A DNA stretch of 64,000 nt from Patescibacteria group bacterium (GTDB lineage: Bacteria > Patescibacteriota > UBA1384 > CAJBMM01). Numbering within the stretch: the first letter of the stretch is position 1; each line of letters begins with the position of its first letter. The stretch spans positions 6,155 to 70,154 of the forward strand of contig JBAZWC010000001.1 in NCBI GenBank assembly GCA_041660565.1, given 5' to 3'. The notes below the pieces were generated by a model. The model ran no database searches, had not been told where the DNA came from, and saw nothing but the letters and a program-made list of their open reading frames with translations. The position numbers and the translations under genes are program-made. Shown here piece by piece: positions 1-64,000 of this stretch.

Positions 1-1
1 G

Positions 2-220
2 CATCGTGGAACGCAGCTCGCTCCTCACCTGTTTCTCGAAGCTACAGAGGGCGAAGGCCTGGTAATGGTGGCGAAGTGGTTCGCTGGAATATGGCTACAG
101 ACCGTTACCGGCGACTACCAAATCAACGACCTGCGCTGGCCAACCAATACCAATGTAGTGCCATACGAGGCGATGATGGAAGCGCAGCGAATCCTCGCTG
201 AGTCACTCTCAACTCCGTAA
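2..220 (+). CDS. 3' end (about 72 codons) of an unknown ORF, partial at the window edge, inside high-GC cassette A
   Basis: An open frame from the window start to TAA at 218-220. High-GC codon usage unlike the host. No homology recognised. Confidence 0.3.
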   Translation, partial: HRGTQLAPHLFLEATEGEGLVMVAKWFAGIWLQTVTGDYQINDLRWPTNTNVVPYEAMMEAQRILAESLSTP

Positions 221-270
221 TGGACCACGCCCAGACGCATTTGTTTTGTTAGGAGGGAGGTGAGACTGCA

Positions 271-690
271 ATGCCTGAAATGTCAGATGTAACTGTTGTG
301 TGCTCCGATATACACTTTACCGAGGTTACGGTGTACTCGGTATTGCGAGTTGAGCATAACCGAATCATTCCAATCGATTCGAACAAACCCAACTCACGGA
401 TCACTCTGGTGTGCCCAGCATGTGGTGCGTTCCTCAATGTCCCAAGTAAGCCAAAGGGGCTGCCTAATGTTCTCGACGCGCACTACACGACAACCGCAGC
501 TAAGGTTGTGTACGGGCACCGATTCTTGGACGGTGACATCGCACACTGTGCCAAGGAAGTTGCAGATTGGTACGCACAGAAAAGGAAAGAGATGGCTAAT
601 AGTAGCTTCCCACACCGAAACCTCTGTGTTGTGGGTTGTGAAGATCCTTCAGCTACCCATCTCATTCAGGGGATCCTCGGACGTACCTGA
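271..690 (+). CDS. hypothetical protein (high-GC cassette A)
   Basis: 139-aa ORF preceded by the strong SD ggagggagg. Local GC is much higher than the genome. No recognisable domain. Confidence 0.45.
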   Translation: MPEMSDVTVVCSDIHFTEVTVYSVLRVEHNRIIPIDSNKPNSRITLVCPACGAFLNVPSKPKGLPNVLDAHYTTTAAKVVYGHRFLDGDIAHCAKEVADWYAQKRKEMANSSFPHRNLCVVGCEDPSATHLIQGILGRT

Positions 691-714
691 TGTGACTTTC
701 CTGGTCCAAATCCA

Positions 715-746
715 CCCGGACGATTCGTCGCCCGGGTGTTTCTTTT
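715..746 (+). terminator. rho-independent terminator closing cassette A
   Basis: Hairpin CCCGG-acgattcgtcg-CCGGG followed by the T-run tgtttctttt. Confidence 0.5.
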
Positions 747-762
747 ATGTTATAATCTGGCT

Positions 763-2220
763 ATGAAAATACCAACTCATATTAAACCGCAAATTGAAGC
801 TCTACCAAAAACGGCGGGGGTGTATTTTTTTAAAGGTGAGTTGGGCGAAATTATGTACGTGGGCAAAGCCAATAGCTTGCGCGACCGCGTTAAATCGTAC
901 TGGGCCAAAGAGCTAAATCGAAGCACGTTAATTTACAAAATGGTTGAGCAGGTGGTTACGATTGATTTTGAGCTGTGCGATTCGGGTATGGAAGCATTAA
1001 TTGCCGAGGCAAACTATATCAAACGTTTGCTGCCAAAATATAATACCCGTTTGAAGGATGATAAAAGTTATTATTACGTTAAATTAGATTCATCTGACGG
1101 CTCGGATTTCCCCAAACTGTTGCTGATTCGCAAAAATCAGATATTGGATGATGAAAAAAAAGTGCGCTATTTTGGTCCGTACACTTCGGCAAAAAATCTG
1201 CGCTTGGCACTCAAAATGATCCGTCGTATTTTCCCCTATCGATCATGCAACATTATGCCCCAAAAACCGTGTTTGCAATATCATATCAAACGGTGCAGCG
1301 CGCCGTGCGCCGGAAATATCGACCAAAAAGAATATGCCAAAACCATCTCGCGAATTGTAATGATGTTGGAAGGTAATACGCAAACACTAATTAAACAACT
1401 TAAAAAAGAGATGGATCAGCTGGCAAAAAAACAGTTGTTCGAACAGGCATCCGTTGTTCGCAACCAATACCTTGCCCTTCAACACTTGCGCCAATCGGCA
1501 AAAATTTTAGACGTTGACGATATTCGGGTCGAGGATAATGTTGAGGGCGTACCAGGTCGTCTGGAAGGGTTTGACGTCTCTAACCTGTCTGGAAAAGAAG
1601 CGGTTGTGTCGATGGTGGTATTTACCAGCGGAAAGCCGGACAAAAAGCGGTATAAAAAATTCAAAATTCGTGGCGTTTTTCAGCCCGATGATTACGCCAT
1701 GTTACAAGAGACAATTACCCGCCGTTTAATTAGGGCTAACGTTCGGCCAGATGGTGCGGAAGAGCTGGTTAACGCTGTCACCAACGATTTTTCTGCTGAC
1801 AATGAGTGGAGTCTGCCCGATATTTTCATTATCGATGGGGGCAAAGGCCAGGTTTCGGCGGTTAAGGCGGTTTTAGATCAATTTAACGTCGAAATTCCAA
1901 TAATTGGCATTGCCAAAGGTCCAGACAGAAAAGGCGAAGATTTGTATTTTTCAACTCAGACAGATTTTAAGGATATTAAAATAATTAGGTCAATTCGCGA
2001 TGAAGCCCATCGATTTGCCATTGCGTATCATCGTTTATTGCATCAGAAATCTATCATTAAATCTGAATTAGATGACGTTCCCGGTATTGGCAAAATTACT
2101 AAGACAAAATTGTTGAAACATTTTGGCTCGGTGGCCAAAATTAGACAAGCATCAGAGTTAGAAATTGCGTCAGTTGTTGGCCCAAAGCTAACCAAGGCTA
2201 TCATAAAACATCTAATTTGA
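763..2220 (+). CDS. uvrC: excinuclease ABC subunit C (UvrC)
   Basis: N-terminal GIY-YIG motif (GVYFFKG...MYVGKANSLRDRVKSY) and C-terminal HhH (IPGIGKITKTKLLKHFGS). The ATG at 763 is preferred over the GTG at 736. A TATAAT sits 6 nt upstream of the ATG. Confidence 0.85.
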   Translation: MKIPTHIKPQIEALPKTAGVYFFKGELGEIMYVGKANSLRDRVKSYWAKELNRSTLIYKMVEQVVTIDFELCDSGMEALIAEANYIKRLLPKYNTRLKDDKSYYYVKLDSSDGSDFPKLLLIRKNQILDDEKKVRYFGPYTSAKNLRLALKMIRRIFPYRSCNIMPQKPCLQYHIKRCSAPCAGNIDQKEYAKTISRIVMMLEGNTQTLIKQLKKEMDQLAKKQLFEQASVVRNQYLALQHLRQSAKILDVDDIRVEDNVEGVPGRLEGFDVSNLSGKEAVVSMVVFTSGKPDKKRYKKFKIRGVFQPDDYAMLQETITRRLIRANVRPDGAEELVNAVTNDFSADNEWSLPDIFIIDGGKGQVSAVKAVLDQFNVEIPIIGIAKGPDRKGEDLYFSTQTDFKDIKIIRSIRDEAHRFAIAYHRLLHQKSIIKSELDDVPGIGKITKTKLLKHFGSVAKIRQASELEIASVVGPKLTKAIIKHLI

Positions 2221-2284
2221 TTGTTTGGGCAATTTGGCGAAATGACAGGAGACATGAACTTTGCTATGCTTAAATTGAGGCAAT

Positions 2285-3319
2285 ATGGCTGACGAACCGT
2301 CTGGGTCGGAAGTAATGATCGACCTTAATATAGTGCTTAATAAAATGTCCGATGACAATGCGCGGTTATCGTTTTTGGAGAACTTGCGTAAAAAAGTTGA
2401 AGACAATTTGACTAGTAACCCAAAGTTAAAGCCATTACTATGGCAAATTGCCTCTGCGTTATCGCCAATATATATTCACCATAATCGTACTGAAGACGCT
2501 GCCAAGCTGTTTGAAAGTGCCGGTGTGTATGATCAAGCCGCGGTAAATTTTATGAAAGTCAGAGCGTTTGGCGATGCCGGGCGCTGTTACTCTAAAAACG
2601 GTGAGCACGAAAAGGCGCTTCAACTGTATACTCAAGCTGAAATGTGGTTGCCTGCTGCTGAAATTGCCGATCAAACAGGTAATCCGACAGTTGCCAAAAA
2701 CTTATATTCAAAGGCAATTGAACAGTTTACTAATAGTCGTGAGTACGAAAAAGCTGCTTATGCGGCGGAAAAGGCCGGTTTGGTTAAAGAAACTTTAACC
2801 TTGACCGCGGATCATATTGATCATATTGGTAATAAAGATTCCAAATTTTTGTACCAAGAGTTAGTGGAGCGGGCGCTGAAGGCAAATTTCAGACCGTTAG
2901 CGATTGAGCTGGCTATTCGAGGTGAGTTGTTTGACCAGGCTATTCAGATGGCAATCCAAGACCATCAAACCGATCAAGTGCCGGAAATTTATCAACAGTA
3001 TTTAAATTCACTTTATCCCAAAGAACGAATGCCGGTTTTTAAGCGCTACATATCATTTCTAACTGAGCACGCAACGGTTGCAGTGGTTAGAGTGGCGTAT
3101 CAGAAGGAAGTGAGGCATTTGATTGAGCGCGCAGAGCTTTTGTCTGCTGGGATGCTGGCAGAGGAAGCAAAGTTGCCAGAAGCGGCTGAAATTTATCGTC
3201 AAGCAATGGAAATAGCGGAGAGCAACGCTGATTTTGCCCAGGCAACCTTGGCTGCCACTAAACTTGGATTAGCTAGCGAAGCAAATTATTATCGCCAGTT
3301 GGCATCCATGATCGGATGA
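2285..3319 (+). CDS. hypothetical alpha-helical repeat protein
   Basis: 344-aa ORF with low-GC host-like composition. No confident domain. Confidence 0.5.
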   Translation: MADEPSGSEVMIDLNIVLNKMSDDNARLSFLENLRKKVEDNLTSNPKLKPLLWQIASALSPIYIHHNRTEDAAKLFESAGVYDQAAVNFMKVRAFGDAGRCYSKNGEHEKALQLYTQAEMWLPAAEIADQTGNPTVAKNLYSKAIEQFTNSREYEKAAYAAEKAGLVKETLTLTADHIDHIGNKDSKFLYQELVERALKANFRPLAIELAIRGELFDQAIQMAIQDHQTDQVPEIYQQYLNSLYPKERMPVFKRYISFLTEHATVAVVRVAYQKEVRHLIERAELLSAGMLAEEAKLPEAAEIYRQAMEIAESNADFAQATLAATKLGLASEANYYRQLASMIG

Positions 3320-3337
3320 TGAGAAATGCCGCAATCT

Positions 3338-3565
3338 GTCATTTCGACTCCTCGAGCCTTGTCTCGAGGGTGGCTTCCTGCCCTCTTAGGGCGTAAGCCC
3401 GGAGGGAGAAATCTACAAAATTAGAATTTTTAATTTTTAATTTTTAATTTCAAATGAAAGGTAGCCAATTTTAAATGACTAAATAAGGAACTATTTAAAA
3501 TTTAAACATTTGGTTCTTATTCATTTAAAATTTAGCCTTTAAAATTAAAAATTATGTCGGGACGC
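3338..3565. repeat. MITE-like intergenic repeat, family 1, right end truncated
   Basis: Starts with the TIR TGTCATTTCGAC and has an AT-rich core (aatttttaattttta...aaatgaaaggtagccaatttt...) that recurs at 51084-51338 and, inverted, at 55147-55401. Confidence 0.6.
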
Positions 3566-3606
3566 GTCACGTTTAATTATTGCTGAAGTAACGAATTTGA
3601 TTAGGT

Positions 3607-4647
3607 ATGAGCACAAAAACATTGTTTGACAAATGGTGGCATTATCTAAAATATAGCCCAACTGATCCGCATTTTTATGCCGATTCGGCACCAAAAGTGG
3701 TGGCAATTGGTGGTGGAACCGGCCTGTCTAGTTTACTACGCGGGCTAAAACAAATTACGCCAAACATTACTGCTATTGTTGCCGTTACGGACAATGGGCA
3801 GAGTAGCGGACGATTGCGAAAACTTTATGACACGTTGCCACCGGGAGATATTCGTCAGTGCATCGCCGCGCTTTCACCGGATGAGGATGTTTTAACCAAA
3901 CTAATGAACTATCGTTTCAAAAAAGGTGACGGGTTAAAGGGGCATGCGCTTGGAAATCTGCTGATGGTAGCGTTGGCAGATCAATCCGGTGGTTTTGACC
4001 GTGCCATCATTAGACTGAGCGAAATTTTACGTATTACTGGACGGGTAATGCCGGTTTCTTTAGGAAATATCCAATTAAACGCCAAATTAAAATCCGGCCA
4101 AGTGGTGGTAGGCGAGGAGCAAATTAGTCTTGCCGGGCACGATGACCCAATAGATCGTGTCTTTCTGCCTCATTCAGTGCGTGTTTATCCGCCCGCGGTA
4201 CAGGCGATACTTGAGGCCGATCTAATTATTATTGGCCCGGGTAGTTTGTACACCAGCGTAATTCCGCCTTTGCTTTTTTCGGGCATCACTAAGGCGCTAA
4301 AAAGCTCGTTGGCGGTTAAAGCTTATGTTTGCAACATCTCGACCGAGCGTGGCGAAACCGAAGGATATTCGGTTCAGAATCATATCGAAAAAATTGTAGA
4401 GGTGGTTGGGAAGAATGTCGTTAATTTTGCGTTGGTGAACAAAAATCATGTTAGATCAAACCAGATCCCAGAAGGCGAATTGGGATCGATTAAAGTGATT
4501 TCTACCAGGCAATCGATAATTGAGGGCGTGCGGATCAAATTAGATTCAGTATCAAATTCAAAACAGCCGTTGTATCATGACAGTATTCGTTTGGCGGAAG
4601 TGTTGATTATGGAATATAATGAAATCAAGAAAAGGTTGAAACGATGA
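3607..4647 (+). CDS. yvcK: YvcK/CofD-like gluconeogenesis factor (UPF0052)
   Basis: VVAIGGGTGLSSLLRGLK...AIVAVTDNGQSSGRLR motif block. Confidence 0.75.
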   Translation: MSTKTLFDKWWHYLKYSPTDPHFYADSAPKVVAIGGGTGLSSLLRGLKQITPNITAIVAVTDNGQSSGRLRKLYDTLPPGDIRQCIAALSPDEDVLTKLMNYRFKKGDGLKGHALGNLLMVALADQSGGFDRAIIRLSEILRITGRVMPVSLGNIQLNAKLKSGQVVVGEEQISLAGHDDPIDRVFLPHSVRVYPPAVQAILEADLIIIGPGSLYTSVIPPLLFSGITKALKSSLAVKAYVCNISTERGETEGYSVQNHIEKIVEVVGKNVVNFALVNKNHVRSNQIPEGELGSIKVISTRQSIIEGVRIKLDSVSNSKQPLYHDSIRLAEVLIMEYNEIKKRLKR

Positions 4648-5366
4648 AACCGTTGGTTGTGGCAAATTGGAAGATGAATACCACTTTGGCTGATGCCAGT
4701 GTGTTGGCAACGCTGGTGCGCAATCAGTTGCACGACTTAAGTGGGGTAGATGTGGTGCTTTGCCCGCCGTACATTTGGTTGCAAGAAGTCGCGTCAATCT
4801 TAGAGGTTTCGGCCAGGCATATCTATTTAGGAGCGCAAAACTGCCATCCAGATAAGTTTGGAGCACTAACTGGCGAAGTCTCGGTGGCGCAAGTTAAAGA
4901 TCTGTGCCAGTTTGTGATTGTGGGACATTCCGAGCGCCGTGAGCATTTTCATGAAACAAACGAATTTGTCAGCGACAAAGTGCAGGCGGTACTGGAAAAC
5001 GGAATGACGCCAATTTTGTGCGTAGGCGAAAAAACCAAATCTGACCGTAGTATTGGGCTGGTAATAGATGAATTGCATCAGTCGCTGGCTGGAATCAAGC
5101 CAGCCGAATACGAGAAGTTAGTAATTGCGTACGAGCCAATTTGGGCAATTGGCACCGGCAACGCGTCCGAGGCGGTTTACTGCGAAATGGTCTGCGATGA
5201 AATTAAAAAGGTTGTGGGCAAAGAAACACGAGTGTTGTATGGTGGCAGCGTTACTGCCGAAAACGTTGACCGATTTACTAGTCTAACAGCAATCGACGGT
5301 GTATTAGTGGGTGGCGCCAGTTTAAAGGCATCAGAATTTGTTGAGCTGTGTAAAAAGGTTAGATAA
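4644..5366 (+). CDS. tpiA: triosephosphate isomerase
   Basis: VVANWKMN, IVGHSERR and CVGE motifs. The ATGA stop/start overlaps yvcK. Confidence 0.9.
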   Translation: MKPLVVANWKMNTTLADASVLATLVRNQLHDLSGVDVVLCPPYIWLQEVASILEVSARHIYLGAQNCHPDKFGALTGEVSVAQVKDLCQFVIVGHSERREHFHETNEFVSDKVQAVLENGMTPILCVGEKTKSDRSIGLVIDELHQSLAGIKPAEYEKLVIAYEPIWAIGTGNASEAVYCEMVCDEIKKVVGKETRVLYGGSVTAENVDRFTSLTAIDGVLVGGASLKASEFVELCKKVR

Positions 5367-6481
5367 TGCAAATATTTACCGAATCTGACGTTAAAAATAA
5401 ACGAATCATTTGTCGGTTCGATTTTGATGTACCGGTTTTAGATGATGGTAAAATTGCCGATACAAACCGAATTGATGCGGCAATCCCCACTATTTCACGT
5501 CTGTTGCAGCAAAATGTCGAACAAATTCTTATTTTGGCACATCGTGGTAAGCCGGTTGGCGTAGACGCAACGCTAACAATGCAAGAAGTGGCAAACTATT
5601 TGGCCCAAAAATTGTCCGACAACCCATCCGCAACATCTGAAATTGTTCAACAAGATGCAATCAACAATTTAGGTGTTTACGGGATTTTTCCAAAGGTTTA
5701 TCTGCTAGAAAATATCCGATTTGATGCAGGTGAAGAGAAAAACGATCCAAAATTGGCGGCCGAAATTGCCAGACATGGCGACGTTTTTATTTTTGATGCC
5801 TTTGCCACAGCGCACAGAGAACATGCCTCGACGGTCGGTGTATCGGCGCTGTTGCCACATTTTTCGGGGCTGCATTTGGCGCAAGAAATCCAATATCTAT
5901 CCAACATCAAAGATAACCCAAATCAGCCACTGATGTTCATTATTGGTGGCGCCAAAATTGAAGACAAGCTGCCAATAATCGAGAAATTAGCACCCCTGGC
6001 TGATCAATTTTTGATTGGCGGGGCAGTGGCTAACACCTTTCTCAAATCTAGAAATATTGATGTCAAAAGATCGCTGGTTGATCCGGATTTTATCACTCAA
6101 GCCAACGATATATTTGAGCGGTATGAAGACAAAATTATGTTACCAACCGATTATGCGTGGGACAGAGATTCGATTTGCGATATTGGGCCCGAAACTATTA
6201 TGCAGTTTGAAGATGCGTTGGCAGATGCAAAAACGGTGTTTTGGAACGGTAATTTGGGACGAACCGAAGATCCGCGGTTTAGTCGCGGCACGCTAATGAT
6301 TGCCGATGTCTTGGCTCGCTCACCACAAATTACGCGCGTAATTGCCGGCGGCGATACGGTTGGGTTTTTGAATCAGCATCAGTTGGCCGATAAAATGACT
6401 TTTGTTTCAACCGGCGGTGGTGCCAGTCTGGATTATCTAGCCGGCAAATCCCTTCCAGCTCTCACAATATTAGATGAGTAA
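5366..6481 (+). CDS. pgk: phosphoglycerate kinase
   Basis: RFDFDVPV...ILAHRGKP N-terminal signature. The TAATG overlaps the tpiA stop. Confidence 0.9.
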   Translation: MQIFTESDVKNKRIICRFDFDVPVLDDGKIADTNRIDAAIPTISRLLQQNVEQILILAHRGKPVGVDATLTMQEVANYLAQKLSDNPSATSEIVQQDAINNLGVYGIFPKVYLLENIRFDAGEEKNDPKLAAEIARHGDVFIFDAFATAHREHASTVGVSALLPHFSGLHLAQEIQYLSNIKDNPNQPLMFIIGGAKIEDKLPIIEKLAPLADQFLIGGAVANTFLKSRNIDVKRSLVDPDFITQANDIFERYEDKIMLPTDYAWDRDSICDIGPETIMQFEDALADAKTVFWNGNLGRTEDPRFSRGTLMIADVLARSPQITRVIAGGDTVGFLNQHQLADKMTFVSTGGGASLDYLAGKSLPALTILDE

Positions 6482-6532
6482 CTTGACTTTTTGCTCTTAA
6501 CTCGCTACACCTATGGTATAAGTGAGTAATAA

Positions 6533-6922
6533 ATGGCCACACATTTAGCAGTGTTTGTGGGGGAAGCGATTAATCATATTTTGACCGGCGATAAGTCGGT
6601 TGATATTCGATTGTCGCGGTCGGCTACCTTGCCATATCGCAAAATTATGAGTGGCGATGAAATTTACCTAAAACAGTCGTCGGGGGCGGTGATGGCAAAA
6701 GTTGAAGTTGAAAATGTGCTATATTTTCATCATTTAACGCCCGAAAAGATAGCCCAGATAGCTCAAAAATACGGCGAACAGATAAATATGCCAATCGCAT
6801 TTTGGGATTCAAAACAAAAATCCCAGTATGCCACGCTAATTTTCTTATCTAACCCTCAGCGGCTATTAAGCACCATCAACTATCATAAAAACGACAGGCG
6901 GTCTTGGGTTGTACTGCAATAA
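6533..6922 (+). CDS. hypothetical protein (possible PUA/ASCH-like fold)
   Basis: 129-aa ORF with only a weak resemblance to ASCH-type small beta-barrel proteins. Confidence 0.4.
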   Translation: MATHLAVFVGEAINHILTGDKSVDIRLSRSATLPYRKIMSGDEIYLKQSSGAVMAKVEVENVLYFHHLTPEKIAQIAQKYGEQINMPIAFWDSKQKSQYATLIFLSNPQRLLSTINYHKNDRRSWVVLQ

Positions 6923-6992
6923 TAGATCGATATCAATGCTAGTCAAATCGATCGGAATCAGTTATAATTGACTATTGAAACAAAGGAAAATA

Positions 6993-8162
6993 ATGCAGAC
7001 AAAATTAGAGAATCTACCGAAATCTCGAGTCAAAATTACCATCACCTTAACCGCGCAAGAGTGGCAAAAAGCTTACGAGGAAGCGTTGGTAGAGATTGCC
7101 AAAACAATTAAGCTAGCCGGATTTCGTCCTGGCAAAGTGCCAGCAGTGATGGCGGAAAAACACATTGGCAAGGCCGGTATTACTTCGGAAGCGCTAGAGA
7201 AAGCCATTCCGCATTATTATTACGAAGCGGTTTTGGAACACAATTTACACCCGTTGCATCAGCCCGCCGTTACGGTGGCAAAATCTGATCCGGAGCTTGA
7301 ATTTAACGCCGAGGTAGATATTTTACCAACAGTTGAAATCAAAGATTGGCACAATATCAAAATAAAAAAGAATGATGCCCAAAAAGTAACTGACTTGGAT
7401 GTGAAGAAAGTGCTCGAGCACTTGCGCAAAGAGCGATCTCAGCTGGAAGCGGTTACTCGTCCGGCAGAAACTAAAGATTTTGTGCGAATTAACTTTTCCG
7501 GGTCGGTAGATGGCGTCAAACACGAAGGAATGCAGAGTAACGAACATCCTCTAGTTTTGGGCGATAATACGATGATCTCGGGATTTGAAGACCAAATTGT
7601 GGGCATGTCAGTGGATGAAGAAAAAACCTTTGACATCGTTTTTCCAAAAGACTATCGCGACAAAACTTTAGCCAAAAAGAAAGCTCAATTTATGGTCAAA
7701 TTACTTGAAGTTAAACAAATCAACCTACCTGAATTAGATGAGAAATTCGCCGCAGACTTTGGCAAAAAGAACATGACTGAAATTGAATCTGCTATTTTAG
7801 AGCAGCTGGAAGCTGAAGCAGAAGAAGAGGCCAAAAATAAAGACGAGGTGCTAATTTTAGAAGAGTTGGTTAAGCGCACCAAAGTGGTTTTGCCAAAATC
7901 GATTGTGGAAAGCGAAATCGATCGCATTATAGACACCATGAAAGAGCGCATGGGTGCCAATGACACTCAGTTTAGTCAATACCTAGAGAGCCAAGGTAAA
8001 TCGTTAGTCAAGCTGCGCGAAGAGGCTAACGATCAAGCGATCAAAAATGCCACCATTGGATTAGCGTTGGGAGAAATAATGAAGGCAGAAAAGATTGATC
8101 CCGAAGACAAAGACGCGGTAAAATTAGTTTTAGATAAAATCAAAGCAGAATCAACTAAATAA
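6993..8162 (+). CDS. tig: trigger factor
   Basis: N-terminal GFRPGKVP motif, SD aaagga upstream, and classic tig-clpP synteny. Confidence 0.85.
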   Translation: MQTKLENLPKSRVKITITLTAQEWQKAYEEALVEIAKTIKLAGFRPGKVPAVMAEKHIGKAGITSEALEKAIPHYYYEAVLEHNLHPLHQPAVTVAKSDPELEFNAEVDILPTVEIKDWHNIKIKKNDAQKVTDLDVKKVLEHLRKERSQLEAVTRPAETKDFVRINFSGSVDGVKHEGMQSNEHPLVLGDNTMISGFEDQIVGMSVDEEKTFDIVFPKDYRDKTLAKKKAQFMVKLLEVKQINLPELDEKFAADFGKKNMTEIESAILEQLEAEAEEEAKNKDEVLILEELVKRTKVVLPKSIVESEIDRIIDTMKERMGANDTQFSQYLESQGKSLVKLREEANDQAIKNATIGLALGEIMKAEKIDPEDKDAVKLVLDKIKAESTK

Positions 8163-8167
8163 CCCCC

Positions 8168-8334
8168 TGTCATTCCGGACATGATCCGGAATCTATGCGA
8201 TAACAACAATTCCATCATTAAAAATTTCAAATTTCAAATTTCAAATTCTTGTTTGAGATTTCTCCCTCCGGGCTTACGCCCTAAGAGGGCAGGAAGCCAC
8301 CCTCGACTCGAATGTCGAGTAGTCGAAATGACAA
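8168..8334. repeat. composite intergenic palindromic repeat
   Basis: Starts with TGTCATTCCGGAcatgaTCCGGAAT and contains an (aatttcaaat)n microsatellite. Positions 8254-8305 are the reverse complement of 3350-3400. Ends with GTCGAAATGACA. Confidence 0.6.
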
Positions 8335-8369
8335 CTCGTGAGCATAAAAATTAGAAACCAAGGAGCCCT

Positions 8370-8954
8370 ATGTCCTATTTAATCCCCACGGTAATTGAAA
8401 AATCGCAGTATGGTGAGCGTGCCTACGATATTTATTCGCGCTTGCTCAAAGAACGCATTATCTTTTTGGGTGGGCCGGTAGATGATGTTATCGCCAATTT
8501 GGTAATTGCGCAAATGCTATTTCTAGAATCCGAAGATCCAAAAAAAGATATCCAGCTATACATCAACAGCCCGGGTGGATCGGTTAGCGCCGGCATGGCC
8601 ATTTACGATACCATGCGGGTGATAAAGCCGGATGTTTCGACTATTTGCGTTGGTCTAGCGGCGTCAATGGGCGCGTTTCTGCTAGCCGGTGGCGCCAAAG
8701 GCAAGCGATTTTCATTGCCAAACAGCAAAATTTTAATTCATCAAGTGATGGGCGGGGCAGAAGGCCAAGCGACCGAAATAGACATTGCCGCCAAAGAAAT
8801 CATCAAAACCCGCGAACAGCTAGATAAAATTTTAGCCGAAAATACCGGGCAAAAATTAGAAAAAATCTCGCACGATACCGAGCGCGATTATTATATGACC
8901 TCACTTGAAGCCAAAACCTACGGCATCATTGACGAGATAATTACAAAGAAATAG
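8370..8954 (+). CDS. clpP: ATP-dependent Clp protease proteolytic subunit
   Basis: ClpP core motifs ([22 protein letters not shown]); SD aaggag. Confidence 0.9.
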
Positions 8955-9051
8955 TCGAGCTGATTAGGGGAGGAAATGGATAATATCATTGCATCTTATC
9001 CTGTTTTGTGGTAAAACAATTATGGAAATCACATACCTCTGGGAGGTGCGC

Positions 9052-9396
9052 ATGGCTGATCACGGGTATCGCGCCACCGTTGGGTTGAAGGCGCGAACGA
9101 TGGCTGAAGCACAGAAGGTGGTCGCCCATCTGCGGGAAATGGACGGAATCGAGTTCGTTCTCGAGCCGTTCCAGATCCGCAGTGCCGCGGCGGCTGAGGA
9201 AGGCGCTGCTCAAGAGTCTCGGCCGCGAGTGCTAGCCCAGCAAGGTCTGGCAGCGGTTGCCGGCGGGGTGGCAAGCGGTGGCAATTGGTTTCGCGAGCAG
9301 TTGGACGAGGTCGCTCAGGAGGCTGAGGGGTGGCCACCGTGGCGCACAGCGGGCACTGATCGCTTCGCGCCGAGCAATGAGCCCGTGACGTTGTAG
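9052..9396 (+). CDS. hypothetical protein (high-GC cassette B, gene 1)
   Basis: ATG preceded by SD gggaggtg. GC is about 60-65%. No recognisable domain. Confidence 0.4.
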   Translation: MADHGYRATVGLKARTMAEAQKVVAHLREMDGIEFVLEPFQIRSAAAAEEGAAQESRPRVLAQQGLAAVAGGVASGGNWFREQLDEVAQEAEGWPPWRTAGTDRFAPSNEPVTL

Positions 9397-9431
9397 GTCG
9401 GTATGTCGTTTCTGGTGAGGGAAGGGAGGTG

Positions 9432-9803
9432 ATGAGCACAATGTCGTACAGTTTCGTTGTCGTGTGCGACGATGAAATCGATCAAGATCAGGCTTATGCC
9501 ATCACGCAAGAGGTTGATAGGATCCGAGGTGTTAGGTTCACCTACGCTCCCTATCGCAGTGGACCGGAGTCGGAGGCTCCGTCGCGACCGAAGACGTGGG
9601 GCGATGTCTTCCCGTCTGCACCGTTTTATCGAGCGGGATCGGCCGATCCGGTTGATATCCCGTTGGCAGATGGTGATGCGGACGACAAGCCGCCGCGGCC
9701 GGCGAAGGTGGGGGCTGCTCGGTTTGACTTCGCGGAGGTTGTGGAAGTCGAAGACCCTCCGCGGATGGAGAAGCAAGGGCATTACCCCGGCGAGGTCGGG
9801 TGA
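9432..9803 (+). CDS. hypothetical acidic protein (high-GC cassette B, gene 2)
   Basis: ATG preceded by SD gggagg. Acidic, Pro-rich sequence. No recognisable domain. Confidence 0.4.
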   Translation: MSTMSYSFVVVCDDEIDQDQAYAITQEVDRIRGVRFTYAPYRSGPESEAPSRPKTWGDVFPSAPFYRAGSADPVDIPLADGDADDKPPRPAKVGAARFDFAEVVEVEDPPRMEKQGHYPGEVG

Positions 9804-9816
9804 TACCGGGGTTATT

Positions 9817-9858
9817 GGGCGGGAGCTGCATTGCGCAGCCCTCGCCCGTTTTCTTTTC
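9817..9858 (+). terminator. rho-independent terminator closing cassette B
   Basis: GGGCGGGAGCTGCattGCGCAGCCCTCGCCCG hairpin followed by ttttcttttc. Confidence 0.55.
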
Positions 9859-9867
9859 TATCATCTG

Positions 9868-9896
9868 TTGACAAATGGTCGCGACTTTGATAAATT
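9868..9896 (+). promoter_or_regulatory. sigma70-like promoter upstream of the 16S rRNA
   Basis: TTGACA, a 17-nt spacer, then TAAATT. Confidence 0.5.
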
Positions 9897-10112
9897 GAAT
9901 AAGTCCTTTGAATAAAAGAGATTTTTGAAACGTTAGCAATACGATGACGTATTGCTGATTGTTGCGAACTTTAATAATTTGATTTTTATCGTTTTACATT
10001 TTATTTGTGGTCAATTGACCATCGCAGGCTGACGAAAGTTGGTCGGCGAAAGATTTCCGAATAAGTTTTTTAATTTTAGAGCTAACAAGCATCTAATTCG
10101 ATCCTTAGGGAT

Positions 10113-11577
<1,465 letters not shown>

Positions 11578-11753
11578 AGGAGTCTAGCCCCTTTTTGTCG
11601 CAAGATAAATTGGTAGGTTAGGTCGATCGCTCCGATGTCCTGCTTGCAGGAACCGGAGTGACACTCTCGGAAACTGGTCACCCTCCTACGCTCCTTGGAG
11701 CTTCGGAAGGGCAAGATTGGCCACAAATAAGATGTAAATAGTTCTATAAAACA

Positions 11754-11791
11754 AAAATCCCCGTTAATTTGGGGATTTTTTGTGTGATGTG
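11754..11791 (+). terminator. hairpin terminator downstream of the 16S
   Basis: aaaaaTCCCCgttaatttGGGGAtttttt. A similar hairpin occurs at 12206-12231. Confidence 0.4.
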
Positions 11792-11816
11792 ATATTCTTG
11801 AAGAAAAGGAGTCGAA

Positions 11817-12197
11817 GTGGTAGAAAATGGTGCACCTAGTCCGGATGGTCAACGTCGGCAGCCAACGAATGAGGAATATGGTCGAATGTACGCGGAGGAT
11901 GATGCTTATGAGAAAAAAATTCGCGAGCTTACCGAAATGTCAGTGAGTTTTCTAAATGAGCTTGATCAAAGGTATGAAGCCGAAGGTAATTTAACTGGAC
12001 TGATAGCAACCAAATATTGTGAAGAAGTGGCAGATTGGCTTGGGCAAAACCCTGAATGCTGTGAGCCGTTTTTAGAGGTGTATTTTGAGCGTAATAGACA
12101 TAAATATGACGAGAGTACCTTGGCATCGCAGTTGGTAAATGAGCACGGTGTGTTGCTAGCGGCGGTGGCTAGAAAAGCAAAACCAGTAACCAACTAG
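11817..12197 (+). CDS. hypothetical protein
   Basis: GTG start 5 nt after SD aaaggag; 126 aa; sits between the 16S and 23S. Confidence 0.45.
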   Translation: MVENGAPSPDGQRRQPTNEEYGRMYAEDDAYEKKIRELTEMSVSFLNELDQRYEAEGNLTGLIATKYCEEVADWLGQNPECCEPFLEVYFERNRHKYDESTLASQLVNEHGVLLAAVARKAKPVTN

Positions 12198-12246
12198 TTA
12201 ATCCAAAAATCCCCAAATCAAGGGGATTTTTGTGTAATTGATAATC

Positions 12247-12334
12247 TGGTGGGCGTACATGGATTTGAACCATGGACCTCGTCATTATATTTCGTGCTTC
12301 GCGCGAAATTATTTACAACTGAGAAATCGCCTAT
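12247..12334 (-). pseudogene. tRNA-Ile 3'-half remnant
   Basis: Repeats the T-arm and acceptor 3' half of the adjacent tRNA-Ile (gacgaggtccatggttcaaatccatgtacgcccacc) but has no 5' half. Confidence 0.5.
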
Positions 12335-12335
12335 C

Positions 12336-12412
12336 TGGTGGGCGTACATGGATTTGAACCATGGACCTCGTCATTATCAGTGACGCGCTCTAACCAACTG
12401 AGCTATACGCCC
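12336..12412 (-). tRNA. tRNA-Ile (anticodon GAT)
   Basis: The reverse complement GGGCGTATAGCTCAGTTGGTTAGAGCGCGTCACTGATAATGACGAGGTCCATGGTTCAAATCCATGTACGCCCACCA folds as a cloverleaf with GAU in the loop. Confidence 0.9.
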
Positions 12413-12415
12413 TTT

Positions 12416-12508
12416 ATGCCCACCAGATAACAGATTTTCAGTTGTAAATATCATTGTACGCGCTCTAACCAACTGCCTGCCCTTCCGTAGCCTTGGCGAA
12501 GGAGGGAG
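12416..12508 (-). pseudogene. degenerate tRNA-Ile 5'-half remnant with a short-repeat insertion
   Basis: gggcgtatagct / cagttggttagagcgcgt are split by the inserted short repeat ccctccttcgccaaggctacggaagggcagg. Confidence 0.45.
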
Positions 12509-12617
12509 CTATACGCCCGTGTTTGATGTTAATATCATAACAAATTCTGACGCTTTCAGCAAGACCGTGCAATATGATATGTTAAACGCGTAATAAGATA
12601 ATAAATATGGAGAGAAT

Positions 12618-12944
12618 ATGGATCATGCAAATGTAACCACTGCTTTGGAACTACCGGACAAGAAAATTGTCAAAAATTTGGGATTAGTACGCGGGGTAAC
12701 TGTTCGTTCTCGTTCAATGTTTGGCACCATTGGTGCTTCATTCCAAACTTTATTTGGTGGAAACATCTCTTTATTCACCGAGTTGTGTGAGAAAACGCGA
12801 CAAGAGGCGTATGATATTATGATCAAACACGCCGAAACTATGGGCGCAAACGCCATCATTGCAGTTAGATACGATGCCAACGAAGTGATGCAAGGCGCCA
12901 CCGAAGTATTGTGCTACGGCACCGCTGTTGTGGTGAAAGAATAA
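12618..12944 (+). CDS. YbjQ/UPF0145 family protein
   Basis: Typical UPF0145 length and motif pattern (GANAIIAVRYD...). Confidence 0.7.
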   Translation: MDHANVTTALELPDKKIVKNLGLVRGVTVRSRSMFGTIGASFQTLFGGNISLFTELCEKTRQEAYDIMIKHAETMGANAIIAVRYDANEVMQGATEVLCYGTAVVVKE

Positions 12945-12947
12945 TCT

Positions 12948-13289
12948 ATGAACACGTACCAAATGAGGCTGGCGAAGAGTCAGTTTGATATGATACGAAA
13001 CGGACAAAAGATTATCGAGTCTAGAATATGCGACGAAAAGAGACAGCGTCTTAATATCGGGGATGACGTGCTGTTTATATCCAGAAACGATCCTAAGCAA
13101 ACAGTCCTGACAAAAATCAAAGCACTTTTTCGCTACGCTACTTTTGATGATTTATTTACGGATTTCCCCCCTGAGTTGTTCGGAAATCATTCAAAATCCG
13201 CGCTGATTCAAGATGTCAGAGAGTTCTACTCTGTTGATGAAGAAAAGAAGTATGGCGTTGTTGGAATTAAAATTGAGTTAGTAAAATAA
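12948..13289 (+). CDS. ASCH domain protein
   Basis: A small ASCH-like beta-barrel pattern (RLNIGDDVLF). Confidence 0.55.
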   Translation: MNTYQMRLAKSQFDMIRNGQKIIESRICDEKRQRLNIGDDVLFISRNDPKQTVLTKIKALFRYATFDDLFTDFPPELFGNHSKSALIQDVREFYSVDEEKKYGVVGIKIELVK

Positions 13290-13290
13290 A

Positions 13291-13752
13291 ATGCTATCAA
13301 CCCCACATATATTAACCGGATCGGCTATTGGCAAAATAGCGGCGCCTTTAGGCTTGCCGGCAGTTTTTGCGCTCGGATTCATTAGTCATTTTGTATTAGA
13401 TTTAATTCCGCACACCGATGCAGCGCTACTAGAAAGTTCAACCGAAGATCATACCTCGACCCACGACCTATTAGTGGTGATTGCCGAGGTCGTGGTTGGC
13501 ACAGGGCTGTTTTTGTATTTTTGGTATATCAGCCACTGGAATCTGAGTTTATTAGTTGGCGCATTTGGGGCAACACTACCGGATTTATTTGACAACGCGC
13601 CGTGGTGGAAAAAATGGTTTCGCACTTCCAAACTTGGCTCAATTTTTCACTATCTGCATGAGCTGGTTGATGGCGGGCTAGAGAAAAATAAATTACTTGG
13701 CATCGCTACGCAATTTTTGGTTATTGCCGTGGCCATTATTGTTTTGACCTAA
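13291..13752 (+). CDS. hypothetical membrane protein
   Basis: Several hydrophobic helices; no known domain. Confidence 0.5.
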   Translation: MLSTPHILTGSAIGKIAAPLGLPAVFALGFISHFVLDLIPHTDAALLESSTEDHTSTHDLLVVIAEVVVGTGLFLYFWYISHWNLSLLVGAFGATLPDLFDNAPWWKKWFRTSKLGSIFHYLHELVDGGLEKNKLLGIATQFLVIAVAIIVLT

Positions 13753-13771
13753 ATCGTGCTAAATTAGAACT

Positions 13772-13996
13772 ATGTGGATGATTATCTTACGTCGATTATT
13801 TGTTGGCCCAATTGCTATTCTGCTTGGGTATTTGTTGATCAAATATACCGACCGACTTTTGATGTCTGTTGGTAATCCAGAATGGATGGATAATTTTCCC
13901 GGCGGGGCACAGGCTGTTTGGAAAATCGCCGGTATTATACTAATAATGCTCGGAATCGTCGTCTTGTTAGGCGGATTCTCGAGCATGGGTTTGTGA
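13772..13996 (+). CDS. small hypothetical membrane protein
   Basis: 74 aa with two hydrophobic segments. Confidence 0.4.
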   Translation: MWMIILRRLFVGPIAILLGYLLIKYTDRLLMSVGNPEWMDNFPGGAQAVWKIAGIILIMLGIVVLLGGFSSMGL

Positions 13997-13997
13997 T

Positions 13998-14072
13998 TGG
14001 TGGACCTGAGAGGATTTGGACCTCCGACCTCTTCCTTGCAAAGGAATTGCTCTACCACTGAGCTACAGGCCC
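13998..14072 (-). tRNA. tRNA-Ala (anticodon TGC)
   Basis: The reverse complement GGGCCTGTAGCTCAGTGGTAGAGCAATTCCTTTGCAAGGAAGAGGTCGGAGGTCCAAATCCTCTCAGGTCCACCA has a G3:U70 pair and UGC in the loop. Confidence 0.85.
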
Positions 14073-14139
14073 TTAACTTTTCGACTGTCTGTCAAAACTT
14101 ATTTTAACATAAAATTTAACTAATTACTACGTCAATCGC

Positions 14140-14454
14140 TTAGAATTTATTCCATTTTGGGTTTTGGAGATAGAATAGGTCTTCTTTGACAATGAATTTG
14201 ACTCCTTCCTTCTCGAGGAGGATTTTTTGTTGCGTGGGAGTGACGCTTGGGTTAACAATCGAAATATATCCTTTAGCATTAATCACCCGCCACCAAGGGA
14301 TTTCAACTTCTGCGGGTAATCGTCTGAGTGCCCAGCCGACAACGCGAGCGCCGTTTTGTAGTCCCGCTGCTTTTGCTACATCACCGTAACTAGCCACAAT
14401 ACCGGAGGGTATTTTGGCGACGATTGAATATATTTTGGTATAAAGTTCAGACAT
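14140..14454 (-). CDS. alkyltransferase-like protein (MGMT DNA-binding domain, catalytic Cys replaced)
   Basis: YGDVA...ARVVGWAL...PWWRV in place of the PCHRV active site. The true start is ATG at 14452-14454. The upstream extension to 14712 in the six-frame ORF track is spurious because it runs over repeat and high-GC DNA. Confidence 0.7.
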   Translation of the reverse strand: MSELYTKIYSIVAKIPSGIVASYGDVAKAAGLQNGARVVGWALRRLPAEVEIPWWRVINAKGYISIVNPSVTPTQQKILLEKEGVKFIVKEDLFYLQNPKWNKF

Positions 14455-14460
14455 TATAAT

Positions 14461-14560
14461 CCTTGTAGGGGTGGGTCTCGACCCGCCCACGGGCGGACAT
14501 CCTCCTTCGCCAAGGCTACGGAACGACAAGTATGAGTCCGCCCCTACATTGCTCGGAGAA
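14461..14560. repeat. nested short palindromic repeats
   Basis: GTAGGGG...GGGCGGAC[cctccttcgccaaggctacgg...]GAGTCCGCCCCTAC. The same outer palindrome, without the insert, occurs at 58600-58640. Confidence 0.5.
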
Positions 14561-14612
14561 TATGATAGTGAAAAAGGAAGGCCCGCCTGCGAACGTCGCA
14601 GGCGGGGTCGAG

Positions 14613-14840
14613 CTACTGTGGGATCTCCTCTAGGGGAGAGGGGGTTCCTGCATGGAAGCAATCGGGCTGGTCGGCGTGATAGTGTCCGGTGAAACCAAGC
14701 GCGGAGCCCCATGCGAACTGAACGATTGGGGAGAAGTATCTGCCCCTTGGTTGTCTCGGGCTGTCATCTACCCGATCTAGTTGTGGAGGGGGCGATCCCT
14801 CCGGAATTGTGAGGACTAACTCCTGCCCATCAGGCATCAT
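14613..14840 (-). CDS. hypothetical small protein (high-GC cassette C), doubtful
   Basis: 75-aa ORF with SD ggagg upstream. High GC makes a spurious ORF quite possible. Confidence 0.25.
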   Translation of the reverse strand: MMPDGQELVLTIPEGSPPPQLDRVDDSPRQPRGRYFSPIVQFAWGSALGFTGHYHADQPDCFHAGTPSPLEEIPQ

Positions 14841-14964
14841 AAGTTCCTCCGAAAATGGCTTAGCATCTTGGCCTTAATTTAATCATATTCTTATGTGTCC
14901 AGGCGGCGCAACTTGTACAAATCCAGCGGCCTGTGTCATAATTAAGAGTGAGAAATGAGGGGAA

Positions 14965-15717
14965 ATGCCACAAGCACAAAATTTACATCGTCGTACAACA
15001 CATCCAAAAGCAGACGATAATGTTTCGCCAAAAGTCAATCGGAAAAATAGCAAAAAAGCCGAAGCTGAAAAAGTGGATTTACATGTTTTGCCTGTGGAAA
15101 AACATGAATCTTTTCACGAGTTTTATCCGTTAAACGTAACCAAAGTTGAGACTGAAAAAACCGGTGGGTACATTGGTTTGATTATTGGGTTGGTAATTCT
15201 GGCGCTGGTGGGTGGGCTGACGTTTTGGTACGTAAAAGAGCAGAACAATGCCACCAGTTCATCATCAACGCCAGCAAGCTCGGATCAAACCGGCGCCTCG
15301 ACGAAATATCAAAACTCTACGTATGGATTTAATCTAACCCTTCCTAGTACATGGAAAACGGTTAAATACTCGGACGGCACGGTTTGCACTGCTACAAATT
15401 GTCCGGTGGCAGATATAATTTTTGTGATGCCTGTTGGGGGCGCATCGGACAGCATTGCGCTGTTAGCTCTTGACGTGTATTCAATCGCAAATTACACTGC
15501 CTTGGTTAGTGCCGCAACAATAAGTGGTGGGGTCGCGCCTGTGTTGGTAGGGCAGACTGACCAGTACGCGGTGGTAGTAAATTCGCAAGCAACTCGTGAA
15601 TCTGGTACGACCGAGTTGGTTGGGATGGCGATTGATGCAATTCCAACGGTATTAAACTCATTTATAGCCACAACGCCGGTTGTAACCCCAACTCCGACCG
15701 CGACAGCCACACCTTAA
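14965..15717 (+). CDS. hypothetical membrane-anchored secreted protein
   Basis: One TM segment after about 65 aa, a Thr/Ser-rich region, and a TPTPTATATP tail. Confidence 0.5.
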   Translation: MPQAQNLHRRTTHPKADDNVSPKVNRKNSKKAEAEKVDLHVLPVEKHESFHEFYPLNVTKVETEKTGGYIGLIIGLVILALVGGLTFWYVKEQNNATSSSSTPASSDQTGASTKYQNSTYGFNLTLPSTWKTVKYSDGTVCTATNCPVADIIFVMPVGGASDSIALLALDVYSIANYTALVSAATISGGVAPVLVGQTDQYAVVVNSQATRESGTTELVGMAIDAIPTVLNSFIATTPVVTPTPTATATP

Positions 15718-15803
15718 TCATGAAATAAAATAGATTTGACAAGCCCGCCTCTACACTGGTCGTGGCGTTTATTCTCCATTTGTGCTAAAATAATGTTAGA
15801 AAT

Positions 15804-15879
15804 GGGCCTGTAGCTCATCTGGTAGAGCGCAGCATTCGCATTGCTGAGGTAAGGAGTTCGAGTCTCCTCAGGTCCACCA
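15804..15879 (+). tRNA. tRNA-Ala (anticodon CGC)
   Basis: GGGCCTGTAGCTCATCTGGTAGAGCGCAGCATTCGCATTGCTGAGG...TTCGAGTCTCCTCAGGTCCACCA with G3:U70, encoded CCA, and loop TTCGCAT. Confidence 0.85.
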
Positions 15880-15902
15880 AATCAGAGGATGGGAGATGGA
15901 AT

Positions 15903-16232
15903 ATGGATGATGGAAACAGTGATTTTTATTGCGATTTTGTTTTAAATGACAAGATTAAGGTCAATATTATCAAAGAGACAGACATGGTACTGGCCTTCTT
16001 TCACACTAAACCATCTTGGGCTTTTCATGTAGTGATTGTGCCAAAAACTCATATATCAAATATTACTGAGCTAAAAGATCTGGCGATAATTGAAGAAATT
16101 TTTAAAATCGCACAAGAAATTATTAATAACAATAATCTCAAGGCTATAAATTATCGCATAATCACCAATGGTGGTGGTTTTCAGGACTCAAAACATTTGC
16201 ATTTTCATTTAGTGTCTGGGGATAAGTTGTGA
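15903..16232 (+). CDS. HIT family hydrolase
   Basis: Histidine triad HLHFHLV near the C-terminus. Confidence 0.75.
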   Translation: MDDGNSDFYCDFVLNDKIKVNIIKETDMVLAFFHTKPSWAFHVVIVPKTHISNITELKDLAIIEEIFKIAQEIINNNNLKAINYRIITNGGGFQDSKHLHFHLVSGDKL

Positions 16233-16302
16233 AAAAGCTATTGCATTGTTTTTTAAACCATATAGAATTAATATATAAGTAATAAATATTTAGGAGGGGT
16301 TT

Positions 16303-16554
16303 ATGGATGGAAAAGAACCATCTAGCCATTTGGGGCATGTGGCGTTCGTGATATTAGCGTTTGTTTTGGGCGGAATAGTCGGATATATGGTTGGCGCAGC
16401 ATACAATAGTATGTATACCAACGAAGATTCGTCATTCTTGTCATCTTGGGTTAAAAAGACCAATTCAACCGCATCACCAAGTGCGACAACATCTGCGTCG
16501 CCAAGTGCTACGGCAACCACAACTGCGTCACCTTCGGCTACTGCTACTCCGTAG
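16303..16554 (+). CDS. small membrane protein with an Ala/Ser/Thr-rich low-complexity tail
   Basis: One TM helix followed by ASPSATTSASPSATATTTASPSATATP. Confidence 0.4.
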   Translation: MDGKEPSSHLGHVAFVILAFVLGGIVGYMVGAAYNSMYTNEDSSFLSSWVKKTNSTASPSATTSASPSATATTTASPSATATP

Positions 16555-16565
16555 TTGTAAAATCG

Positions 16566-16595
16566 TTGACATTTCATATCAGTTTGTGATAAGAT
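16566..16595 (+). promoter_or_regulatory. candidate promoter in front of the long 23S leader
   Basis: TTGACA, an 18-nt spacer, then TAAGAT. About 700 nt of non-coding AT-rich leader lies before the 23S. Confidence 0.35.
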
Positions 16596-17808
16596 GATTT
16601 AAAGTTGTTTGATGTACAAATAACCGTGAGGTTAAAACGTTTTACTTAAACAATCAGTTTAATTTCGGGATGGAATTAAAGATGTGAGCAATATTGTTTT
16701 GCTTGTGTTTTTGAACGCTTCCCGATGGGAAGTTTTTTGTTTCACTAGCCAGTGATGAGTCTCGGTCTTGAAACCGGGTCCACAAATTGCACGGGGACTG
16801 ATGTCCTGGCGAGTAAGTTCTTTTACAACTGAAAGGTGCATTAACGTGTTAAGTAATTTCACGGTTAATGCATTAAATTATGTATAACTTCCTTATTGAT
16901 TATACATAATATGATTCTTCCGATAATACTTAAGCCGCAAGGCTGTAGCAATTCGAAACCCCGCGAGGTTTTGTTTGCGCGAGCAAATGAAAATGAGCAA
17001 CGAGGTGAGAGCCGAGTTGATCCAAAACCGACACGAGGTTTCCATAAAAAATAAAATTGTTAGGATGAAACTTACCAAAGCCTGGTAAGGATCAGTCATA
17101 ACGTGTCAAGTAACCAATAATGAAAACAGATGACTAGAAGCACTTGTGTTTCAAATCTGATGTTTAGTTAAAGGTTTTGTTAGATCCGTTAATTAGAAGC
17201 AGAGACTCGAGACTGTAGAGGATTTTTCCTCTTAGGTTTCTTGTTTCTGGTCTCTAGTTAGCAGTCATGTAAAAAGTGACGAAAGCGCATGTGGAGGATG
17301 CCTTGACTGAAGATGCTGATGAAGGACGCACGAGGCGGCGATATGCTCCGGGAAGGTGCCAACGAACCAATGATCCGGAGATTTCCGAATGGGGTAACCC
17401 ATCCCGTTTTACGGGATACTCTCCTTTGAATATATAGAAGGAGTAGGAGGCAGCTCGGGAACTGAAACATCTTAGTACCGAGACGAAAAAAAAGTAATTA
17501 ACGATTCCGTGAGTAGTGGCGAGCGAAAGCGGATCAGCCTAAACCATCCGGAGGACTTAGAGCAGAATTATTTCTGTTTTATGTCTTCTGGATGGGGTTG
17601 CAGGGTGCGAACAGACCGTAAGGTCGAGTAGTTTGAAAAAATCAATTTATAGCAGAAGGTGCCTGGAAAGGCCCACCATAGAGGGTGATAGTCCCGTTAT
17701 GCGAAATATTTTGGTCTACTTGGTTTGCAAACCTAAGTACCACAGGGCACGAGAAACCCGGTGGGAATCTGGGACGGTCACGTCCTAAGGCTAAATACAT
17801 CTTCAGAT

Positions 17809-17848
<40 letters not shown>

Positions 17849-19207
17849 GCCGCATAGGCGAGTGAAATAGTACCTGAAACCACAATGCGTACAAGATGTC
17901 GGAGGGCTATGCCCCGTAAGGGGAATGCCTGACGGCGTGCCTTTTGTAGAATGAGCCAACGAGTTAGCTGTGTATGGCGAGGTTAAACTTTAAATTAGTG
18001 AAGCCGTAGTGAAAGCGAGGCCTAAATGGCCGACTAGTCGTACACACTAGACCCGAAACCAGGTGATCTATCCATGGTCAGGGTGAAGCCCCAGTAAAAA
18101 GGGGTGGAGGCCCGCACTCGGCAACGTTGTAAAGTTGCGGGATGAACTGTGGATAGCGCAAATATTGCAATCGAACCTGGAAATAGCTGGTTCTCCTCGA
18201 AATATATATAGGTATAGCCTACATTTAAAATACACAGAGGTAGAGCACTGGTAGGGCTACTCCGCCGTGAGGTGGGGAAACCCTGATAAACTCCGAATTC
18301 TGATGTATGTTCATGTAGAGTCAGACGGTGGGGGCTAAGCTTCATCGTCGAGAGGGAAACAACCCAGACCATTAGCTAAGGTCCCAAATTAATCGCTAAG
18401 TGGGGAAGGCAGTGATCGTCCCAAAACAACCAGGAAGTTGGCTCAGAAGCAGCCATCTTTTAAAGAGTGCGTAATAGCTCACTGGTCTAGTTAAGGATGG
18501 TTGCACCGAAAATGTAACGGGGCTCAAGCGATTAACCGAAGCTATGGACTTCAACGCAAGTTGGAGTGGTAGAGGAGCGTTCGTAACTGCTGTGAAGCCA
18601 TACCGTAAGGAGTGGTGGAGTGTTACGAAGTGAGAATGTTGGCATGAGTAACGAATTAGGCAGGCGAGAAACCTGCCCACCGCAAGAGCAAGGTTTCCTG
18701 GGCCACGATAATCGTCCCAGGGTTAGGCGGTCCTAAGTCGAGGCGCAAAGGCGTAGACGATGGACAGCTGGTTGATATTCCAGCCCTTGTTAAATTTTGA
18801 TTGGCGTGACGCCTCATAGGGGCTTAAATGATCGCATGGTTGAAAGTTTAAGTGAGTACGAGGACAAGAAAAGCGTCCAATCGCTAAGGTTTAACAATCC
18901 GTACCGCAAACCGACGCAGGTGCTCGAGTCGAGTAGACTCAGGTGATCGGAAGAACCCTCGTTAAGGAACTCGGCAAAATAGCGTCCGTAAGTTCGCAAT
19001 AAGGACTGTCCCGCGAAACTCGCAAGAGTGTAGAGGGATTACAACAAAAGAGATCAAGCGACTGTTTAGCAAAAACTTAGCTCCCTGCCAAAGCGAAAGC
19101 TGATGTATAGGGGGTGATGCCTGCCCAATGCCCGAAGGTCAAGAGGAGATTTAAGATTATATCAGGAATCGAATTTAAGCCCGGGTGAATGGCGGCCGTA
19201 ACTATAA

Positions 19208-19913
19208 ACCAAATTGTAGTTATAAAATTCGGCCAAATGCTGGAAAATCTGTCCTGAAAAAGGACTAGTATCCCGAACTAAAACCGTATAATATTAAATT
19301 ATGTACGATTTTGAAAATGTTACGGGTGCAGACAATCAGCAGGAAAGACTTGTCGTGAGTATTTCATCCGAAATTGGCTCGTTTCTCTCCGGTTTTGCCA
19401 TGGGAGAAGCCAGTTTCATGATCGTTTGTCGTTCAAGAAATGACTATAAAAGAAAATGGAAAGTGTCTGCAGCGTTTAATGTTTCTCAACACGATCGAGA
19501 GCCTCTCGATTTGTTTCATGAAACATTGGGTTGCGGAACGATTAGAAAAGCAGGAAATGATGGTTGGTATTTCGAAGTGAATAAATTATCAGATATCTGT
19601 AAAATAATTATTCCATTTTTTCTTAGGTTTCCTTTAGTGGGAATTAAGCAGAAAGATTTTGAATTATTCAAAGCTGCTGCTCAAATCCTGTCAAAGAGTG
19701 AAATTGACGATCAAGATTTTTCTAAAGTACTTTCACTGCGTGAGCAGATGAATAACGGAGGAAAAAGAAAATACTCAAAAACAAGAATCCTCAGAGACTA
19801 TACGCCGAACTCCCGCTTAGCGGGATGATGATATAGTCCGATCTTCATGGCGACATGAAGTATCAATCAGAAATGATTGGTCTTTCAAGAAATTGAATGT
19901 AACATAAATGAAC
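19208..19913 (+). mobile_element. group I intron 1 in the 23S (inserted after ...CGTAACTATAA, E. coli position about 1917)
   Basis: The exon sequence is interrupted exactly between ACTATAA and CGGTCC. It contains an ORF. Confidence 0.7.
19301..19828 (+). CDS. LAGLIDADG homing endonuclease (encoded in intron 1)
   Basis: LAGLIDADG-type motif LSGFAMGEASF; about 175 aa, typical for single-motif homing endonucleases. Confidence 0.75.
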   Translation: MYDFENVTGADNQQERLVVSISSEIGSFLSGFAMGEASFMIVCRSRNDYKRKWKVSAAFNVSQHDREPLDLFHETLGCGTIRKAGNDGWYFEVNKLSDICKIIIPFFLRFPLVGIKQKDFELFKAAAQILSKSEIDDQDFSKVLSLREQMNNGGKRKYSKTRILRDYTPNSRLAG

Positions 19914-19944
19914 GGTCCTATGGTAGCGAAATTCCTTGTCGGGT

Positions 19945-20630
19945 GAGAGGAAACAAGCCCGACGCAAAAAAGTTGGCTTATAACGGTGAAGCCCTATTGT
20001 AATTATGGTATATGTTCGGTTAGAATGAATGTATAAATGCAAGGGTAATACCGTGGGAAGTCTTAGTGACCCCGTAACGACTGAGAGCGTAAGCTCGAGA
20101 ATCCACGCAAGTGGGTTAACACGCCAGCCTTTAAAGGATGAAGAAATTAAATTTGCTTCATATCTCTCTGGGTATGTTGATGGAGAAGGATGTTTTTCCG
20201 TATCCCTCAACCCTAGAAAGAAAATGAATAATACTTGGGAAGTCAGACCGAGTTTTTCGGTCAGTCAGAATGCTGAACGTTCAGCCTTTTTATTCAAAAT
20301 GAAAGAATATTTTTCGTGTGGTACTATCCGGCCTGATCGGTCTGATAATACCTTGAAATATGAAATTCGATCATTAGATAAATTAATTGAACGAATAATC
20401 CCGCATTTTGAAAATTTTCCATTACGTTCCGAGAAGCAAAAATCATTTCTAATATTCACGCATATTTGTCAGATGTTGAAATCAAAAAAGCACTTAACTT
20501 CAGACGGAATTTCTGAAATTATTGCTTTAGCCCCGACAATCAACAATGGCAAGCGAAGATATTATCCATTAAAGAAGATATAGTCTGCGCCACTAGTAAT
20601 AGTGGATTGAACAAACGTTCAAAGAACGCG
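19945..20630 (+). mobile_element. group I intron 2 in the 23S (inserted after CCTTGTCGGGT, E. coli position about 1931)
   Basis: The exon resumes with AAGTTCCGACCCGCACGAATGG at 20631. Confidence 0.7.
20029..20583 (+). CDS. LAGLIDADG homing endonuclease (encoded in intron 2); start uncertain
   Basis: Motif YLSGYVDGEGCF. Confidence 0.75.
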   Translation: MYKCKGNTVGSLSDPVTTESVSSRIHASGLTRQPLKDEEIKFASYLSGYVDGEGCFSVSLNPRKKMNNTWEVRPSFSVSQNAERSAFLFKMKEYFSCGTIRPDRSDNTLKYEIRSLDKLIERIIPHFENFPLRSEKQKSFLIFTHICQMLKSKKHLTSDGISEIIALAPTINNGKRRYYPLKKI

Positions 20631-21103
20631 AAGTTCCGACCCGCACGAATGGCATAACGGTCTTGATCACTGTCTCAACGAGGGATCCGGTGAAATTACA
20701 ATCTCGGTAAAGATGCCGAGTACCCGCATCAAGACGGAAAGACCCCGTGGAGCTTTACTACATCCTGGCATTGATATACGGATATCTTCACGTAGCATAA
20801 GTGGGAGCCTTTGATAACATTCTCGCGGGAGTGTTTGAGGCGACAGTGAAATACCACCTCTAGCTATTTGTGTATCTAACCCCTCACCCTGAATCGGGTG
20901 GGAGAGACAGTGTTTGGTGGGTAGTTTAACTGGGGCGGTTTCCTCCCAAATGGTAACGGAGGAGTACAAAGGTCGGCTAGCTCCGGATGGAAATCGGAGT
21001 GATAGCGCAAAAGCATATGCCGGCTTAACTGTGAGACCTACAAGTCGAACAGATGGGAAACCAGGTTTTAGTGAACTGCTGCACTTGAGTGATTTAGGCA
21101 GCA

Positions 21104-21143
<40 letters not shown>

Positions 21144-21168
21144 GCATCCAAGAGATCACTTCGACGAT

Positions 21169-21206
<38 letters not shown>

Positions 21207-21242
21207 AGGTGAAGTCGCTTCCAAGGGTTTGGCTGTTCGCCA

Positions 21243-21294
<52 letters not shown>

Positions 21295-21643
21295 AATCTG
21301 ATGTGGGCGTGGAATTTTGAGTGGGGTTGCGCGTAGTACGAGAGGACCCGCGCGAACGAACCTCTGGTGTGCCAGTTGTTCTACCAAGGGCAGTGCTGGG
21401 TAGCTATGTTCGGTTATGGATAACCGCTGAAAGCATATAAGCGGGAAGCCGGCCACAAGATAAGAATTCATAGATCCCCTGTAGACCACAGGGTTGATAG
21501 ACGCTAGGTCGAAGCTCTGTAAGGAGTTAAGCCAAGGCGCACTAACGGATCATTTCATTTTTTATAACAACCCTCCTTCGCATAAAGCTACGGAGGGCAA
21601 GCGCTTGACACGTTATGACTGGTCTTTTAAAAAAAGTCCATTG

Positions 21644-21763
21644 TTCTGGTGCCTTTTGCCCCTAGGAAACACCCGTTCCCATCCCGAACACGGTCGTTCA
21701 GCTAGGGAGTCGCCAATGATACTTGCCTCGCAAGGGGCCGGGAAAGTAGGTCGGTGCCAGAAC
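21644..21763 (+). rRNA. rrf: 5S ribosomal RNA
   Basis: TTCTGGTGCC...CCCATCCCGAACACGG...GTAGGTCGGTGCCAGAA with complementary ends. Confidence 0.85.
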
Positions 21764-21853
21764 AATGGGCTTTTTTTGGTGCCTAAATTGCTCTAAAAAA
21801 TTTGTTGACAATAAAATTAGCAGTAGATAACATTATAATGAGGTAATGTACAA

Positions 21854-24800
21854 ATGAAATTCATTATGGGACATGCTGCTATCCCAACTTTTTTGGGGTA
21901 CAAAAGGTGTATCTACAAATTGTTAGTTTTATTGATGTTATTTTTCTCTATGTTTGGCGGAGAGGTTTTTGCATTATCAGCGTTAACCAAATTAGCGAAC
22001 GCGGCCGGCCCAACCACCTATTACGTGGATGCTGCTACCGGTTTAGATACAAACGATGGTAAATCAGAAGGTGCTCCTTGGCTAACAATAAATAAAGCCG
22101 CTACCACATTGGTCGCTGGAGACACAGTCTATATTAAGAACGGTGTTTATCGCGAAGGGGTTAGTTTCACTGTGTCGGGAACAAGTGGCAGCCCAATTAC
22201 CTTTAGTGCGTATCCCGAACATTCTCCGGTGTTGGATGGGGGGGTAGCGGTGTCCGACTGGACACTACACGCAGGAAATGTTTATAAGACTACTTGGAAC
22301 TATACCAGTGCCGGTTTTTGGGAGGACACGACAAAATTATTGACACCGAATGGCGCAGTGCCAGACGCTGCTGGTGAGTGGTATTTAGACGATGCGGGTA
22401 ATACCTTGTACGTCTGGCCGTCAGACTCGGCCAATCCAGCCACACATACTTATGAAGCATCGGTTCCAACTGTTGCCTCAACAACATCGGGCAATATGTT
22501 GGAAATGACGGGTGAAAATTATATCACGATCAATGGGCTAAAAACTATTCATGCTAATAATGACGGAATTAATATGAGCGGAACCAGCACCGGCCTCGTA
22601 TTTAACGATGTTATTTCAGAAGATAATACATATGACGGTTTTTCTCAGCATAATACGGTTAGAACCACTGTGACAAATATTACAGTGAACCGTAATGGAA
22701 AATGTAATCTTGTTAACGTAAACGATACATATATAAGCCTAAATGGTTTAAGTTCTACTCAAGGTACTTATGGGCCTAATGCTGCCGCGTCAATTCTATT
22801 CACCGAAAATGCAGCAGCGGACATTTATGACGCCACTATTGCCAGCGGATCCCATGATCTTACGTCTGTTTTTGCTACTGCAGCTGGAATAGTGAACCTA
22901 TATGATTCTACCATGACAGCCAGAGCGTCGTCATATTACTTAAATTGTGGCGAGAAAACGGTTTTTGACCGAGTAGTGATTGACGCGCAAGATACAGGGG
23001 CACGGCTTTATAGTGGCTCAAATTCATCCGCAGATGCTGCTGATAAATTTATTTTTCGAAATTCCATCGCAAAAAATATTGGGACCGATGGTTTCTATAT
23101 TACTACTGCCAACATTAAGGTGCTGATTGAAAACAGTATTATCATTGGTCAGAGTAGCTCCAACTTGTTACACGCTTGGGGAGCCGGGACGACTCTAGAG
23201 GTGTACAACACGATTATCGCCGATAATCCACTTCGGACATTCAAAGCCACAAGTGGCACAGTGACCGAGGATTATAACATTCTTTATAACTCTGGTGGGT
23301 ATAGTAGCGTTGCAGCTGGAGCACATACGGTTGCAACTGACCCGAAATTTGTTAATTTTGCCGGAGGTGATTACAATATTCAGTCAGACTCACCGGCGAT
23401 TGATAGTGGTATCTCTACTTACTCATCCACGACAGATTACGCCCAAAATAGCCGTTACGACCTACCGAGTACTGTAAACACCGGTGCGGGTACGTACGAT
23501 TATTATGATCGTGGAGCCTATGAATACATAACGCCGCCAACCCCGGCTGTCTCTAGTGCGTCTCATCCGTCGCAAACCACATATTACTCTGATAGTACGC
23601 CAGATATAACGATAACCTCAGACACTTCATCAACAACTTTGTACCGTTATTTAGTTGATCAAACCGCAACCCGGAGCGCGGCAACGGTGGTGGCATCTGG
23701 AACATCTATTGGGACAAATACCACTTTTACGGTGGCAGCAGGAATAATTACCAGTAGTGGCACATGGTATATTCATGTCGTCGCTCAAAACTTAGATAAC
23801 GATCCGGGTGGAGTAGTAAATTATACTATTAAGTATGATGGCTCTGGGCCAGCTGCATTCGCCCCCACCGCCGATCCGGCAAGTTGGGCAAGCGCGAATT
23901 CAAGTGTTGTTACTTTTGTCACCACCGATGCAGAATCAGGTGTGGCTAGCTATTCAGTGAAAATTGATAGTGGTGCATACATGGATAGCGTTGCCAGTCC
24001 ATATACCCTTGACACATCGGCGCTTACCGATGGGGCTCGTACTGTTACAATTAAGGCGACCGATAATGTGGGAAACCTAACAACCGGAACGGTTACCATT
24101 TATATTGACAGAACATCTCCGGTTAGTTTTACCCCAACCCTAAATGTCGATTCCGTAACTAGCTTAACCAGCGCAGAGCTATCTTTTATTACCACCGATG
24201 CTGGATCGGGAATCGAATATTATACAGTTAGTGTAGACTCCTTAGCTGCTTCTACCCAGGTATCTCCATATTCAATAACAGGATTAAGTAGTGGTTCTCA
24301 CACCGCCACTGTAATTGCGTATGATGTTGTCGGCAACACCACATCTGGTAGTATCACATGGACAGTAGACACCTCTGTTTCGGAAACAACTTCATCCACC
24401 GCAAGTACCTCTACCGTACCCGCGTTTTCGCTGGATAAAATTGGAGGAGTTAACATTAGCACTACTGCGACTCGATTTACGTATTGGGGGCATTTGCCAA
24501 GGTTCAGCGGTACCGCCGATGTTGGGGTATCTGTTGTTATCTCTACTCCCTCGATTACACTTTGCAGTGTTGTTGTCGACTCAGCAGGGAATTGGGAATG
24601 TCAATCTGAACAATATTTAGCTTTTGGCGAATATGCCATCACCGCAAGGGCTACAAATTCTATCGGGTTATTAACCGAACGAACCATAACACTTATTGCT
24701 GTTGAGGCAACATCTGTTGCTACTGAGCCGACAAGTCCTGCCACCGTTTCTCCAACACCAACAAGCGCTACTTCTGCTTCGCCAACTTCAATGGTTACAG

Positions 24801-24952
24801 TCTCGCCTGGTCCGATATCGTCCGCAGACTCAGGATCAAAAGCAAAATTACCAGTTTTGCCCAATGTAATTAGATATGCGCTCGAAGGACTAGGATCCTT
24901 AATTGTAGGTTTTCTACTAGCACGCCGTTATTATTTTAACAATAACACATAA
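21854..24952 (+). CDS. large surface protein: signal/TM, right-handed beta-helix (pectin-lyase fold), at least three tandem Ig/Big-like repeats, and a C-terminal TM anchor
   Basis: N-terminal hydrophobic segment, NGVYREG-type beta-helix rungs, about 80-aa repeats (TTDAESGVASYSVKIDSG... / TTDAGSGIEYYTVSVDS...), and a C-terminal LGSLIVGFLLARR. Confidence 0.7.
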   Translation: MKFIMGHAAIPTFLGYKRCIYKLLVLLMLFFSMFGGEVFALSALTKLANAAGPTTYYVDAATGLDTNDGKSEGAPWLTINKAATTLVAGDTVYIKNGVYREGVSFTVSGTSGSPITFSAYPEHSPVLDGGVAVSDWTLHAGNVYKTTWNYTSAGFWEDTTKLLTPNGAVPDAAGEWYLDDAGNTLYVWPSDSANPATHTYEASVPTVASTTSGNMLEMTGENYITINGLKTIHANNDGINMSGTSTGLVFNDVISEDNTYDGFSQHNTVRTTVTNITVNRNGKCNLVNVNDTYISLNGLSSTQGTYGPNAAASILFTENAAADIYDATIASGSHDLTSVFATAAGIVNLYDSTMTARASSYYLNCGEKTVFDRVVIDAQDTGARLYSGSNSSADAADKFIFRNSIAKNIGTDGFYITTANIKVLIENSIIIGQSSSNLLHAWGAGTTLEVYNTIIADNPLRTFKATSGTVTEDYNILYNSGGYSSVAAGAHTVATDPKFVNFAGGDYNIQSDSPAIDSGISTYSSTTDYAQNSRYDLPSTVNTGAGTYDYYDRGAYEYITPPTPAVSSASHPSQTTYYSDSTPDITITSDTSSTTLYRYLVDQTATRSAATVVASGTSIGTNTTFTVAAGIITSSGTWYIHVVAQNLDNDPGGVVNYTIKYDGSGPAAFAPTADPASWASANSSVVTFVTTDAESGVASYSVKIDSGAYMDSVASPYTLDTSALTDGARTVTIKATDNVGNLTTGTVTIYIDRTSPVSFTPTLNVDSVTSLTSAELSFITTDAGSGIEYYTVSVDSLAASTQVSPYSITGLSSGSHTATVIAYDVVGNTTSGSITWTVDTSVSETTSSTASTSTVPAFSLDKIGGVNISTTATRFTYWGHLPRFSGTADVGVSVVISTPSITLCSVVVDSAGNWECQSEQYLAFGEYAITARATNSIGLLTERTITLIAVEATSVATEPTSPATVSPTPTSATSASPTSMVTVSPGPISSADSGSKAKLPVLPNVIRYALEGLGSLIVGFLLARRYYFNNNT

Positions 24953-25064
24953 GCAAGTCTGTGGCTTGGCCAGCGAATAAGCAGTTTATTAAAAAAAACG
25001 ACTGATTTTTTGACGTTGATTTTATTGTTGAGATATAATATTAGTGTAAGAATGGAGGGTACTA

Positions 25065-25706
25065 ATGTATAGTCGAACAAGAGGATTCACTCTATTAGAA
25101 CTAATGGTGGTTATTGCAATTATTGGTATTTTGGCTGCGCTTACGATCTCACTTACTGCCAGCTCACGGCAACGAGCGGCAGATGCAGCTATCAAAAACA
25201 ACGTTCACTCTGTTATGGTCGCGGTTGAGGCGATATCTATTGCTTCAAATCCGCAACAACAATCCTCTGGTATGATTAACCAGTTTATTCCAAAGGCAGG
25301 TGCGGTTACGGCTCCAGAGCCTCCTCCGGGAGACCCGTACGGAGTGTTAAGTAATACCATGGCTGATGCTGTTTGGATAGACGGTACATTTGACTTAATA
25401 TCCTTAAACACGACTGATCCGGGGTACATTGTGATGCAAATATTACTTAACCATAACTTACTTCATCCACCAACATTATTGGGCAGCAAGGCAGGAGTTT
25501 ATTATTATGCAAGTTGGGGAGGCAATATCATCTCCACAACCACCGCACCTGCGTTGCGTGCAGTTAATGCGGCGGCAATTGGTAAGCTAAACGCAAAAGT
25601 CAAGCCGGATAACAACGCTACCTTCAATGGTGGATCATTGGTTAAAGGTAAAGCAACCCTGCCCGGAAACAATACAACTCAATATTTTGTCGTTACCGAC
25701 AATTAA
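25065..25706 (+). CDS. type IV pilin / pseudopilin
   Basis: Prepilin leader and N-methylation motif RGFTLLELMVVIAIIGILAA. Confidence 0.8.
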   Translation: MYSRTRGFTLLELMVVIAIIGILAALTISLTASSRQRAADAAIKNNVHSVMVAVEAISIASNPQQQSSGMINQFIPKAGAVTAPEPPPGDPYGVLSNTMADAVWIDGTFDLISLNTTDPGYIVMQILLNHNLLHPPTLLGSKAGVYYYASWGGNIISTTTAPALRAVNAAAIGKLNAKVKPDNNATFNGGSLVKGKATLPGNNTTQYFVVTDN

Positions 25707-25778
25707 TTTTAATTTATTTACTGAACGATTTACTGGGCATGTGTTGAGACTGGCCCAGTTTTTCGGTATTCTAATAAC

Positions 25779-26522
25779 ATGCCAATAAATATTTCAACTT
25801 GTGCGGTAGTGCTAGCGGCGGGCAAAGGGACGCGCATGCAATCCGATATTCCGAAAGTACTGCATTTATTGCATGGACGGTCGTTAATTGATTTAACTCT
25901 GTCTCAGGTTAATCAATCAGCTATTAATCAAACGGTAGTTGTAGTTGGTTATGCAAAATCTGCCGTTGTTGCCGAGATCGAATCACATAAATATTCTGTT
26001 GATTTTGCGCTGCAAGATCAACAACTTGGCACCGGACACGCGGTTCAGATGGCTATTCCTCAAATCAAATCAAATACCTCGACGGTCATTGTAACCTACG
26101 GCGATATGCCATTTGTCTCGTCCGATATCTTTAATCAACTTATTGCAAAACAGCAGCAAACAAATGCCGCGGTGGTACTAACCTCGGTATTTTTCGATGA
26201 CCCAATGAAGCCGGCATTCGGACGAATTAAACGTGATATCAACGGTCGTATCGAAAAAATTGTCGAGCAAAAAGTGGCCAGTCCGGCAGAACTTAAAATT
26301 CAAGAATGTAATGCCGGTCCGGTGGCGTATGATTATCAATGGTTGATCAAGGCGTTACCCAAGCTAAAGCGAAATCCGCAGAGTCAAGAATATTATCTGA
26401 CAGATTTGGCCGAGGAGGCGTGCCTAGAGGGGCGACTAGTTGAATCCATTGTGGCCGAAAATGAAAACGAGGTGTTTGGAATTAATACTGTTGAACACCT
26501 AAGCCAAGCGATTCTAATATGA
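25779..26522 (+). CDS. sugar-phosphate nucleotidyltransferase, GlmU N-terminal-like (uridyltransferase domain only)
   Basis: AVVLAAGKGTRMQSDIPKVLH matches the GlmU pyrophosphorylase P-loop. No left-handed beta-helix acetyltransferase half. Confidence 0.6.
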   Translation: MPINISTCAVVLAAGKGTRMQSDIPKVLHLLHGRSLIDLTLSQVNQSAINQTVVVVGYAKSAVVAEIESHKYSVDFALQDQQLGTGHAVQMAIPQIKSNTSTVIVTYGDMPFVSSDIFNQLIAKQQQTNAAVVLTSVFFDDPMKPAFGRIKRDINGRIEKIVEQKVASPAELKIQECNAGPVAYDYQWLIKALPKLKRNPQSQEYYLTDLAEEACLEGRLVESIVAENENEVFGINTVEHLSQAILI

Positions 26523-26989
26523 AAGTAAAAATTAACTCATTCTGGTTTGGTTTGATAATTGTTTTTGCTACTGCAGGAATTGGACTGGGACTTTATTTGC
26601 GTACTCAAACCGATAATCTGGTCACCGTAACCATCGGGCAAACCAAAATCACGACTGAAATTGCAAAGACGTCGACGCAAAAAGAACAGGGGCTTAGTGG
26701 GCGAACGTCTCTCAAGTTCGATTCCGGGATGTTATTCTCGTACGATAATCCGACTCGTCCAACCTTTTGGATGAAAGGGATGAAATTCCCGCTCGATTTT
26801 ATCTGGGTGCGTGACGGTAAAGTGATTGAATTAACCGAGCACGTTGCAGCGCCGCTATCAAGTATGACCGAAAGCCAGATGCTAAAATACGTGCCAAAAG
26901 AAAATGTTGACGCTGTAATAGAAGTGAACGGCGGATTTGTGGAGTATAATAAAATCAAAGTTGGTGATACGGTTCAAATGACGAATTGA
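26519..26989 (+). CDS. DUF192 family protein
   Basis: GMLF...FWMKGMKFPLDFIWVRDG pattern; N-terminal TM. Confidence 0.6.
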   Translation: MKVKINSFWFGLIIVFATAGIGLGLYLRTQTDNLVTVTIGQTKITTEIAKTSTQKEQGLSGRTSLKFDSGMLFSYDNPTRPTFWMKGMKFPLDFIWVRDGKVIELTEHVAAPLSSMTESQMLKYVPKENVDAVIEVNGGFVEYNKIKVGDTVQMTN

Positions 26990-26996
26990 GATTGAA

Positions 26997-27851
26997 ATGA
27001 GAAAAATTGGTTGTCATATTTCTAGTGCGGGGGGAATCAGCAAGATTTTTGATCGTGCCAAAATTGCAGATGCTGAATGCCTACAAACCTTTGCCGGAAG
27101 TCCGCAAACATGGAAACCAGCGGAGTATTCGGATGAAGATGTTGAAAAGTTCAAAACTGAGCGAGTAAAAAACACTAACATTGGGCCGTTGTTTATTCAT
27201 GCAATGTATTTAATCAACCTAGCCTCGCCTAATAATCAAATTAGGCATGGATCAATTAATGCGTTGGTCAAAAGTCTAATGGTAGCCGAAAAATTGGGAT
27301 TTGACGGGGTGATTACGCATACCGGCTCAGCAGGGTCGGCTAGTTTTGATGATGTTTTGCCTACGTTGCAAAAATCCCTTGGTCAGATTTTGGAACAAGT
27401 GCCGGCAAATCTTAAGACTAAATTACTGTTAGAAAACGCGGCCGGTGCGGGCGGAATTATCGGTGGTTCTGTAAGCGAGTTAAGCCAGATGTTAAAATCG
27501 GTTGGTTTGGATGAACGAATCGGTTTTTGCATCGACACGTGCCACGCCTTTGTTTCCGGTTATGATTTGCGCACCGACGCAGGTATTTCTCGCCTCGCTA
27601 CAGAAATCGAATCCGACTTGGGTTGGAACAGGTTGAAAGCTATCCACTTAAACGATTCAAAAGGTGATTTAGGTTCAAAAAAGGACCGGCACGAAATTGT
27701 GGGCAAAGGATATTTAGGGCTCGAGTCATTTAAAAAAATCCTACATCACCCGCAATTCAGTCAGATCCCGATGATTTTAGAAACCCCAGACCTAAAATCC
27801 GACCTAACCGAACCTCCGGAGAGTCTGGTATCGATCAGATCGCTGATGTAA
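26997..27851 (+). CDS. nfo: endonuclease IV (AP endonuclease family 2)
   Basis: IGCHISSAGG and HAMYLINLASP signatures. Confidence 0.85.
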   Translation: MRKIGCHISSAGGISKIFDRAKIADAECLQTFAGSPQTWKPAEYSDEDVEKFKTERVKNTNIGPLFIHAMYLINLASPNNQIRHGSINALVKSLMVAEKLGFDGVITHTGSAGSASFDDVLPTLQKSLGQILEQVPANLKTKLLLENAAGAGGIIGGSVSELSQMLKSVGLDERIGFCIDTCHAFVSGYDLRTDAGISRLATEIESDLGWNRLKAIHLNDSKGDLGSKKDRHEIVGKGYLGLESFKKILHHPQFSQIPMILETPDLKSDLTEPPESLVSIRSLM

Positions 27852-27872
27852 AATACAGATGAAGGGATAATA

Positions 27873-28106
27873 ATGAACCAAATTTTTACCTACTACGACA
27901 AATTTTTAACCATGTTCCCGGATCCGTGGCATCCGTATGTTTCCATTGCCATTTTAATCGCCATGGCCGTCATTGTTTTTCGATTTTGGAAAGTAGAGAT
28001 CGTTGGTATTATTTTGCTGATAATTTTCGTTCCCGCGTCTATTCCAATCTTGCGCAATCTTGGCCAGACTCTCCTTCAATTTGCCAATCATATTATTGGT
28101 AAATAA
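27873..28106 (+). CDS. small hypothetical membrane protein
   Basis: 77 aa with two hydrophobic helices. Confidence 0.35.
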   Translation: MNQIFTYYDKFLTMFPDPWHPYVSIAILIAMAVIVFRFWKVEIVGIILLIIFVPASIPILRNLGQTLLQFANHIIGK

Positions 28107-28156
28107 AAGACATTGGAGTAGTTAGGGAGATTTGGGATTTTAGGGGTCGCGGACGA

Positions 28157-28555
28157 TTATAAAACAATCGCTTTATTTATAAGTGGCATTATTTCGCCGT
28201 ACGTTTTAGCCGCGATGCGAAAAGCGGATTTACCTTTGGGAGTGATTTGGTAAACTTTGCGCTCGCGACCCTTAAAAATAGTGCCGTGAACCGTAACATA
28301 TCCCTCTTTTTGCAACTGATTTAACGCGGGATATAAAGTGCCCTCAGTTGGTTTGCATGCGCCCCAACTAAGATCATCAATTTTTTGTGAGATCACATAT
28401 CCGTACAAAGCTTCATCTTTAAGCGCTTTGAGCAAAAAGAATCGAATTAGGCCCTGATTAATCAACTTTTGCCAATAATCTGGCGATTCTAAATCGGGCA
28501 TTTTTCCTCCAATTGAACCGCATTTGCAGCTCAAACTTTTTGTACTTTGCCCCAC
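28157..28555 (-). CDS. PadR family transcriptional regulator
   Basis: GYVISQKI...GTLYPALNQLQKEGYV...RKVYQITPKG winged-helix pattern. Confidence 0.65.
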   Translation of the reverse strand: MGQSTKSLSCKCGSIGGKMPDLESPDYWQKLINQGLIRFFLLKALKDEALYGYVISQKIDDLSWGACKPTEGTLYPALNQLQKEGYVTVHGTIFKGRERKVYQITPKGKSAFRIAAKTYGEIMPLINKAIVL

Positions 28556-28669
28556 TTCAAGTAACTTTAGACTAGACCAATAGTAGGGCGTGTGTCAAGG
28601 GCGATGCGGGTGACAGTTGATCTTATAAATGATATGATCAACGGGTAAAGGATAAAGATTGGAGGAAGT

Positions 28670-29014
28670 ATGGTCAAAAATCTACCTTTATGGTCATTTG
28701 CAGTTCTCGGATTGTCGTTGGTGCTCGGCATTAGTTTTTATGTTAAGAACCAGTTTAACCAAAGTATTATCTCTGAAAACTCGTCTTATGAAGCAATCGC
28801 CGCCGAGGATGCTCCCGTTGCGTCAACTCAGCAGAAAAAACTTATTGACCAATGGATTACCGCGAACGACTTAAATACCTATGGCGATCCAAAGTGGGTG
28901 GTTTATTCCTCGGGTCCGTTGAAAAAAGATGGCGGCTTGAACAAGTACACTGATCGTTATATCTACATTATTGATAAACATCCTGACGCGCCTTGGAATA
29001 CTGTTACTAACTAG
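28670..29014 (+). CDS. hypothetical secreted protein
   Basis: N-terminal signal/TM; SD ggagga. Confidence 0.45.
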   Translation: MVKNLPLWSFAVLGLSLVLGISFYVKNQFNQSIISENSSYEAIAAEDAPVASTQQKKLIDQWITANDLNTYGDPKWVVYSSGPLKKDGGLNKYTDRYIYIIDKHPDAPWNTVTN

Positions 29015-29016
29015 GA

Positions 29017-29274
29017 ATGATGATGAAAAAATGGCAATTAGCGCTAATTGGAGTGGCTATTGGATTATTGGCCGCCTTAATATTCCCGACAAAATCGGCC
29101 AGCAACACTTTACCAGGGCAAAACGTGATTAAAGTGAAAACTGCTGATGGTGTTTCGCCCGTGAATAGCCAAGTTTTTGGAGTGAACGCACTCGGATCGG
29201 CCATAATTGGGCCAAAAAAAGGTGATAGCGGGCAAGTTTTGCAGAACACTGTGAATAATATAATCGGGAATTAG
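29017..29274 (+). CDS. hypothetical small secreted/membrane protein
   Basis: N-terminal hydrophobic segment. Confidence 0.4.
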   Translation: MMMKKWQLALIGVAIGLLAALIFPTKSASNTLPGQNVIKVKTADGVSPVNSQVFGVNALGSAIIGPKKGDSGQVLQNTVNNIIGN

Positions 29275-29286
29275 CATCACGACCTG

Positions 29287-29367
29287 TCATTCCGGACTAG
29301 ATCCGGAGTCCAGGCAATAATAGATTTTTTATATAGATTCCGGGTCGAGCCCGGAATGACAAATTAA
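29287..29367. repeat. palindromic repeat, family 2 (TGTCATTCCGGA...TCCGGGAATGACA)
   Basis: cctgtcattccggactagatccgg...ttatatagattccgggtcgagcccggaatgacaa. Confidence 0.6.
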
Positions 29368-29377
29368 GGAATATAGT

Positions 29378-30241
29378 ATGCCAGAGCTACCAGAAGTTGA
29401 AACTTTAAAAAATGGGCTTAAAACCGTTCTCATTGGGCAGAAATTGGCATCGGTGCAAATTAACAAACCCAAAATGTGGCGTGGTTTATCCTCGGATCAA
29501 CTTGTAAATCAAACCATCCAGTCTATCGACCGGCTGGCTAAAATGCTGGTGATAAACTGGTCAAATAATTTAACCTTAATTGTGCACCTAAAAATGACCG
29601 GTCAGCTGATTTTTGTAGATAAAGCAGGTGAAGAAATTGCCGGCGGTCATCCTGATGATCAATTTGTAGCCAAGCAGCCGAGTAAATACACCCACATTAT
29701 TTTTGATTTTTTGAGTGGTGATCATCTGTATTTTAATGATATGCGTCAGTTTGGTTATGCGCATTTAATTGCGTCTGATCAATTGGAGCAGGAACATCAG
29801 CAAATTGCTAACATTGGGGTTGACCCGTTTGTGGCAGATTTTACGCCGGAATATTTATTTAAACATTTTCAGGATAAGCCAAAAACCTCGGTCAAACAGG
29901 TGATAATGGACCAGTCGGTTGTCGCCGGCATTGGCAACATCTATGCCGATGAAAGTTTGTTTGAAGCCAAAATTGCTCCAACACGACCAGCCAAGAGTAT
30001 TACCGAAGTTGAGTCAACGAAACTACACCAAGCGATTATCAATATACTCAAGCTTGGCATCAACTTGGGTGGCACATCGTACAAAGATTATGTGCATCAC
30101 GACGGTAAAAAAGGGACCATGCAAGATCATCTAAAAGTTTATCGCCGGGGTGGTTTGCCTTGCGTGGAATGTGGTGGAAAAATATCGCGTATTACCATTG
30201 GCGGCCGTGGTACTCACTTTTGCCCACACTGCCAAAAATAA
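29378..30241 (+). CDS. mutM: formamidopyrimidine-DNA glycosylase
   Basis: N-terminal MPELPEVE and the C-terminal zinc finger CVECGGKI...CPHCQ. Confidence 0.85.
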   Translation: MPELPEVETLKNGLKTVLIGQKLASVQINKPKMWRGLSSDQLVNQTIQSIDRLAKMLVINWSNNLTLIVHLKMTGQLIFVDKAGEEIAGGHPDDQFVAKQPSKYTHIIFDFLSGDHLYFNDMRQFGYAHLIASDQLEQEHQQIANIGVDPFVADFTPEYLFKHFQDKPKTSVKQVIMDQSVVAGIGNIYADESLFEAKIAPTRPAKSITEVESTKLHQAIINILKLGINLGGTSYKDYVHHDGKKGTMQDHLKVYRRGGLPCVECGGKISRITIGGRGTHFCPHCQK

Positions 30242-30337
30242 AATTCGAAATTCCAATATATCCAATCAATCCAATTTGGCCAATTGGAAACGGTGTGAAT
30301 GATTTTATGTGGTCTAACTATGGTGTAGAATAAAGTT

Positions 30338-31261
30338 ATGAATAAAAAAACTTTACCGCGACACATCATTGGTGGGGTGGCGTTTACCTCTGGGCTGGTG
30401 CTTTACGCGCCAGACGTTGCGGTAATGGCGCTGCGTGAGCCATCGGGTCAAATTGCGGTTAAGTCTGTTGCGCTTGATCCGGTTCACTATCAAAACAAAC
30501 TAATAAAACTGTTTTTTGTGCGCGGGTTGTGGCTATTGTGGAACAGTATTAGTCTAAATGGCCGATTAAGGCGGATGGTAGATCAAACCGCCAGCGCCAT
30601 GATTGAGCCGGGCGACAAATCGACCGGGGCCAAACACAAGCCATCCGCTTCACTATTCCCGACTGTTGGTTTGGTGGCAGCGGTGTTGATTTACGGCGCG
30701 GTTTTATTTGCAATCGATTTGTGGAATGCGGTGTCTGCGGGCCAAAATGATGCCGTTCAGACCAACGGGGTGGCGCTGGGCTTGAGTTTACTGGCGGTGG
30801 CGTACATTTTATGGAAAGGTGATCTGTGGTCGTACTTGGGCTATCACGGTGCCGAACATCAAGCCATTACCGCCTACGAAAACGGCAAAATCGACATAAA
30901 GAACATTGGGCTTGCCTGGCCATATCAAAACCGCTGTGGTGCCGGGGTGGTGTCTTACGTGGCGATATTTTTGGTAGCGCTTGGGTTATTCGCGCCGGAA
31001 TTAACTTTTTGGCAAACGGTGGCGCTGGCTCTGGTCTTGTTTAGCTTGTCCTACGAGTTAGTGCACTTTTTAGATAAGTACAGCGCACATCTTTGGGCGC
31101 GGTTGTTACTGATTCCGGGAGTGCTGTTGCAGCTGTTGGTGGCAAAACATCCGCATGCCGACCAAAGCGAGGTAGCTTACGCCGCAATATCCGAACTGGT
31201 TAAAGAAAGTGCTGTGCTAAAATCGCAAAATCCTAAATTTGATGAAATGACACTAGACTAA
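30338..31261 (+). CDS. DUF1385 (YqhQ-like) membrane protein
   Basis: N-terminal IIGGVAF...ALREPSGQIAV and the conserved HGAEHQAI. TAGAAT sits 6 nt before the ATG. Confidence 0.6.
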   Translation: MNKKTLPRHIIGGVAFTSGLVLYAPDVAVMALREPSGQIAVKSVALDPVHYQNKLIKLFFVRGLWLLWNSISLNGRLRRMVDQTASAMIEPGDKSTGAKHKPSASLFPTVGLVAAVLIYGAVLFAIDLWNAVSAGQNDAVQTNGVALGLSLLAVAYILWKGDLWSYLGYHGAEHQAITAYENGKIDIKNIGLAWPYQNRCGAGVVSYVAIFLVALGLFAPELTFWQTVALALVLFSLSYELVHFLDKYSAHLWARLLLIPGVLLQLLVAKHPHADQSEVAYAAISELVKESAVLKSQNPKFDEMTLD

Positions 31262-31573
31262 ATTCGAAGCACTAAATCCGAAATCCGAAAAAAATTAAAA
31301 AAGCTCAAATTCAAATTTTTTAAAAAATAAAAAAATTGTAATTAACTTTTTGCCACCATTGACAAAATACTCTCGATTTTGATACTATACCAAAGTATGA
31401 TTAAACACATTCAACCAATTAATAAGTGCTTTACGCTCTATCGCTTAGAAGGGCACGGGCTTAATTTGTAAGATGACAATAAATCAGAATTAACAAATAA
31501 GAGCTCCTCTAAGGCCCAAACCACCTTGTAGGAGCTCTTTACAGTTTATTCTGGAAAGACCTTAACAACTCAC

Positions 31574-31647
31574 GCCTCGTTAGCTCAGATGGCAGAGCGG
31601 CCTGGTTAGCACCAGGACGGCCGGCGGTTCGAGTCCGCCCCGGGGCA
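31574..31647 (+). tRNA. tRNA-like gene with an aberrant anticodon arm (possible pseudo-tRNA / integration target)
   Basis: Canonical D-arm (TAGCTCAGATGGCAGAGC), T-arm (GGCGGTTCGAGTCCGCC) and a 6/7-bp acceptor. The anticodon region CCTGG-TTAGCA-CCAGG has only a 6-nt loop, so no anticodon can be assigned. No encoded CCA. Confidence 0.45.
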
Positions 31648-31695
31648 TGTATTCTACGGCAAGACGTCCACAACGCGCATCAAGGAGGACAGCAA

Positions 31696-31914
31696 GTGAG
31701 GCGAAAGCCAGTGGACCAACTGATGGTCCGAGATGTCTTGTCACCAGGCGAGGCATTGAAGATCATGCGTGATGCCGCCGAAGCGGCTAAGGGCAATGTC
31801 CTGCAACGTCAGGACGACGTCACGAAATCCGGACAGGCCCATGTAATGCGGGCCACTGCCGGAACGACTGTTACGCAGTACCGCAATGAGGAGGTCAAGC
31901 GCTGTGACAAGTGA
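31696..31914 (+). CDS. hypothetical small protein (high-GC cassette E, gene 1)
   Basis: GTG start after SD aaggagg; 72 aa. Confidence 0.35.
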   Translation: MRRKPVDQLMVRDVLSPGEALKIMRDAAEAAKGNVLQRQDDVTKSGQAHVMRATAGTTVTQYRNEEVKRCDK

Positions 31915-32032
31915 CTTGGAGGCAATTCGTGAAGCGGCTGGACTGCCAATTCCGATTGCAGATGCCACCAGTGGTTTCATCACCAACTCGGACACGACAC
32001 AAGGAAGTGGAAGGGCTGGTGGCAATGCCTAA
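31904..32032 (+). CDS. hypothetical 42-aa protein (cassette E, gene 2; frame chosen over the 134-aa track ORF)
   Basis: The frame-2 ORF VTSDLEAIREAAGLPIPIADATSG... is protein-like. The overlapping 31911-32315 frame gives an R/S/P-rich N-terminus typical of off-frame high-GC translation. Confidence 0.25.
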   Translation: MTSDLEAIREAAGLPIPIADATSGFITNSDTTQGSGRAGGNA

Positions 32033-32315
32033 GCAACGGACACACTCCACTGCAGCGGGGCGGCGCGTCACTGATGAAGATGCGCGTGATGGCGATATAA
32101 TGCAACTGGCCAAGGCTGTGGTTGATGGGGCACGAATAACTGAGTTCCAAGCTGCCAATGCATTGTGCCATCGTCTTCGGGTCGCCATTGATAGCGAGTC
32201 GCCCAAAAGCAGATCTCTCGTGACCCTTCGTCTGGCAATACGGACTCTCGAGGCACAATTCTCGACCATGGTTGGGTCTGTCACCTTGTCCAGTGCCGTA
32301 GTCCGGGCGCGGTAA
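32025..32315 (+). CDS. hypothetical protein (cassette E, gene 3)
   Basis: ATG at 32025 overlaps the gene 2 stop (ATGCCTAA); 96 aa. Confidence 0.3.
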   Translation: MPKQRTHSTAAGRRVTDEDARDGDIMQLAKAVVDGARITEFQAANALCHRLRVAIDSESPKSRSLVTLRLAIRTLEAQFSTMVGSVTLSSAVVRAR

Positions 32316-32553
32316 CAGGCGCAATACTCGCTCCATTGGGAGCAGACCGATAGTCCGGGCGGGAGAACATCCCCGCTCGGGCTTCTTTTTATCCATTAAT
32401 CGTAGGGGCGGTCTCATACCTGCCCCTCGTAGCCTTCTTGACCTTCCGAAGCTTTAGCGCAGGAGGTGGCGTAGTGGGGTGTCCGCCCGTTTAATTATAT
32501 AGATTCCGGGTCAAGCCCGGAATGACAAGTGAATAATGTGCTAAAGTAATCTT

Positions 32554-33261
32554 ATGAGAAACGTTACCACGCTTGGAATAGTGTTAAAACGCACTAATTT
32601 AGACGAAACTGACAAGATCTTGACCATTTACAGTCAAGAACTGGGAAAAGTGTCGGCTATTGCCAAAGGTATTAAAAAAATCACCAGCCGTAAAGCCGGG
32701 CATTTAGAACCGGGTAACGTGGTGCAATTTGAACTAGCCAAAGGTAAAACATTTTACATTATTACAAACGCCAAAATTACCCATTCTTTTGCTTATGCTG
32801 ATTTGGATAAAATGAAAAAATTATTTTTGTGGTGCGAGATTCTGGATAAATTAGCACACGATAGTGAAAAAAACACCGATTTGTTTGATCTGGCTGTTAG
32901 GGGGTTAAGTCATATTGCCGCTGAAAACGATCTAATTAAAGCCGAATTAGAGTTATATAGTACTACTGGTTACCAATTAGAAATTCGCCAATGTATTTTA
33001 GGACAAGAAGTCCTAAAACAAGATCAAAATTACTTTAGCATTACCGGTGGCGGGGTGGTTTGCGCAGATCACATGGCCAAATATCCCGATTGCGTCCCCA
33101 TCTCCGTTGAGGCGATTAAATTTTTGCGGTTAATTCAAAATCGAGATTACGAAACGCTGGCTCGAGTAAAAGTTGGCGTCGAAATTGGGGAAGAACTTGA
33201 AAGAATTGCCATATTACAGCGCCACCATGTCATTGAGCGGAAAATAAATTCTGAAGGATAG
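32554..33261 (+). CDS. recO: DNA repair protein RecO
   Basis: N-terminal OB-fold pattern GIVLKRTNLDETDKILTIYSQELGK and a C-terminal Cys-containing region. Confidence 0.7.
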   Translation: MRNVTTLGIVLKRTNLDETDKILTIYSQELGKVSAIAKGIKKITSRKAGHLEPGNVVQFELAKGKTFYIITNAKITHSFAYADLDKMKKLFLWCEILDKLAHDSEKNTDLFDLAVRGLSHIAAENDLIKAELELYSTTGYQLEIRQCILGQEVLKQDQNYFSITGGGVVCADHMAKYPDCVPISVEAIKFLRLIQNRDYETLARVKVGVEIGEELERIAILQRHHVIERKINSEG

Positions 33262-33450
33262 AAAAATAATTTCAAATTTCAAATTAAAAATTTCAAATTG
33301 GGGGGATTCTTCTATGTAGATTTCTCTCTCCGAGCCGTAGGACTACGAGCCGGAGGCCAACATAGTCGATTTGACAATCTCCTAGGGTCGAAATGACATA
33401 TTTGGTAATATCGTCTAGAATCCCGGCCGATATTGTGCTAGGGTGGGCGT

Positions 33451-34554
33451 ATGCATAACGACGTTTGGGCTGAGGTCAATTTAGAAAATATCAAATATAA
33501 TTTTAATGTACTAAAAAAATCGTTAATGCCGGAAACCGGAATAATCGCCGTAGTTAAATCTAATGCCTATGGGCACGGTCTAGTTGAAACATCGCGTGCA
33601 CTATCAGATGTTGGTGCGGATATGTTGGCAGTAACCAGTATTAAAGAAGCGCTAGATTTGCGCCAGAATAACATTACCACCGCCATCATCAACCTCTCAT
33701 ACACCGCCCCCGAAGACGTAGAGCAATGTATCACCAAAAAAATCACCGCCACCATTTATGATGCCGGGCAAGCGGAAAAGTGTAATCAAATTGCGTCCGA
33801 TTTAAGAAAGCCGCTTCGGGTGCACCTGAAAATAGACACGGGGATGTCGCGATTGGGGATTTTGGCAGAAGAGGTTGAGGCTTTAGTGCCCAAAATTATG
33901 CGTTATCCGTATTTGCGAGTAGATGGGTTGTATTCGCATTTTGCCGACGAAACCGATGCGCAGATGGTACAAAATCAATACCAGAATATGCAGATGGCAT
34001 TGTTTTCGTTGCAAAAACAAGGGTTGGTAGTGCCGGCGGTACACATGGCCAAGTCTGGTGTTGTGTTTAAATCGAATCAGTATCACTTTGACGCGGTGCG
34101 TGCGGGGATGGCGCTTTACGGATATGAAGACTATGGCAAAAATTTGCGCCCCAGCATGACTCTTAAAACAGTGCTCGCGCAGGTAAAGAAAATCAAAGCT
34201 GGTGCCAGTGTTGGGTATATGCAGACGTTTACCACGTCCAAAGACCTCTTAATTGGCGTTTTGCCAATTGGTTACGCGCATGGGATTGACCGCGGGTTAT
34301 CAAATGTTGGCCATGTTTTGGTGGATGGTTGGAAATGTCCGATCATTGGGCGGGTATGTATGGCGCAAACGATTGTAGATTTGTCGCCGGTGCTAATGAC
34401 ATCTAGAATAAAAATGGGTGATGAAGTGGTGGTGCTGGGTAAACAGGGCAAGCAAGAAATCACCGCGCGCCAGATTGCGGATTGGCTTGGTACTAACACC
34501 TACGAGGTAGTCACCCGCATTCCCGAATCCGTCCCCAGGATTTATATGAATTGA
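33451..34554 (+). CDS. alr: alanine racemase
   Basis: PLP-binding signature AVVKSNAYGHG. Confidence 0.85.
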   Translation: MHNDVWAEVNLENIKYNFNVLKKSLMPETGIIAVVKSNAYGHGLVETSRALSDVGADMLAVTSIKEALDLRQNNITTAIINLSYTAPEDVEQCITKKITATIYDAGQAEKCNQIASDLRKPLRVHLKIDTGMSRLGILAEEVEALVPKIMRYPYLRVDGLYSHFADETDAQMVQNQYQNMQMALFSLQKQGLVVPAVHMAKSGVVFKSNQYHFDAVRAGMALYGYEDYGKNLRPSMTLKTVLAQVKKIKAGASVGYMQTFTTSKDLLIGVLPIGYAHGIDRGLSNVGHVLVDGWKCPIIGRVCMAQTIVDLSPVLMTSRIKMGDEVVVLGKQGKQEITARQIADWLGTNTYEVVTRIPESVPRIYMN

Positions 34555-34667
34555 ATCCTTGTCATTCCGGACTTGATTGTTCCGTTAGGAACTAATGACC
34601 CCGACCGGAAAGGGCGTGAGGAATATCCGGAATCTATATAATATAAATTTCCTTAAGGAGAGAAACA

Positions 34668-35294
34668 GTGAATCTATCACCAGAAGAAATTAAGACAATC
34701 AAAACGTATGATGACCATTATGATGCCATTTATCAACAGCGTAATACTGATGGATATTGGAAAGCAGAAGCGGACGAACTAAAAAAACATCTGCCGAGTG
34801 GCAAAATCATTGAATTTGGTTGCGGTGGTGGGCGTGACGTTCGAATGTTATTAGATTTGGGATACGAATATATTGGCACCGATATCTCCAAGGTAGCGGT
34901 GGAAAAATGCAAAGCAAAATTTCCAAATCAAGAATTTATAAGCACAGATTTATACTCGCTTCCATTTGAAGATGGTAGCTTTGACGGATTCTGGACCATG
35001 GTAACATTGATGCACATCTATCCACGGCAAAAAATTAATCTGGCGTTGGCCGAAATAAAACGCGTTCTTCATCCTGAAGCATATGGTTGTTTATCAATTA
35101 AAAACGGAGAAGGTGAGACATTGCATCCGGATGTTTTGAAGCAAGGCGGTGAAAGGCCACGAATGTTTACGCTATGGACCGAAAAACAATTCGCAGACGT
35201 TTTAGCTAAAAACGGGTTTGAAGTGCTAAAATCATATGGAAAAACAGCAAATTCGTGGTCAGATTGGTTAGTTTATTTTGTCAAAGTGAGATAA
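34668..35294 (+). CDS. class I SAM-dependent methyltransferase
   Basis: Motif I IIEFGCGGGRD followed by an acidic loop DIS. Confidence 0.7.
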   Translation: MNLSPEEIKTIKTYDDHYDAIYQQRNTDGYWKAEADELKKHLPSGKIIEFGCGGGRDVRMLLDLGYEYIGTDISKVAVEKCKAKFPNQEFISTDLYSLPFEDGSFDGFWTMVTLMHIYPRQKINLALAEIKRVLHPEAYGCLSIKNGEGETLHPDVLKQGGERPRMFTLWTEKQFADVLAKNGFEVLKSYGKTANSWSDWLVYFVKVR

Positions 35295-35306
35295 TTTGGA
35301 GGAAAT

Positions 35307-35612
35307 ATGCAAACATATAACAAATTGGTGCGGGATAGAATTCCCGAGATCATCAAATCCAAAGGTGGGGAGTTTAAGACACGTATTTTGTCTGATGACG
35401 AATACAAAGTTGAACTAGACAAAAAATTATCCGAAGAAATAAAAGAATATCAAGCAGATCAAAATATGGATGAATTAGCTGATCTGCTAGAAATAATCTA
35501 TGCCATTGCCGAAAATAATGGGGTAAGTAAGGAAGAGCTCGAAAAAATCCGCGTAGATAAGGCGGCCAAACGAGGTGGATTCAAAGACAAAATCTTTCTC
35601 ATCGAATCGTAA
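35307..35612 (+). CDS. MazG-like house-cleaning NTP pyrophosphohydrolase (small all-alpha)
   Basis: KLVRDRIPEII...EELADLLEIIYAIA...RGGF pattern. Confidence 0.6.
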   Translation: MQTYNKLVRDRIPEIIKSKGGEFKTRILSDDEYKVELDKKLSEEIKEYQADQNMDELADLLEIIYAIAENNGVSKEELEKIRVDKAAKRGGFKDKIFLIES

Positions 35613-35704
35613 GGGATCAAGTCAAATACTACGACCTGTGTAGGGGCGATTCTCGTTGGCCGTCGGACATCCGATGCGTCAGATAGGACATCGCCCATTT
35701 ATGG

Positions 35705-35733
35705 TTGACTACATGTACTGTAAAGCGTATATT
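35705..35733 (+). promoter_or_regulatory. sigma70-like promoter of cassette D gene 1
   Basis: TTGACT, a 17-nt spacer, then TATATT. The same architecture and leader recur at 36581-36609. Confidence 0.5.
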
Positions 35734-35788
35734 TGTGTTGCCTGCAAAACTGCGCAGAGTACCGATACAGAACGGTGGTGAGACAAAC

Positions 35789-36481
35789 GTGGTAGATTTG
35801 GACGGATTTCCGGCCAGCATCGCCAATGGTGAGATTCGGGTAGAGGTGTACGATAACCTGAAGTACCCTGAGTTCGGTCGGTTGTACACCGAGCGCGTTG
35901 TTACTATCCCCTCTGACGATCTGCACGCATGGTCTTTGCTGGCTGATGGTGCCCAACTGTTGGTGACTTACCGTCATCTGTATCCCACTGGTGGAGGCGT
36001 GGCCAGCACTGAGGTTGGAGAGTACCGGGTTCCCGAGGGCACGAAGGAGGTATTCGTGTCGTACGCCTTTGGGATGGATGACTTGATACCGTTCCATGGG
36101 TCTGGCGATGACAGAGCATCTGAGCTACATGCTTCGAAGCAGGGCGTGTTCCCTTTCCGGCAAGGTTTGGGGCGTGCCCACAACTTGTACCACCAGCCTC
36201 TTGGGCTCGACTGGGGCCAACTGTGTAAGGCAGCAGATGTGTTGGCTATTCATGGTCGGTTAGTCGGGCGAAAGGGCATCCCTGCTGACTTGTCCGAAGG
36301 TAAAGTGCTTAAGAGCGGATGGGCAGCCGGCGAAGGTGGTGCCGAGGTGTATCGTGGTTACCACGATGTCGTAAGCGGTCGCCTGGTCTATCCCAACAAC
36401 CTACCAGGCCGATCCCCGTATCTGGTCCTCAAGTTTGACCAGCCGCACATCATCTGGTGCCCGGAGATCAACTGGAAGTAG
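35789..36481 (+). CDS. hypothetical protein, high-GC cassette D paralog 1
   Basis: GTG after SD ggtggtgag. About 230 aa and paralogous to the next gene (LLVTYRHLYPTGGGVA / LLVTYDRPVGVGAA; PLGLDWGQL / PLYLGWKEF). Confidence 0.45.
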   Translation: MVDLDGFPASIANGEIRVEVYDNLKYPEFGRLYTERVVTIPSDDLHAWSLLADGAQLLVTYRHLYPTGGGVASTEVGEYRVPEGTKEVFVSYAFGMDDLIPFHGSGDDRASELHASKQGVFPFRQGLGRAHNLYHQPLGLDWGQLCKAADVLAIHGRLVGRKGIPADLSEGKVLKSGWAAGEGGAEVYRGYHDVVSGRLVYPNNLPGRSPYLVLKFDQPHIIWCPEINWK

Positions 36482-36580
36482 CGCCGAGTCTTGTCGTGTG
36501 GGCTGTGCCAACTGGCGCAGCCCACGTTTCTTTCGTAGACCACGCTTTAGCGTAGGAGGTAGCTAAGGAGGGCGCCCGCC

Positions 36581-36609
36581 CGCTTGAGATTGACTAGATG
36601 TACCGAAAA
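36581..36609 (+). promoter_or_regulatory. sigma70-like promoter of cassette D gene 2
   Basis: TTGACT, a 17-nt spacer, then TATTTT, followed by a leader gtgttgcctgcaaaactgcgcagagtacc identical to that of gene 1. Confidence 0.5.
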
Positions 36610-36662
36610 GCGTATTTTGGTGTTGCCTGCAAAACTGCGCAGAGTACCTAAACAGAGAGAAG

Positions 36663-37328
36663 GTGAAAATCGTGGCAGTTTCACCTAAAAGACCAACCGA
36701 GGTTGGTCGGATCAGAGTGTTGTGGAAGGACAACCTGGAGTGGCCAAACATGGATGATCTTCTTGGGGCTAACGTGGTCTCTCTGCCTACCAATGAAGAC
36801 CGTTGGGCCATGCTTGGGGGCGAGGACAGGCAATTGTTGGTCACTTACGACCGCCCTGTGGGTGTTGGAGCGGCGAAAGTGGACATGAAGACCAGCTTCA
36901 TCGTTGGGGACGATGGTGGCATCCCGTTCTGTTTCTCGGCCACAGGGCAGGCAGATCAGCTGTTCGAGACGCAGCTAAGCGTTTTCGAAGTGCCGCGGCT
37001 AATGAGCCAGATTACGGAAGAGATGGATTTGGTGAGTAACCGGCGCCATGACGTCTATTACGCGCCACTCTATCTCGGGTGGAAGGAATTCCTTCGTGTA
37101 GTCGCTGCCCTGAACATCCTAGGAACCTCTTGTTTGCCAGACGCCAATCCAACCAATGTTCCTCGAGGTGAAGTTGTGCTTCGGAAGTGGGTGGCAGGCG
37201 ATAACACATTTGTGGTCAAGGGGAATGGAATCATGATTGCATCTGGGACCCTTCACCATCCTCAAGCTGGCCCATTGTCTCTTGGTGATCCTCACCTCGT
37301 TCAGGCGATCACATTCCCGACCCTCTAG
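36663..37328 (+). CDS. hypothetical protein, high-GC cassette D paralog 2
   Basis: GTG start (an alternative GTG lies at 36672); about 220 aa; paralog of 35789-36481. Confidence 0.45.
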   Translation: MKIVAVSPKRPTEVGRIRVLWKDNLEWPNMDDLLGANVVSLPTNEDRWAMLGGEDRQLLVTYDRPVGVGAAKVDMKTSFIVGDDGGIPFCFSATGQADQLFETQLSVFEVPRLMSQITEEMDLVSNRRHDVYYAPLYLGWKEFLRVVAALNILGTSCLPDANPTNVPRGEVVLRKWVAGDNTFVVKGNGIMIASGTLHHPQAGPLSLGDPHLVQAITFPTL

Positions 37329-37355
37329 CCCCAACAACAATATCGCCAACACTCA

Positions 37356-37391
37356 CGGGCAGGCCAACTGGTCTGCCCGTTTCAATATTTT
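37356..37391 (+). terminator. rho-independent terminator closing cassette D
   Basis: CGGGCAGGCCaactGGTCTGCCCG followed by tttcaatatttt. Confidence 0.55.
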
Positions 37392-37429
37392 GAATAGCCG
37401 AATGAGCAAAAGTTTGCTATAATTCGAAT

Positions 37430-38743
37430 ATGAGTTCAACGTCTTTAGACCAAATTGTTAATCTAGCCAAGCGGCGGGGATTTGTTTTCCCATCGTCCGA
37501 GATTTATGGTGGGCTAGCTAGCACCTGGGATTACGGCCCGTACGGTGTACTGCTCAAGAATAACGTCAAAGCGGCCTGGTGGAAGGCGATGGTGCTAATG
37601 CGCGATGATATTGTGGGGCTAGACGCCGCTATTTTGATGCATCCGCGCACTTGGGAAGCCAGCGGGCATACTGATAGCTTTTCTGATCCGCTAGTAGAAT
37701 GTCGTCAGTGTCACAATCGATTCAGGCTAGATGAGTTGCAAGATCTACAAAAATCCGACAAAGACAAATTACAATGTCCGGTTTGTGGCACCAAAGATAA
37801 CTTTACCGAGCCTAAAAACTTTAATCTGTTAATGAAAACTTTTCTGGGTACAACTGAAGATGCAAAATCGGCCGTGTACCTGCGTGGAGAAACTTGCCAG
37901 GGTATTTACGTTAACTTCAAAAACGTCCTAGCTACATCGCGCCAAAAAATCCCGTTTGGGATTGCCCAAATTGGTAAAGCGTTTAGGAACGAAATCACCC
38001 CCGGAAACTTTACTTTTAGAATGCGCGAGTTTGAACAGATGGAGATGCAGTTTTTTGTTAAACCAGATGCCGCTGCGGTCTATTACGATGAGTGGAAATC
38101 GCGTCGGTTAGACTGGTACAAATCGCTTGGGTTTGAAATGACGCGAGTCAGGTTCAAAGACCACGACAAGCTGGCGCACTACGCCAAAGCGGCAGTGGAC
38201 ATTGAGTACGACACGCCGTGGGGTTGGAAAGAGGTAGAGGGAATCCACAATCGTGGTGATTGGGATCTATCACGTCACTCCGAGTTTTCGGGTAAAGATC
38301 TATCTTATTTTGATGAAGAAAGCGGCGATAAATTTATGCCATACATTGTAGAAACGTCGGGTGGTGCTGACAGGATTAGTTTGATGGCTCTAATAGATGC
38401 GTATAACGAGGAAGAAACCGATGGCGAAACTCGTGTGGTATTAAAATTACATAAAGATTTGGCACCAATTAAAGTGGCGGTAATGCCGTTATTAAAGAAT
38501 AAGCCGGAGCTGGTGGAAGTTGCTACCAAATTATTCCATGAACTTAAAGCGGCCGGCATTATGGCCGAATACGACGAATCGGGTTCAATTGGGCGCCGTT
38601 ACCGCCGCCAAGACGAGATTGGTACACCAATTTGCGTAACCATCGATTTTGACACACTCGAAAATAAAACTGTCACCATCCGCGACCGCGATACAATGAA
38701 GCAGGAACGCGTTGGGCTAGACAAAGTACTAAAACTGACATAG
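37430..38743 (+). CDS. glyQS: glycine--tRNA ligase (alpha2 dimeric type)
   Basis: N-terminal [25 protein letters not shown] signature. TATAAT sits 6 nt before the ATG. Confidence 0.9.
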
Positions 38744-38751
38744 CGCACTAT

Positions 38752-38893
38752 GTCATCCCGGACTTGATTGTTCCGTTAGGAACTAACGACTCCAACCGCA
38801 AGGTTGCGAGGAGTATCCGGGATCCAGACTATAAAAGACGAGAATGAACTCTGTTTTTTTATATAGATTCCGGCTCGGGGGCCGGAATGACAC
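38752..38893. repeat. composite palindromic repeats, family 2 (two units)
   Basis: tgtcatcccggacttgattgttccgttaggaactaa... is homologous to 34561-34640. Also ...tatagattccggctcgggggccggaatgaca. Confidence 0.55.
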
Positions 38894-38999
38894 GATGGGA
38901 CGGGTGATTCGTGAATCACCCCTACGGGTAACAATGGATTGCGAGGGATTTTGCAATGTAGTCCGTCATCTGTCCTCTGTTATCTGTCTTTTGATCCCC

Positions 39000-39029
39000 T
39001 TGACAGTGGTGGGGTAGGGGGATTATTAT
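39000..39029 (+). promoter_or_regulatory. dcw-cluster promoter (PmraZ)
   Basis: TTGACA, an 18-nt spacer, then TATTAT. Confidence 0.55.
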
Positions 39030-39043
39030 CAATACAGATCCTT

Positions 39044-39075
39044 AAAAGTGGGGCAAAGTGGGGAAAAGTGGAAAA
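39044..39075 (+). promoter_or_regulatory. putative MraZ operator: three direct repeats with 10-bp periodicity
   Basis: aaaaGTGGGGcaaaGTGGGGaaaaGTGGaaaa immediately downstream of the -10. Confidence 0.5.
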
Positions 39076-39220
39076 CTTCTGGGGATAACTCCGCTGATTC
39101 CAACTAAGCAAGCCGGCCCAAACGAACCCATAGGTTCGAGCGGGTTTTTGAGGAGGGGCACGGCCGGTACCCGAGGGAGTTATCTCTTGGGTACCGCGCC
39201 GAAAATAATCAAAGGAATAA

Positions 39221-39652
39221 ATGTTTATTGGCGAACACAACCACAACATAGACGACAAAGGGCGCTTACAGATACCAGCGCGTTTTCGGGGTGCGTTTGC
39301 TGACGGTGCGGTTGTGACTCGGGGCTTAGACGGTTGTTTGTTCATCTACACCTTAACCGAATGGCAAAAACTAGCCGAGAAATTAGACGAATTGCCGCTA
39401 ACCGGCAAAGATGCTCGTCAATTTAGTCGGTTAATGCTGGCCGGTGCAGTAGACGTTGAGCTTGACAAGCAGGGTCGCGTTATCTTGCCTGGCTACTTAC
39501 GTCAATTTGCCGGAATAAAGTCAAATGTAGTAGTAGCCGGTTTAATGAATCGTCTTGAAGTTTGGGATGAAGCCAAGTGGAAGACAGAACAATCATCTTT
39601 AGATCAGAATAGCGACGAAATCGCTGAAAAATTGATGGACTTTGGGATTTAG
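39221..39652 (+). CDS. mraZ: transcriptional regulator MraZ
   Basis: Duplicated DxxxR-type motifs (DDKGRLQIPARFR / DKQGRVILPGYLR). Confidence 0.9.
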   Translation: MFIGEHNHNIDDKGRLQIPARFRGAFADGAVVTRGLDGCLFIYTLTEWQKLAEKLDELPLTGKDARQFSRLMLAGAVDVELDKQGRVILPGYLRQFAGIKSNVVVAGLMNRLEVWDEAKWKTEQSSLDQNSDEIAEKLMDFGI

Positions 39653-40591
39653 ATGCATCCCCATATTCCAGTTCTTTTACAACAAGTCACGGATTTTGCA
39701 AAAGTCGACCATGGGGATACAGTTGTCGACGCAACGGTTGGTTACGGTGGGCATGCCGAAGCGTTATTGGAAAAAATCGGTTCAACCGGAAAATATCTAG
39801 GCATCGATAAAGATGAACAGGCAATTGCATATTGTCAGAGCCGACTAAAAAGATTTGGGGGTATCGTCAAAGTTGAAAACGCCGCAATGGGGCAGATGTC
39901 TCAGGTCGCTGAGCGTTTGGGAATAGATCAAGTAGACGTGGTATTGATGGACCTTGGAGTGTCGTCGCCTCAATTAGACGCGCCGGACTCCCCCATTAGT
40001 TTCAAATCTTCAGGAAGCTTGGATATGCGTTTGGGCTCTGGTCAAGGCGATCAAACAGCGGCAGACATTATCAATAAATGGGATTCAACTCGCCTCAAGA
40101 AATTATTTACCGAACATGGTCAGACCGGCACTAACAGGTTGGTTGATGCAATCATTCAGGCCAGACAGAAATCACCTATCACCTCAATTCCACAGTTAGT
40201 TCAGATAGTTAATCAGTCCGTACCGCACTTTCCTGGGATTAACCCAGCTACTCAAGTAATGCAGGCGCTGCGGGTGGAAGTTAATCAAGAATATCAACAA
40301 ATACGTCTTGGGTTGGAACAAGCAGTTCGCTTACTGAAAAACGGGGGCAGACTGCTGGTTATCAGCTTTCAAAGCGGCGAGGACAGGATTGTGAAGCAAT
40401 TTTTGCAAACCGAGAGCAAGGATTGTATTTGTCCGAGTGATTATCCGGTTTGTCGTTGTGATCATCGTGCATCCTTGCGGGTGATTACATCTAAGCCGAT
40501 TGTCCCGGATGGCGTAGAGGTAAAATCCAATCCGCGCAGCCGCAGTGCCAAGCTTAGAGTCGCGATTCGGAGGATGGAAGATGGAGCATAG
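39653..40591 (+). CDS. rsmH: 16S rRNA (cytosine1402-N4)-methyltransferase RsmH
   Basis: HIPVLL...DATVGYGGH...DLGVSSPQLD motifs. Confidence 0.9.
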   Translation: MHPHIPVLLQQVTDFAKVDHGDTVVDATVGYGGHAEALLEKIGSTGKYLGIDKDEQAIAYCQSRLKRFGGIVKVENAAMGQMSQVAERLGIDQVDVVLMDLGVSSPQLDAPDSPISFKSSGSLDMRLGSGQGDQTAADIINKWDSTRLKKLFTEHGQTGTNRLVDAIIQARQKSPITSIPQLVQIVNQSVPHFPGINPATQVMQALRVEVNQEYQQIRLGLEQAVRLLKNGGRLLVISFQSGEDRIVKQFLQTESKDCICPSDYPVCRCDHRASLRVITSKPIVPDGVEVKSNPRSRSAKLRVAIRRMEDGA

Positions 40592-40712
40592 AGGATAGAC
40601 GTCACGACCTGTCATTTCGACTCCCTCTGGGCGTAGCCTACGGGCAGAGCCTCGAGCATTGTCTCGAGGGCGGAGAAATCTCAAGAAAAATCAGTTAAGG
40701 GAGGGAACACAA

Positions 40713-41060
40713 ATGGGGCGAGCACTTGTTTATACTGGCAAAAATCGATATCGTCACGGTTACCGTCGTCGAACGGTAAGTAAGTCGGCATTTATTGGGC
40801 CGACCACATTTAGGTTCGTCGCCATTGCGGCGCTCGGAGTATTGTTAGGTTTGTACGTTATCAATACTACGCGCACCACTGGGAACGATGCGGTGATTCG
40901 GGATATCTCGCAGCAAAAAGAGAGTTTGAATAATCAACTAGACGCCTTAACCGCTGAAGAAGCGCGAAACCAGACCGCAACCGAGACAAAAAAGAAGGCT
41001 GAAGGTCAGGGGATGGTGCAGGGGGCAAATCAGGTACAGTTGGCGAGCCCAACTCCGTAG
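40713..41060 (+). CDS. ftsL: FtsL-like cell division protein
   Basis: Small bitopic protein with one TM followed by a coiled coil, in the conserved position between rsmH and ftsI. Start chosen at the Met after SD gggaggg. Confidence 0.55.
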   Translation: MGRALVYTGKNRYRHGYRRRTVSKSAFIGPTTFRFVAIAALGVLLGLYVINTTRTTGNDAVIRDISQQKESLNNQLDALTAEEARNQTATETKKKAEGQGMVQGANQVQLASPTP

Positions 41061-41262
41061 GGAAAGCACGAAGCACGAAATACGAAGCACGAAAAAAATT
41101 TCAAATCACAATTTTTAATTTTAAATATAAAACCGTAGCCCAGACTTCGTGACCTTCCGTAGCTCGAAGAGCGAAGGAGGTTAGTCTGTTTTCCAGAGAA
41201 AAACACGCTGAAGCGTGGACTACGTTTATAATTAATGATTTGGAACTCAGAGTTAATATATT

Positions 41263-43005
41263 ATGAAACCGATATCATTTATTAATCGCGAATCTAATCA
41301 TTTTGCGCCGGATCGTCGTATCGCGGTGATGTTAACGATATTAATGGCGTTCTCGGCGGTGGTGTTAATCCAACTTTTCCGCCGCTCGGTTTTGCAATCA
41401 GGTCTTGCCGAAGCTAAGGCAGAAGCGCAACAGACGGTGCAGGTCAAATTAAACCCGTTTCGCGGGTCAATTTTGGTTAAAGACAAAGACAGCACAGCAA
41501 CTACGCCAATCGCTCTAAACGAGCCACAATCAACCGTAAACGTGGTGCCTAATCAGGTTAAAGACGCTAAAATGGTGGCGCAAAAGTTATCACCTTTAAT
41601 CGGGATGGATGAAGCAGCCCTTTTTGATCTAATCAATAACAAAAAAACCTATATTCCGCCGGTGGCCAAAAAGTTATCGCTTGAAGTTGGCCAGCAAATT
41701 ATCGCGATGCACTTAAATGGGGTGACGGTTTCAATTGATGGTTATCGCACCTATCCCGAAGGCCAGCTAGCCAGCCAGTTACTCGGATTTGTGAATGCGG
41801 AAGGCAACGGCCAGTATGGAGTCGAAGGATACTATAACAACCAGTTGCAAGGGTTTATTGGTAGCATTTTCGGCAAAAAGGATGGTTGGGGGAATACCTA
41901 TATCGACCAAGAGTCGGTTACGAATAACAAAGGGGCGAGTATTGTCTTGACCATTGATCGCGATGTTCAGGCAACGGTGGAGCAGCTGCTTCAAAAATAC
42001 GTGGACGAATTCAAAGCCAAAAGCGGTTCGGTGGTGATTGTAGAGCCTCAAAGTGGCAAGATTATCGCTATGGCCAGTATGCCAACTTATGATCCGAATA
42101 ATTATAACCTAGTTAAATCTGATCAACAAAACGTATTCCAGAATTTGAACGTGTCAAGAACTTTTGAGCCAGGTAGTGTAATGAAAACTATCTCAATTGC
42201 TGGCGCACTAGATTCGGGCAAGGTGCCGATAGATTATACTGGTAATTATGGGTCATCTGTAAATGTGGATGGATTTGAGATTCACACAGCTGATAATAAG
42301 TCGTACGGACACGAAACTGTGGCTGATATCTTGGTTAATTCAGACAACGTGGCCATGGTAGACATTTCGTCAAAAATGGGGCGAGAACTATTAAATGACT
42401 ATATGAATCGTTTCGGTTTTGGGTCAAAAACCGGCATCGATTTAGACTCCGAAGTCGCTGGTTCGTTTCCCGCGCTAAAAAATTGGCGGTCGACAAACCT
42501 GGCTACAATTTCATTCGGACAAGGTATTTCAGTAACCCCTCTACAAATGGCAATGGCATATTCTGCAATTGCTAATAATGGTAAGTTGATGAAGCCGTAC
42601 GTTGTTGGTGAGATTGATTATTCCGATGGCCGAGTAGATAAAACTAAAGCACAAACTGTGCGTCAAGTGGTAGGTTCTAGTGTGGTTCAACAGGTTACTG
42701 ATATGATGGTACAGGTAGTTGATCGAGGCCACGGAAAGCGAGCAGGGGTAACGGGATACAAAGTCGCCGGTAAAACTGGAACAGCCCAAATTGCTAATCC
42801 AGATGGCCCCGGATATGTTGAAGGTAAGAATAACGGCTCGTTTGCCGGTTTTGCCCCCGCCACCGACCCAAAATTTGCGATGTTAGTAACAATAGAAGAG
42901 CCACAAGGGGTACAGTTTGCCGAAAGTTCCGCAGCGCCGCTTTGGGGCGATATTGCGAAATACCTGTTAAAAGATTATTATCGGGTTGCGCCAAACGGAG
43001 GATAG
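41263..43005 (+). CDS. ftsI: peptidoglycan D,D-transpeptidase FtsI (class B PBP)
   Basis: SVMK (SxxK), SDN and KTGT motifs; N-terminal TM. Confidence 0.85.
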   Translation: MKPISFINRESNHFAPDRRIAVMLTILMAFSAVVLIQLFRRSVLQSGLAEAKAEAQQTVQVKLNPFRGSILVKDKDSTATTPIALNEPQSTVNVVPNQVKDAKMVAQKLSPLIGMDEAALFDLINNKKTYIPPVAKKLSLEVGQQIIAMHLNGVTVSIDGYRTYPEGQLASQLLGFVNAEGNGQYGVEGYYNNQLQGFIGSIFGKKDGWGNTYIDQESVTNNKGASIVLTIDRDVQATVEQLLQKYVDEFKAKSGSVVIVEPQSGKIIAMASMPTYDPNNYNLVKSDQQNVFQNLNVSRTFEPGSVMKTISIAGALDSGKVPIDYTGNYGSSVNVDGFEIHTADNKSYGHETVADILVNSDNVAMVDISSKMGRELLNDYMNRFGFGSKTGIDLDSEVAGSFPALKNWRSTNLATISFGQGISVTPLQMAMAYSAIANNGKLMKPYVVGEIDYSDGRVDKTKAQTVRQVVGSSVVQQVTDMMVQVVDRGHGKRAGVTGYKVAGKTGTAQIANPDGPGYVEGKNNGSFAGFAPATDPKFAMLVTIEEPQGVQFAESSAAPLWGDIAKYLLKDYYRVAPNGG

Positions 43006-43037
43006 AGTATAGAATATTGACGATGGATTTCTTTGTT

Positions 43038-43191
43038 TGTCATTTCGACCCGAGGAGTGTGTCAACACGACTACGATGGAGAAATCTAAGAAAAAATCTC
43101 ATCCGCAATTTTAAATTGTAAATTGAAAATTTCAAATTCTTTTGTAAGATCTCTCCACCCTCTCGACAACGCTCGAGGAGTCGAGATGACA
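43038..43191. repeat. MITE-like repeat, family 1, short copy
   Basis: TGTCATTTCGAC ... GTCGAGATGACAA termini with an aatttcaaat core. Confidence 0.6.
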
Positions 43192-43235
43192 AGTCGTGGA
43201 GTATAACAACATTCAAAATTAAAATTGAGGCAATA

Positions 43236-44255
43236 ATGGAATTACTAACTAACAACATTCTCGCTTTGCAGAAAATTTCTTGGCTGACTTTTGGTGCATT
43301 TGCTCTGGCAATGCTATTCACCCCCATTCTGACTGATATTTTATATCGCTATAAGCTAGGCAAGAAAATTCGACAGGGTTCCACTCCAATTTTTTCCATG
43401 CTTCACAAGGGCAAAGAAAACGTGCCTACTATGGGCGGAATCTTAATTTGGTTGCCGGTTATTATTATTACCTTACTATTTAATAATGTGCGCGGGCAAA
43501 CTTGGTTGCCGTTATTTACATTAGTCTGCGCCGCCCTGCTTGGTTTAACCGACGACATCTATAACGTCTTTCGCATTGGGCCAAACGGTGGTGGTATTCG
43601 CACCCGTCACAAATTAATCTGGCTGCTGGCCATCGCTTTTGTTGGCGCATGGTGGTTTTACACTAAACTAGGATGGGGAACTCAATTCGGAATTCACATT
43701 CCGGGATTATCCGACGTGTCTATTGGTTGGTGGTACATCCCGTTGTTTGTCTTTGTAATCGTTGGATTCGCCAATGCCGTCAACATTACCGATGGGCTTG
43801 ATGGTTTAGCGGGTGGGTTAGTGATGTGCGCGTTTGGAGCTTACACCATTATTGCATATGTTAATGGTAGCTATGGGCTAGCCGCTTTTTGTGCCAGTAT
43901 TGTGGGTGCCACGTTGGCATTTCTGTGGTTCAACATCTACCCGGCGCGGTTTATTATGGGAGATACGGGCTCGCTAGCCCTTGGAGCCACGCTTGGCGTG
44001 GTCGCAATGTTAACCAATACAGTTTTTATTTTACCTATCATTGGCTCGGTTTTTGTGATCGAAACGTTATCGGTTATTCTTCAGCTAAGCTATCGTAAAA
44101 TCACGCATGGCAAAAAAATATTTAAAGTTGCACCAATTCATCATCATTTTGAAGCCATTGGCTGGCCCGAACCCAAAGTAACAATGCGCTTTTGGGTTGT
44201 CGGTATGATCTCAGCTGTTATCGGTATCTTGCTTGCTCTTCTTGGCAAAGGATAG
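43236..44255 (+). CDS. mraY: phospho-N-acetylmuramoyl-pentapeptide transferase
   Basis: NAVNITDGLDGLAGG motif; polytopic membrane protein. Confidence 0.9.
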   Translation: MELLTNNILALQKISWLTFGAFALAMLFTPILTDILYRYKLGKKIRQGSTPIFSMLHKGKENVPTMGGILIWLPVIIITLLFNNVRGQTWLPLFTLVCAALLGLTDDIYNVFRIGPNGGGIRTRHKLIWLLAIAFVGAWWFYTKLGWGTQFGIHIPGLSDVSIGWWYIPLFVFVIVGFANAVNITDGLDGLAGGLVMCAFGAYTIIAYVNGSYGLAAFCASIVGATLAFLWFNIYPARFIMGDTGSLALGATLGVVAMLTNTVFILPIIGSVFVIETLSVILQLSYRKITHGKKIFKVAPIHHHFEAIGWPEPKVTMRFWVVGMISAVIGILLALLGKG

Positions 44256-44451
44256 AGTAGAATTTCTAATGTCTAATTACTAATTTCTACCATCACGACC
44301 TATCGTTCCGTTCTCGATCCATGTCATCCCCGACATTATATTCGGGGATCCAAAAATAGAACGATTCTTTTTATGTAGATTCCGGATTAAATCCGGAATG
44401 ACAACATCCCCCAACCACCCCAAAATCCCGAATATGCGCTATAATAGAAAC

Positions 44452-45564
44452 ATGAGATTACGTGACCGCGGGCGAATTGATGTACAACTTGCCACCGCCA
44501 TTTTTGGCTTGGCTGTTTTTGGGTTGTTAATGTTGTACTCAGCCTCGGCTGATCTATCACGCGTGGCTACCGGTAGCGCCACAAATTCCACCTATTACCT
44601 AATCTTACAGCTAGAGGCGTTTGGTGTGGGCATGGTAGCGTGGATATTATTGCAGCTAGTGGATTATCATAAATATCAAAAATGGATGTGGTGGTGGTTT
44701 GGTGTTACTGCAATTCTATTAATTTCTGTTATTTTTATTTCTAAAGGCGAAGTTAACGGAGCCCATCGCTGGATTAGCGTGTTTGGTCAGACTTTCCAGC
44801 CCTCCGAAATTTCTAAACTGACCTTGATATTATTTTTGGCTTCGTGGTTTAGCCGCCAGCAATCTCGCGTGACCAGCTGGACCACCGGTCTTCTGCCATT
44901 TTTGCTCATCATTGGTGCCATTTCAGCGTTGATGTTAAAACAGCGCGATCTAGGGTCGCTCGGGGTTTTGGTCTGTATTGCCGTGGCGATGTATGTGGTG
45001 GCCGGCGCCAAGCTATCCCAAATATCAACGGTCATTTTGGCGATGTGCGCGGTGGTAGTGACAGCAATCAAAATCGCCCCTTATCGTTTAGCCCGCATTA
45101 CCGCATTTTTGAATCCTGATGCAGCGACGCTTGGGACCGGATATCATATCTCGCAAGCAAAAATTTCGATAGGTTTAGGTGGGTTGTGGGGTAAAGGATT
45201 TTTGCAAGGAGTACAAAAGCAAGGTTTTTTGCCCGAGGCGCACACCGACTCGATTTTCGCGGTGGTGGTAGAGGAGCTGGGTTTTTTACGCGCCAGCTTG
45301 GTGGTGCTGGTCTTTGGATTCATAGGATTGCGGGGGCTAAGGGTGGCAAAATACGCGCCGGATATGTTTGGTACGCTTTTAGCGGTAGGCATAACCACTT
45401 GGTTTGTGTCACAGGCACTAATAAACATGTCCGCGATGGTTTCTTTGGTGCCTTTAACCGGCGTGCCGTTGCCGTTTATTAGTTTTGGCCGCTCAGCTCT
45501 GGTTGCGGCATTTATGGCTACGGGGGTGTTGTTAAATATTTCTAGACATATGGAGGCGAAGTGA
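44452..45564 (+). CDS. ftsW: SEDS-family peptidoglycan glycosyltransferase FtsW/RodA
   Basis: SEDS motifs (PEAHTDSIFAVVVEELGF). The ATG at 44452 sits 6 nt after TATAAT. The track ORF start at 44398 lies inside a repeat TIR (ggaATGaca). Confidence 0.85.
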   Translation: MRLRDRGRIDVQLATAIFGLAVFGLLMLYSASADLSRVATGSATNSTYYLILQLEAFGVGMVAWILLQLVDYHKYQKWMWWWFGVTAILLISVIFISKGEVNGAHRWISVFGQTFQPSEISKLTLILFLASWFSRQQSRVTSWTTGLLPFLLIIGAISALMLKQRDLGSLGVLVCIAVAMYVVAGAKLSQISTVILAMCAVVVTAIKIAPYRLARITAFLNPDAATLGTGYHISQAKISIGLGGLWGKGFLQGVQKQGFLPEAHTDSIFAVVVEELGFLRASLVVLVFGFIGLRGLRVAKYAPDMFGTLLAVGITTWFVSQALINMSAMVSLVPLTGVPLPFISFGRSALVAAFMATGVLLNISRHMEAK

Positions 45565-45695
45565 CAGAACAAGCACGAAGCACGAATTTCGAAATTCGAA
45601 AAATTATTAATCCAAAAATTGAATATTCGATTTTGAGATTTATTTCGTATTTCGAGTTTCGTATTTCGAATTTTTATTGATTGTCGGAGAATTAA

Positions 45696-46820
45696 ATGTC
45701 CAAAGAAGAAAATCACAATTTGAGAATAGTGGTAACCGGTGGTGGCAGCGGTGGACACATCACTCCAATTATCGCGGTCATAGCACAGCTGCGAACCAAA
45801 ACCGACGCCCATATTTTATGGTTGGGTGAGAAAAATGGGCTAGATGCCTCAGCGGCAAAGCAAGTGGGGGTGCGTTTCATGCCCGTGGCGGTTGGAAAAT
45901 GGCGTCGGTATTGGTCTGTCGATAACTTAGTCAGCATCGCCAAAACATTTTTGGGATTCTGGCAAGCGCTCGGATATCTAGCTACCTATAAACCCAATGT
46001 GGTTTTCTCTAAAGCAGGTTACGTGGCGGTGCCGGTGGTAATTGCGGCACGCGTGTTAGGAATCAAAGTAATCGCACACGAATCAGATACGGTGATGGGT
46101 GCGGCAAATCGGGTATCAATCGGTTTGAGTCAAACTGTTTGTACCGGGTGGCCGATTGTGAATTATCCCACCAACTTTAGACGCCAATTAATTTACACCG
46201 GGAATCCAACTAAAAAGTACTCAAAAACAATCGATAAAGCCAAGGTTCTTAGTCGCTTTGGATTCACGAACGATATGCCGGTACTACTGATAATGGGGGG
46301 CAGTCAAGGCGCCTTATTTATCAACGAACTAATTTGGCATAACCTTGAGCAACTGGCCGAACATTTTCAGATTATTCATCAGACTGGGGCAAATTACAAA
46401 ATTACGGCCGAAAAATATCGTCAAAAACTGTCTGCCACTTGTAAATCGCGTTATCAGCCGTTTGGTTTTGTGGAACAAAATATGGTTGAGCAGTGGCTAA
46501 CCATTGCAAACCTAGCATTGTTTCGCGCTGGGGCAAACGGTATTGCCGATCTGTCGTATTTTGGCATTCCGGCGGTGCTGATTCCACTACCAAGTGGTGC
46601 TAACAATCATCAGGTTAAAAACGCTGAGGTTTGTGAGAAAGCTGGCGGGGTGGTGATGATGGATCAAAATGGCTTGGATTCGCAAAAATTTGTTGGACAG
46701 TTGTTGCATATCGCATCCGAGAAAAACAAATTACATCAAATGGGTTTGAATATGCAAAAAATTAATCCTAAAGATGCCGATATCAAAATCGCCGAAGTGA
46801 TTCTCAGCGCGGTCAAATAG
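45696..46820 (+). CDS. murG: UDP-GlcNAc:lipid I N-acetylglucosaminyltransferase MurG
   Basis: N-terminal GGTGGH-type motif (VTGGGSGGHITP). Confidence 0.85.
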   Translation: MSKEENHNLRIVVTGGGSGGHITPIIAVIAQLRTKTDAHILWLGEKNGLDASAAKQVGVRFMPVAVGKWRRYWSVDNLVSIAKTFLGFWQALGYLATYKPNVVFSKAGYVAVPVVIAARVLGIKVIAHESDTVMGAANRVSIGLSQTVCTGWPIVNYPTNFRRQLIYTGNPTKKYSKTIDKAKVLSRFGFTNDMPVLLIMGGSQGALFINELIWHNLEQLAEHFQIIHQTGANYKITAEKYRQKLSATCKSRYQPFGFVEQNMVEQWLTIANLALFRAGANGIADLSYFGIPAVLIPLPSGANNHQVKNAEVCEKAGGVVMMDQNGLDSQKFVGQLLHIASEKNKLHQMGLNMQKINPKDADIKIAEVILSAVK

Positions 46821-46950
46821 CATGTCATTCCCGTGAAGACGGGAATCCAGTCTATAAAAGAATTTTCTATCTCTGCTCCGAATCAAGTTCGGGGTGGTTG
46901 GCGCCAGATCCCCAAATAGTCCGCCAGCTGGCAGAGTCGGGGATGACAAA

Positions 46951-48357
46951 CTATTTTGTCAGCTTATTAATCGCGCTGATAATTTTTGGAATAGAGCCGT
47001 CTAGGCTGCCACTGGATTCGATGAGTACAACATCTTTTTTGGAATTTAGGTGGGGAAGTATTTGGTCGCTCAAATTATCTGATTTTTTTAGGGAAATTAC
47101 TTTTTTACCGGTACTTTTTACTCGCTCCACAATTTGCGCTTGTGTTAGTTGATCATGAGTTTCTGACCCGGCGGTTGGTGGTTGGTAAATAAAGACTAGG
47201 TCGGCAAAATCAAACAAACGGTCATACCATTCCAATGCACCGTGATTACGAAAACTAAAAGTGTGTGGTTCAAAAATTACTACAATTCGTTTATCCGGAT
47301 ATTGATCGCGTACTGCTTTAATGCCAGCGGTTGCTTTGGCGTAGGAGCTGCCAAAATCTTCATAAACCGGCATTGGATGAGCGGTTTTTAACTCTAGCCG
47401 TCTAAATAATGGTTTGAATGTGGCTACCGCCTTGGAAATTTGCTCAGGACTGGCTAGCTTTAACTCTAGTAGCCACGCTGCCACGCCAATAATATTTAAC
47501 CAATTATGCTCGCCAAGCAAAGAGGTGGTGATAGGAATAATTTGGTCATGGTGATGAATATCGAATCTGGTTTGGCTACCAATGCTAAACCCACTGCCAT
47601 AATAATCTGCATCAGTATTTTTTAAACTATAATAAATTGCTTGACGATCGCTTTCTTTCACAACCTCGGTGGTGTTCTTTTCGTCAAAATTAGCCACAAT
47701 CACTGCCGATTTAGGTAAAGTTTTTAACAGCTGAACAAATGGTTTTTTGTAACTCTCTATGGTGGGGAAAACATTGTAGTGATCGTGCTCACAACCAGTG
47801 ACTAAAACATTACGAGCGTTTAGATGTAAAAATTTGGCGTCGCTATCCCAATTTGAAGAAGGATATTCATCGCCTTCCATCACAAAAATTTGATCTTTGC
47901 CAACATGGGCGTTTTCATCAAAATTATCCGACAATGCGCCTAAAAAGTAATAAGGATCAAGATTGCTATGAGCTAAAATGTAGGCGGCTAAAGTGGAACA
48001 GGTTGATTTGCCATAACTACCAACCACCACTAAATTGCAGGTATCTTTGGCGATGTCGGCCAGCACCTCTGGGTATGATAAAGTATGATACTTCTTCGCA
48101 AAAACTTCTTTTACCTCTGCATTTTGTTCCGGGGTCAAAGTTGAGTGTTTGCCAATTACTACCATATCCGGATTATCGGGAACGTTATTTTTTTCATACT
48201 TTGTATGAAACTTGATATGATTTTTGATTAAATAATCGCTAATTGGTGGGTAAAATCCTTCATCAGATCCTTCTACCTGCCATCCCTTTTGTTTAAGTAA
48301 AATGGCGGTGGCACTCATTCCCACGCCGCAAATGCCAATAAAATATGCTTTTTTCAT
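46951..48357 (-). CDS. murC: Mur ligase family, most likely UDP-N-acetylmuramate--L-alanine ligase (MurC/Mpl-like)
   Basis: N-terminal YFIGICGVGMSATAILL...GSDE; central Mur-ligase P-loop GSYGKST. Confidence 0.65.
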   Translation of the reverse strand: MKKAYFIGICGVGMSATAILLKQKGWQVEGSDEGFYPPISDYLIKNHIKFHTKYEKNNVPDNPDMVVIGKHSTLTPEQNAEVKEVFAKKYHTLSYPEVLADIAKDTCNLVVVGSYGKSTCSTLAAYILAHSNLDPYYFLGALSDNFDENAHVGKDQIFVMEGDEYPSSNWDSDAKFLHLNARNVLVTGCEHDHYNVFPTIESYKKPFVQLLKTLPKSAVIVANFDEKNTTEVVKESDRQAIYYSLKNTDADYYGSGFSIGSQTRFDIHHHDQIIPITTSLLGEHNWLNIIGVAAWLLELKLASPEQISKAVATFKPLFRRLELKTAHPMPVYEDFGSSYAKATAGIKAVRDQYPDKRIVVIFEPHTFSFRNHGALEWYDRLFDFADLVFIYQPPTAGSETHDQLTQAQIVERVKSTGKKVISLKKSDNLSDQILPHLNSKKDVVLIESSGSLDGSIPKIISAINKLTK

Positions 48358-49109
48358 TGGAATCTTTCCGCTTGACGTTGCTTCCATTCATCTACCAAAT
48401 GTACCTGACGCCCGGCGTCTGAACGGCAACGGTCACGCAACTGATCGCGACTGTCTACCCAGCGCTCACCGTTCCAAAACTCTAACTGATCAAAGTTAGT
48501 TTTATACAAACCTTTATCGCCATAGGCGGTGCCTAAATAATGATATTTTTTGCCATCATCTTTAGCGTATTTAATACAATCGGTCATTAGCCACAACCCA
48601 AGTGAATTGGAAAAATGTTCAAGGTTGTAAAAGGAATAAATATAATGACTCATCTGGTCATCTTGAATCAAAAAACAGTAGCCAAAAACTTCATTATCTT
48701 TTTTGTATTCAATAATGTCGGTAATTACGCCCATATCCAAAATCTGTCTAAACCGACTTTCAGGCATTACTCTTTCGCCAAATCGTTCGCCAAAATAATG
48801 CAGGCAAAAATGGACAAATTTGGGGTCGTGGGTGTCAAATTTAGTAATGGGGATAAGAGTTGATTTTAGATCGTTAAATTTGGCATAGATGCGACGGTTT
48901 TCGCTGTTCATCTGCCAATCATCTAGTTTGATTCGCACGCTACGAGACATATAGTACATATTATTAATGCCTTTGGTGCCGGTGTAGGGTAGGAAGCCGA
49001 GGTTGTAGATATCTGCTAGTTTGTCACCATCTTCGCGTACGGCGTAAGTGGTGTAGCCAAAAGTGTAGGTGCCGTAATCTTGCATTAGTTCGGAATTAAA
49101 TATTTTCAT
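48354..49109 (-). CDS. aminoacyl-tRNA-dependent transferase-like protein (ATE_C / FemABX-like GNAT fold)
   Basis: C-terminal YHYLGTAYGDKGLYKTNFDQLEFWNGERW resembles the Ate1/Bpt C-domain. The true start is ATG at 49107-49109; the longer track ORF runs into repeat DNA. Confidence 0.45.
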   Translation of the reverse strand: MKIFNSELMQDYGTYTFGYTTYAVREDGDKLADIYNLGFLPYTGTKGINNMYYMSRSVRIKLDDWQMNSENRRIYAKFNDLKSTLIPITKFDTHDPKFVHFCLHYFGERFGERVMPESRFRQILDMGVITDIIEYKKDNEVFGYCFLIQDDQMSHYIYSFYNLEHFSNSLGLWLMTDCIKYAKDDGKKYHYLGTAYGDKGLYKTNFDQLEFWNGERWVDSRDQLRDRCRSDAGRQVHLVDEWKQRQAERFQ

Positions 49110-49139
49110 ACGTAAATTATAACATAATATATGGAAATG

Positions 49140-49310
49140 TTCTTTCTTGTTCGAACGCAGCGAGAACTCTGTTGGGGGTGCATGACAGTTCTCGTCGCAG
49201 TGCTCCTCGAACAAGAACAGACTGGATTCTGGACCAGTCTCGACGAGGTTGAGCAGAGGTGGATCAAGCCCAGAATGGCAAAGAATAAGCCCGGGGACGT
49301 CGTGTGACAT
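49140..49310. repeat. palindromic repeat, family 4 (TTCTTGTTCGAAcg...cGAACAAGAA) plus a family 2-like tail
   Basis: TTCTTGTTCGAACGCAGCGAGAACTC...AGTTCTCGTCG...CTCGAACAAGAA. Homologs occur at 58420-58500 and in part at 57395-57430 and 58565-58600. Confidence 0.55.
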
Positions 49311-49319
49311 CCTCGGGCA

Positions 49320-49844
49320 TTAGGCATCCTCCTGTTGGCTGGCACGGAGCAGTACCTCTTCGTCAGGGCGATCAGATGGCCGCAGCAGCCTGGCGGTTTT
49401 GGCAGCCTCGTCCACGGCCAGTTTCCTCGCCAACTCAGCGAGCCTTCTTTCCTCCGCCTGCGCTTTTCGGATGACCTCGGCTTGTTCTACAACGGTAACC
49501 TCGTGGGCGATCTCCTGCTGTTGACGAGTGCCCCACTGTACGGCTGCCTGGCTGGGAGTAACAATCAGGTACTTCCAGAACGCTTTGGCAACCGCCCCGA
49601 TCGAGGGTGAATGTATCCAGCAACATATCAGGAGCAATGTCCACTCCCAAAGTGATCTGTGACTGTGATGCGTGACAAGATCGAATATCGTGACAAATCC
49701 GATGGCCATCCCGAATGCCCATATACCTACCGCGAAACCGCAAGTGCTCTCACCCACCCAATTTGGGACATACATAACGGCACGCCCAAATCGGCGAAGC
49801 TTTCGGCCAAGGTATCGGCCGATTGCTTTCAGCCAAATGTGCAT
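49320..49844 (-). CDS. hypothetical membrane protein (high-GC cassette F)
   Basis: ATG at 49842-49844 after SD aggagg and a TGGACA-17-TAAAAT promoter. Two TM helices then a charged helical tail. Confidence 0.4.
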   Translation of the reverse strand: MHIWLKAIGRYLGRKLRRFGRAVMYVPNWVGESTCGFAVGIWAFGMAIGFVTIFDLVTHHSHRSLWEWTLLLICCWIHSPSIGAVAKAFWKYLIVTPSQAAVQWGTRQQQEIAHEVTVVEQAEVIRKAQAEERRLAELARKLAVDEAAKTARLLRPSDRPDEEVLLRASQQEDA

Positions 49845-50092
49845 CTCCGTGAACCTCCTGTTGAGGGGAACTTGCGGCACGGTGCCACAATGACCATATT
49901 TTACACCATTTTTAGAACTTTGTCCAGTGGTTTGCCACTCTATCCTCCTCACCCGGCCTACGGCCACCCTCTCCTCTAGGAGGAGAGGGAAACCTCGAAA
50001 CCCTTCTCCTCGTTTTGAGGAGAAGGTGCCTGAAAGGCGGATGAGGAGCTACAAATTCTGACTTTTGTTGTTGAAAAGTGTATAATGGCAAT

Positions 50093-51076
50093 ATGAATCA
50101 CGATCAAGTTGAAGAAATTTTAACTAAAAATCTACCAGGGGTGCAACAAAATGTACTTTTGCGCCAATTTACCACCATGCGCGTTGGCGGCGCGAGTGAC
50201 TTCCTGATCGAAGTTTCAAATATCGATGACTTGGTTAAAGCCCTAAAAACCTGTTTTGAAAACGATATTCCTTATATCGTATTAGGCGGTGGAAGCAATG
50301 TCATTGCATCTGATTCCGGTTTTCCCGGGTTGACTATTATTAACCATGCCAATCACATTTCTTTTGTGCTTGAAAAAAGCCAGGTAATGGCTGAATCCGG
50401 CGCTATATTGGCTCAGGTTGTTACAGAAGCGGCAGGGCGAGAACTGGGCGGTTTGGAGTGGTGGTTTGGTTTGCCGGGCACGCTTGGTGGGGCGGTTCAT
50501 AATAACTCAGAGACTTGGGGTCATAGCATGTCTGAGATCGTGAAATCTGTTACCATCCTATTTCCGCCAACAAACGGCGAGGCGGCCAAGATTGAACAAG
50601 TTGATGTGAATTGGATGGGATATGGCTATCGAACCAGTAAGTTGAAACAATGGCACACGGATCAGAAGCCGGTAATATTGTCTGTAACGTTGCAGCTGCG
50701 TCAGCAACGTAAAGATGAAATTTTGCGTCGGATGAAAGAATCCAAACAAGGGCGATGGGATTTGAATCAGCCCAAAGGCATTGCTTCTGCGGGTAGTTAC
50801 TTCAAAAATCCGGGTGGGGCAAGCCACGCCGAAAATGCCGATCGTAAACCGGAAGATTCTGCGGGTTGGCTGCTAGATCAGGTTGGGGCTAAAAAAATGC
50901 GAGTGGGCGACGCTGGGGTAGCCAAAGAACATGCAAATTTTGTCACTAACGGCGGTAAAGCATCGGCGTCTGAAATAAAACAGCTATCAGATAAATTAAA
51001 ACATTTAGTTAAAGAAAAATTCGATATCAATTTAGAAGAAGAAGTCGAATATATTGGCACTTGGGCAAAGCACTAG
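50093..51076 (+). CDS. murB: UDP-N-acetylenolpyruvoylglucosamine reductase
   Basis: FAD-binding N-terminus (FTTMRVGGASDFLIEV). The ATG is 6 nt after an extended -10 TGTATAAT. Confidence 0.85.
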   Translation: MNHDQVEEILTKNLPGVQQNVLLRQFTTMRVGGASDFLIEVSNIDDLVKALKTCFENDIPYIVLGGGSNVIASDSGFPGLTIINHANHISFVLEKSQVMAESGAILAQVVTEAAGRELGGLEWWFGLPGTLGGAVHNNSETWGHSMSEIVKSVTILFPPTNGEAAKIEQVDVNWMGYGYRTSKLKQWHTDQKPVILSVTLQLRQQRKDEILRRMKESKQGRWDLNQPKGIASAGSYFKNPGGASHAENADRKPEDSAGWLLDQVGAKKMRVGDAGVAKEHANFVTNGGKASASEIKQLSDKLKHLVKEKFDINLEEEVEYIGTWAKH

Positions 51077-51083
51077 TATGTGA

Positions 51084-51338
51084 TGTCATTTCGACTCCTC
51101 GAGCATTGTCTCGAGGGTGGAGAAATCTCAAAGAAAGAAAATTTTTAATTTTTAATTTTTAATTTCAAATGAAAGGTAGCCAATTTTTAAATGACTAAAT
51201 AAGGAACCTTTTAAAAATTTAAACATTCGGCACTTATTCATTTAAAATTTAGCCTTTAAAATTTAAAATTTGGATAGGATTTTTTCTTAGATTTCTCCAA
51301 CATAGTCGAGCTGACGCTCTTCTAGGGTCGAAATGACA
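51084..51338. repeat. MITE-like repeat, family 1, full-length copy (about 255 bp)
   Basis: Left TIR TGTCATTTCGACTCCTCGAG...CTCGAGGGTGGAGAAATCT and right ...AGATTTCTCC...GGGTCGAAATGACA, with an AT-rich core shared with 3420-3550. Confidence 0.65.
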
Positions 51339-51365
51339 TATTTTGAAGTTGATTAGAGGAAATTT

Positions 51366-52181
51366 ATGCGACCATTATCTGAGCCTACACCGCAATTGAC
51401 GCCAAAAGCGCCTAAAATTAGCCAAAAAACTGTTATTAGACAGCGAAAGATCTCTGCCTCAACGGCTCCAATTAAAAGTAAAAAGCAATTTCCTTGGCGC
51501 CCAATTGTTAGAATTATTTTTTTTGCGTGCGTAGTGTCACTGGCAGTGTGGTTGGCTAATTCACCTATTTTTACAGTTAGAAACGTGACAATAGATGGCT
51601 TAAAGACAGTTGATTTAAAATTGGTTTCTAAACAGATTCCGTCTGGCGCGAATTTATGGTTGTTCCCAACTAAAAAGACCGAGGACGCAATTCGAAAGTC
51701 ATCACCACTAATCGCTGATGTGGTGGTATATCGGGTGATTCCGGATTCCATTAAAGTGGTGGTGGTGGAACGGGTGATGGCTGCAGAGTGGCGATCGAAT
51801 AATGCATCGTTTCTGGTAGGGTTAGACGGAAAAGTGATTGTTACCGCATCTCCTCCATATGAAATGCCGGTGGTGGTAGACACCACCAATATTGCCTACA
51901 CTAACGGTGAGAGTGTGGCGACGCCGGGATTTATTCATTTCATCACAACTTCGTACGAAAAGTTTAATATCATTATTGGTCAACCACTCGATCATTTTGA
52001 GGTTGGTGCAACTACGTTTGATGTTACTGCCATTCCAAAGAGTGGTCCGAAAATTATTTTGGATGCAACTCGAGACCCGATCATCGAACTTAAGGCGGCA
52101 AAGCTGGTTTTAGATCAATTTCCAAGCCAAATAAAGGAATATTTGGACGTGAGGGTGGTGGGGAAAGCGTATTATAAATGA
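51366..52181 (+). CDS. ftsQ: cell division protein FtsQ/DivIB
   Basis: N-terminal TM followed by a POTRA-like region; sits after murB at the end of the dcw cluster. Confidence 0.65.
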   Translation: MRPLSEPTPQLTPKAPKISQKTVIRQRKISASTAPIKSKKQFPWRPIVRIIFFACVVSLAVWLANSPIFTVRNVTIDGLKTVDLKLVSKQIPSGANLWLFPTKKTEDAIRKSSPLIADVVVYRVIPDSIKVVVVERVMAAEWRSNNASFLVGLDGKVIVTASPPYEMPVVVDTTNIAYTNGESVATPGFIHFITTSYEKFNIIIGQPLDHFEVGATTFDVTAIPKSGPKIILDATRDPIIELKAAKLVLDQFPSQIKEYLDVRVVGKAYYK

Positions 52182-53836
52182 AAAATATTGGTGCGAAATG
52201 GGTGGTACAAGATCGTCTGGACAGCGATTTACTTAGCCACCTTTTAAAATTACGAAATGCGAATGATAAAGAATCGTTTTTGTCCCCATCGTTTGAAAAT
52301 CAACTGTTTGATCCAGAAACGCTACCAAACATTGATACGGCTGTGAATTTGATATCAGAAAATGTCATACAAAATCATACTATTGGTATATTTGGGGATT
52401 ACGACGCAGACGGTATCCCGGCGTCTGCCTTACTTTATTTGGGCTTAAACCAAATTGGGGCAAAAACCGTGGTGTATATTCCTAAGCGCAGCGACGGTTA
52501 CGGGCTTTCTTTGGCAGGTATTGATGCGCTACTTGGCCAAGGAGCCAAGCTTATTATTACCGTTGATAACGGCACAACCGCAATTGAAGAAATAAATTAT
52601 GCCAAAAGCAAGGGCATTGATGTGGTTGTGGTAGATCATCACTTGCCGCATCTTGATTTGCCAGATGCGATTATTGTTAATCATAAATTATCCGATAACC
52701 AATATCCGTTTGACGAGTTGTGCGCAACCGGGTTGGTGTTTAAGCTGCTTACATATCTTTCTAAAAAATATCCGGCACTGACCGAAGGTTGGTTAAAATG
52801 GCACTTAGATTTAGTGGCGTTGGCTACAGTTTGCGACATGGTGCCATTGCTTGGGGAAAATCGAGTTTTAGTCCACTTTGGGCTTAAAGTCATTAACAGT
52901 ACTCGCAATATTGGGTTAAAATATATGATCAAACACGCCGGAATTGTGCCAGGCGAAATCTCGTCGTATCATCTTGGATTTCTACTGGGGCCAAGGATAA
53001 ATGCGCTCGGGCGGATGAACGAAGATCCAATGCAAGTGTTTTGGCTATTGGCATCGTCTGAAACTGCAGAAGTTGAGAGATTATCCGAGTTAGTGAACCA
53101 ACACAACCTTGACCGTCAAGAACTATTGAGCAAAGCGATGAAGACGGCAGACAATTTGGCGCAAGACGAGGCAGCTAAAAACTGTGCCGCAATTGTGTTA
53201 GCGCACGAGGACTGGCCGGTCGGCGTAGTTGGGTTGATCGCAGGACGGTTGGCGGAAATTTACCGCCGGCCAACTTTTATTTTTGAAAAAACCCCGACAA
53301 TATATAAAGGTAGCGCCAGGTCTGTTGACCCGTTTTTGTTACCCGACATTTTTGATCAGATTGGTGAGCAGTTAGAAAGTTTTGGTGGTCATAATTTTGC
53401 CGCCGGTCTAACCTTAAAGCCAGAAAAATTTGAGACAATCAAGACTGAAATAAATCGAATAATTAATCAAAAATGGCCTAATACTGATCACACAAAAGTT
53501 ATATTGATCGATGCCGAGGTTAGTCTTGACCAAATAAGTATGAAGTTATCATACTTATTGGAGCAGTTTGAGCCATTTGGGCTAGGCAATCTGAAGCCGA
53601 AATTTTTATTGAAATCGGTCAATTTTTCCGATATTAAGACCATGGGCAAAGAAAATAATCATATTAGAGGGATAATTAGCCAAGGTGCAAAACAGATTCC
53701 GTTTGTTGGTTTTGGTTTGGGCGATAAGATTAAAGAATTAAATCAGCCAATAGCCAAAGATATTGTTGCAACATTAGAGATAAATAGATATGGTGGGAAT
53801 GAAAAGTGCGAATTAAGACTAATTGATTTTAAGTAG
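52178..53836 (+). CDS. recJ: single-stranded-DNA-specific exonuclease RecJ
   Basis: DHH motifs IFGDYDADGI and VVDHH, followed by a DHHA1 region. Confidence 0.85.
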   Translation: MKNIGAKWVVQDRLDSDLLSHLLKLRNANDKESFLSPSFENQLFDPETLPNIDTAVNLISENVIQNHTIGIFGDYDADGIPASALLYLGLNQIGAKTVVYIPKRSDGYGLSLAGIDALLGQGAKLIITVDNGTTAIEEINYAKSKGIDVVVVDHHLPHLDLPDAIIVNHKLSDNQYPFDELCATGLVFKLLTYLSKKYPALTEGWLKWHLDLVALATVCDMVPLLGENRVLVHFGLKVINSTRNIGLKYMIKHAGIVPGEISSYHLGFLLGPRINALGRMNEDPMQVFWLLASSETAEVERLSELVNQHNLDRQELLSKAMKTADNLAQDEAAKNCAAIVLAHEDWPVGVVGLIAGRLAEIYRRPTFIFEKTPTIYKGSARSVDPFLLPDIFDQIGEQLESFGGHNFAAGLTLKPEKFETIKTEINRIINQKWPNTDHTKVILIDAEVSLDQISMKLSYLLEQFEPFGLGNLKPKFLLKSVNFSDIKTMGKENNHIRGIISQGAKQIPFVGFGLGDKIKELNQPIAKDIVATLEINRYGGNEKCELRLIDFK

Positions 53837-53841
53837 GAATT

Positions 53842-55128
53842 ATGTCGGCATCATCAATTTTTGTTTGTCAACAATGTGGAAAGACCTCAGCCAAATGGCA
53901 GGGGAGATGTGACAGTTGTGGCGCATTTGGCAGTTTAGTTGAAGAGGTGGTGATTAAATCTACCACTAAACTTCGGGCATCTCGGTCAGCTAATCCGGTT
54001 GAACTTTCTCAAATTTCTCGACAAAACTGGCACCGGATGACATGTGGGAATGCCGACGTGGATAAAGTTTTGGGGGGCGGCATTGTACCCGGATCGATTG
54101 TACTATTAGGTGGAGAACCGGGAATCGGTAAATCGACATTATTGCTACAAATTGCGGATAAAATTCCGAATGCACTGTATATTACCGGTGAAGAATCGCT
54201 TGAGCAGGTAAGCGATCGAGCAGACAGACTAAAAATCAAATCAAACTTCAAATTATTACAAGAAACCGATATTAATATCATCGCGGCTACAATTGAAAAC
54301 GAAAAACCGGCGTTGGTCATTATTGATTCAATTCAAACAGTAATTAACTCAGACATTCCCGGGGTGGCAGGTAGTATTGTTCAGGTTCGCGGTGGCGCGC
54401 AGCTGTTTCAGCAGCTAGCCAAAAAGCTTAATATCCCCATCGTTTTAGTTGGCCATGTTACCAAAGAGGGGACCATCGCCGGTCCACGAACTTTGGAGCA
54501 TATTGTAGATGTGGTGTTGTCATTTGAAGGTGATGCGTTTCAACAATCACGAATTTTAAGAGGACTGAAAAATCGTTTTGGCGCCACTAACGAGGTCGCC
54601 ATTTTATCAATGTCAGAAAACGGACTGACCACGGTTGATAACCCGTCCGAACTTTTCTTGTCGAATCACCTAGATAATGTGCCTGGGAGCGTGGTAACAT
54701 CAATTTTAGAAGGGCGACGTCCGCTACTTGTCGAAGTGCAAGCGTTAACGGTGCCAACCGGTTTCGGTTACCCTAAACGAACCGCAGTTGGCATAGATTT
54801 GAATAGACTGAACATTTTGGTGGCAGTGTTGCAACGACGCGCTAGCCTAAAGCTAGAATCTTCTGATGTGTATGTTAATGTGGTTGGGGGAATAAAAATT
54901 CAAGATCCGGCGGGGGATTTGGCTATCTGTGTGGCCATCGCGTCGTCATTGCTAAATATCTCAATTCCAAAATCGATGTTGATAATTGGCGAAGTTGGAT
55001 TGCTTGGTGAAATAAGACCGGTTTCAAAGCTGACCGACCGCGAAAAAGAAGCCAAACGGCTGGGGTATAGTTCAACAATTTCGGAAAAAACAATTAAAGC
55101 AGTGATTTCGAAGTTATTCCAAAAATAA
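53842..55128 (+). CDS. radA: DNA repair protein RadA/Sms
   Basis: N-terminal zinc finger CQQCG...CDSCG, Walker A GGEPGIGKSTLLLQ, KNRFG, and a Lon-like C-terminus. Confidence 0.9.
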   Translation: MSASSIFVCQQCGKTSAKWQGRCDSCGAFGSLVEEVVIKSTTKLRASRSANPVELSQISRQNWHRMTCGNADVDKVLGGGIVPGSIVLLGGEPGIGKSTLLLQIADKIPNALYITGEESLEQVSDRADRLKIKSNFKLLQETDINIIAATIENEKPALVIIDSIQTVINSDIPGVAGSIVQVRGGAQLFQQLAKKLNIPIVLVGHVTKEGTIAGPRTLEHIVDVVLSFEGDAFQQSRILRGLKNRFGATNEVAILSMSENGLTTVDNPSELFLSNHLDNVPGSVVTSILEGRRPLLVEVQALTVPTGFGYPKRTAVGIDLNRLNILVAVLQRRASLKLESSDVYVNVVGGIKIQDPAGDLAICVAIASSLLNISIPKSMLIIGEVGLLGEIRPVSKLTDREKEAKRLGYSSTISEKTIKAVISKLFQK

Positions 55129-55146
55129 TAATGAAAACATCGCGAC

Positions 55147-55401
55147 TGTCATTTCGACTCGGGGAGAGCGTCGGCTCGACCACGCTTCAAGAAATCTAAG
55201 AAAGAATCTCATCCATAATTATAAATTTTAAAGGCTAAATTTTTAATGAATAAGTACCGAATGATTAAATTTTAAATGGTTCCTTATTTAGTCATTTAAA
55301 ATTGGCTTCCTTTCATTTGAAATTGAAAATTGAAAATTTAAAATTCTCATATTGTAGATTTGCACACGCCCCAATTGGAACATCGAGGAGTCGAGATGAC
55401 A
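55147..55401. repeat. MITE-like repeat, family 1, full-length copy in the opposite orientation to 51084-51338
   Basis: TGTCATTTCGAC...GTCGAGATGACAA, with a core that is the reverse complement of 51140-51270. Confidence 0.65.
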
Positions 55402-55421
55402 ATATGTTATGAGGAGAAAAT

Positions 55422-56369
55422 ATGACCGATCCAAATCAATCCATTTTATTTGTCATTATTTTAGTGATATCTATTTCCGCGCTTTTCATTACTCGCAAAT
55501 TAATGAAATCATCATTTCCATATGTATTTGTGGGCATTTTAGGGTTAATATTTGGATTGCTCGTTGGTGCGCTGTTGGCCATTCCGGTTTCACGTCTACC
55601 GGGGGATTATGGCAAGTGGTTGCCAATGATAGTAAATATTTTTGCGGCCGTAGCCGTTCTGGATTTGTTCATGGCACAAGGCAAGCGATTCAATCTAGTA
55701 TATCAATCATGGATTAACGGGAAAAACCCACTCAACTTTAACAACGTTAATTTATTACCAGAGCTGTTGTTAGACACCTCGGCACTAATTGACGGGCGGA
55801 TTTTAGAGGTGGCGGAAACTGGATTTATGATATCCCCTTTTGCAGTGCCGGTTTTTGTGATTGATGAATTGCAACAATTGGCCGATAGTAAAGACGATAT
55901 CAAACGCGAAAAAGGCCGCCGTGGTCTAGAGTTGTTAGAAGCATTGCGTCAGAGCCCAAAAATTGATTTGCGTATAATCGACAAAGATATCGATCAGAAA
56001 ATCGGGGTTGATCATAAATTGGTGGTATTAGCCAAAGAGCGCGGTAGCCGGGTTTTGACCACAGACAGCGCGCTTAATCGATCTGCTACCATTCAGGGTG
56101 TGGTGGTGTTGAATCTGAACGATCTAGCTGCATCGTTAAAACCGGTCGTTTATCCGGGTGAAACAATGAATATCGAAATTGTGCAAAAAGGCAAAGAGCG
56201 CGGGCAAGGCGTTGGGTACCTCGCAGACGGGACAATGGTGGTGGTGGAGGGTGCGGATAAAGAAATTAGCAAAACAGTGAACTGCAACGTGGTGCGTGTT
56301 TTTCAAACATCCTCCGGCCGAATGCTCTTTGCCGAAATTACCAAGACGCCTGTCGTCCGTAGCTCGTAA
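55422..56369 (+). CDS. membrane-anchored PIN/TRAM domain protein (YacL-like)
   Basis: Two N-terminal TMs, a PIN-like acidic core (LLLDTSALIDGR...VFVIDEL), and a C-terminal TRAM-like beta region. Sits downstream of radA as in Firmicutes. Confidence 0.6.
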   Translation: MTDPNQSILFVIILVISISALFITRKLMKSSFPYVFVGILGLIFGLLVGALLAIPVSRLPGDYGKWLPMIVNIFAAVAVLDLFMAQGKRFNLVYQSWINGKNPLNFNNVNLLPELLLDTSALIDGRILEVAETGFMISPFAVPVFVIDELQQLADSKDDIKREKGRRGLELLEALRQSPKIDLRIIDKDIDQKIGVDHKLVVLAKERGSRVLTTDSALNRSATIQGVVVLNLNDLAASLKPVVYPGETMNIEIVQKGKERGQGVGYLADGTMVVVEGADKEISKTVNCNVVRVFQTSSGRMLFAEITKTPVVRSS

Positions 56370-56460
56370 GAGCGTAGGATGATGAACGTGTTTCACCCCG
56401 AGGGTGTGAAGGTGATTCGTCTATCAATCGTCTACGATTAATATAAAATACAGGAGAAAA

Positions 56461-57357
56461 ATGAACGATAAAATTCTTAATCACTATCTAGAATTTGGTC
56501 TTTTCACAAACCCAGGATTATACAAAAACATACTCCAGCACGATCTACCAGACAACATCCAAGAAATCGGAAGCTTAGTAAGAAAAAATATTATTCATCG
56601 CACCACTCTTGAGGCTGGGAATGTGGGCACAAATTATGACTTGAAATTTGGCGATATGAAACAAGTTCCATGGTATCGTCAGCCAGAAGATGATAACTTA
56701 CCCACCACCCCAGCGATGTTAGCTGAGCTATACCGTCGTGACGCTCGCGGCCTAACCCCAAACCGCAAAGTTGAGGACAAATTAATACTCACTTGTAGAT
56801 TTGTCTCAATTCTCACGGCATCTATTCTCAAATCTAAAGGAATACCGGCTCGCGTTCGGTCTGGTAATGCGCCATACTTTGATATGGGGAGTTTGGGAGA
56901 TGTGAGTACGGATCACTGGATTAATCAGTATTGGAAAAAAGACGATAACCGTTGGGTAACAATAGATGTTGACGGAAGTCTGAGTCTAAAAGACAAATTT
57001 AATCCATATGATATGCCAAACGACAAATTTGATTTTCCAGCAGTTGCTTGGCTAAATATTCGTTCTGGAAAAGTCGACCCGGACCATTTTTATAACGCCT
57101 CGTCTGATCGTGGCGCCATTGTGGTTGTATGGTCACTTTTCTATGATTTTCATTCTTTAATGAATGACGAAGTTATTTATTCCCATGTCCCAGAGTTTGG
57201 TACATACAAAAAATTTAAGAAACTTTCCCCAAAAGAGTTAGAAAAAATTGACATGTTGGCCAAATTAATGCTCAAACCTGACGAAAACTTTGATAAGTTA
57301 CTAGAGATATGGAATACAGACCGTGACCTCAGGCTATTAAAAGGTGGACTTCTATAG
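56461..57357 (+). CDS. transglutaminase-like cysteine protease superfamily protein
   Basis: A Cys...His...Asp arrangement (LTCRFVSIL...STDHWINQYW...WVTIDVD). Confidence 0.6.
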   Translation: MNDKILNHYLEFGLFTNPGLYKNILQHDLPDNIQEIGSLVRKNIIHRTTLEAGNVGTNYDLKFGDMKQVPWYRQPEDDNLPTTPAMLAELYRRDARGLTPNRKVEDKLILTCRFVSILTASILKSKGIPARVRSGNAPYFDMGSLGDVSTDHWINQYWKKDDNRWVTIDVDGSLSLKDKFNPYDMPNDKFDFPAVAWLNIRSGKVDPDHFYNASSDRGAIVVVWSLFYDFHSLMNDEVIYSHVPEFGTYKKFKKLSPKELEKIDMLAKLMLKPDENFDKLLEIWNTDRDLRLLKGGLL

Positions 57358-57507
57358 ACTGGATTCCCGCCTTCGCGGGAATGACAACTCGAAGATAGTT
57401 CTCGGTTATGCCTCGAACAAGAAAACCGTAGTCCAAGCTTTCGTGACCTCCGTAGCTCGGAGAGCGAAGGGGGTAGTTTGTTTTCCTCATAACACACTAA
57501 AGCGTGG
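57357..57507. repeat. composite repeat (family 2 unit, family 4 tail and family 3 unit); left flank of cassette G
   Basis: ctggattcccgccttcgcgggaatgacaac...agttctcggt...cgaacaagaaaaccg. Then ccgtagtccaagctttcgtgacctccgtagctcggagagcgaaggggg, which is homologous to 41130-41225. Confidence 0.55.
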
Positions 57508-57523
57508 TCTACGAACGCCAAAC

Positions 57524-57552
57524 TTGACTAAATGTGTAATATATGCTAATAT
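57524..57552 (+). promoter_or_regulatory. sigma70-like promoter of cassette G
   Basis: TTGACTaaATGT, a 17-nt spacer, then TAATAT. The -35 context TTGACTAnATGT is shared with the cassette D promoters. Confidence 0.5.
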
Positions 57553-57626
57553 AGTTGCTAGAACCTGAACATTGGCCCAAACCGTTGGGCCATCATCGCC
57601 GGCGGGCTTACGCAAGGGAGAATTCG

Positions 57627-58241
57627 ATGGCTGACTCTGAGCTGATGCTCGATGTCGGGCAGGCGAATGAGCTCAAGTTGGCTTTCCGCAGATGCGGATG
57701 GACCAACGAAGAGATCAAGAAGCTTAGTGAGGGCGACACTCTGGTCGGGGTGCGGCAGGTGATTCGTGGCGAGGCCACGATTCAGGCAGTCGAAGCGTCG
57801 AAGTTGCTTGAAGACGTCGGCACCTACGGCGTCGATGTGGTCACGGAATTCGACGCCGAGACGGAGTTGGTCGAGGGAAAGCACGGCATCAGTTGGGCCA
57901 GCGAAGAGTTCAAGAAATTCATCGCTGGCAAGATCGAGACCAATGTTCCGGCGGCGCGGCTCCGCGTCAGCAAACTGCTTAGGCAGTCGGTGGATGGCCC
58001 GATCATCGCCGAACTGGGTGGTGAGGCGACGGTAGAGACGTTCTTGGCATGGCTGTCGCAGCTGTTGGGGAAGCTTCCCCACGGCCGCTATCTTTTCTAT
58101 GTCAAGGACGCCCAAGGAAGGCTTTGGGTGGTTCACTGCTTATGGTACTCCAGCTACAGCGGCTGGTGCCTGAACGTCGACTCGGTTGCGAAACTGTTCC
58201 AGTGGACTGTCGGCAACCAGTTCCTCTCTCGCGATTCTTGA
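57627..58241 (+). CDS. hypothetical protein (high-GC cassette G)
   Basis: ATG after SD aaggga. About 205 aa and roughly 60% GC. No recognisable domain. Confidence 0.45.
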   Translation: MADSELMLDVGQANELKLAFRRCGWTNEEIKKLSEGDTLVGVRQVIRGEATIQAVEASKLLEDVGTYGVDVVTEFDAETELVEGKHGISWASEEFKKFIAGKIETNVPAARLRVSKLLRQSVDGPIIAELGGEATVETFLAWLSQLLGKLPHGRYLFYVKDAQGRLWVVHCLWYSSYSGWCLNVDSVAKLFQWTVGNQFLSRDS

Positions 58242-58288
58242 ACCTCTGACCCTTGGGTCTTAGTGCCACTCTGGTGCTCTGACCCTTT

Positions 58289-58324
58289 GGCCCTCTGACA
58301 CTTTGTCGGAGGGCCATTGTTTGT
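58289..58324 (+). terminator. rho-independent terminator closing cassette G
   Basis: GGCCCTCtgacactttgtcgGAGGGCC followed by attgtttgt. Confidence 0.5.
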
Positions 58325-58419
58325 ATATAATACAACAGGAAACTGTGGGATGGTGGCTACGGCTTTCGTCCACGTTTCAGATTGTTGTTTACTCCAGAAT
58401 TGCTTTATATATCACCTTC

Positions 58420-58640
58420 GAGGTGCAAGATTGATTTTCTTGTTCGAACGGAGTGAGAACTCAATCAGATTGGGTAGTTCTCGTCGTAACCCTCCTCGAA
58501 CAAGAATATTGGAAGTCTTCTATATACTGGATTCCGGATCTAGTCCGGAATGACAACAAAAACGGGTAGTTCTCAGTCGCGACTTCGAACAAGAAAACCG
58601 GTGGGCGGACATATGAGTCCGCCCCTACGGTGGTCGTGAT
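58420..58640. repeat. composite repeat (family 4 palindrome, family 2 unit, family 4 tail and a GGGCGGAC palindrome); right flank of cassette G
   Basis: TTCTTGTTCGAACGGAGTGAGAACTC...CTCGAACAAGAA; ctggattccggatctagtccggaatgacaac...agttctcagtcgcgacttcgaacaagaaaaccg; ggtgggcggacatatgagtccgcccctacgg. Confidence 0.55.
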
Positions 58641-58652
58641 GCGTGCCTCGAT

Positions 58653-61529
58653 TTAGAACGTTAGGTCGGCGGAGGAGACGGTTCCGGTGCCAAGCTGCGA
58701 AGTTACTTTGTAATGATAAGTGGCGGTGGCAGTTAGGCCGGTAATAGTAATGGAATGTGACTTTACGTTCCCTTCGCCCTCATTTTGTGTTGAACCGTAG
58801 GTGTTGGTTAAACCATAAACCACATTTCCGGACGCGGCAACACCCGAGCTCCACGTTATCGTAACCGATAGTTTATCCACAGACCGTGTGGCGATTACGT
58901 TGGATATCGCCAATGTCAAATTGTTGGCGGTGGTAAAGCTGGCAGTAGCGGTACTCTCTTGGCCTTGTAGGTCTCTATCTACCACTTTGAATGTATGTTT
59001 TCCATCTATTAGATCAGTGGTGTCGTAAGACACTTTCCATGGAGCATTAGGTTCGGCCACTTTAACATCGTCAATATAGAAGGTCATTAACGATACCCCG
59101 AAAGGTGATGCCCCGGTGGATTGTAGATTGATAGTGCCCGAGACAGTTGCTCCATCGATAGGTGAGACTACGGCTACTGTTAATTTATCGTTCGTGGTTG
59201 GGTCATATTCATCGGTTGGTGGGGATTCGGTATTTAGCCCATTACTTTTAGCCCATGCCTGAACCGGATTTTCCCAGACCGGATCCTTTGGCCTTTCAGA
59301 ATGAATACGGGTGAATATTTTGTTTAATACTAAATCAGTCGGAGTTGCGTCGGTAGCTAGTTTGGATTGATCTAAGCGATAAACTTTGACAGTTTGATGA
59401 ATGTCATCGGCATCCTTGGGCTGTTGGCTATCTGTACAGATATCACGAATGATGTCGTCAGCTGGAGTAGCGTCGGTTGGTTTTTTATTATATGTGTATT
59501 TAACAATGGAGCAGTCTTTTACGTTGTCGGGGCGTACAAAGTCTTCACCCGGCATATCTTTGAGTACTTTTTGCATAAAATCACGCCAAACCGGAGCGGC
59601 TGCCATCGCTCCCGCGCCGGAGTGTGTCATTTCTTTGTTATCGTTATTTCCTACCCACACCGCGGTGACGATTTGGGGGGTGTAACCAATGGTCCACGCG
59701 TCACGATAGCTAGAGGTGGTTCCGGTTTTAACTGCCACTTGTCTGTCGGTAAAGTTAAGCGCAGAATTGCCTCCAAAGGTGGCGGTGCGGGCCCCATTAT
59801 CTGACAAAATCGAGCTTATTTCGTACGCAATTCCCGGGTCAATTACGGTTTTGGGCTGATCCTTCCACTCTTGAATCACATTGCCGCTTGAATCTTCAAC
59901 TTTTTGAATACTTGATGTTGGATGCAAGTTACCGCCGGTAGCAAATACTCCGTAAGCCCCCACCATTTCAGTCATTTTTACTTCGGCCGATCCGAGTACC
60001 ATAGATAAGCCATAATTGTCCGGTTCGGTTAAAGTGGTTATACCTAAATCTTGAGCATTGCTTATTGCATCGCTGGTTCCGACAATTGCTTGCGCCTTAA
60101 CTGCTGAAATGTTTAAAGAGTTGCCTAGTGCGTATCGGGTCGTTAGTGCGCCACGACCACCACCAGAATAGTTATGAGGCCAAATGACATCGGGTTTAGA
60201 TTGGTCGTAGCTACCTTCAACATCAAAAATTGTGCTTCCCGGGCTCCACCCTTCCTTAAATAAAGAAGCATAAACAATCGGCTTGAAACTCGAGCCTGGC
60301 TGGCGCAAAGAAGTAGTGATATTTACAGATCCGAAAGTCTTATTGTTGTAATCAACCGAGCCCACCATGGCTAAAATTTGACCGGTTTTAGCGTCAGTAG
60401 AAAGTAAGGCGATGTTGCTGGCGTTGGTTGACTTAAAAATACTAGTTGATTTGTCAGTAATAATTTGTTCTGCTAATTTTTGCTTTTCTAAATCAAGCGT
60501 AGTTGTTACCTTGTACCCACCGGTCGCCAGACGCTTTTCGCCGTCAGCCCCACCGCCCAGTAAATCAACCAATTGCTCCTTTATATAAAAGATAAAATGG
60601 GTGGCAACGCTGTTTGATTTAATTTGGGTTAAGCCCTCGCTGATACTAATTAATTTTGCTTTATCTCTTAGATCATTTGATATATACCCTTGGTCAGCCA
60701 TTTTGTTTAAAACATTGTTACGGCGAATTTTAAGCGAGTCAACATGGTTGCCATATGGATTATAGTATGATGGTGCTTGAGGAATCGCAGCCAACGTGGC
60801 CACTTGTGCGTACAGAATTGCCTTTTGACCATCGTCGCTGGCCTTTTCCGGATCTAAATCTTGAATATTTTTGCCGTAATAAGTATTTGCGGCGGCTTGA
60901 ATACCGTAATTGTTATTGCCATAAGGAATCTGGTTTAGATAATAGGCAAGTATTTGATCTTTGTCATAAATACGTTCAAATTGATACGCCACCACTGCTT
61001 CTCTAATTTTTCGCGCGATCGTTTTTTTGGTGCCAATACCTTCAATTAAGTTTCTGGCCAATTGTTGGGTAATGGTAGAAGCGCCTTGTGATTTTGAGCC
61101 GTGCGTAATATCAACATAAATTGCTCTGGCAATACCGCGATAGTCGATGGCGCCATGTTTATAAAAATCTTTGTCTTCAACGGCCACCGTGGCATTTTTG
61201 GCAGCATCTGGGATATCTTTACCATCTACTACGGTACGTTTTTCCTCGTCGTAAACGTCTTTAATTAATACGCCGTTTCGATCAAATATTTTAGTAGAGC
61301 TAACCGGTTTAATTTGAGCAAGTTCGCCCGGTTTAGGAATGTTAAACGAAAAATAAACAATCATGCCCACAATAATCAACACAAAAACAGCCAATACTTT
61401 TAGCGCGATGACCAGTACTTGTTTAAACGTAAGGCGCTTAACACCACGCTTTATTTCGGCGGGCGAGAGATTTTTTAATCCCAATGGATTAAAAAACTTT
61501 TTAACAAAAATTATTAGTCGATTTTTCAT
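58653..61529 (-). CDS. mrcA: class A penicillin-binding protein (transglycosylase plus transpeptidase) with C-terminal Ig/FN3-like extension
   Basis: N-terminal TM, GT51 motif TITQQLARN, transpeptidase motifs SSFKP (SxxK) and KTGT, and about 250 aa of C-terminal beta-rich repeats. Confidence 0.85.
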   Translation of the reverse strand: MKNRLIIFVKKFFNPLGLKNLSPAEIKRGVKRLTFKQVLVIALKVLAVFVLIIVGMIVYFSFNIPKPGELAQIKPVSSTKIFDRNGVLIKDVYDEEKRTVVDGKDIPDAAKNATVAVEDKDFYKHGAIDYRGIARAIYVDITHGSKSQGASTITQQLARNLIEGIGTKKTIARKIREAVVAYQFERIYDKDQILAYYLNQIPYGNNNYGIQAAANTYYGKNIQDLDPEKASDDGQKAILYAQVATLAAIPQAPSYYNPYGNHVDSLKIRRNNVLNKMADQGYISNDLRDKAKLISISEGLTQIKSNSVATHFIFYIKEQLVDLLGGGADGEKRLATGGYKVTTTLDLEKQKLAEQIITDKSTSIFKSTNASNIALLSTDAKTGQILAMVGSVDYNNKTFGSVNITTSLRQPGSSFKPIVYASLFKEGWSPGSTIFDVEGSYDQSKPDVIWPHNYSGGGRGALTTRYALGNSLNISAVKAQAIVGTSDAISNAQDLGITTLTEPDNYGLSMVLGSAEVKMTEMVGAYGVFATGGNLHPTSSIQKVEDSSGNVIQEWKDQPKTVIDPGIAYEISSILSDNGARTATFGGNSALNFTDRQVAVKTGTTSSYRDAWTIGYTPQIVTAVWVGNNDNKEMTHSGAGAMAAAPVWRDFMQKVLKDMPGEDFVRPDNVKDCSIVKYTYNKKPTDATPADDIIRDICTDSQQPKDADDIHQTVKVYRLDQSKLATDATPTDLVLNKIFTRIHSERPKDPVWENPVQAWAKSNGLNTESPPTDEYDPTTNDKLTVAVVSPIDGATVSGTINLQSTGASPFGVSLMTFYIDDVKVAEPNAPWKVSYDTTDLIDGKHTFKVVDRDLQGQESTATASFTTANNLTLAISNVIATRSVDKLSVTITWSSGVAASGNVVYGLTNTYGSTQNEGEGNVKSHSITITGLTATATYHYKVTSQLGTGTVSSADLTF

Positions 61530-61638
61530 TTAGTCTTACTTACTTGAGAATACTCCAATTTTAATATATTGTCCAAATAGGGGGAAAACTACAATTTGAA
61601 ATTTGAAATTTGAAATTTTTAATGCAAGGATGATTTTT

Positions 61639-62835
61639 ATGCAGAAGCAAATTGAGGAATTGGTAACTCGCAACGTTACTCAAATTATCACCAAAGATGA
61701 ATTAATTAAGGCAACTGCCTCTGGCAAAAAGCTGAAGGTCTATTTGGGAGTTGATCCGTCTAGTCCAGACATCCATTTAGGCCATGCGGTAGTGCTGTGG
61801 AAACTGCGCCAGTTTCAAGATTTAGGCCATCACATTATTTTGCTGATTGGAGATTTTACTGCCCAAATTGGTGATCCAACCGGCAAATCTAAAGAACGCC
61901 CGGTACTGACCCACGAGCAAGTACTAAAAAATGCTACTGACTACAAAAAACAAGCCAGCAAAATCATCAACTTTAGCGGGAAAAATCCGGCGTCATTAGT
62001 TTTCAACAGCAAATGGCTCAGCAAACTAACGTTCAGCGACATCATTAAATTAGCCGGGAATTTTACGGTGCAACAGATGCTTGAGCGAGATATGTTTCAA
62101 GAGCGTTTGAAAAATAATCAACCTATTGGTTTGCACGAGTTCTTATATCCATTAATGGTGGGCTACGATTGTATTCAACTTGAAGCAGACGTAGAAGTAG
62201 GTGGGAACGATCAGTTATTCAACATTACCGCGGGGCGAACTTTACGCCAAAAGGTAAGTGGAAAATCTAAAGTGGTCTTAACTTGCGATTTGCTAACGGG
62301 GTCTGACGGATCGAAAATGAGCAAATCTGCCGGAAACATCATCCCGCTTAACGCGTCTGCTGACGAAATGTTTGGTTCGCTAATGGCGGTGAATGATAAA
62401 CTAATTGAACATTACGCCAAGTTATGTGGAGATTTTTCGTCCGATGAACTTTCAGAAATTGCGCATCGCTTGAAATCCAATGAAAACCCTCGTGATATCA
62501 AGTTAGATGTGGCTCAAAACATCGTCGCAAGATATTATCCTAAAGAATCGAGCGTTGTACGTGAGAAATTCTTATCACGATTTAGTGATGGTAATGCGGG
62601 TGAAGCAACATTAATTGAGCTGGACGTAAAAAATTTACCCTTAATGCAGCTAGTGGCGAAGGTTGCTAATGTATCAAATAGCGAAGCGCGCCGACTGATT
62701 GTGGGTAATGCGGTTGAGGTTGAGGGCAAGGTGCAATTTGACTTAAATAAACAAATTGATTTGGTGAATCCGGTGCAAATGCGCATCGGCAAGCATCGAT
62801 TTGTTAAAGTTAAATATCAACAACAAAATTTGTAA
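61639..62835 (+). CDS. tyrS: tyrosine--tRNA ligase
   Basis: HIGH-type HLGH and KMSKS motifs, with a C-terminal S4 domain. Confidence 0.85.
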   Translation: MQKQIEELVTRNVTQIITKDELIKATASGKKLKVYLGVDPSSPDIHLGHAVVLWKLRQFQDLGHHIILLIGDFTAQIGDPTGKSKERPVLTHEQVLKNATDYKKQASKIINFSGKNPASLVFNSKWLSKLTFSDIIKLAGNFTVQQMLERDMFQERLKNNQPIGLHEFLYPLMVGYDCIQLEADVEVGGNDQLFNITAGRTLRQKVSGKSKVVLTCDLLTGSDGSKMSKSAGNIIPLNASADEMFGSLMAVNDKLIEHYAKLCGDFSSDELSEIAHRLKSNENPRDIKLDVAQNIVARYYPKESSVVREKFLSRFSDGNAGEATLIELDVKNLPLMQLVAKVANVSNSEARRLIVGNAVEVEGKVQFDLNKQIDLVNPVQMRIGKHRFVKVKYQQQNL

Positions 62836-62850
62836 AACCCAACGCCCCCT

Positions 62851-62975
62851 TGTCATTTCGACTCGGGGAGAGTGTCAACTCGACCACGGTGGAGAAATCT
62901 TGAGAAAGAATCCATTCCAGTTGTTCTTAGAGATTTCTCCAACCGTTCGTGGAAGCTCACGGGGTCGAAATGACT
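62851..62975. repeat. MITE-like repeat, family 1, short copy
   Basis: TGTCATTTCGACTCGGGGAG...GGAGAAATCT...AGATTTCTCC...GGGTCGAAATGAC. The right TIR contains the argS ATG. Confidence 0.6.
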
Positions 62976-64000
62976 GCTAAATATAAAGAAGGTTCTGTGA
63001 TCAAAGATCTAATTTCAAAAGCGGTTGCAAAGGTTGGGTTTAATTGCGAGAACGTTGAGGTTACCCGTCCCGATATAGCGTTTGGTGATTATTCCACCAA
63101 CGTAGCCTTAAAATTGGCGCCGCAAGTTAAACAATCGCCATTAAAAATCGCCGAAGCCATTGTTGAACAACTAAAAAAGGACAAAGCAATCAAATCGGCC
63201 ACAGTGGCTGGTCCCGGTTTTATCAATGTTGCAATGGCAGATGACTGGTTGGACCATCAGCTAAATTTGCCGTTAAATGTTGCACCAACTTTGCAAGACA
63301 AAAAATACATCATCGAATTTTCCAGCCCAAACATCGCCAAACCAATGCACGTTGGTCATTTGCGCACCACTATTTTAGGCCAAGTTTTGGTGAATTTATT
63401 TCGGTCGGCAGGTGCTAACATGGTGGCGTGGTCGCATCCGGGAGATTTTGGCACACAGTTCGGCAAATTAATTGTGGGGTGGCTTAAATGGGGTGAAGAT
63501 AAAGCGCTGCAAGATCATCCGATAGACGAGCTACTGCGAGTTTATGTCAAATTTCATCAAGAAGCTAAAGATGATCCAAAGTTAGAAGATCAGGCTCGCC
63601 AAACCTTCAAAAAATTGCAGGACGGCGATAAAGAGGTGGTGGCGCTTTGGCAAATGGTTTCGCGGCTTAGTCACGAAGAATTTGACCGAATGTACGATAA
63701 GTTAAAAATTAAGTTCGATGTTTGGCGGGGTGAGAGCGAATACAATCATTTGCTAGCTCAGTTTGTGGACGATGCGCTTGAGGTAAAAGTCGCGTGCAAA
63801 AGTGAAGGCGCTATCATTATCCCACTAGACGAACAAAACTTGCCACCGTTCCTCATTCAAAAATCTGATGGCGCCACGCTTTATGCCACGTCCGACTTGG
63901 TTTCACTAAAAGAACGCGCCGACGAGGTAAATCCAGACGAACTAATTTATGTGGTGGGCAACGAACAAACTCTGCATTTTCAACAACTGTTTGCCGCGGC
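62970..64000 (+). CDS. argS: arginine--tRNA ligase (partial, continues beyond the window)
   Basis: SSPNIAKPMHVGHLRTTILG HIGH-region signature. The start is either the ATG at 62970 (inside the repeat TIR) or the GTG at 62998. Confidence 0.85.
   Translation, partial: MTAKYKEGSVIKDLISKAVAKVGFNCENVEVTRPDIAFGDYSTNVALKLAPQVKQSPLKIAEAIVEQLKKDKAIKSATVAGPGFINVAMADDWLDHQLNLPLNVAPTLQDKKYIIEFSSPNIAKPMHVGHLRTTILGQVLVNLFRSAGANMVAWSHPGDFGTQFGKLIVGWLKWGEDKALQDHPIDELLRVYVKFHQEAKDDPKLEDQARQTFKKLQDGDKEVVALWQMVSRLSHEEFDRMYDKLKIKFDVWRGESEYNHLLAQFVDDALEVKVACKSEGAIIIPLDEQNLPPFLIQKSDGATLYATSDLVSLKERADEVNPDELIYVVGNEQTLHFQQLFAA

Follow-up and report, generated by a model that had tools for sequence, protein, structure and literature searches.

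To our knowledge, very little is known about the control of transcription in the Patescibacteria (CPR), a group of uncultured bacteria whose genomes are reduced. Several arrangements described in other organisms provide points of comparison for the locus presented here. Co-regulated tandem paralogs are a general pattern in bacteria, and diverged paralogs often act as heteromers. In sigma-70 promoters the sequence of the spacer is usually unconstrained, and a site overlapping the transcription start is the classical position of a bacterial repressor operator. In type II toxin-antitoxin systems the partners are non-homologous and share a single autoregulated promoter, from which both are transcribed. 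Arrays of immunity genes typically contain tandem diverged paralogs and fast-evolving orphans. In an integron cassette the ORF has no promoter of its own and is followed by attC, an imperfect palindrome; such cassettes are arrayed beside intI. Promoter-early stem-loops (PeSLs) are strong sigma-70-like promoters combined with terminator stem-loops, and modules are shuffled by means of them (PMC2839356). The hyperplastic regions of T4-type phage genomes contain many copies, which recombine and have unrelated genes on their flanks (Arbiol et al. 2010, PMC2839356; Comeau et al. 2014, PMC4122927).

The locus considered here consists of two adjacent genes, A and B, situated between housekeeping genes on the chromosome of an uncultured member of the Patescibacteria. 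It was analysed within a 64-kb stretch of DNA, referred to below as the window. The genes encode paralogous proteins of an orphan family, and each is preceded by a copy of the same 67-nt promoter-leader block. The features of the locus are collected in Table 1.

Genes, transcription units and protein family

The proteins encoded by genes A and B are homologous over their whole length. They align well above random expectation, with 27% identity over 221 columns (BLASTP, E=5e-19) or 29% in a MAFFT alignment, which bears out the initial annotation of two adjacent ORFs of about 220–230 amino acids sharing about 30% identity. The GTG starts are backed by an N-terminal alignment with an outside homolog, P0005 (MVDLDGFP/MVNIDGFP), and the Shine-Dalgarno sequence that had been read ahead of each start is present in both units at the spacing given in Table 1. 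An independent assembly, Logan contig L001, is 100% identical over window positions 34566–38787, so the locus is not an assembly artefact. Gene calls on this contig include an identical gene A and a call of 218 amino acids at the position of gene B. In the NCBI annotation gene A is represented only by a 79-amino-acid fragment (WC773_00255), and gene B by a 192-amino-acid version begun at an internal ATG (WC773_00260). Both genes are therefore truncated in the public annotation, and their paralogy is hidden. The source MAG, with its WC773 locus tags, includes the proteins MFA6081835.1 and MFA6081836.1. The pair is flanked upstream by a SAM methyltransferase and a 101-amino-acid MazG-like protein, and downstream by a glycyl-tRNA synthetase, for which a search returned no close relative (best match 61% identity). 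The GC content of the segment carrying A and B is 54%, compared with 44.7% for the window.

Table 1. Positions of the features of the A/B locus within the window
Feature	Position	Strand	Description
Long imperfect hairpin before promoter A	35644..35696	+	MFE structure pairs GGGGCGAUUCUC... with ...GACAUCGCCC, z=-2.0
Promoter A	35705..35733	+	-35 TTGACT (35705-35710), 17-nt spacer, -10 TATATT (35728-35733); 10/12 consensus matches
Conserved promoter-leader block, copy 1	35705..35771	+	60/67 identical to copy 2
Identical 29-nt core, copy 1	35735..35763	+	CTGC-N8-GCAG at 35742-35757; CTGCGCAG palindrome at 35750-35757; candidate operator
Shine-Dalgarno region, gene A	35774..35782	+	GGTGGTGAG, 6 nt before GTG 35789; read from sequence
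Gene A	35789..36481	+	230 aa, GTG start 35789, stop at 36481
Intrinsic terminator, gene A	36496..36537 (shorter extent 36496-36527)	+	14-bp stem, CCAACTGG apex, then TTTCTTTC
Promoter B	36590..36618	+	-35 TTGACT, 17-nt spacer, -10 TATTTT; 9/12 consensus matches
Conserved promoter-leader block, copy 2	36590..36656	+	blastn partner of copy 1
Identical 29-nt core, copy 2	36620..36648	+	CTGC-N8-GCAG at 36627-36642
Shine-Dalgarno region, gene B	36660..36666	+	AAGGTGA, 5 nt before GTG 36672; read from sequence
Gene B	36672..37328	+	218 aa, GTG start 36672, stop at 37328; paralog of gene A
Intrinsic terminator, gene B	37356..37391 (shorter extent 37356-37379)	+	CGGGCAGGCC-AACT-GGTCTGCCCG, then TTTCAATATTTT

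Each gene has its own promoter, leader and terminator, and A and B are predicted to be separate, insulated single-gene transcription units. The intrinsic terminators fold with energies of -28.4 kcal/mol (z=-4.2) for gene A and -24.3 kcal/mol (z=-5.9) for gene B. They have the apex GCCAACTGG in common, and their stems differ by paired changes. A hairpin is also found directly upstream of each promoter, and the CGCCC in the 3' arm of the hairpin before promoter A aligns with CGCCC before promoter B. The hairpin before promoter A is probably a terminator or insulator following the MazG-like gene. Neither the terminators nor the upstream hairpins were part of the initial annotation.

A and B establish an orphan family that has three members in all among ~15 billion proteins. 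The third member, P0005, is encoded by a single-copy gene from a lake metagenome and matches A and B in length and in its N-terminal motifs. Its promoter and leader differ from the A/B block, so the 67-nt element is not conserved across the family. A word-indexed search with gene A matched only itself, and a HMMER profile search of 1.8 billion representatives returned only A, B and P0005 as relatives; two repeat-protein matches in the latter search were confined to short stretches and were rejected. A profile of all three members found no further relatives. Neither A nor B has a match in Pfam, PHROGs, PADLOC or PDB sequences, and neither has a signal peptide or transmembrane segment (maximum 19-residue Kyte-Doolittle values of 0.68 and 1.25). 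AlphaFold2 models based on the three-sequence alignment reach a pLDDT of 51 for A and 47 for B, with only the N-terminal ~105 residues moderately confident. The structure search that had been suggested as a route to their identity gave no significant fold match with these poor models. A and B are soluble, acidic proteins of ~24–25 kDa with a predicted beta-rich N-terminal domain.

The initial annotation offered a toxin/antidote couple and a diversified receptor-binding or immunity pair as examples of what such genes might be. A role in conflict would fit a tandem arrangement of diverged paralogs with orphan status, whether A and B acted as toxin and antitoxin, as tandem immunity proteins belonging to a polymorphic-toxin system, or as diversified surface or receptor-binding proteins. 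However, A and B are homologous to each other, rather than toxin plus antidote, and are transcribed separately, each with its own promoter and terminator, so the idea of a toxin/antidote couple is not supported. The empty PADLOC, Pfam and PHROG searches also weigh against a conflict system, as does the neighbourhood, in which the methyltransferase, the MazG-like protein and the glycyl-tRNA synthetase are accompanied by no toxin gene. The lack of a signal peptide, a transmembrane segment or a significant fold match gives the receptor-binding and immunity versions no more encouragement. We consider a conflict system highly improbable.

The promoter-leader block and the age of the duplication

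The two copies of the block are identical at 60 of 67 positions (89.6%, E=1e-20 by blastn), confirming the ~60-nt element originally reported in front of each gene. The seven mismatches occur at offsets 7, 14, 16, 26, 29, 59 and 61. A repeat search extends the similarity to 90 nt with 82% identity (35692–35781 and 36577–36666). The block covers the -35 element, the spacer, the -10 element and, as predicted from these, the first ~30 transcribed bases of a leader totalling ~48 nt. Both promoters are sigma-70-like, and a promoter scan recovers the consensus -35 and -10 elements that had been read in each copy (Table 1).

Only two copies of the block are detected in the 64-kb window by blastn. None is found there at unrelated intergenic sites, where copies of a REP- or MITE-like interspersed repeat would lie. 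A 21-mer from the leader core has no match in GTDB species genomes or in IMG/VR, and its one match in JGI metagenomes falls inside an unrelated coding region and is attributed to chance. Within the window and the public collections searched, the leader is thus not a genome-wide repeat. The window also holds other repeat families (TGTCATTTCGAC... and TGTCATTCCGGA...), the sequences of which are unrelated to that of the block.

Several other assignments for the block were considered and rejected. A leader peptide could begin at an ATG in the promoter spacer (MYCKAYICVACKTAQSTDTERW in copy 1, MYRKAYFGVACKTAQST in copy 2). This ATG is upstream of the -10 element and has no Shine-Dalgarno sequence before it, the stop positions are unlike between the copies, and all nucleotide differences in the shared part are non-synonymous; the leader peptide was dismissed on these grounds. 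By eye, the core also lacks the invariant GG of the -24 element of a sigma-54 promoter and the R'/R'' boxes of an integron attC site. The initial annotation further connected the promoters of A and B to that of a separate locus, cassette G. The 12-nt -35 context TTGACTAnATGT is indeed common to them, but the alignment finds nothing beyond it. The cassette G protein itself comes from another family, for which 190 relatives were counted at E<=0.001; those that are named are nearly all from Patescibacteria. A wider promoter or family link, for which this 12-mer would be the sole basis, was not retained.

The coding sequences of A and B are far more diverged than the block. Identity is 44%, 51% and 35% at the first, second and third codon positions, respectively, the order expected for real coding sequences under purifying selection. 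The third-position value compares with a random expectation of 27%, and at fourfold-degenerate sites in codons for identical residues 10 of 30 match, where 27% would again be expected at random. Judged by these counts, synonymous sites are saturated and the duplication is old, contrary to the description of the pair as recently amplified. The near-identity of the leaders is therefore an anomaly rather than a sign of recency. Saturated coding sequence beside a block that is ~90% identical implies that either selection or local gene conversion has preserved the block. The explanation that we prefer is that an ancient tandem duplication copied the whole module, which would have comprised the hairpin, promoter, ~48-nt leader, Shine-Dalgarno sequence, GTG start, gene and terminator. 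Duplication of a promoter-leader-gene module had been suggested at the outset. That part of the suggestion stands, with the terminator now added; its recent date does not, and co-regulation is the natural reading of the near-identical promoters.

With only two copies, selection is not separable from gene conversion. Under concerted evolution, a short tract of conversion or unequal exchange would recently have copied one block onto the other, and the likeness of the copies would then carry no specific information on an operator, or on regulation beyond the common promoter. The copies are 885 bp apart in direct orientation and the edges of the block are fairly sharp, both of which favour conversion. 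In addition, the spread of mismatches is no different from random (P=0.12), and the spacer between the -35 and -10 elements is largely conserved as well. However, the coding DNA flanking the block is no more alike than expected at random, leaving no long homology besides the block itself in which conversion could start, and the seven remaining differences indicate that any conversion was not very recent. Identity falls off gradually outside the block, with 8 of 13 positions matching upstream and the Shine-Dalgarno and start region partly alike downstream, which fits graded constraint. The terminators, with their paired stem changes, also have the look of old homologs and not of converted copies. 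We regard conversion as doubtful, though deserving of some weight.

The identical core at the predicted transcription start

The block contains an identical core of 29 nt, GTGTTGCCTGCAAAACTGCGCAGAGTACC, which has exact matches in the window only at 35735 and 36620 (0 matches in 100 shuffles). If the transcription start is placed according to the -10 element, the core would span about -5 to +24. The palindrome in the leader that the initial annotation pointed out, CTGCGCAG, is found in each copy and has no further occurrence in the window, and no CTGC-N8-GCAG site occurs in the window besides those in the two cores. With a palindrome of just 8 bp and no CTGC-N8-GCAG elsewhere in the window, no regulon can be demonstrated. 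The 29-nt run is not significantly long when compared with seven mismatches placed randomly in 67 nt (P=0.12), and so does not prove statistically that constraint is stronger at the start site than in the promoter itself.

In the explanation by selection, the 67-nt block would be a shared cis-regulatory module, and A and B would be transcribed from the same strong promoter. The same trans-acting factor may bind a putative operator (CTGC-N8-GCAG/CTGCGCAG) lying over the predicted transcription start from about -5 to +24. The A and B proteins would then be made together under the same conditions, and may act jointly, for example as a heteromer. The most likely reading, to which we give an even chance of being correct, is that A and B are co-regulated paralogs with the same promoter and, at about -5 to +24, the same operator-like site.

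An alternative function at the level of RNA was also evaluated. The first ~24 nt of both mRNAs could be recognised by an RNA-binding protein, by a small RNA or by an RNase, through which translation or stability would be controlled. The 29-nt run lies mostly within the predicted transcribed leader, and a small CUGC...GCAG hairpin appears in three of four predicted leader folds (the exception being the 59-nt copy 2 fold). However, folding energies of the leader are like those of shuffled controls (z from +0.23 to -1.65), and no relevant Rfam match is found down to E=10, so the RNA structure first suggested for the leader is not borne out. The leader is only ~48 nt long, its identical sequences offer no covariation to examine, and the non-transcribed part of the promoter is nearly as well conserved. 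Control through the RNA is therefore unlikely, and the lack of a significant fold and of an Rfam family points to a function of the block as DNA.

The core includes CTG-N10-CAG (as CTGC-N8-GCAG), which resembles the CTGT-N8-ACAG type of LexA (SOS) operators, palindromes that recur in front of DNA-repair genes; this is a lead only. The likeness lies in the presence of CTG-N10-CAG over the predicted transcription start. In contrast to LexA operators, positions 4 and 13 are C and G instead of T and A, the centre is not an AT-alternating tract, and CTGC-N8-GCAG has no other copy in the window.

Comparison with known systems

With 90% identity retained in front of genes that have diverged to saturation, the block is a clean and small candidate for a functional promoter-plus-operator in Patescibacteria. 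The finding is modest and local. It comprises two copies in one lineage, which connect to no pathway, defence system or mobile element so far known, and its general significance will be limited unless more copies or a regulator emerge. More far-reaching readings, in which the block is the site where an undescribed Patescibacteria-specific regulator acts through an operator at the transcription start and controls a two-paralog heteromer whose fold and function no database yet represents, or else the first cellular (CPR) counterpart of PeSLs, have in our estimation a small chance of being right.

PeSLs resemble the locus in being a composite of terminator stem-loop and strong sigma-70-like promoter that flanks small genes annotated without function, and in showing much stronger conservation of the repeated regulatory sequence than of the flanked genes. 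The hairpin and promoter could form a mobile regulatory cassette that works like the PeSLs of T4-type phages, shuffling or capturing orphan genes. Stem-loops stand before each promoter and after each gene, and the orphan genes occupy a GC-rich segment of the window, which favours this reading. However, the A/B element is present in only two copies in 64 kb, with none in viral, genome or metagenome collections, and searches of phage and plasmid collections and of viral contigs brought up nothing for the locus. It is set in a bacterial chromosome, not a phage, and stands before genes that are homologous, as are their terminators, so that one duplication of a whole module is simpler than two captures. 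As to products of recombination between the copies, the sole other assembly is 100% identical. A mobile cassette is very unlikely. An integron gene cassette was likewise rejected, as A and B each have a consensus promoter and a Rho-independent terminator and no integrase is among the listed neighbours.

Type II toxin-antitoxin systems are similar to the locus in having two adjacent small-to-medium genes in a compositionally distinct segment. They differ in that A and B are paralogs (E=5e-19) that have their own promoters and are divided by a 14-bp terminator, and so do not form a bicistronic operon. Tandem paralogs are shared with immunity arrays of polymorphic-toxin systems. However, the genes upstream of A and B encode a SAM methyltransferase and a MazG-like protein rather than a toxin, and GlyRS follows downstream.

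Like A and B, co-regulated tandem paralogs, the general bacterial pattern, go back to an entire transcription unit duplicated directly in tandem. They also share the retention of a sigma-70-type promoter and start-site segment while the coding sequences have diverged. Compared with the usual examples, the A and B proteins are orphans, and the contrast in conservation is unusually extreme, with 90% identity over 67 nt of non-coding sequence set against saturated synonymous sites.

Anatomy of the duplicated module

The locus consists of two adjacent genes, A and B, whose proteins align from end to end with 27-29% identity (E=5e-19), in keeping with the initial annotation, which had described tandem paralogous ORFs of about 30% identity and a near-identical ~60-nt promoter and leader before each. 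The repeat search gives this upstream element as 90 nt at 82% identity, within which a 67-nt block is identical at 60 of 67 positions (89.6% by blastn, E=1e-20). The block contains a 29-mer (GTGTTGCCTGCAAAACTGCGCAGAGTACC) that is exactly common to both copies and is found at no further site in the window, and 0 of 100 shuffles matched. A consensus scan recovers TTGACT-17-TATATT and TTGACT-17-TATTTT where expected, and in both copies the leader is followed by a Shine-Dalgarno site (GGTGGTGAG or AAGGTGA) and a GTG start, so that the -35 and -10 elements and the translation signals originally proposed are all present. One hairpin lies immediately 5' of each promoter and an intrinsic terminator follows each gene. 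The apex of the terminator (GCCAACTGG) is shared while the stems differ through paired changes, and the two look like old homologs. Because each gene carries its own terminator and a hairpin 5' of its promoter, the duplicated unit is a whole insulated single-gene module of hairpin, promoter, leader, gene and terminator.

Features of the A/B locus and of other regions of the window
Feature	Position	Strand	Remarks
Block, copy before gene A	35705-35771		67 nt
Gene A	35789-36481	+	230 aa; GTG to stop
Terminator, gene A	36496-36527, then T-tract		-28.4 kcal/mol, z=-4.2
Block, copy before gene B	36590-36656		67 nt
Gene B	36672-37328	+	218 aa; GTG to stop
Terminator, gene B	37356-37379, then T-tract		-24.3 kcal/mol, z=-5.9
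SAM methyltransferase	34668-35291		5' neighbour of the pair
Cassette G gene	57627-58239
16S rRNA gene	10114-11574
Direct repeat	12231-12288 / 12320-12377		58 nt, 90% identity
tRNA-Ile	12336-12412	-
23S rRNA gene	17271-21565		4,295 nt
tRNA-like gene	31574-31647		36.5 bits
Interspersed repeats	3316-3556, 8159-8333, 29276-29367, 33357-33403, 34551-34610, 38751-38801, 43037-43212, 51084-51343, 55146-55361, 58506-58561, 62850-62974	both	intergenic
Other GC-rich segments	9001-9900, 14301-14900, 31501-32500, 49201-49800, 57501-58400		52-65% GC

The N termini of A and B align with that of P0005, the sole homolog from outside the locus (MVDLDGFP versus MVNIDGFP), which confirms the GTG starts and supports true lengths of 230 and 218 aa. 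The public annotation masks the paralogy: at NCBI gene A is a 79-aa fragment (WC773_00255, MFA6081835.1) and gene B a 192-aa product with an internal ATG start (WC773_00260), and the JGI version of gene A has 248 aa.

Conservation and specificity of the block

Codon positions 1, 2 and 3 of A and B are 44%, 51% and 35% identical, an order (second, first, third) that marks both as real coding sequences under purifying selection. With third positions near the random expectation of 27%, and only 10 of 30 fourfold-degenerate third positions at identical residues matching, synonymous sites are saturated. The duplication is therefore ancient, and not recent as was first supposed. The true anomaly is the 60/67 identity of non-coding DNA beside these saturated sites; either the block changes at no more than a tenth of the neutral rate or it has been homogenised. 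Homogenisation by gene conversion limited to the block is the less likely of these explanations, though a real one: only two copies can be compared and, with 7 mismatches spread over 67 nt, an identical run of 29 nt does not significantly exceed chance length (P=0.12), but flanking homology is absent, 7 differences have accumulated within the block, and identity decays gradually beyond it.

Within the window and the public collections searched, the block is not a copy of a genome-wide repeat family. It occurs twice in the window; a 21-mer taken from the core of the block gave no hit among GTDB species genomes or in IMG/VR, and its one match in JGI metagenomes, within an unrelated coding region, is due to chance. 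The promoter of cassette G, another gene of the window, does share the -35 context as claimed, but the likeness is limited to TTGACTAnATGT and its protein belongs to a different family. A short ORF whose ATG lies in the promoter spacer was discounted as well, since it lacks a Shine-Dalgarno site, starts 5' of the -10 element, ends at different stop positions in the two copies and has only non-synonymous differences in the shared part.

With moderate confidence, the locus is best read as an anciently duplicated transcription unit whose block has since been kept as a shared cis-regulatory module. A complete unit would have been copied in tandem, and the block maintained with the same strong sigma-70-type promoter and a conserved segment at about -5 to +24. 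This segment, which carries CTGC-N8-GCAG and the CTGCGCAG palindrome, would overlap the predicted transcription start, the classical position of a repressor operator, and is thus a putative operator. The palindrome had also been suggested to be RNA structure, and an RNA-level element in the leader is improbable, as the leader matches no known RNA family and folds no better than shuffled controls (z +0.23 to -1.65). With no RNA structure detectable there, an operator acting on DNA is the more plausible choice. The outcome would be coordinated expression of both paralogs, possibly because A and B act together.

Protein families and genomic surroundings

By sequence searches, the A and B proteins form an orphan family. 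A word-indexed search of 5.8 billion clusters returned no match to gene A except itself, a full HMMER profile search of 1.84 billion representatives returned A, B and one true relative, P0005 (229 aa; E=8.8e-5 over the N-terminal 134 residues), and a three-sequence profile search added no members. P0005 is single-copy on short lake-metagenome contigs (40% GC), with a promoter and leader of its own, unlike those of A and B. At its locus (JGI Ga0172368_10025410, 1-4663), P0005 is surrounded by further one-gene units that each have a separate consensus promoter, and there is no second paralog or shared leader; these neighbours include a Cys-rich 128-aa protein, a 230-aa unknown, an AP_endonuc_2 (AP-endonuclease-2-type) protein and a Macro-domain protein. 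Nothing related to A or B was found in Pfam, PHROGs, PADLOC, PDB sequences, phage and plasmid collections or viral contigs. With pI values of 5.2-5.8, A and B are acidic, and neither contains a hydrophobic segment. AlphaFold2 gave models of low overall quality (pLDDT 51 and 47) that agree, with moderate confidence, on a beta-rich N-terminal domain of ~105 residues; neither homology nor fold gives a function. The receptor-binding or immunity pair and the toxin/antidote couple once offered as examples are scarcely credible, as the tests that define membership of such classes were negative.

The cassette G protein has 190 relatives (E<=0.001), the named ones nearly all from Patescibacteria. Many match over a ~50-residue segment only, at 60-73% identity, with the remainder diverged, which points to a motif or domain conserved within an unnamed family, mostly from this phylum.

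Gene B is identical to MFA6081836.1 (hypothetical protein WC773_00260, Patescibacteria group bacterium; 516-kb contig). The pair is flanked by housekeeping-type genes on a Patescibacteria (CPR) chromosome, with alanine racemase, a SAM methyltransferase and a 101-aa MazG-like protein on the 5' side and glycyl-tRNA synthetase, mraZ and rsmH on the 3' side. The methyltransferase matches mad2 of the PADLOC mads_2 system (E=1.3e-13), probably not meaningfully, since coverage is limited to the generic methyltransferase domain. An independent assembly, Logan contig L001, is 100% identical over 34566-38787, so the junctions did not arise as an artefact of the MAG assembly. GC content is 54% in 35620-37390 versus 44.7% across the window, and GC3 is 59-63% versus 33-50% in neighbouring genes. 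Other short GC-rich segments are not uniformly foreign or orphan, as the family of the cassette G protein illustrates; ORFs tested from four of them (all except 14301-14900) contain no Pfam domain.

Elsewhere, the length of the 23S gene against a 2,925-nt model indicates ~1.4 kb of insertions (introns or intervening sequences), which are typical of CPR bacteria. The 16S gene lies 5.7 kb upstream. In the gap, the opposite strand carries tRNA-Ile and one tRNA-Ala gene and the + strand another tRNA-Ala gene, so the rRNA genes do not form a standard operon. The direct repeat covers the low-coordinate end of tRNA-Ile, indicating a partial tRNA duplication beside the intact gene. The tRNA-like gene, at the left edge of the 31501-32500 segment, scores above the Rfam tRNA threshold, ARAGORN assigns it no anticodon ('ag', tRNA-???), and it may represent an integration site or an unusual anticodon loop. 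The interspersed repeats comprise several families, of which one type opens with TGTCATTTCGAC or TGTCATTCCGGA hairpin units and another consists of AAATTT-rich tracts; they resemble REP or MITE elements, and two copies, at 34560-34610 and 38751-38801, fall at the ends of L001.

Relation to known systems

The observation stands, though its weight is modest: an orphan CPR family is represented here by two tandem, apparently co-regulated paralogs with an unusually well-preserved promoter-leader. Its value lies in a compact candidate promoter-operator from a phylum in which, to our knowledge, regulation is almost unstudied, and in the correction of the public annotation of both genes. The pair belongs to a known type of arrangement and is no new kind of system. 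A mobile promoter-terminator cassette like the promoter-early stem-loop (PeSL) cassettes of T4-type phages resembles it in composite architecture (PMC2839356) and orphan cargo, and is nevertheless highly improbable here, as the A/B modules differ from PeSLs in copy number, in the homology of the two cargos to each other, and in their cellular, non-phage setting.

Follow-up and report, generated by a model that had tools for sequence, protein, structure and literature searches.

We find that the two composite repeats flanking the GC-rich gene G, in a 64-kb stretch of a Patescibacteria (CPR) contig (hereafter the window), are probably two local instances of mosaic repeat families of the REP/BIME/NIME type lying around captured cargo, and not the scar of an insertion. 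In the explanation that we propose, families of short intergenic palindromic repeats, with a dRS3-type hairpin and a 30-nt module as building blocks, would have expanded in this genome, and these units, mixed with further small GC palindromes, would occupy the intergenic DNA found at the 3' ends of genes and along the edges of GC-rich single-gene cassettes. An unlinked enzyme acting in trans may have spread the units, or they may have spread through recombination or gene conversion.

The initial annotation had described a pair of repeats of about 75 bp around gene G, and this pair is indeed present, at 57359-57428 on the left (two bases off the 57357-57430 first given) and at 58527-58600 on the right. 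Each copy extends a further 10 nt at its 5' end (CTTCTATAnA), so that two composites of about 80 nt, at 57349-57428 and 58517-58600, lie in direct orientation on the plus strand, 1.1 kb apart. The local alignment score of the left copy against the right is 41, whereas 1000 shuffles averaged 8.5 (sd 1.5) and never exceeded 15, indicating a similarity far beyond chance. The copies have four blocks in common, in the same order: CTTCTATA(G/T)ACTGGATTCC (19/20 identical), GGAATGACAAC (11/11), TAGTTCTC (8/8) and TCGAACAAGAAAACCG (16/16). The 5' block (57349-57367 and 58517-58535) and GGAATGACAAC (57378-57388 and 58547-58557) overlap the hairpin, which is ATTCCCGCCTTCGCGGGAAT, of dRS3 type, at 57363-57382 on the left and ATTCCGGATCTAGTCCGGAAT at 58531-58551 on the right, and the hairpin core between the blocks differs in its stem, CCCGC..GCGGG versus CCGGA..TCCGG. 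The last two blocks form a single module, TAGTTCTC-N9-TCGAACAAGAAAACCG at 57396-57428 and TAGTTCTC-N10-TCGAACAAGAAAACCG at 58567-58600. The spacers of the two composites differ in length and sequence and cannot be aligned, three indels separate the copies, and the overall identity is about 80%. Unlike palindromes follow the two copies, as first annotated: on the left a unit at 57422-57474 (then called family 3), which is a copy of 41129-41181 with 77% identity over 53 nt, and on the right a GGGCGGAC/GTCCGCCC hairpin at 58603-58624.

Such a pair could derive from one ancestral site of 75-80 nt, duplicated as a target or att site when cassette G integrated and diverged since, as had been suggested at first. 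The direct orientation, the same block order and the position precisely on both sides of a GC-rich cargo would agree with this. We consider it very unlikely because the conservation is block-wise, with saturated spacers next to perfect blocks in copies only about 80% alike, unlike the uniform decay expected after a duplication. In addition, the cargo is still 56% GC in surroundings of 41-45%, which makes the insertion too recent for neutral decay to have reached saturation. Target duplications made by transposases are far shorter than 75-80 nt, and no integrase, transposase or reverse transcriptase (RT) was found with Pfam among the approximately 50 ORFs of the window, as the initial annotation had noted for the first two.

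A further argument against a duplicated site comes from the family to which the hairpin belongs. At least nine copies of it are found in the 64-kb window, on either strand and with no fixed direction with respect to genes, and some of them occupy ordinary gaps between genes of the cell-division (dcw) cluster. The unit has the form TATAGA/CTGGATTCC-stem-loop-stem-GGAATGACA, and its 9-bp stem is retained across the copies through compensatory changes, two pairs being altered on both sides (AU, CG, GC and UA at one position, GC and CG at another). Over 40 nt, the hairpin unit of the left copy is 90% identical to the copy at 46822 (minus strand) versus 80% to the right copy, while the best match of the right unit is the copy at 29284 (minus strand), at 82% versus 80% to the left copy. 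The right copy shares its entire stem-loop with the copy at 29284, and only one compensatory pair separates the left stem-loop from the one at 46822. Each hairpin half thus has a closer relative elsewhere than across gene G, with coordinated stem changes that match these distant copies. This is in essence the outcome by which the initial annotation proposed to refute its own reading. The repeat is a dispersed family and not specific to the junctions of the cassette, only the composite order being unique in the window. The only pair of hairpins within the window is 29284/29323, and 22 xAATGACA units were also counted there.

The left hairpin is close to dRS3, the Neisseria element whose consensus is a 20-bp inverted repeat, ATTCCC-N8-GGGAAT (PMC1797815). 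This consensus is matched exactly at two sites of the window, at 57363-57382 and in the copy at 46822-46860 (minus strand), and the variant ATTCCGG-N7-9-CCGGAAT occurs at six further sites. With its flanks (GGATTCCCGCCTTCGCGGGAATGAC), the left hairpin shows one mismatch in 25 to a dRS3 copy of N. gonorrhoeae (GGATTCCCGCCTGCGCGGGAATGAC). The dRS3 element is also found in Legionella, Azospirillum, Photobacterium and sphingomonads. None of these repeats was found in about 60 kb of loci on four contigs of close relatives, two pairs of which overlap.

The second building block, the 30-nt module AGTTCTC-N7-13-TCGAACAAGAA, has six copies in the window, single or as inverted doublets, four of them around cassette G and two beside another GC-rich cassette, with none elsewhere in the window. 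The two single modules flanking G are 68% identical to each other and 58-80% identical to the other four copies, so that they are no closer mutually than to the rest of the family, again at odds with a duplicated site. Upstream of the right composite, an inverted doublet at 58434-58506 (plus strand; TTTTCTTGTTCGAA-N6-GAGAACT ... AGTTCTC-N13-TCGAACAAGAA) forms a long hairpin (fold z = -3.07), and over 58436-58506 it matches 49143-49217, within the doublet at 49140-49221, at 87-93%. The latter belongs to a second cluster of the same repeat families (49140-49290, plus strand), in which a long variant of the hairpin unit (49226-49290) comes after the module doublet. This cluster stands beside a GC-rich cassette whose gene occupies 49320-49844 on the minus strand, and the gap between ATE_C and MurB that contains it measures 967 bp versus 220 bp in the relative L129. 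Other motifs are shared between borders: a 19-nt motif, CTAAAGCGTGGTCTACGAA, at 57497-57515 (plus strand) recurs as an exact reverse complement at 36532-36550, where another GC-rich cassette has its border; 58612-58629 is similar to 32401-32418 read in reverse complement; and 32451-32489 resembles 36544-36582. Since all six modules adjoin two GC-rich cassettes, the module family may travel with such cassettes or target them, which counts against a mosaic simply spread through intergenic DNA.

Outside the window, a scan of a genome collection with AGTTCTC-N6-14-TCGAACAAGAA (18 specified bases and a variable gap) gave at least about 120 matches, mostly by chance, with a handful of real palindromic relatives. 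In a metagenome scan, the same doublet with a dRS3-type hairpin nearby was found in one unrelated organism of about 58% GC, and the doublet also occurs in a Saccharimonadia MAG. A scan of metagenomes for the composite gave 0 matches, the source contig itself not being found in that collection. Viral contigs gave 0 matches for the composite pattern and 0 for the doublet, and plasmids gave none for the doublet.

Mosaic scatter alone does not easily account for the pair around G, and no enzyme that would mobilise the units was identified in the window. These two sites are the only ones within 64 kb to show a hairpin, 7-9 nt, a module and AAAACCG in succession, and they lie in direct orientation, 1.1 kb from each other, bracketing the cargo, which random scatter would rarely give. 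Some local process is therefore implied, be it array growth, duplication or recombination. One such process would be the growth of a local tandem array, with unequal crossing-over or slippage duplicating hairpin and module and the cargo lying within the array by chance. The composites are close together and the cluster at 58434-58624 is array-like, but their stems and spacers are as divergent as between distant family members and there is no intermediate copy, so that we judge this process highly improbable.

The left anchor of the interval that contains the cargo is a PIN/TRAM (YacL-like) core gene (55422..56369, plus strand; 69% identical to the L129 gene) and the right anchor is the PBP1A core gene (58653..61529, minus strand). 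In the relatives L129 and L130 these two genes converge, the PIN/TRAM gene lying 42 bp from the PBP1A 3' end, and in other relatives unrelated cargo occupies the gap. Because the convergent anchors are only 42 bp apart in relatives, the interval is a variable hot spot, occupied here by a transglutaminase-domain accessory gene and by cassette G, and the cargo was inserted, as initially proposed. The transglutaminase gene (56461..57357, plus strand) has homologues 70-74% identical in unrelated contexts, and its last two codons and stop, CTT CTA TAG, are contained in the 5' block of the left repeat; its C-terminus, ..GGLL*, is conserved in the homologues. This gene was unusable as an anchor for the empty site, being itself not syntenic, and the PBP1A anchor worked instead. 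A duplicated site would predict an empty site joined through one repeat copy, but the 42-bp gap of L129 and L130 carries none, a weak test with relatives only 60-69% identical in protein.

Cassette G itself is a truncated diversity-generating retroelement (DGR). Gene G (57627..58241, plus strand, 204 aa) encodes a protein 45% identical over its full length to P0002, a DGR variable protein. The 3' 122 nt of the P0002 gene are a variable repeat paired with a template repeat in locus L001, all 22 mismatches (22/22) falling at template adenines, and these repeats adjoin bAvd and RVT_1 (RT) genes. The equivalent of the variable repeat in gene G lies at about 58115-58236. The cassette, all on the plus strand, has kept a promoter-like site for gene G (57524..57552, TTGACT-17-TAATAT with TG, a consensus match), the variable-protein gene, a 3' region with a terminator-like hairpin (58288..58316) and a second promoter-like site (58303-58331), and the start of the spacer. 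What is left of the spacer is a conserved non-coding leader at about 58335-58400, whose homologue in L001 and L142 separates the variable repeat from the template repeat. The 3' region and this leader are conserved and the homology stops at about 58400; the retroelement is therefore truncated, with the break before the template repeat, exactly at the start of the repeat doublet. No template repeat was found in the 64-kb window, and no Avd or RT was found by Pfam among its ORFs. The cassette thus resembles DGRs with remote or orphan variable genes in its homology to a demonstrated variable protein and in its conserved 3' region, and differs from a DGR by the absence of template repeat, Avd and RT from the window and by the spacer cut at about 58400. 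In five of six variable-protein gene contexts, this window included, no RT was called adjacent. The cassette proteins had no Pfam, PHROG or NCBIfam match, and Foldseek found neither a solved nor a viral structure similar to the predicted fold of G (pLDDT 91.6), so that the C-type lectin fold customary in such proteins was not detected. The L001 locus is itself bracketed by direct repeats, of 67 nt and 93% identical, an observation that would suit a target-site or att duplication.

The flanking repeats could also reflect capture by recombination, a cassette carrying one mosaic copy having entered, or being able to leave, through homologous or site-specific exchange with a resident copy, in which case the flanking direct repeats would be hybrids of two diverged family members. 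This is a possible reading but a rather unlikely one. Direct copies with exact blocks of 16-19 nt in common do bracket the cargo, the content of the hot spot differs among relatives, the modules of the window are found only beside cassettes, and the same idea has been put forward for the dRS3/NIME arrays of Neisseria, in which filamentous prophages enter dRS3 by means of their own recombinase (PMC1797815). Against it, there is no recombinase in the window, its other cassettes have no bracketing direct repeats, and the right end of the cassette is a truncation inside a retroelement and not a defined element end. Moreover, no stretch of unbroken identity exceeds 16 nt, a short length for RecA-dependent exchange. 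As the 64 kb contain the composite order at no other place, recombination between repeats may still be a route of cassette gain or loss, and in the mosaic explanation that we favor the units may likewise act as portable homology or recombination sites for cassette gain, trimming and loss.

We also considered that the composite is under selection as a cis-acting element, such as a small RNA or a structure acting as an insulator or at transcript ends, that the cassette requires on either side. The exact blocks between freely varying spacers and the compensatory pairs of the hairpin family would be consistent with it, as would the stable folding of 58515-58640 (z = -3.4 against shuffles). When the minus strand of 58515-58655 is folded, GGUUUUCUUGUU, in which the last block of the repeat is read in reverse complement, comes after the 58603-58624 hairpin, and together they make an intrinsic-terminator-like structure just after the PBP1A stop, in which this block would serve as the U-tract of a putative PBP1A terminator. 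Yet shuffles of the left copy fold as well as the copy itself (z = -0.8), no minus-strand gene on the left needs a terminator, the units stand in either orientation relative to genes, and Rfam gave nothing for 57300-58700 at gathering thresholds or even at E = 1. We therefore regard a requirement on both sides as extremely unlikely. Within the mosaic explanation, repeat units may nonetheless function as hairpins at transcript ends, the last block of the right copy presumably among them as a terminator U-tract.

The mosaics of the window are constructed in the same manner as E. coli BIMEs and Neisseria NIME arrays. Like REP/BIME sequences, the units are short imperfect palindromes, intergenic and dispersed in both orientations, with compensatory stem changes and in mosaic combinations with other motifs, and like REPINs they include, besides single copies, inverted doublets that fold into a long hairpin (58434-58506 and 49140-49221). 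They differ from REPs in that the 5' GTAG is not conserved (it precedes only one hairpin copy, at 44365, all others having ATAG or CTGG) and in that the single module is itself a poor palindrome; REP doublets are mobilised by RAYT transposases, and no RAYT gene is present in the window. As in Neisseria NIME, and in the so-called minimal mobile elements, the units are mixed with other short repeats in intergenic mosaics and border variable, horizontally acquired genes between conserved anchors. In Neisseria, dRS3 flanks RS units of 50-150 bp in arrays, with hundreds of copies per genome. Here the host is not a beta-proteobacterium, most copies are of the ATTCCGG-N7-9-CCGGAAT variant and each cluster has one hairpin mixed with other units, without long dRS3-RS-dRS3 arrays. 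The cassettes recall those of integrons in their single-gene cargo, the imperfect palindromes at their borders and the lack of a mobility gene inside, but they form no array, have their own promoter-like sites and are scattered over separate intergenic gaps. Integron attC sites were rejected, with no intI among the window ORFs and no RYYYAAC/GTTRRRY core sites. A dif/Xer site has the wrong architecture, and transposon terminal inverted repeats spanning 57396-58461 were discarded as well, with no matching target duplication and an ambiguous pairing of the arms.

It is conceivable, if quite unlikely, that the dRS3-like mosaics described here are the recombination sites of a cassette-capture system, handled by an unlinked dRS3-specific recombinase (IS110/Piv-like or similar). 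Such an enzyme could insert, trim and exchange GC-rich single-gene cassettes, including variable-protein genes of retroelements, and the direct repeats around G could be the product of one such event. If true, an ultra-small genome would contain a system akin to NIMEs or integrons whose recognition hairpin is shared with Proteobacteria.

Taken as mosaics, the repeats show a reduced CPR genome colonised by families without counterpart in the loci examined in close relatives. One of these families matches the dRS3 of Neisseria and other Proteobacteria almost base for base, so that one may ask what common enzyme or selective force spreads a dRS3-type repeat. Retroelement variable-protein genes persist in CPR bacteria as stand-alone, truncated loci. 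Finally, GC-rich orphan cassettes interrupt a gene order that is otherwise conserved, and their borders bear the same repeats, so that this genome offers a compact test case for mosaic-promoted gene capture, a process proposed, but never proven, for Neisseria.

Gene G (57627-58241) lies in a GC-rich insert, cassette G, between two composite repeat copies in direct orientation, which with a 10-nt 5' extension occupy 57349-57428 and 58517-58600. Both copies described in the initial annotation are present: their local alignment scores 41, far above 1000 shuffles (8.5±1.5, maximum 15), and each is indeed trailed by a different palindrome. Four blocks are common to the copies (CTTCTATA(G/T)ACTGGATTCC, GGAATGACAAC, TAGTTCTC and TCGAACAAGAAAACCG); the hairpin cores between blocks are unlike (CCCGCCTTCGCGGG versus CCGGATCTAGTCCGG), as are, in both length and sequence, the first spacer (TCGAAGA versus AAAAACGGG) and the second (GGTTATGCC versus AGTCGCGACT). 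The 5' block of the repeat contains the end of the transglutaminase gene (last two codons and stop, CTT CTA TAG; 57349-57357). Homologues of this gene have the same terminal residues (LL*) with other codons, and the block is also found at 46822(-), where there is no transglutaminase gene.

Each half of the composite belongs to a family. Nine or more copies of the hairpin unit occur in the window, in both orientations (8167(-), 29284(-), 29323(+), 32489(+), 38853(+), 44365(+), 46822(-), 57349(+) and 58517(+)), together with a long variant (49226-49290); most copies occupy ordinary gaps separating core genes. Its 9-bp stem is kept, one pair being AU, CG, GC or UA and another GC or CG. The other half is a module of about 30 nt, AGTTCTC-N7-13-TCGAACAAGAA, with six copies, four around gene G (57396(+), 58434 inverted, 58476(+) and 58567(+)) and two beside another GC-rich cassette (49140 inverted and 49187(+)). 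The inverted doublets 58434-58506 and 49140-49221 fold as long hairpins and are 87-93% identical arm for arm, and the single modules flanking gene G show 68% mutual identity within a range of 58-80% among all six copies. Other motifs are shared by cassette borders: 36532-36550 recurs exactly, on the opposite strand, at 57497-57515; 58612-58629 is similar to 32401-32418 in reverse complement; and 32451-32489 is similar to 36544-36582. Since these units recur in other combinations, the 75-80-nt "repeat" is a mosaic. A second set, of larger, AT-rich and MITE-like repeats with hairpin ends of GTCGAAATGACA type (3337-3556, 8200-8333, 43038-43212, 51084-51343, 55146-55361 and 62850-62975) includes an inverted pair of 148 nt with 91% identity (3409-3556 and 55214-55361) and shows how repeat-laden the intergenic DNA of the source genome is.

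The repeats had been read as a target-site or att duplication of about 75 bp, the classical footprint of cassette G integration. Such a duplication implies copies identical at birth and evenly decayed, but here exact blocks alternate with saturated spacers, and the stems differ by coordinated changes matching other family members. The flanking copies are essentially not closer to each other than to copies elsewhere: in the 40-nt hairpin unit, identity of the left copy is 90% with 46822(-) against 80% with the right copy, whose own best match is 29284(-) (82%, stem-loop identical). Transposase target duplications are far shorter than 75-80 nt, no recombinase is linked to cassette G among approximately 50 ORFs of the window (a Pfam scan of which detected no integrase, transposase, reverse transcriptase or Avd), and the GC content of the cargo is still 11-13 points above that of the genome. 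We consider this origin of the repeats very unlikely.

The mosaic units have known counterparts. Taken together with its flanks, the left hairpin (GGATTCCCGCCTTCGCGGGAATGAC) is one base off GGATTCCCGCCTGCGCGGGAATGAC of Neisseria gonorrhoeae and fits the neisserial dRS3 consensus ATTCCC-N8-GGGAAT. The dRS3 elements are 20-bp inverted repeats which, with RS units of 50-150 bp, build the intergenic mosaic elements of Neisseria (PMC1797815). In the same sequence search, the left-hairpin element was found in records of Legionella, Azospirillum, Photobacterium, Cupriavidus and sphingomonads, often at many places per record. The module doublet, with a nearby dRS3-type hairpin, occurs in one unrelated organism (~58% GC) and, among the matches listed, in a Saccharimonadia MAG and several gammaproteobacterial MAGs. 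The window contains 22 xAATGACA units, eight dRS3-like sites and the six modules, and no such unit was found in ~60 kb of loci from the four closest-relative contigs (L127-L130, two overlapping pairs). The families are a lineage-specific expansion, and the window repeats are dRS3/REP-like mosaic repeats, a known kind, here in a CPR genome.

This genome is a Patescibacteria metagenome-assembled genome, and the window carries rRNA genes (unlinked 16S, 23S with introns, 5S) and a housekeeping set (the dcw cell-wall/division cluster with recO, alr, fpg, tig, clpP and others). The 23S rRNA gene (17271-21565, 4.3 kb) encloses two LAGLIDADG endonuclease intron ORFs (19301-19828 and 20029-20583) and lies 5.7 kb from the 16S, with tRNAs and protein genes in between. 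Relatives keep the order MurB-FtsQ-RecJ-RadA-PIN/TRAM, convergent with PBP1A (58653-61529 in the window) and then a tRNA-synt_1b synthetase gene; for the PBP1A protein, identity is 54-63% to the nearest relatives beyond the source genome itself and 40-46% to Berkelbacteria, which come next. The gap between PBP1A and PIN/TRAM measures 42 bp in L129/L130 (PIN/TRAM 69% identical to that of the window) and 315 bp in the contig encoding the protein P0246, contains one ORF of 172 aa in that of P0247 and seven unrelated genes in L127/L128, and reaches 2.28 kb in the window, with a transglutaminase-domain gene (56461-57357) and cassette G. Since gap content differs among relatives and the transglutaminase gene is widely shared and non-syntenic, the interval is a hot spot for accessory DNA. 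The integration reading thus holds for the cargo, which is an insertion as judged by the 42-bp gap in L129/L130, but not for the repeats, which are not its scar. No empty site with a single repeat copy was found among the relatives examined, the closest having only 60-69% protein identity. The second module cluster likewise lies in an expanded gap, between ATE_C and MurB (967 bp in the window versus 220 bp in L129).

Other GC-rich orphan cassettes are found at 8989-9803, between clpP and the 16S rRNA gene, and at 49320-49844 (minus strand), within the ATE_C-MurB gap. A GC-rich island at 31574-32490 (56-57% GC) contains two small orphan ORFs, 31696-31914 and 31911-32315; it is headed by a tRNA-like sequence whose anticodon loop is abnormal (ARAGORN "tRNA-???"; Rfam tRNA 36.5 bits) and ends with the hairpin unit at 32489. 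At 35613-37340, tandem paralogous GC-rich orphan genes (35705-36481 and 36663-37328), without family match in Pfam, PHROGs or NCBIfam, are each preceded by a duplicated 90-nt promoter/5' leader (35692-35781 and 36577-36666; 82% identical). Finally, a 58-nt direct repeat (12231-12288 and 12320-12377; 90% identical, 89 nt apart), made of the 3' part of tRNA-Ile (12336-12412, minus strand) and 16 nt of flank, looks like a genuine att-type trace of an element that integrated or was excised, and does so more convincingly than the cassette G repeats.

Gene G encodes a protein of 204 aa with no match in Pfam, PHROG or NCBIfam, from a family widespread in Patescibacteria (190 matches). Its closest informative relative, P0002 (45% identity), adjoins bAvd and an RVT_1 reverse transcriptase, and the 3' 122 nt of the P0002 gene have a second copy 475 nt downstream, from which they differ at 22 positions, each an adenine in that downstream copy; together, these features are the signature of a diversity-generating retroelement (DGR). 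The window is homologous to the P0002 locus over the ribosome-binding site, the gene, its 3' region and a conserved non-coding leader (GGCTACGGCTT..CACGTTTCA); homology ends at ~58400, beyond which the loci L001 and L142 have a common spacer sequence and the template repeat while the window has the doublet at 58434. Because of this break, and since no template repeat was found in the window, cassette G is a truncated retroelement or could at best serve as a remote target. Of the other homologues, four that were examined stand alone without reverse transcriptase, one of them with a decayed template-like copy. AlphaFold models the protein with confidence (pLDDT 91.6). Foldseek gave this model no significant match in PDB or BFVD, a sequence-profile search of PDB gave none either, and the N-terminal motif MLDVGQANELKLAFRR is strongly conserved; the protein may represent a so far undescribed scaffold carrying DGR variable regions. 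On L001, from another Patescibacteria contig, a complete DGR (target gene, template repeat, Avd and reverse transcriptase) lies between 67-nt direct repeats (3648-3714 and 6573-6639; 93% identical), which may be a true mobility footprint of this DGR family.

The best reading of the flanking repeats is a REP/BIME/NIME-like mosaic cluster on either side of the cargo, which occupies a permissive gap between convergent genes. On the minus strand, a GGGCGGAC hairpin and the GGUUUUCUUGUU after it, which is the last block of the repeat in reverse complement, are predicted to form a terminator-like structure just past the PBP1A stop, and part of the mosaic appears to be functional in this role. Membership in a family leaves part of the picture unexplained: within the 64 kb, the units follow this one order at these two neighbouring sites only. 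Because of this restriction, and because all modules in the window adjoin cassettes, recombination between mosaic copies keeps a real, if rather low, probability as a route of cassette capture or loss; this mechanism has been suggested for the NIME arrays of Neisseria (PMC1797815). The interest of the mosaic cluster lies mainly in the cross-phylum identity of its hairpin, its lineage-specific expansion and its link with GC-rich orphan cassettes, including a truncated DGR.
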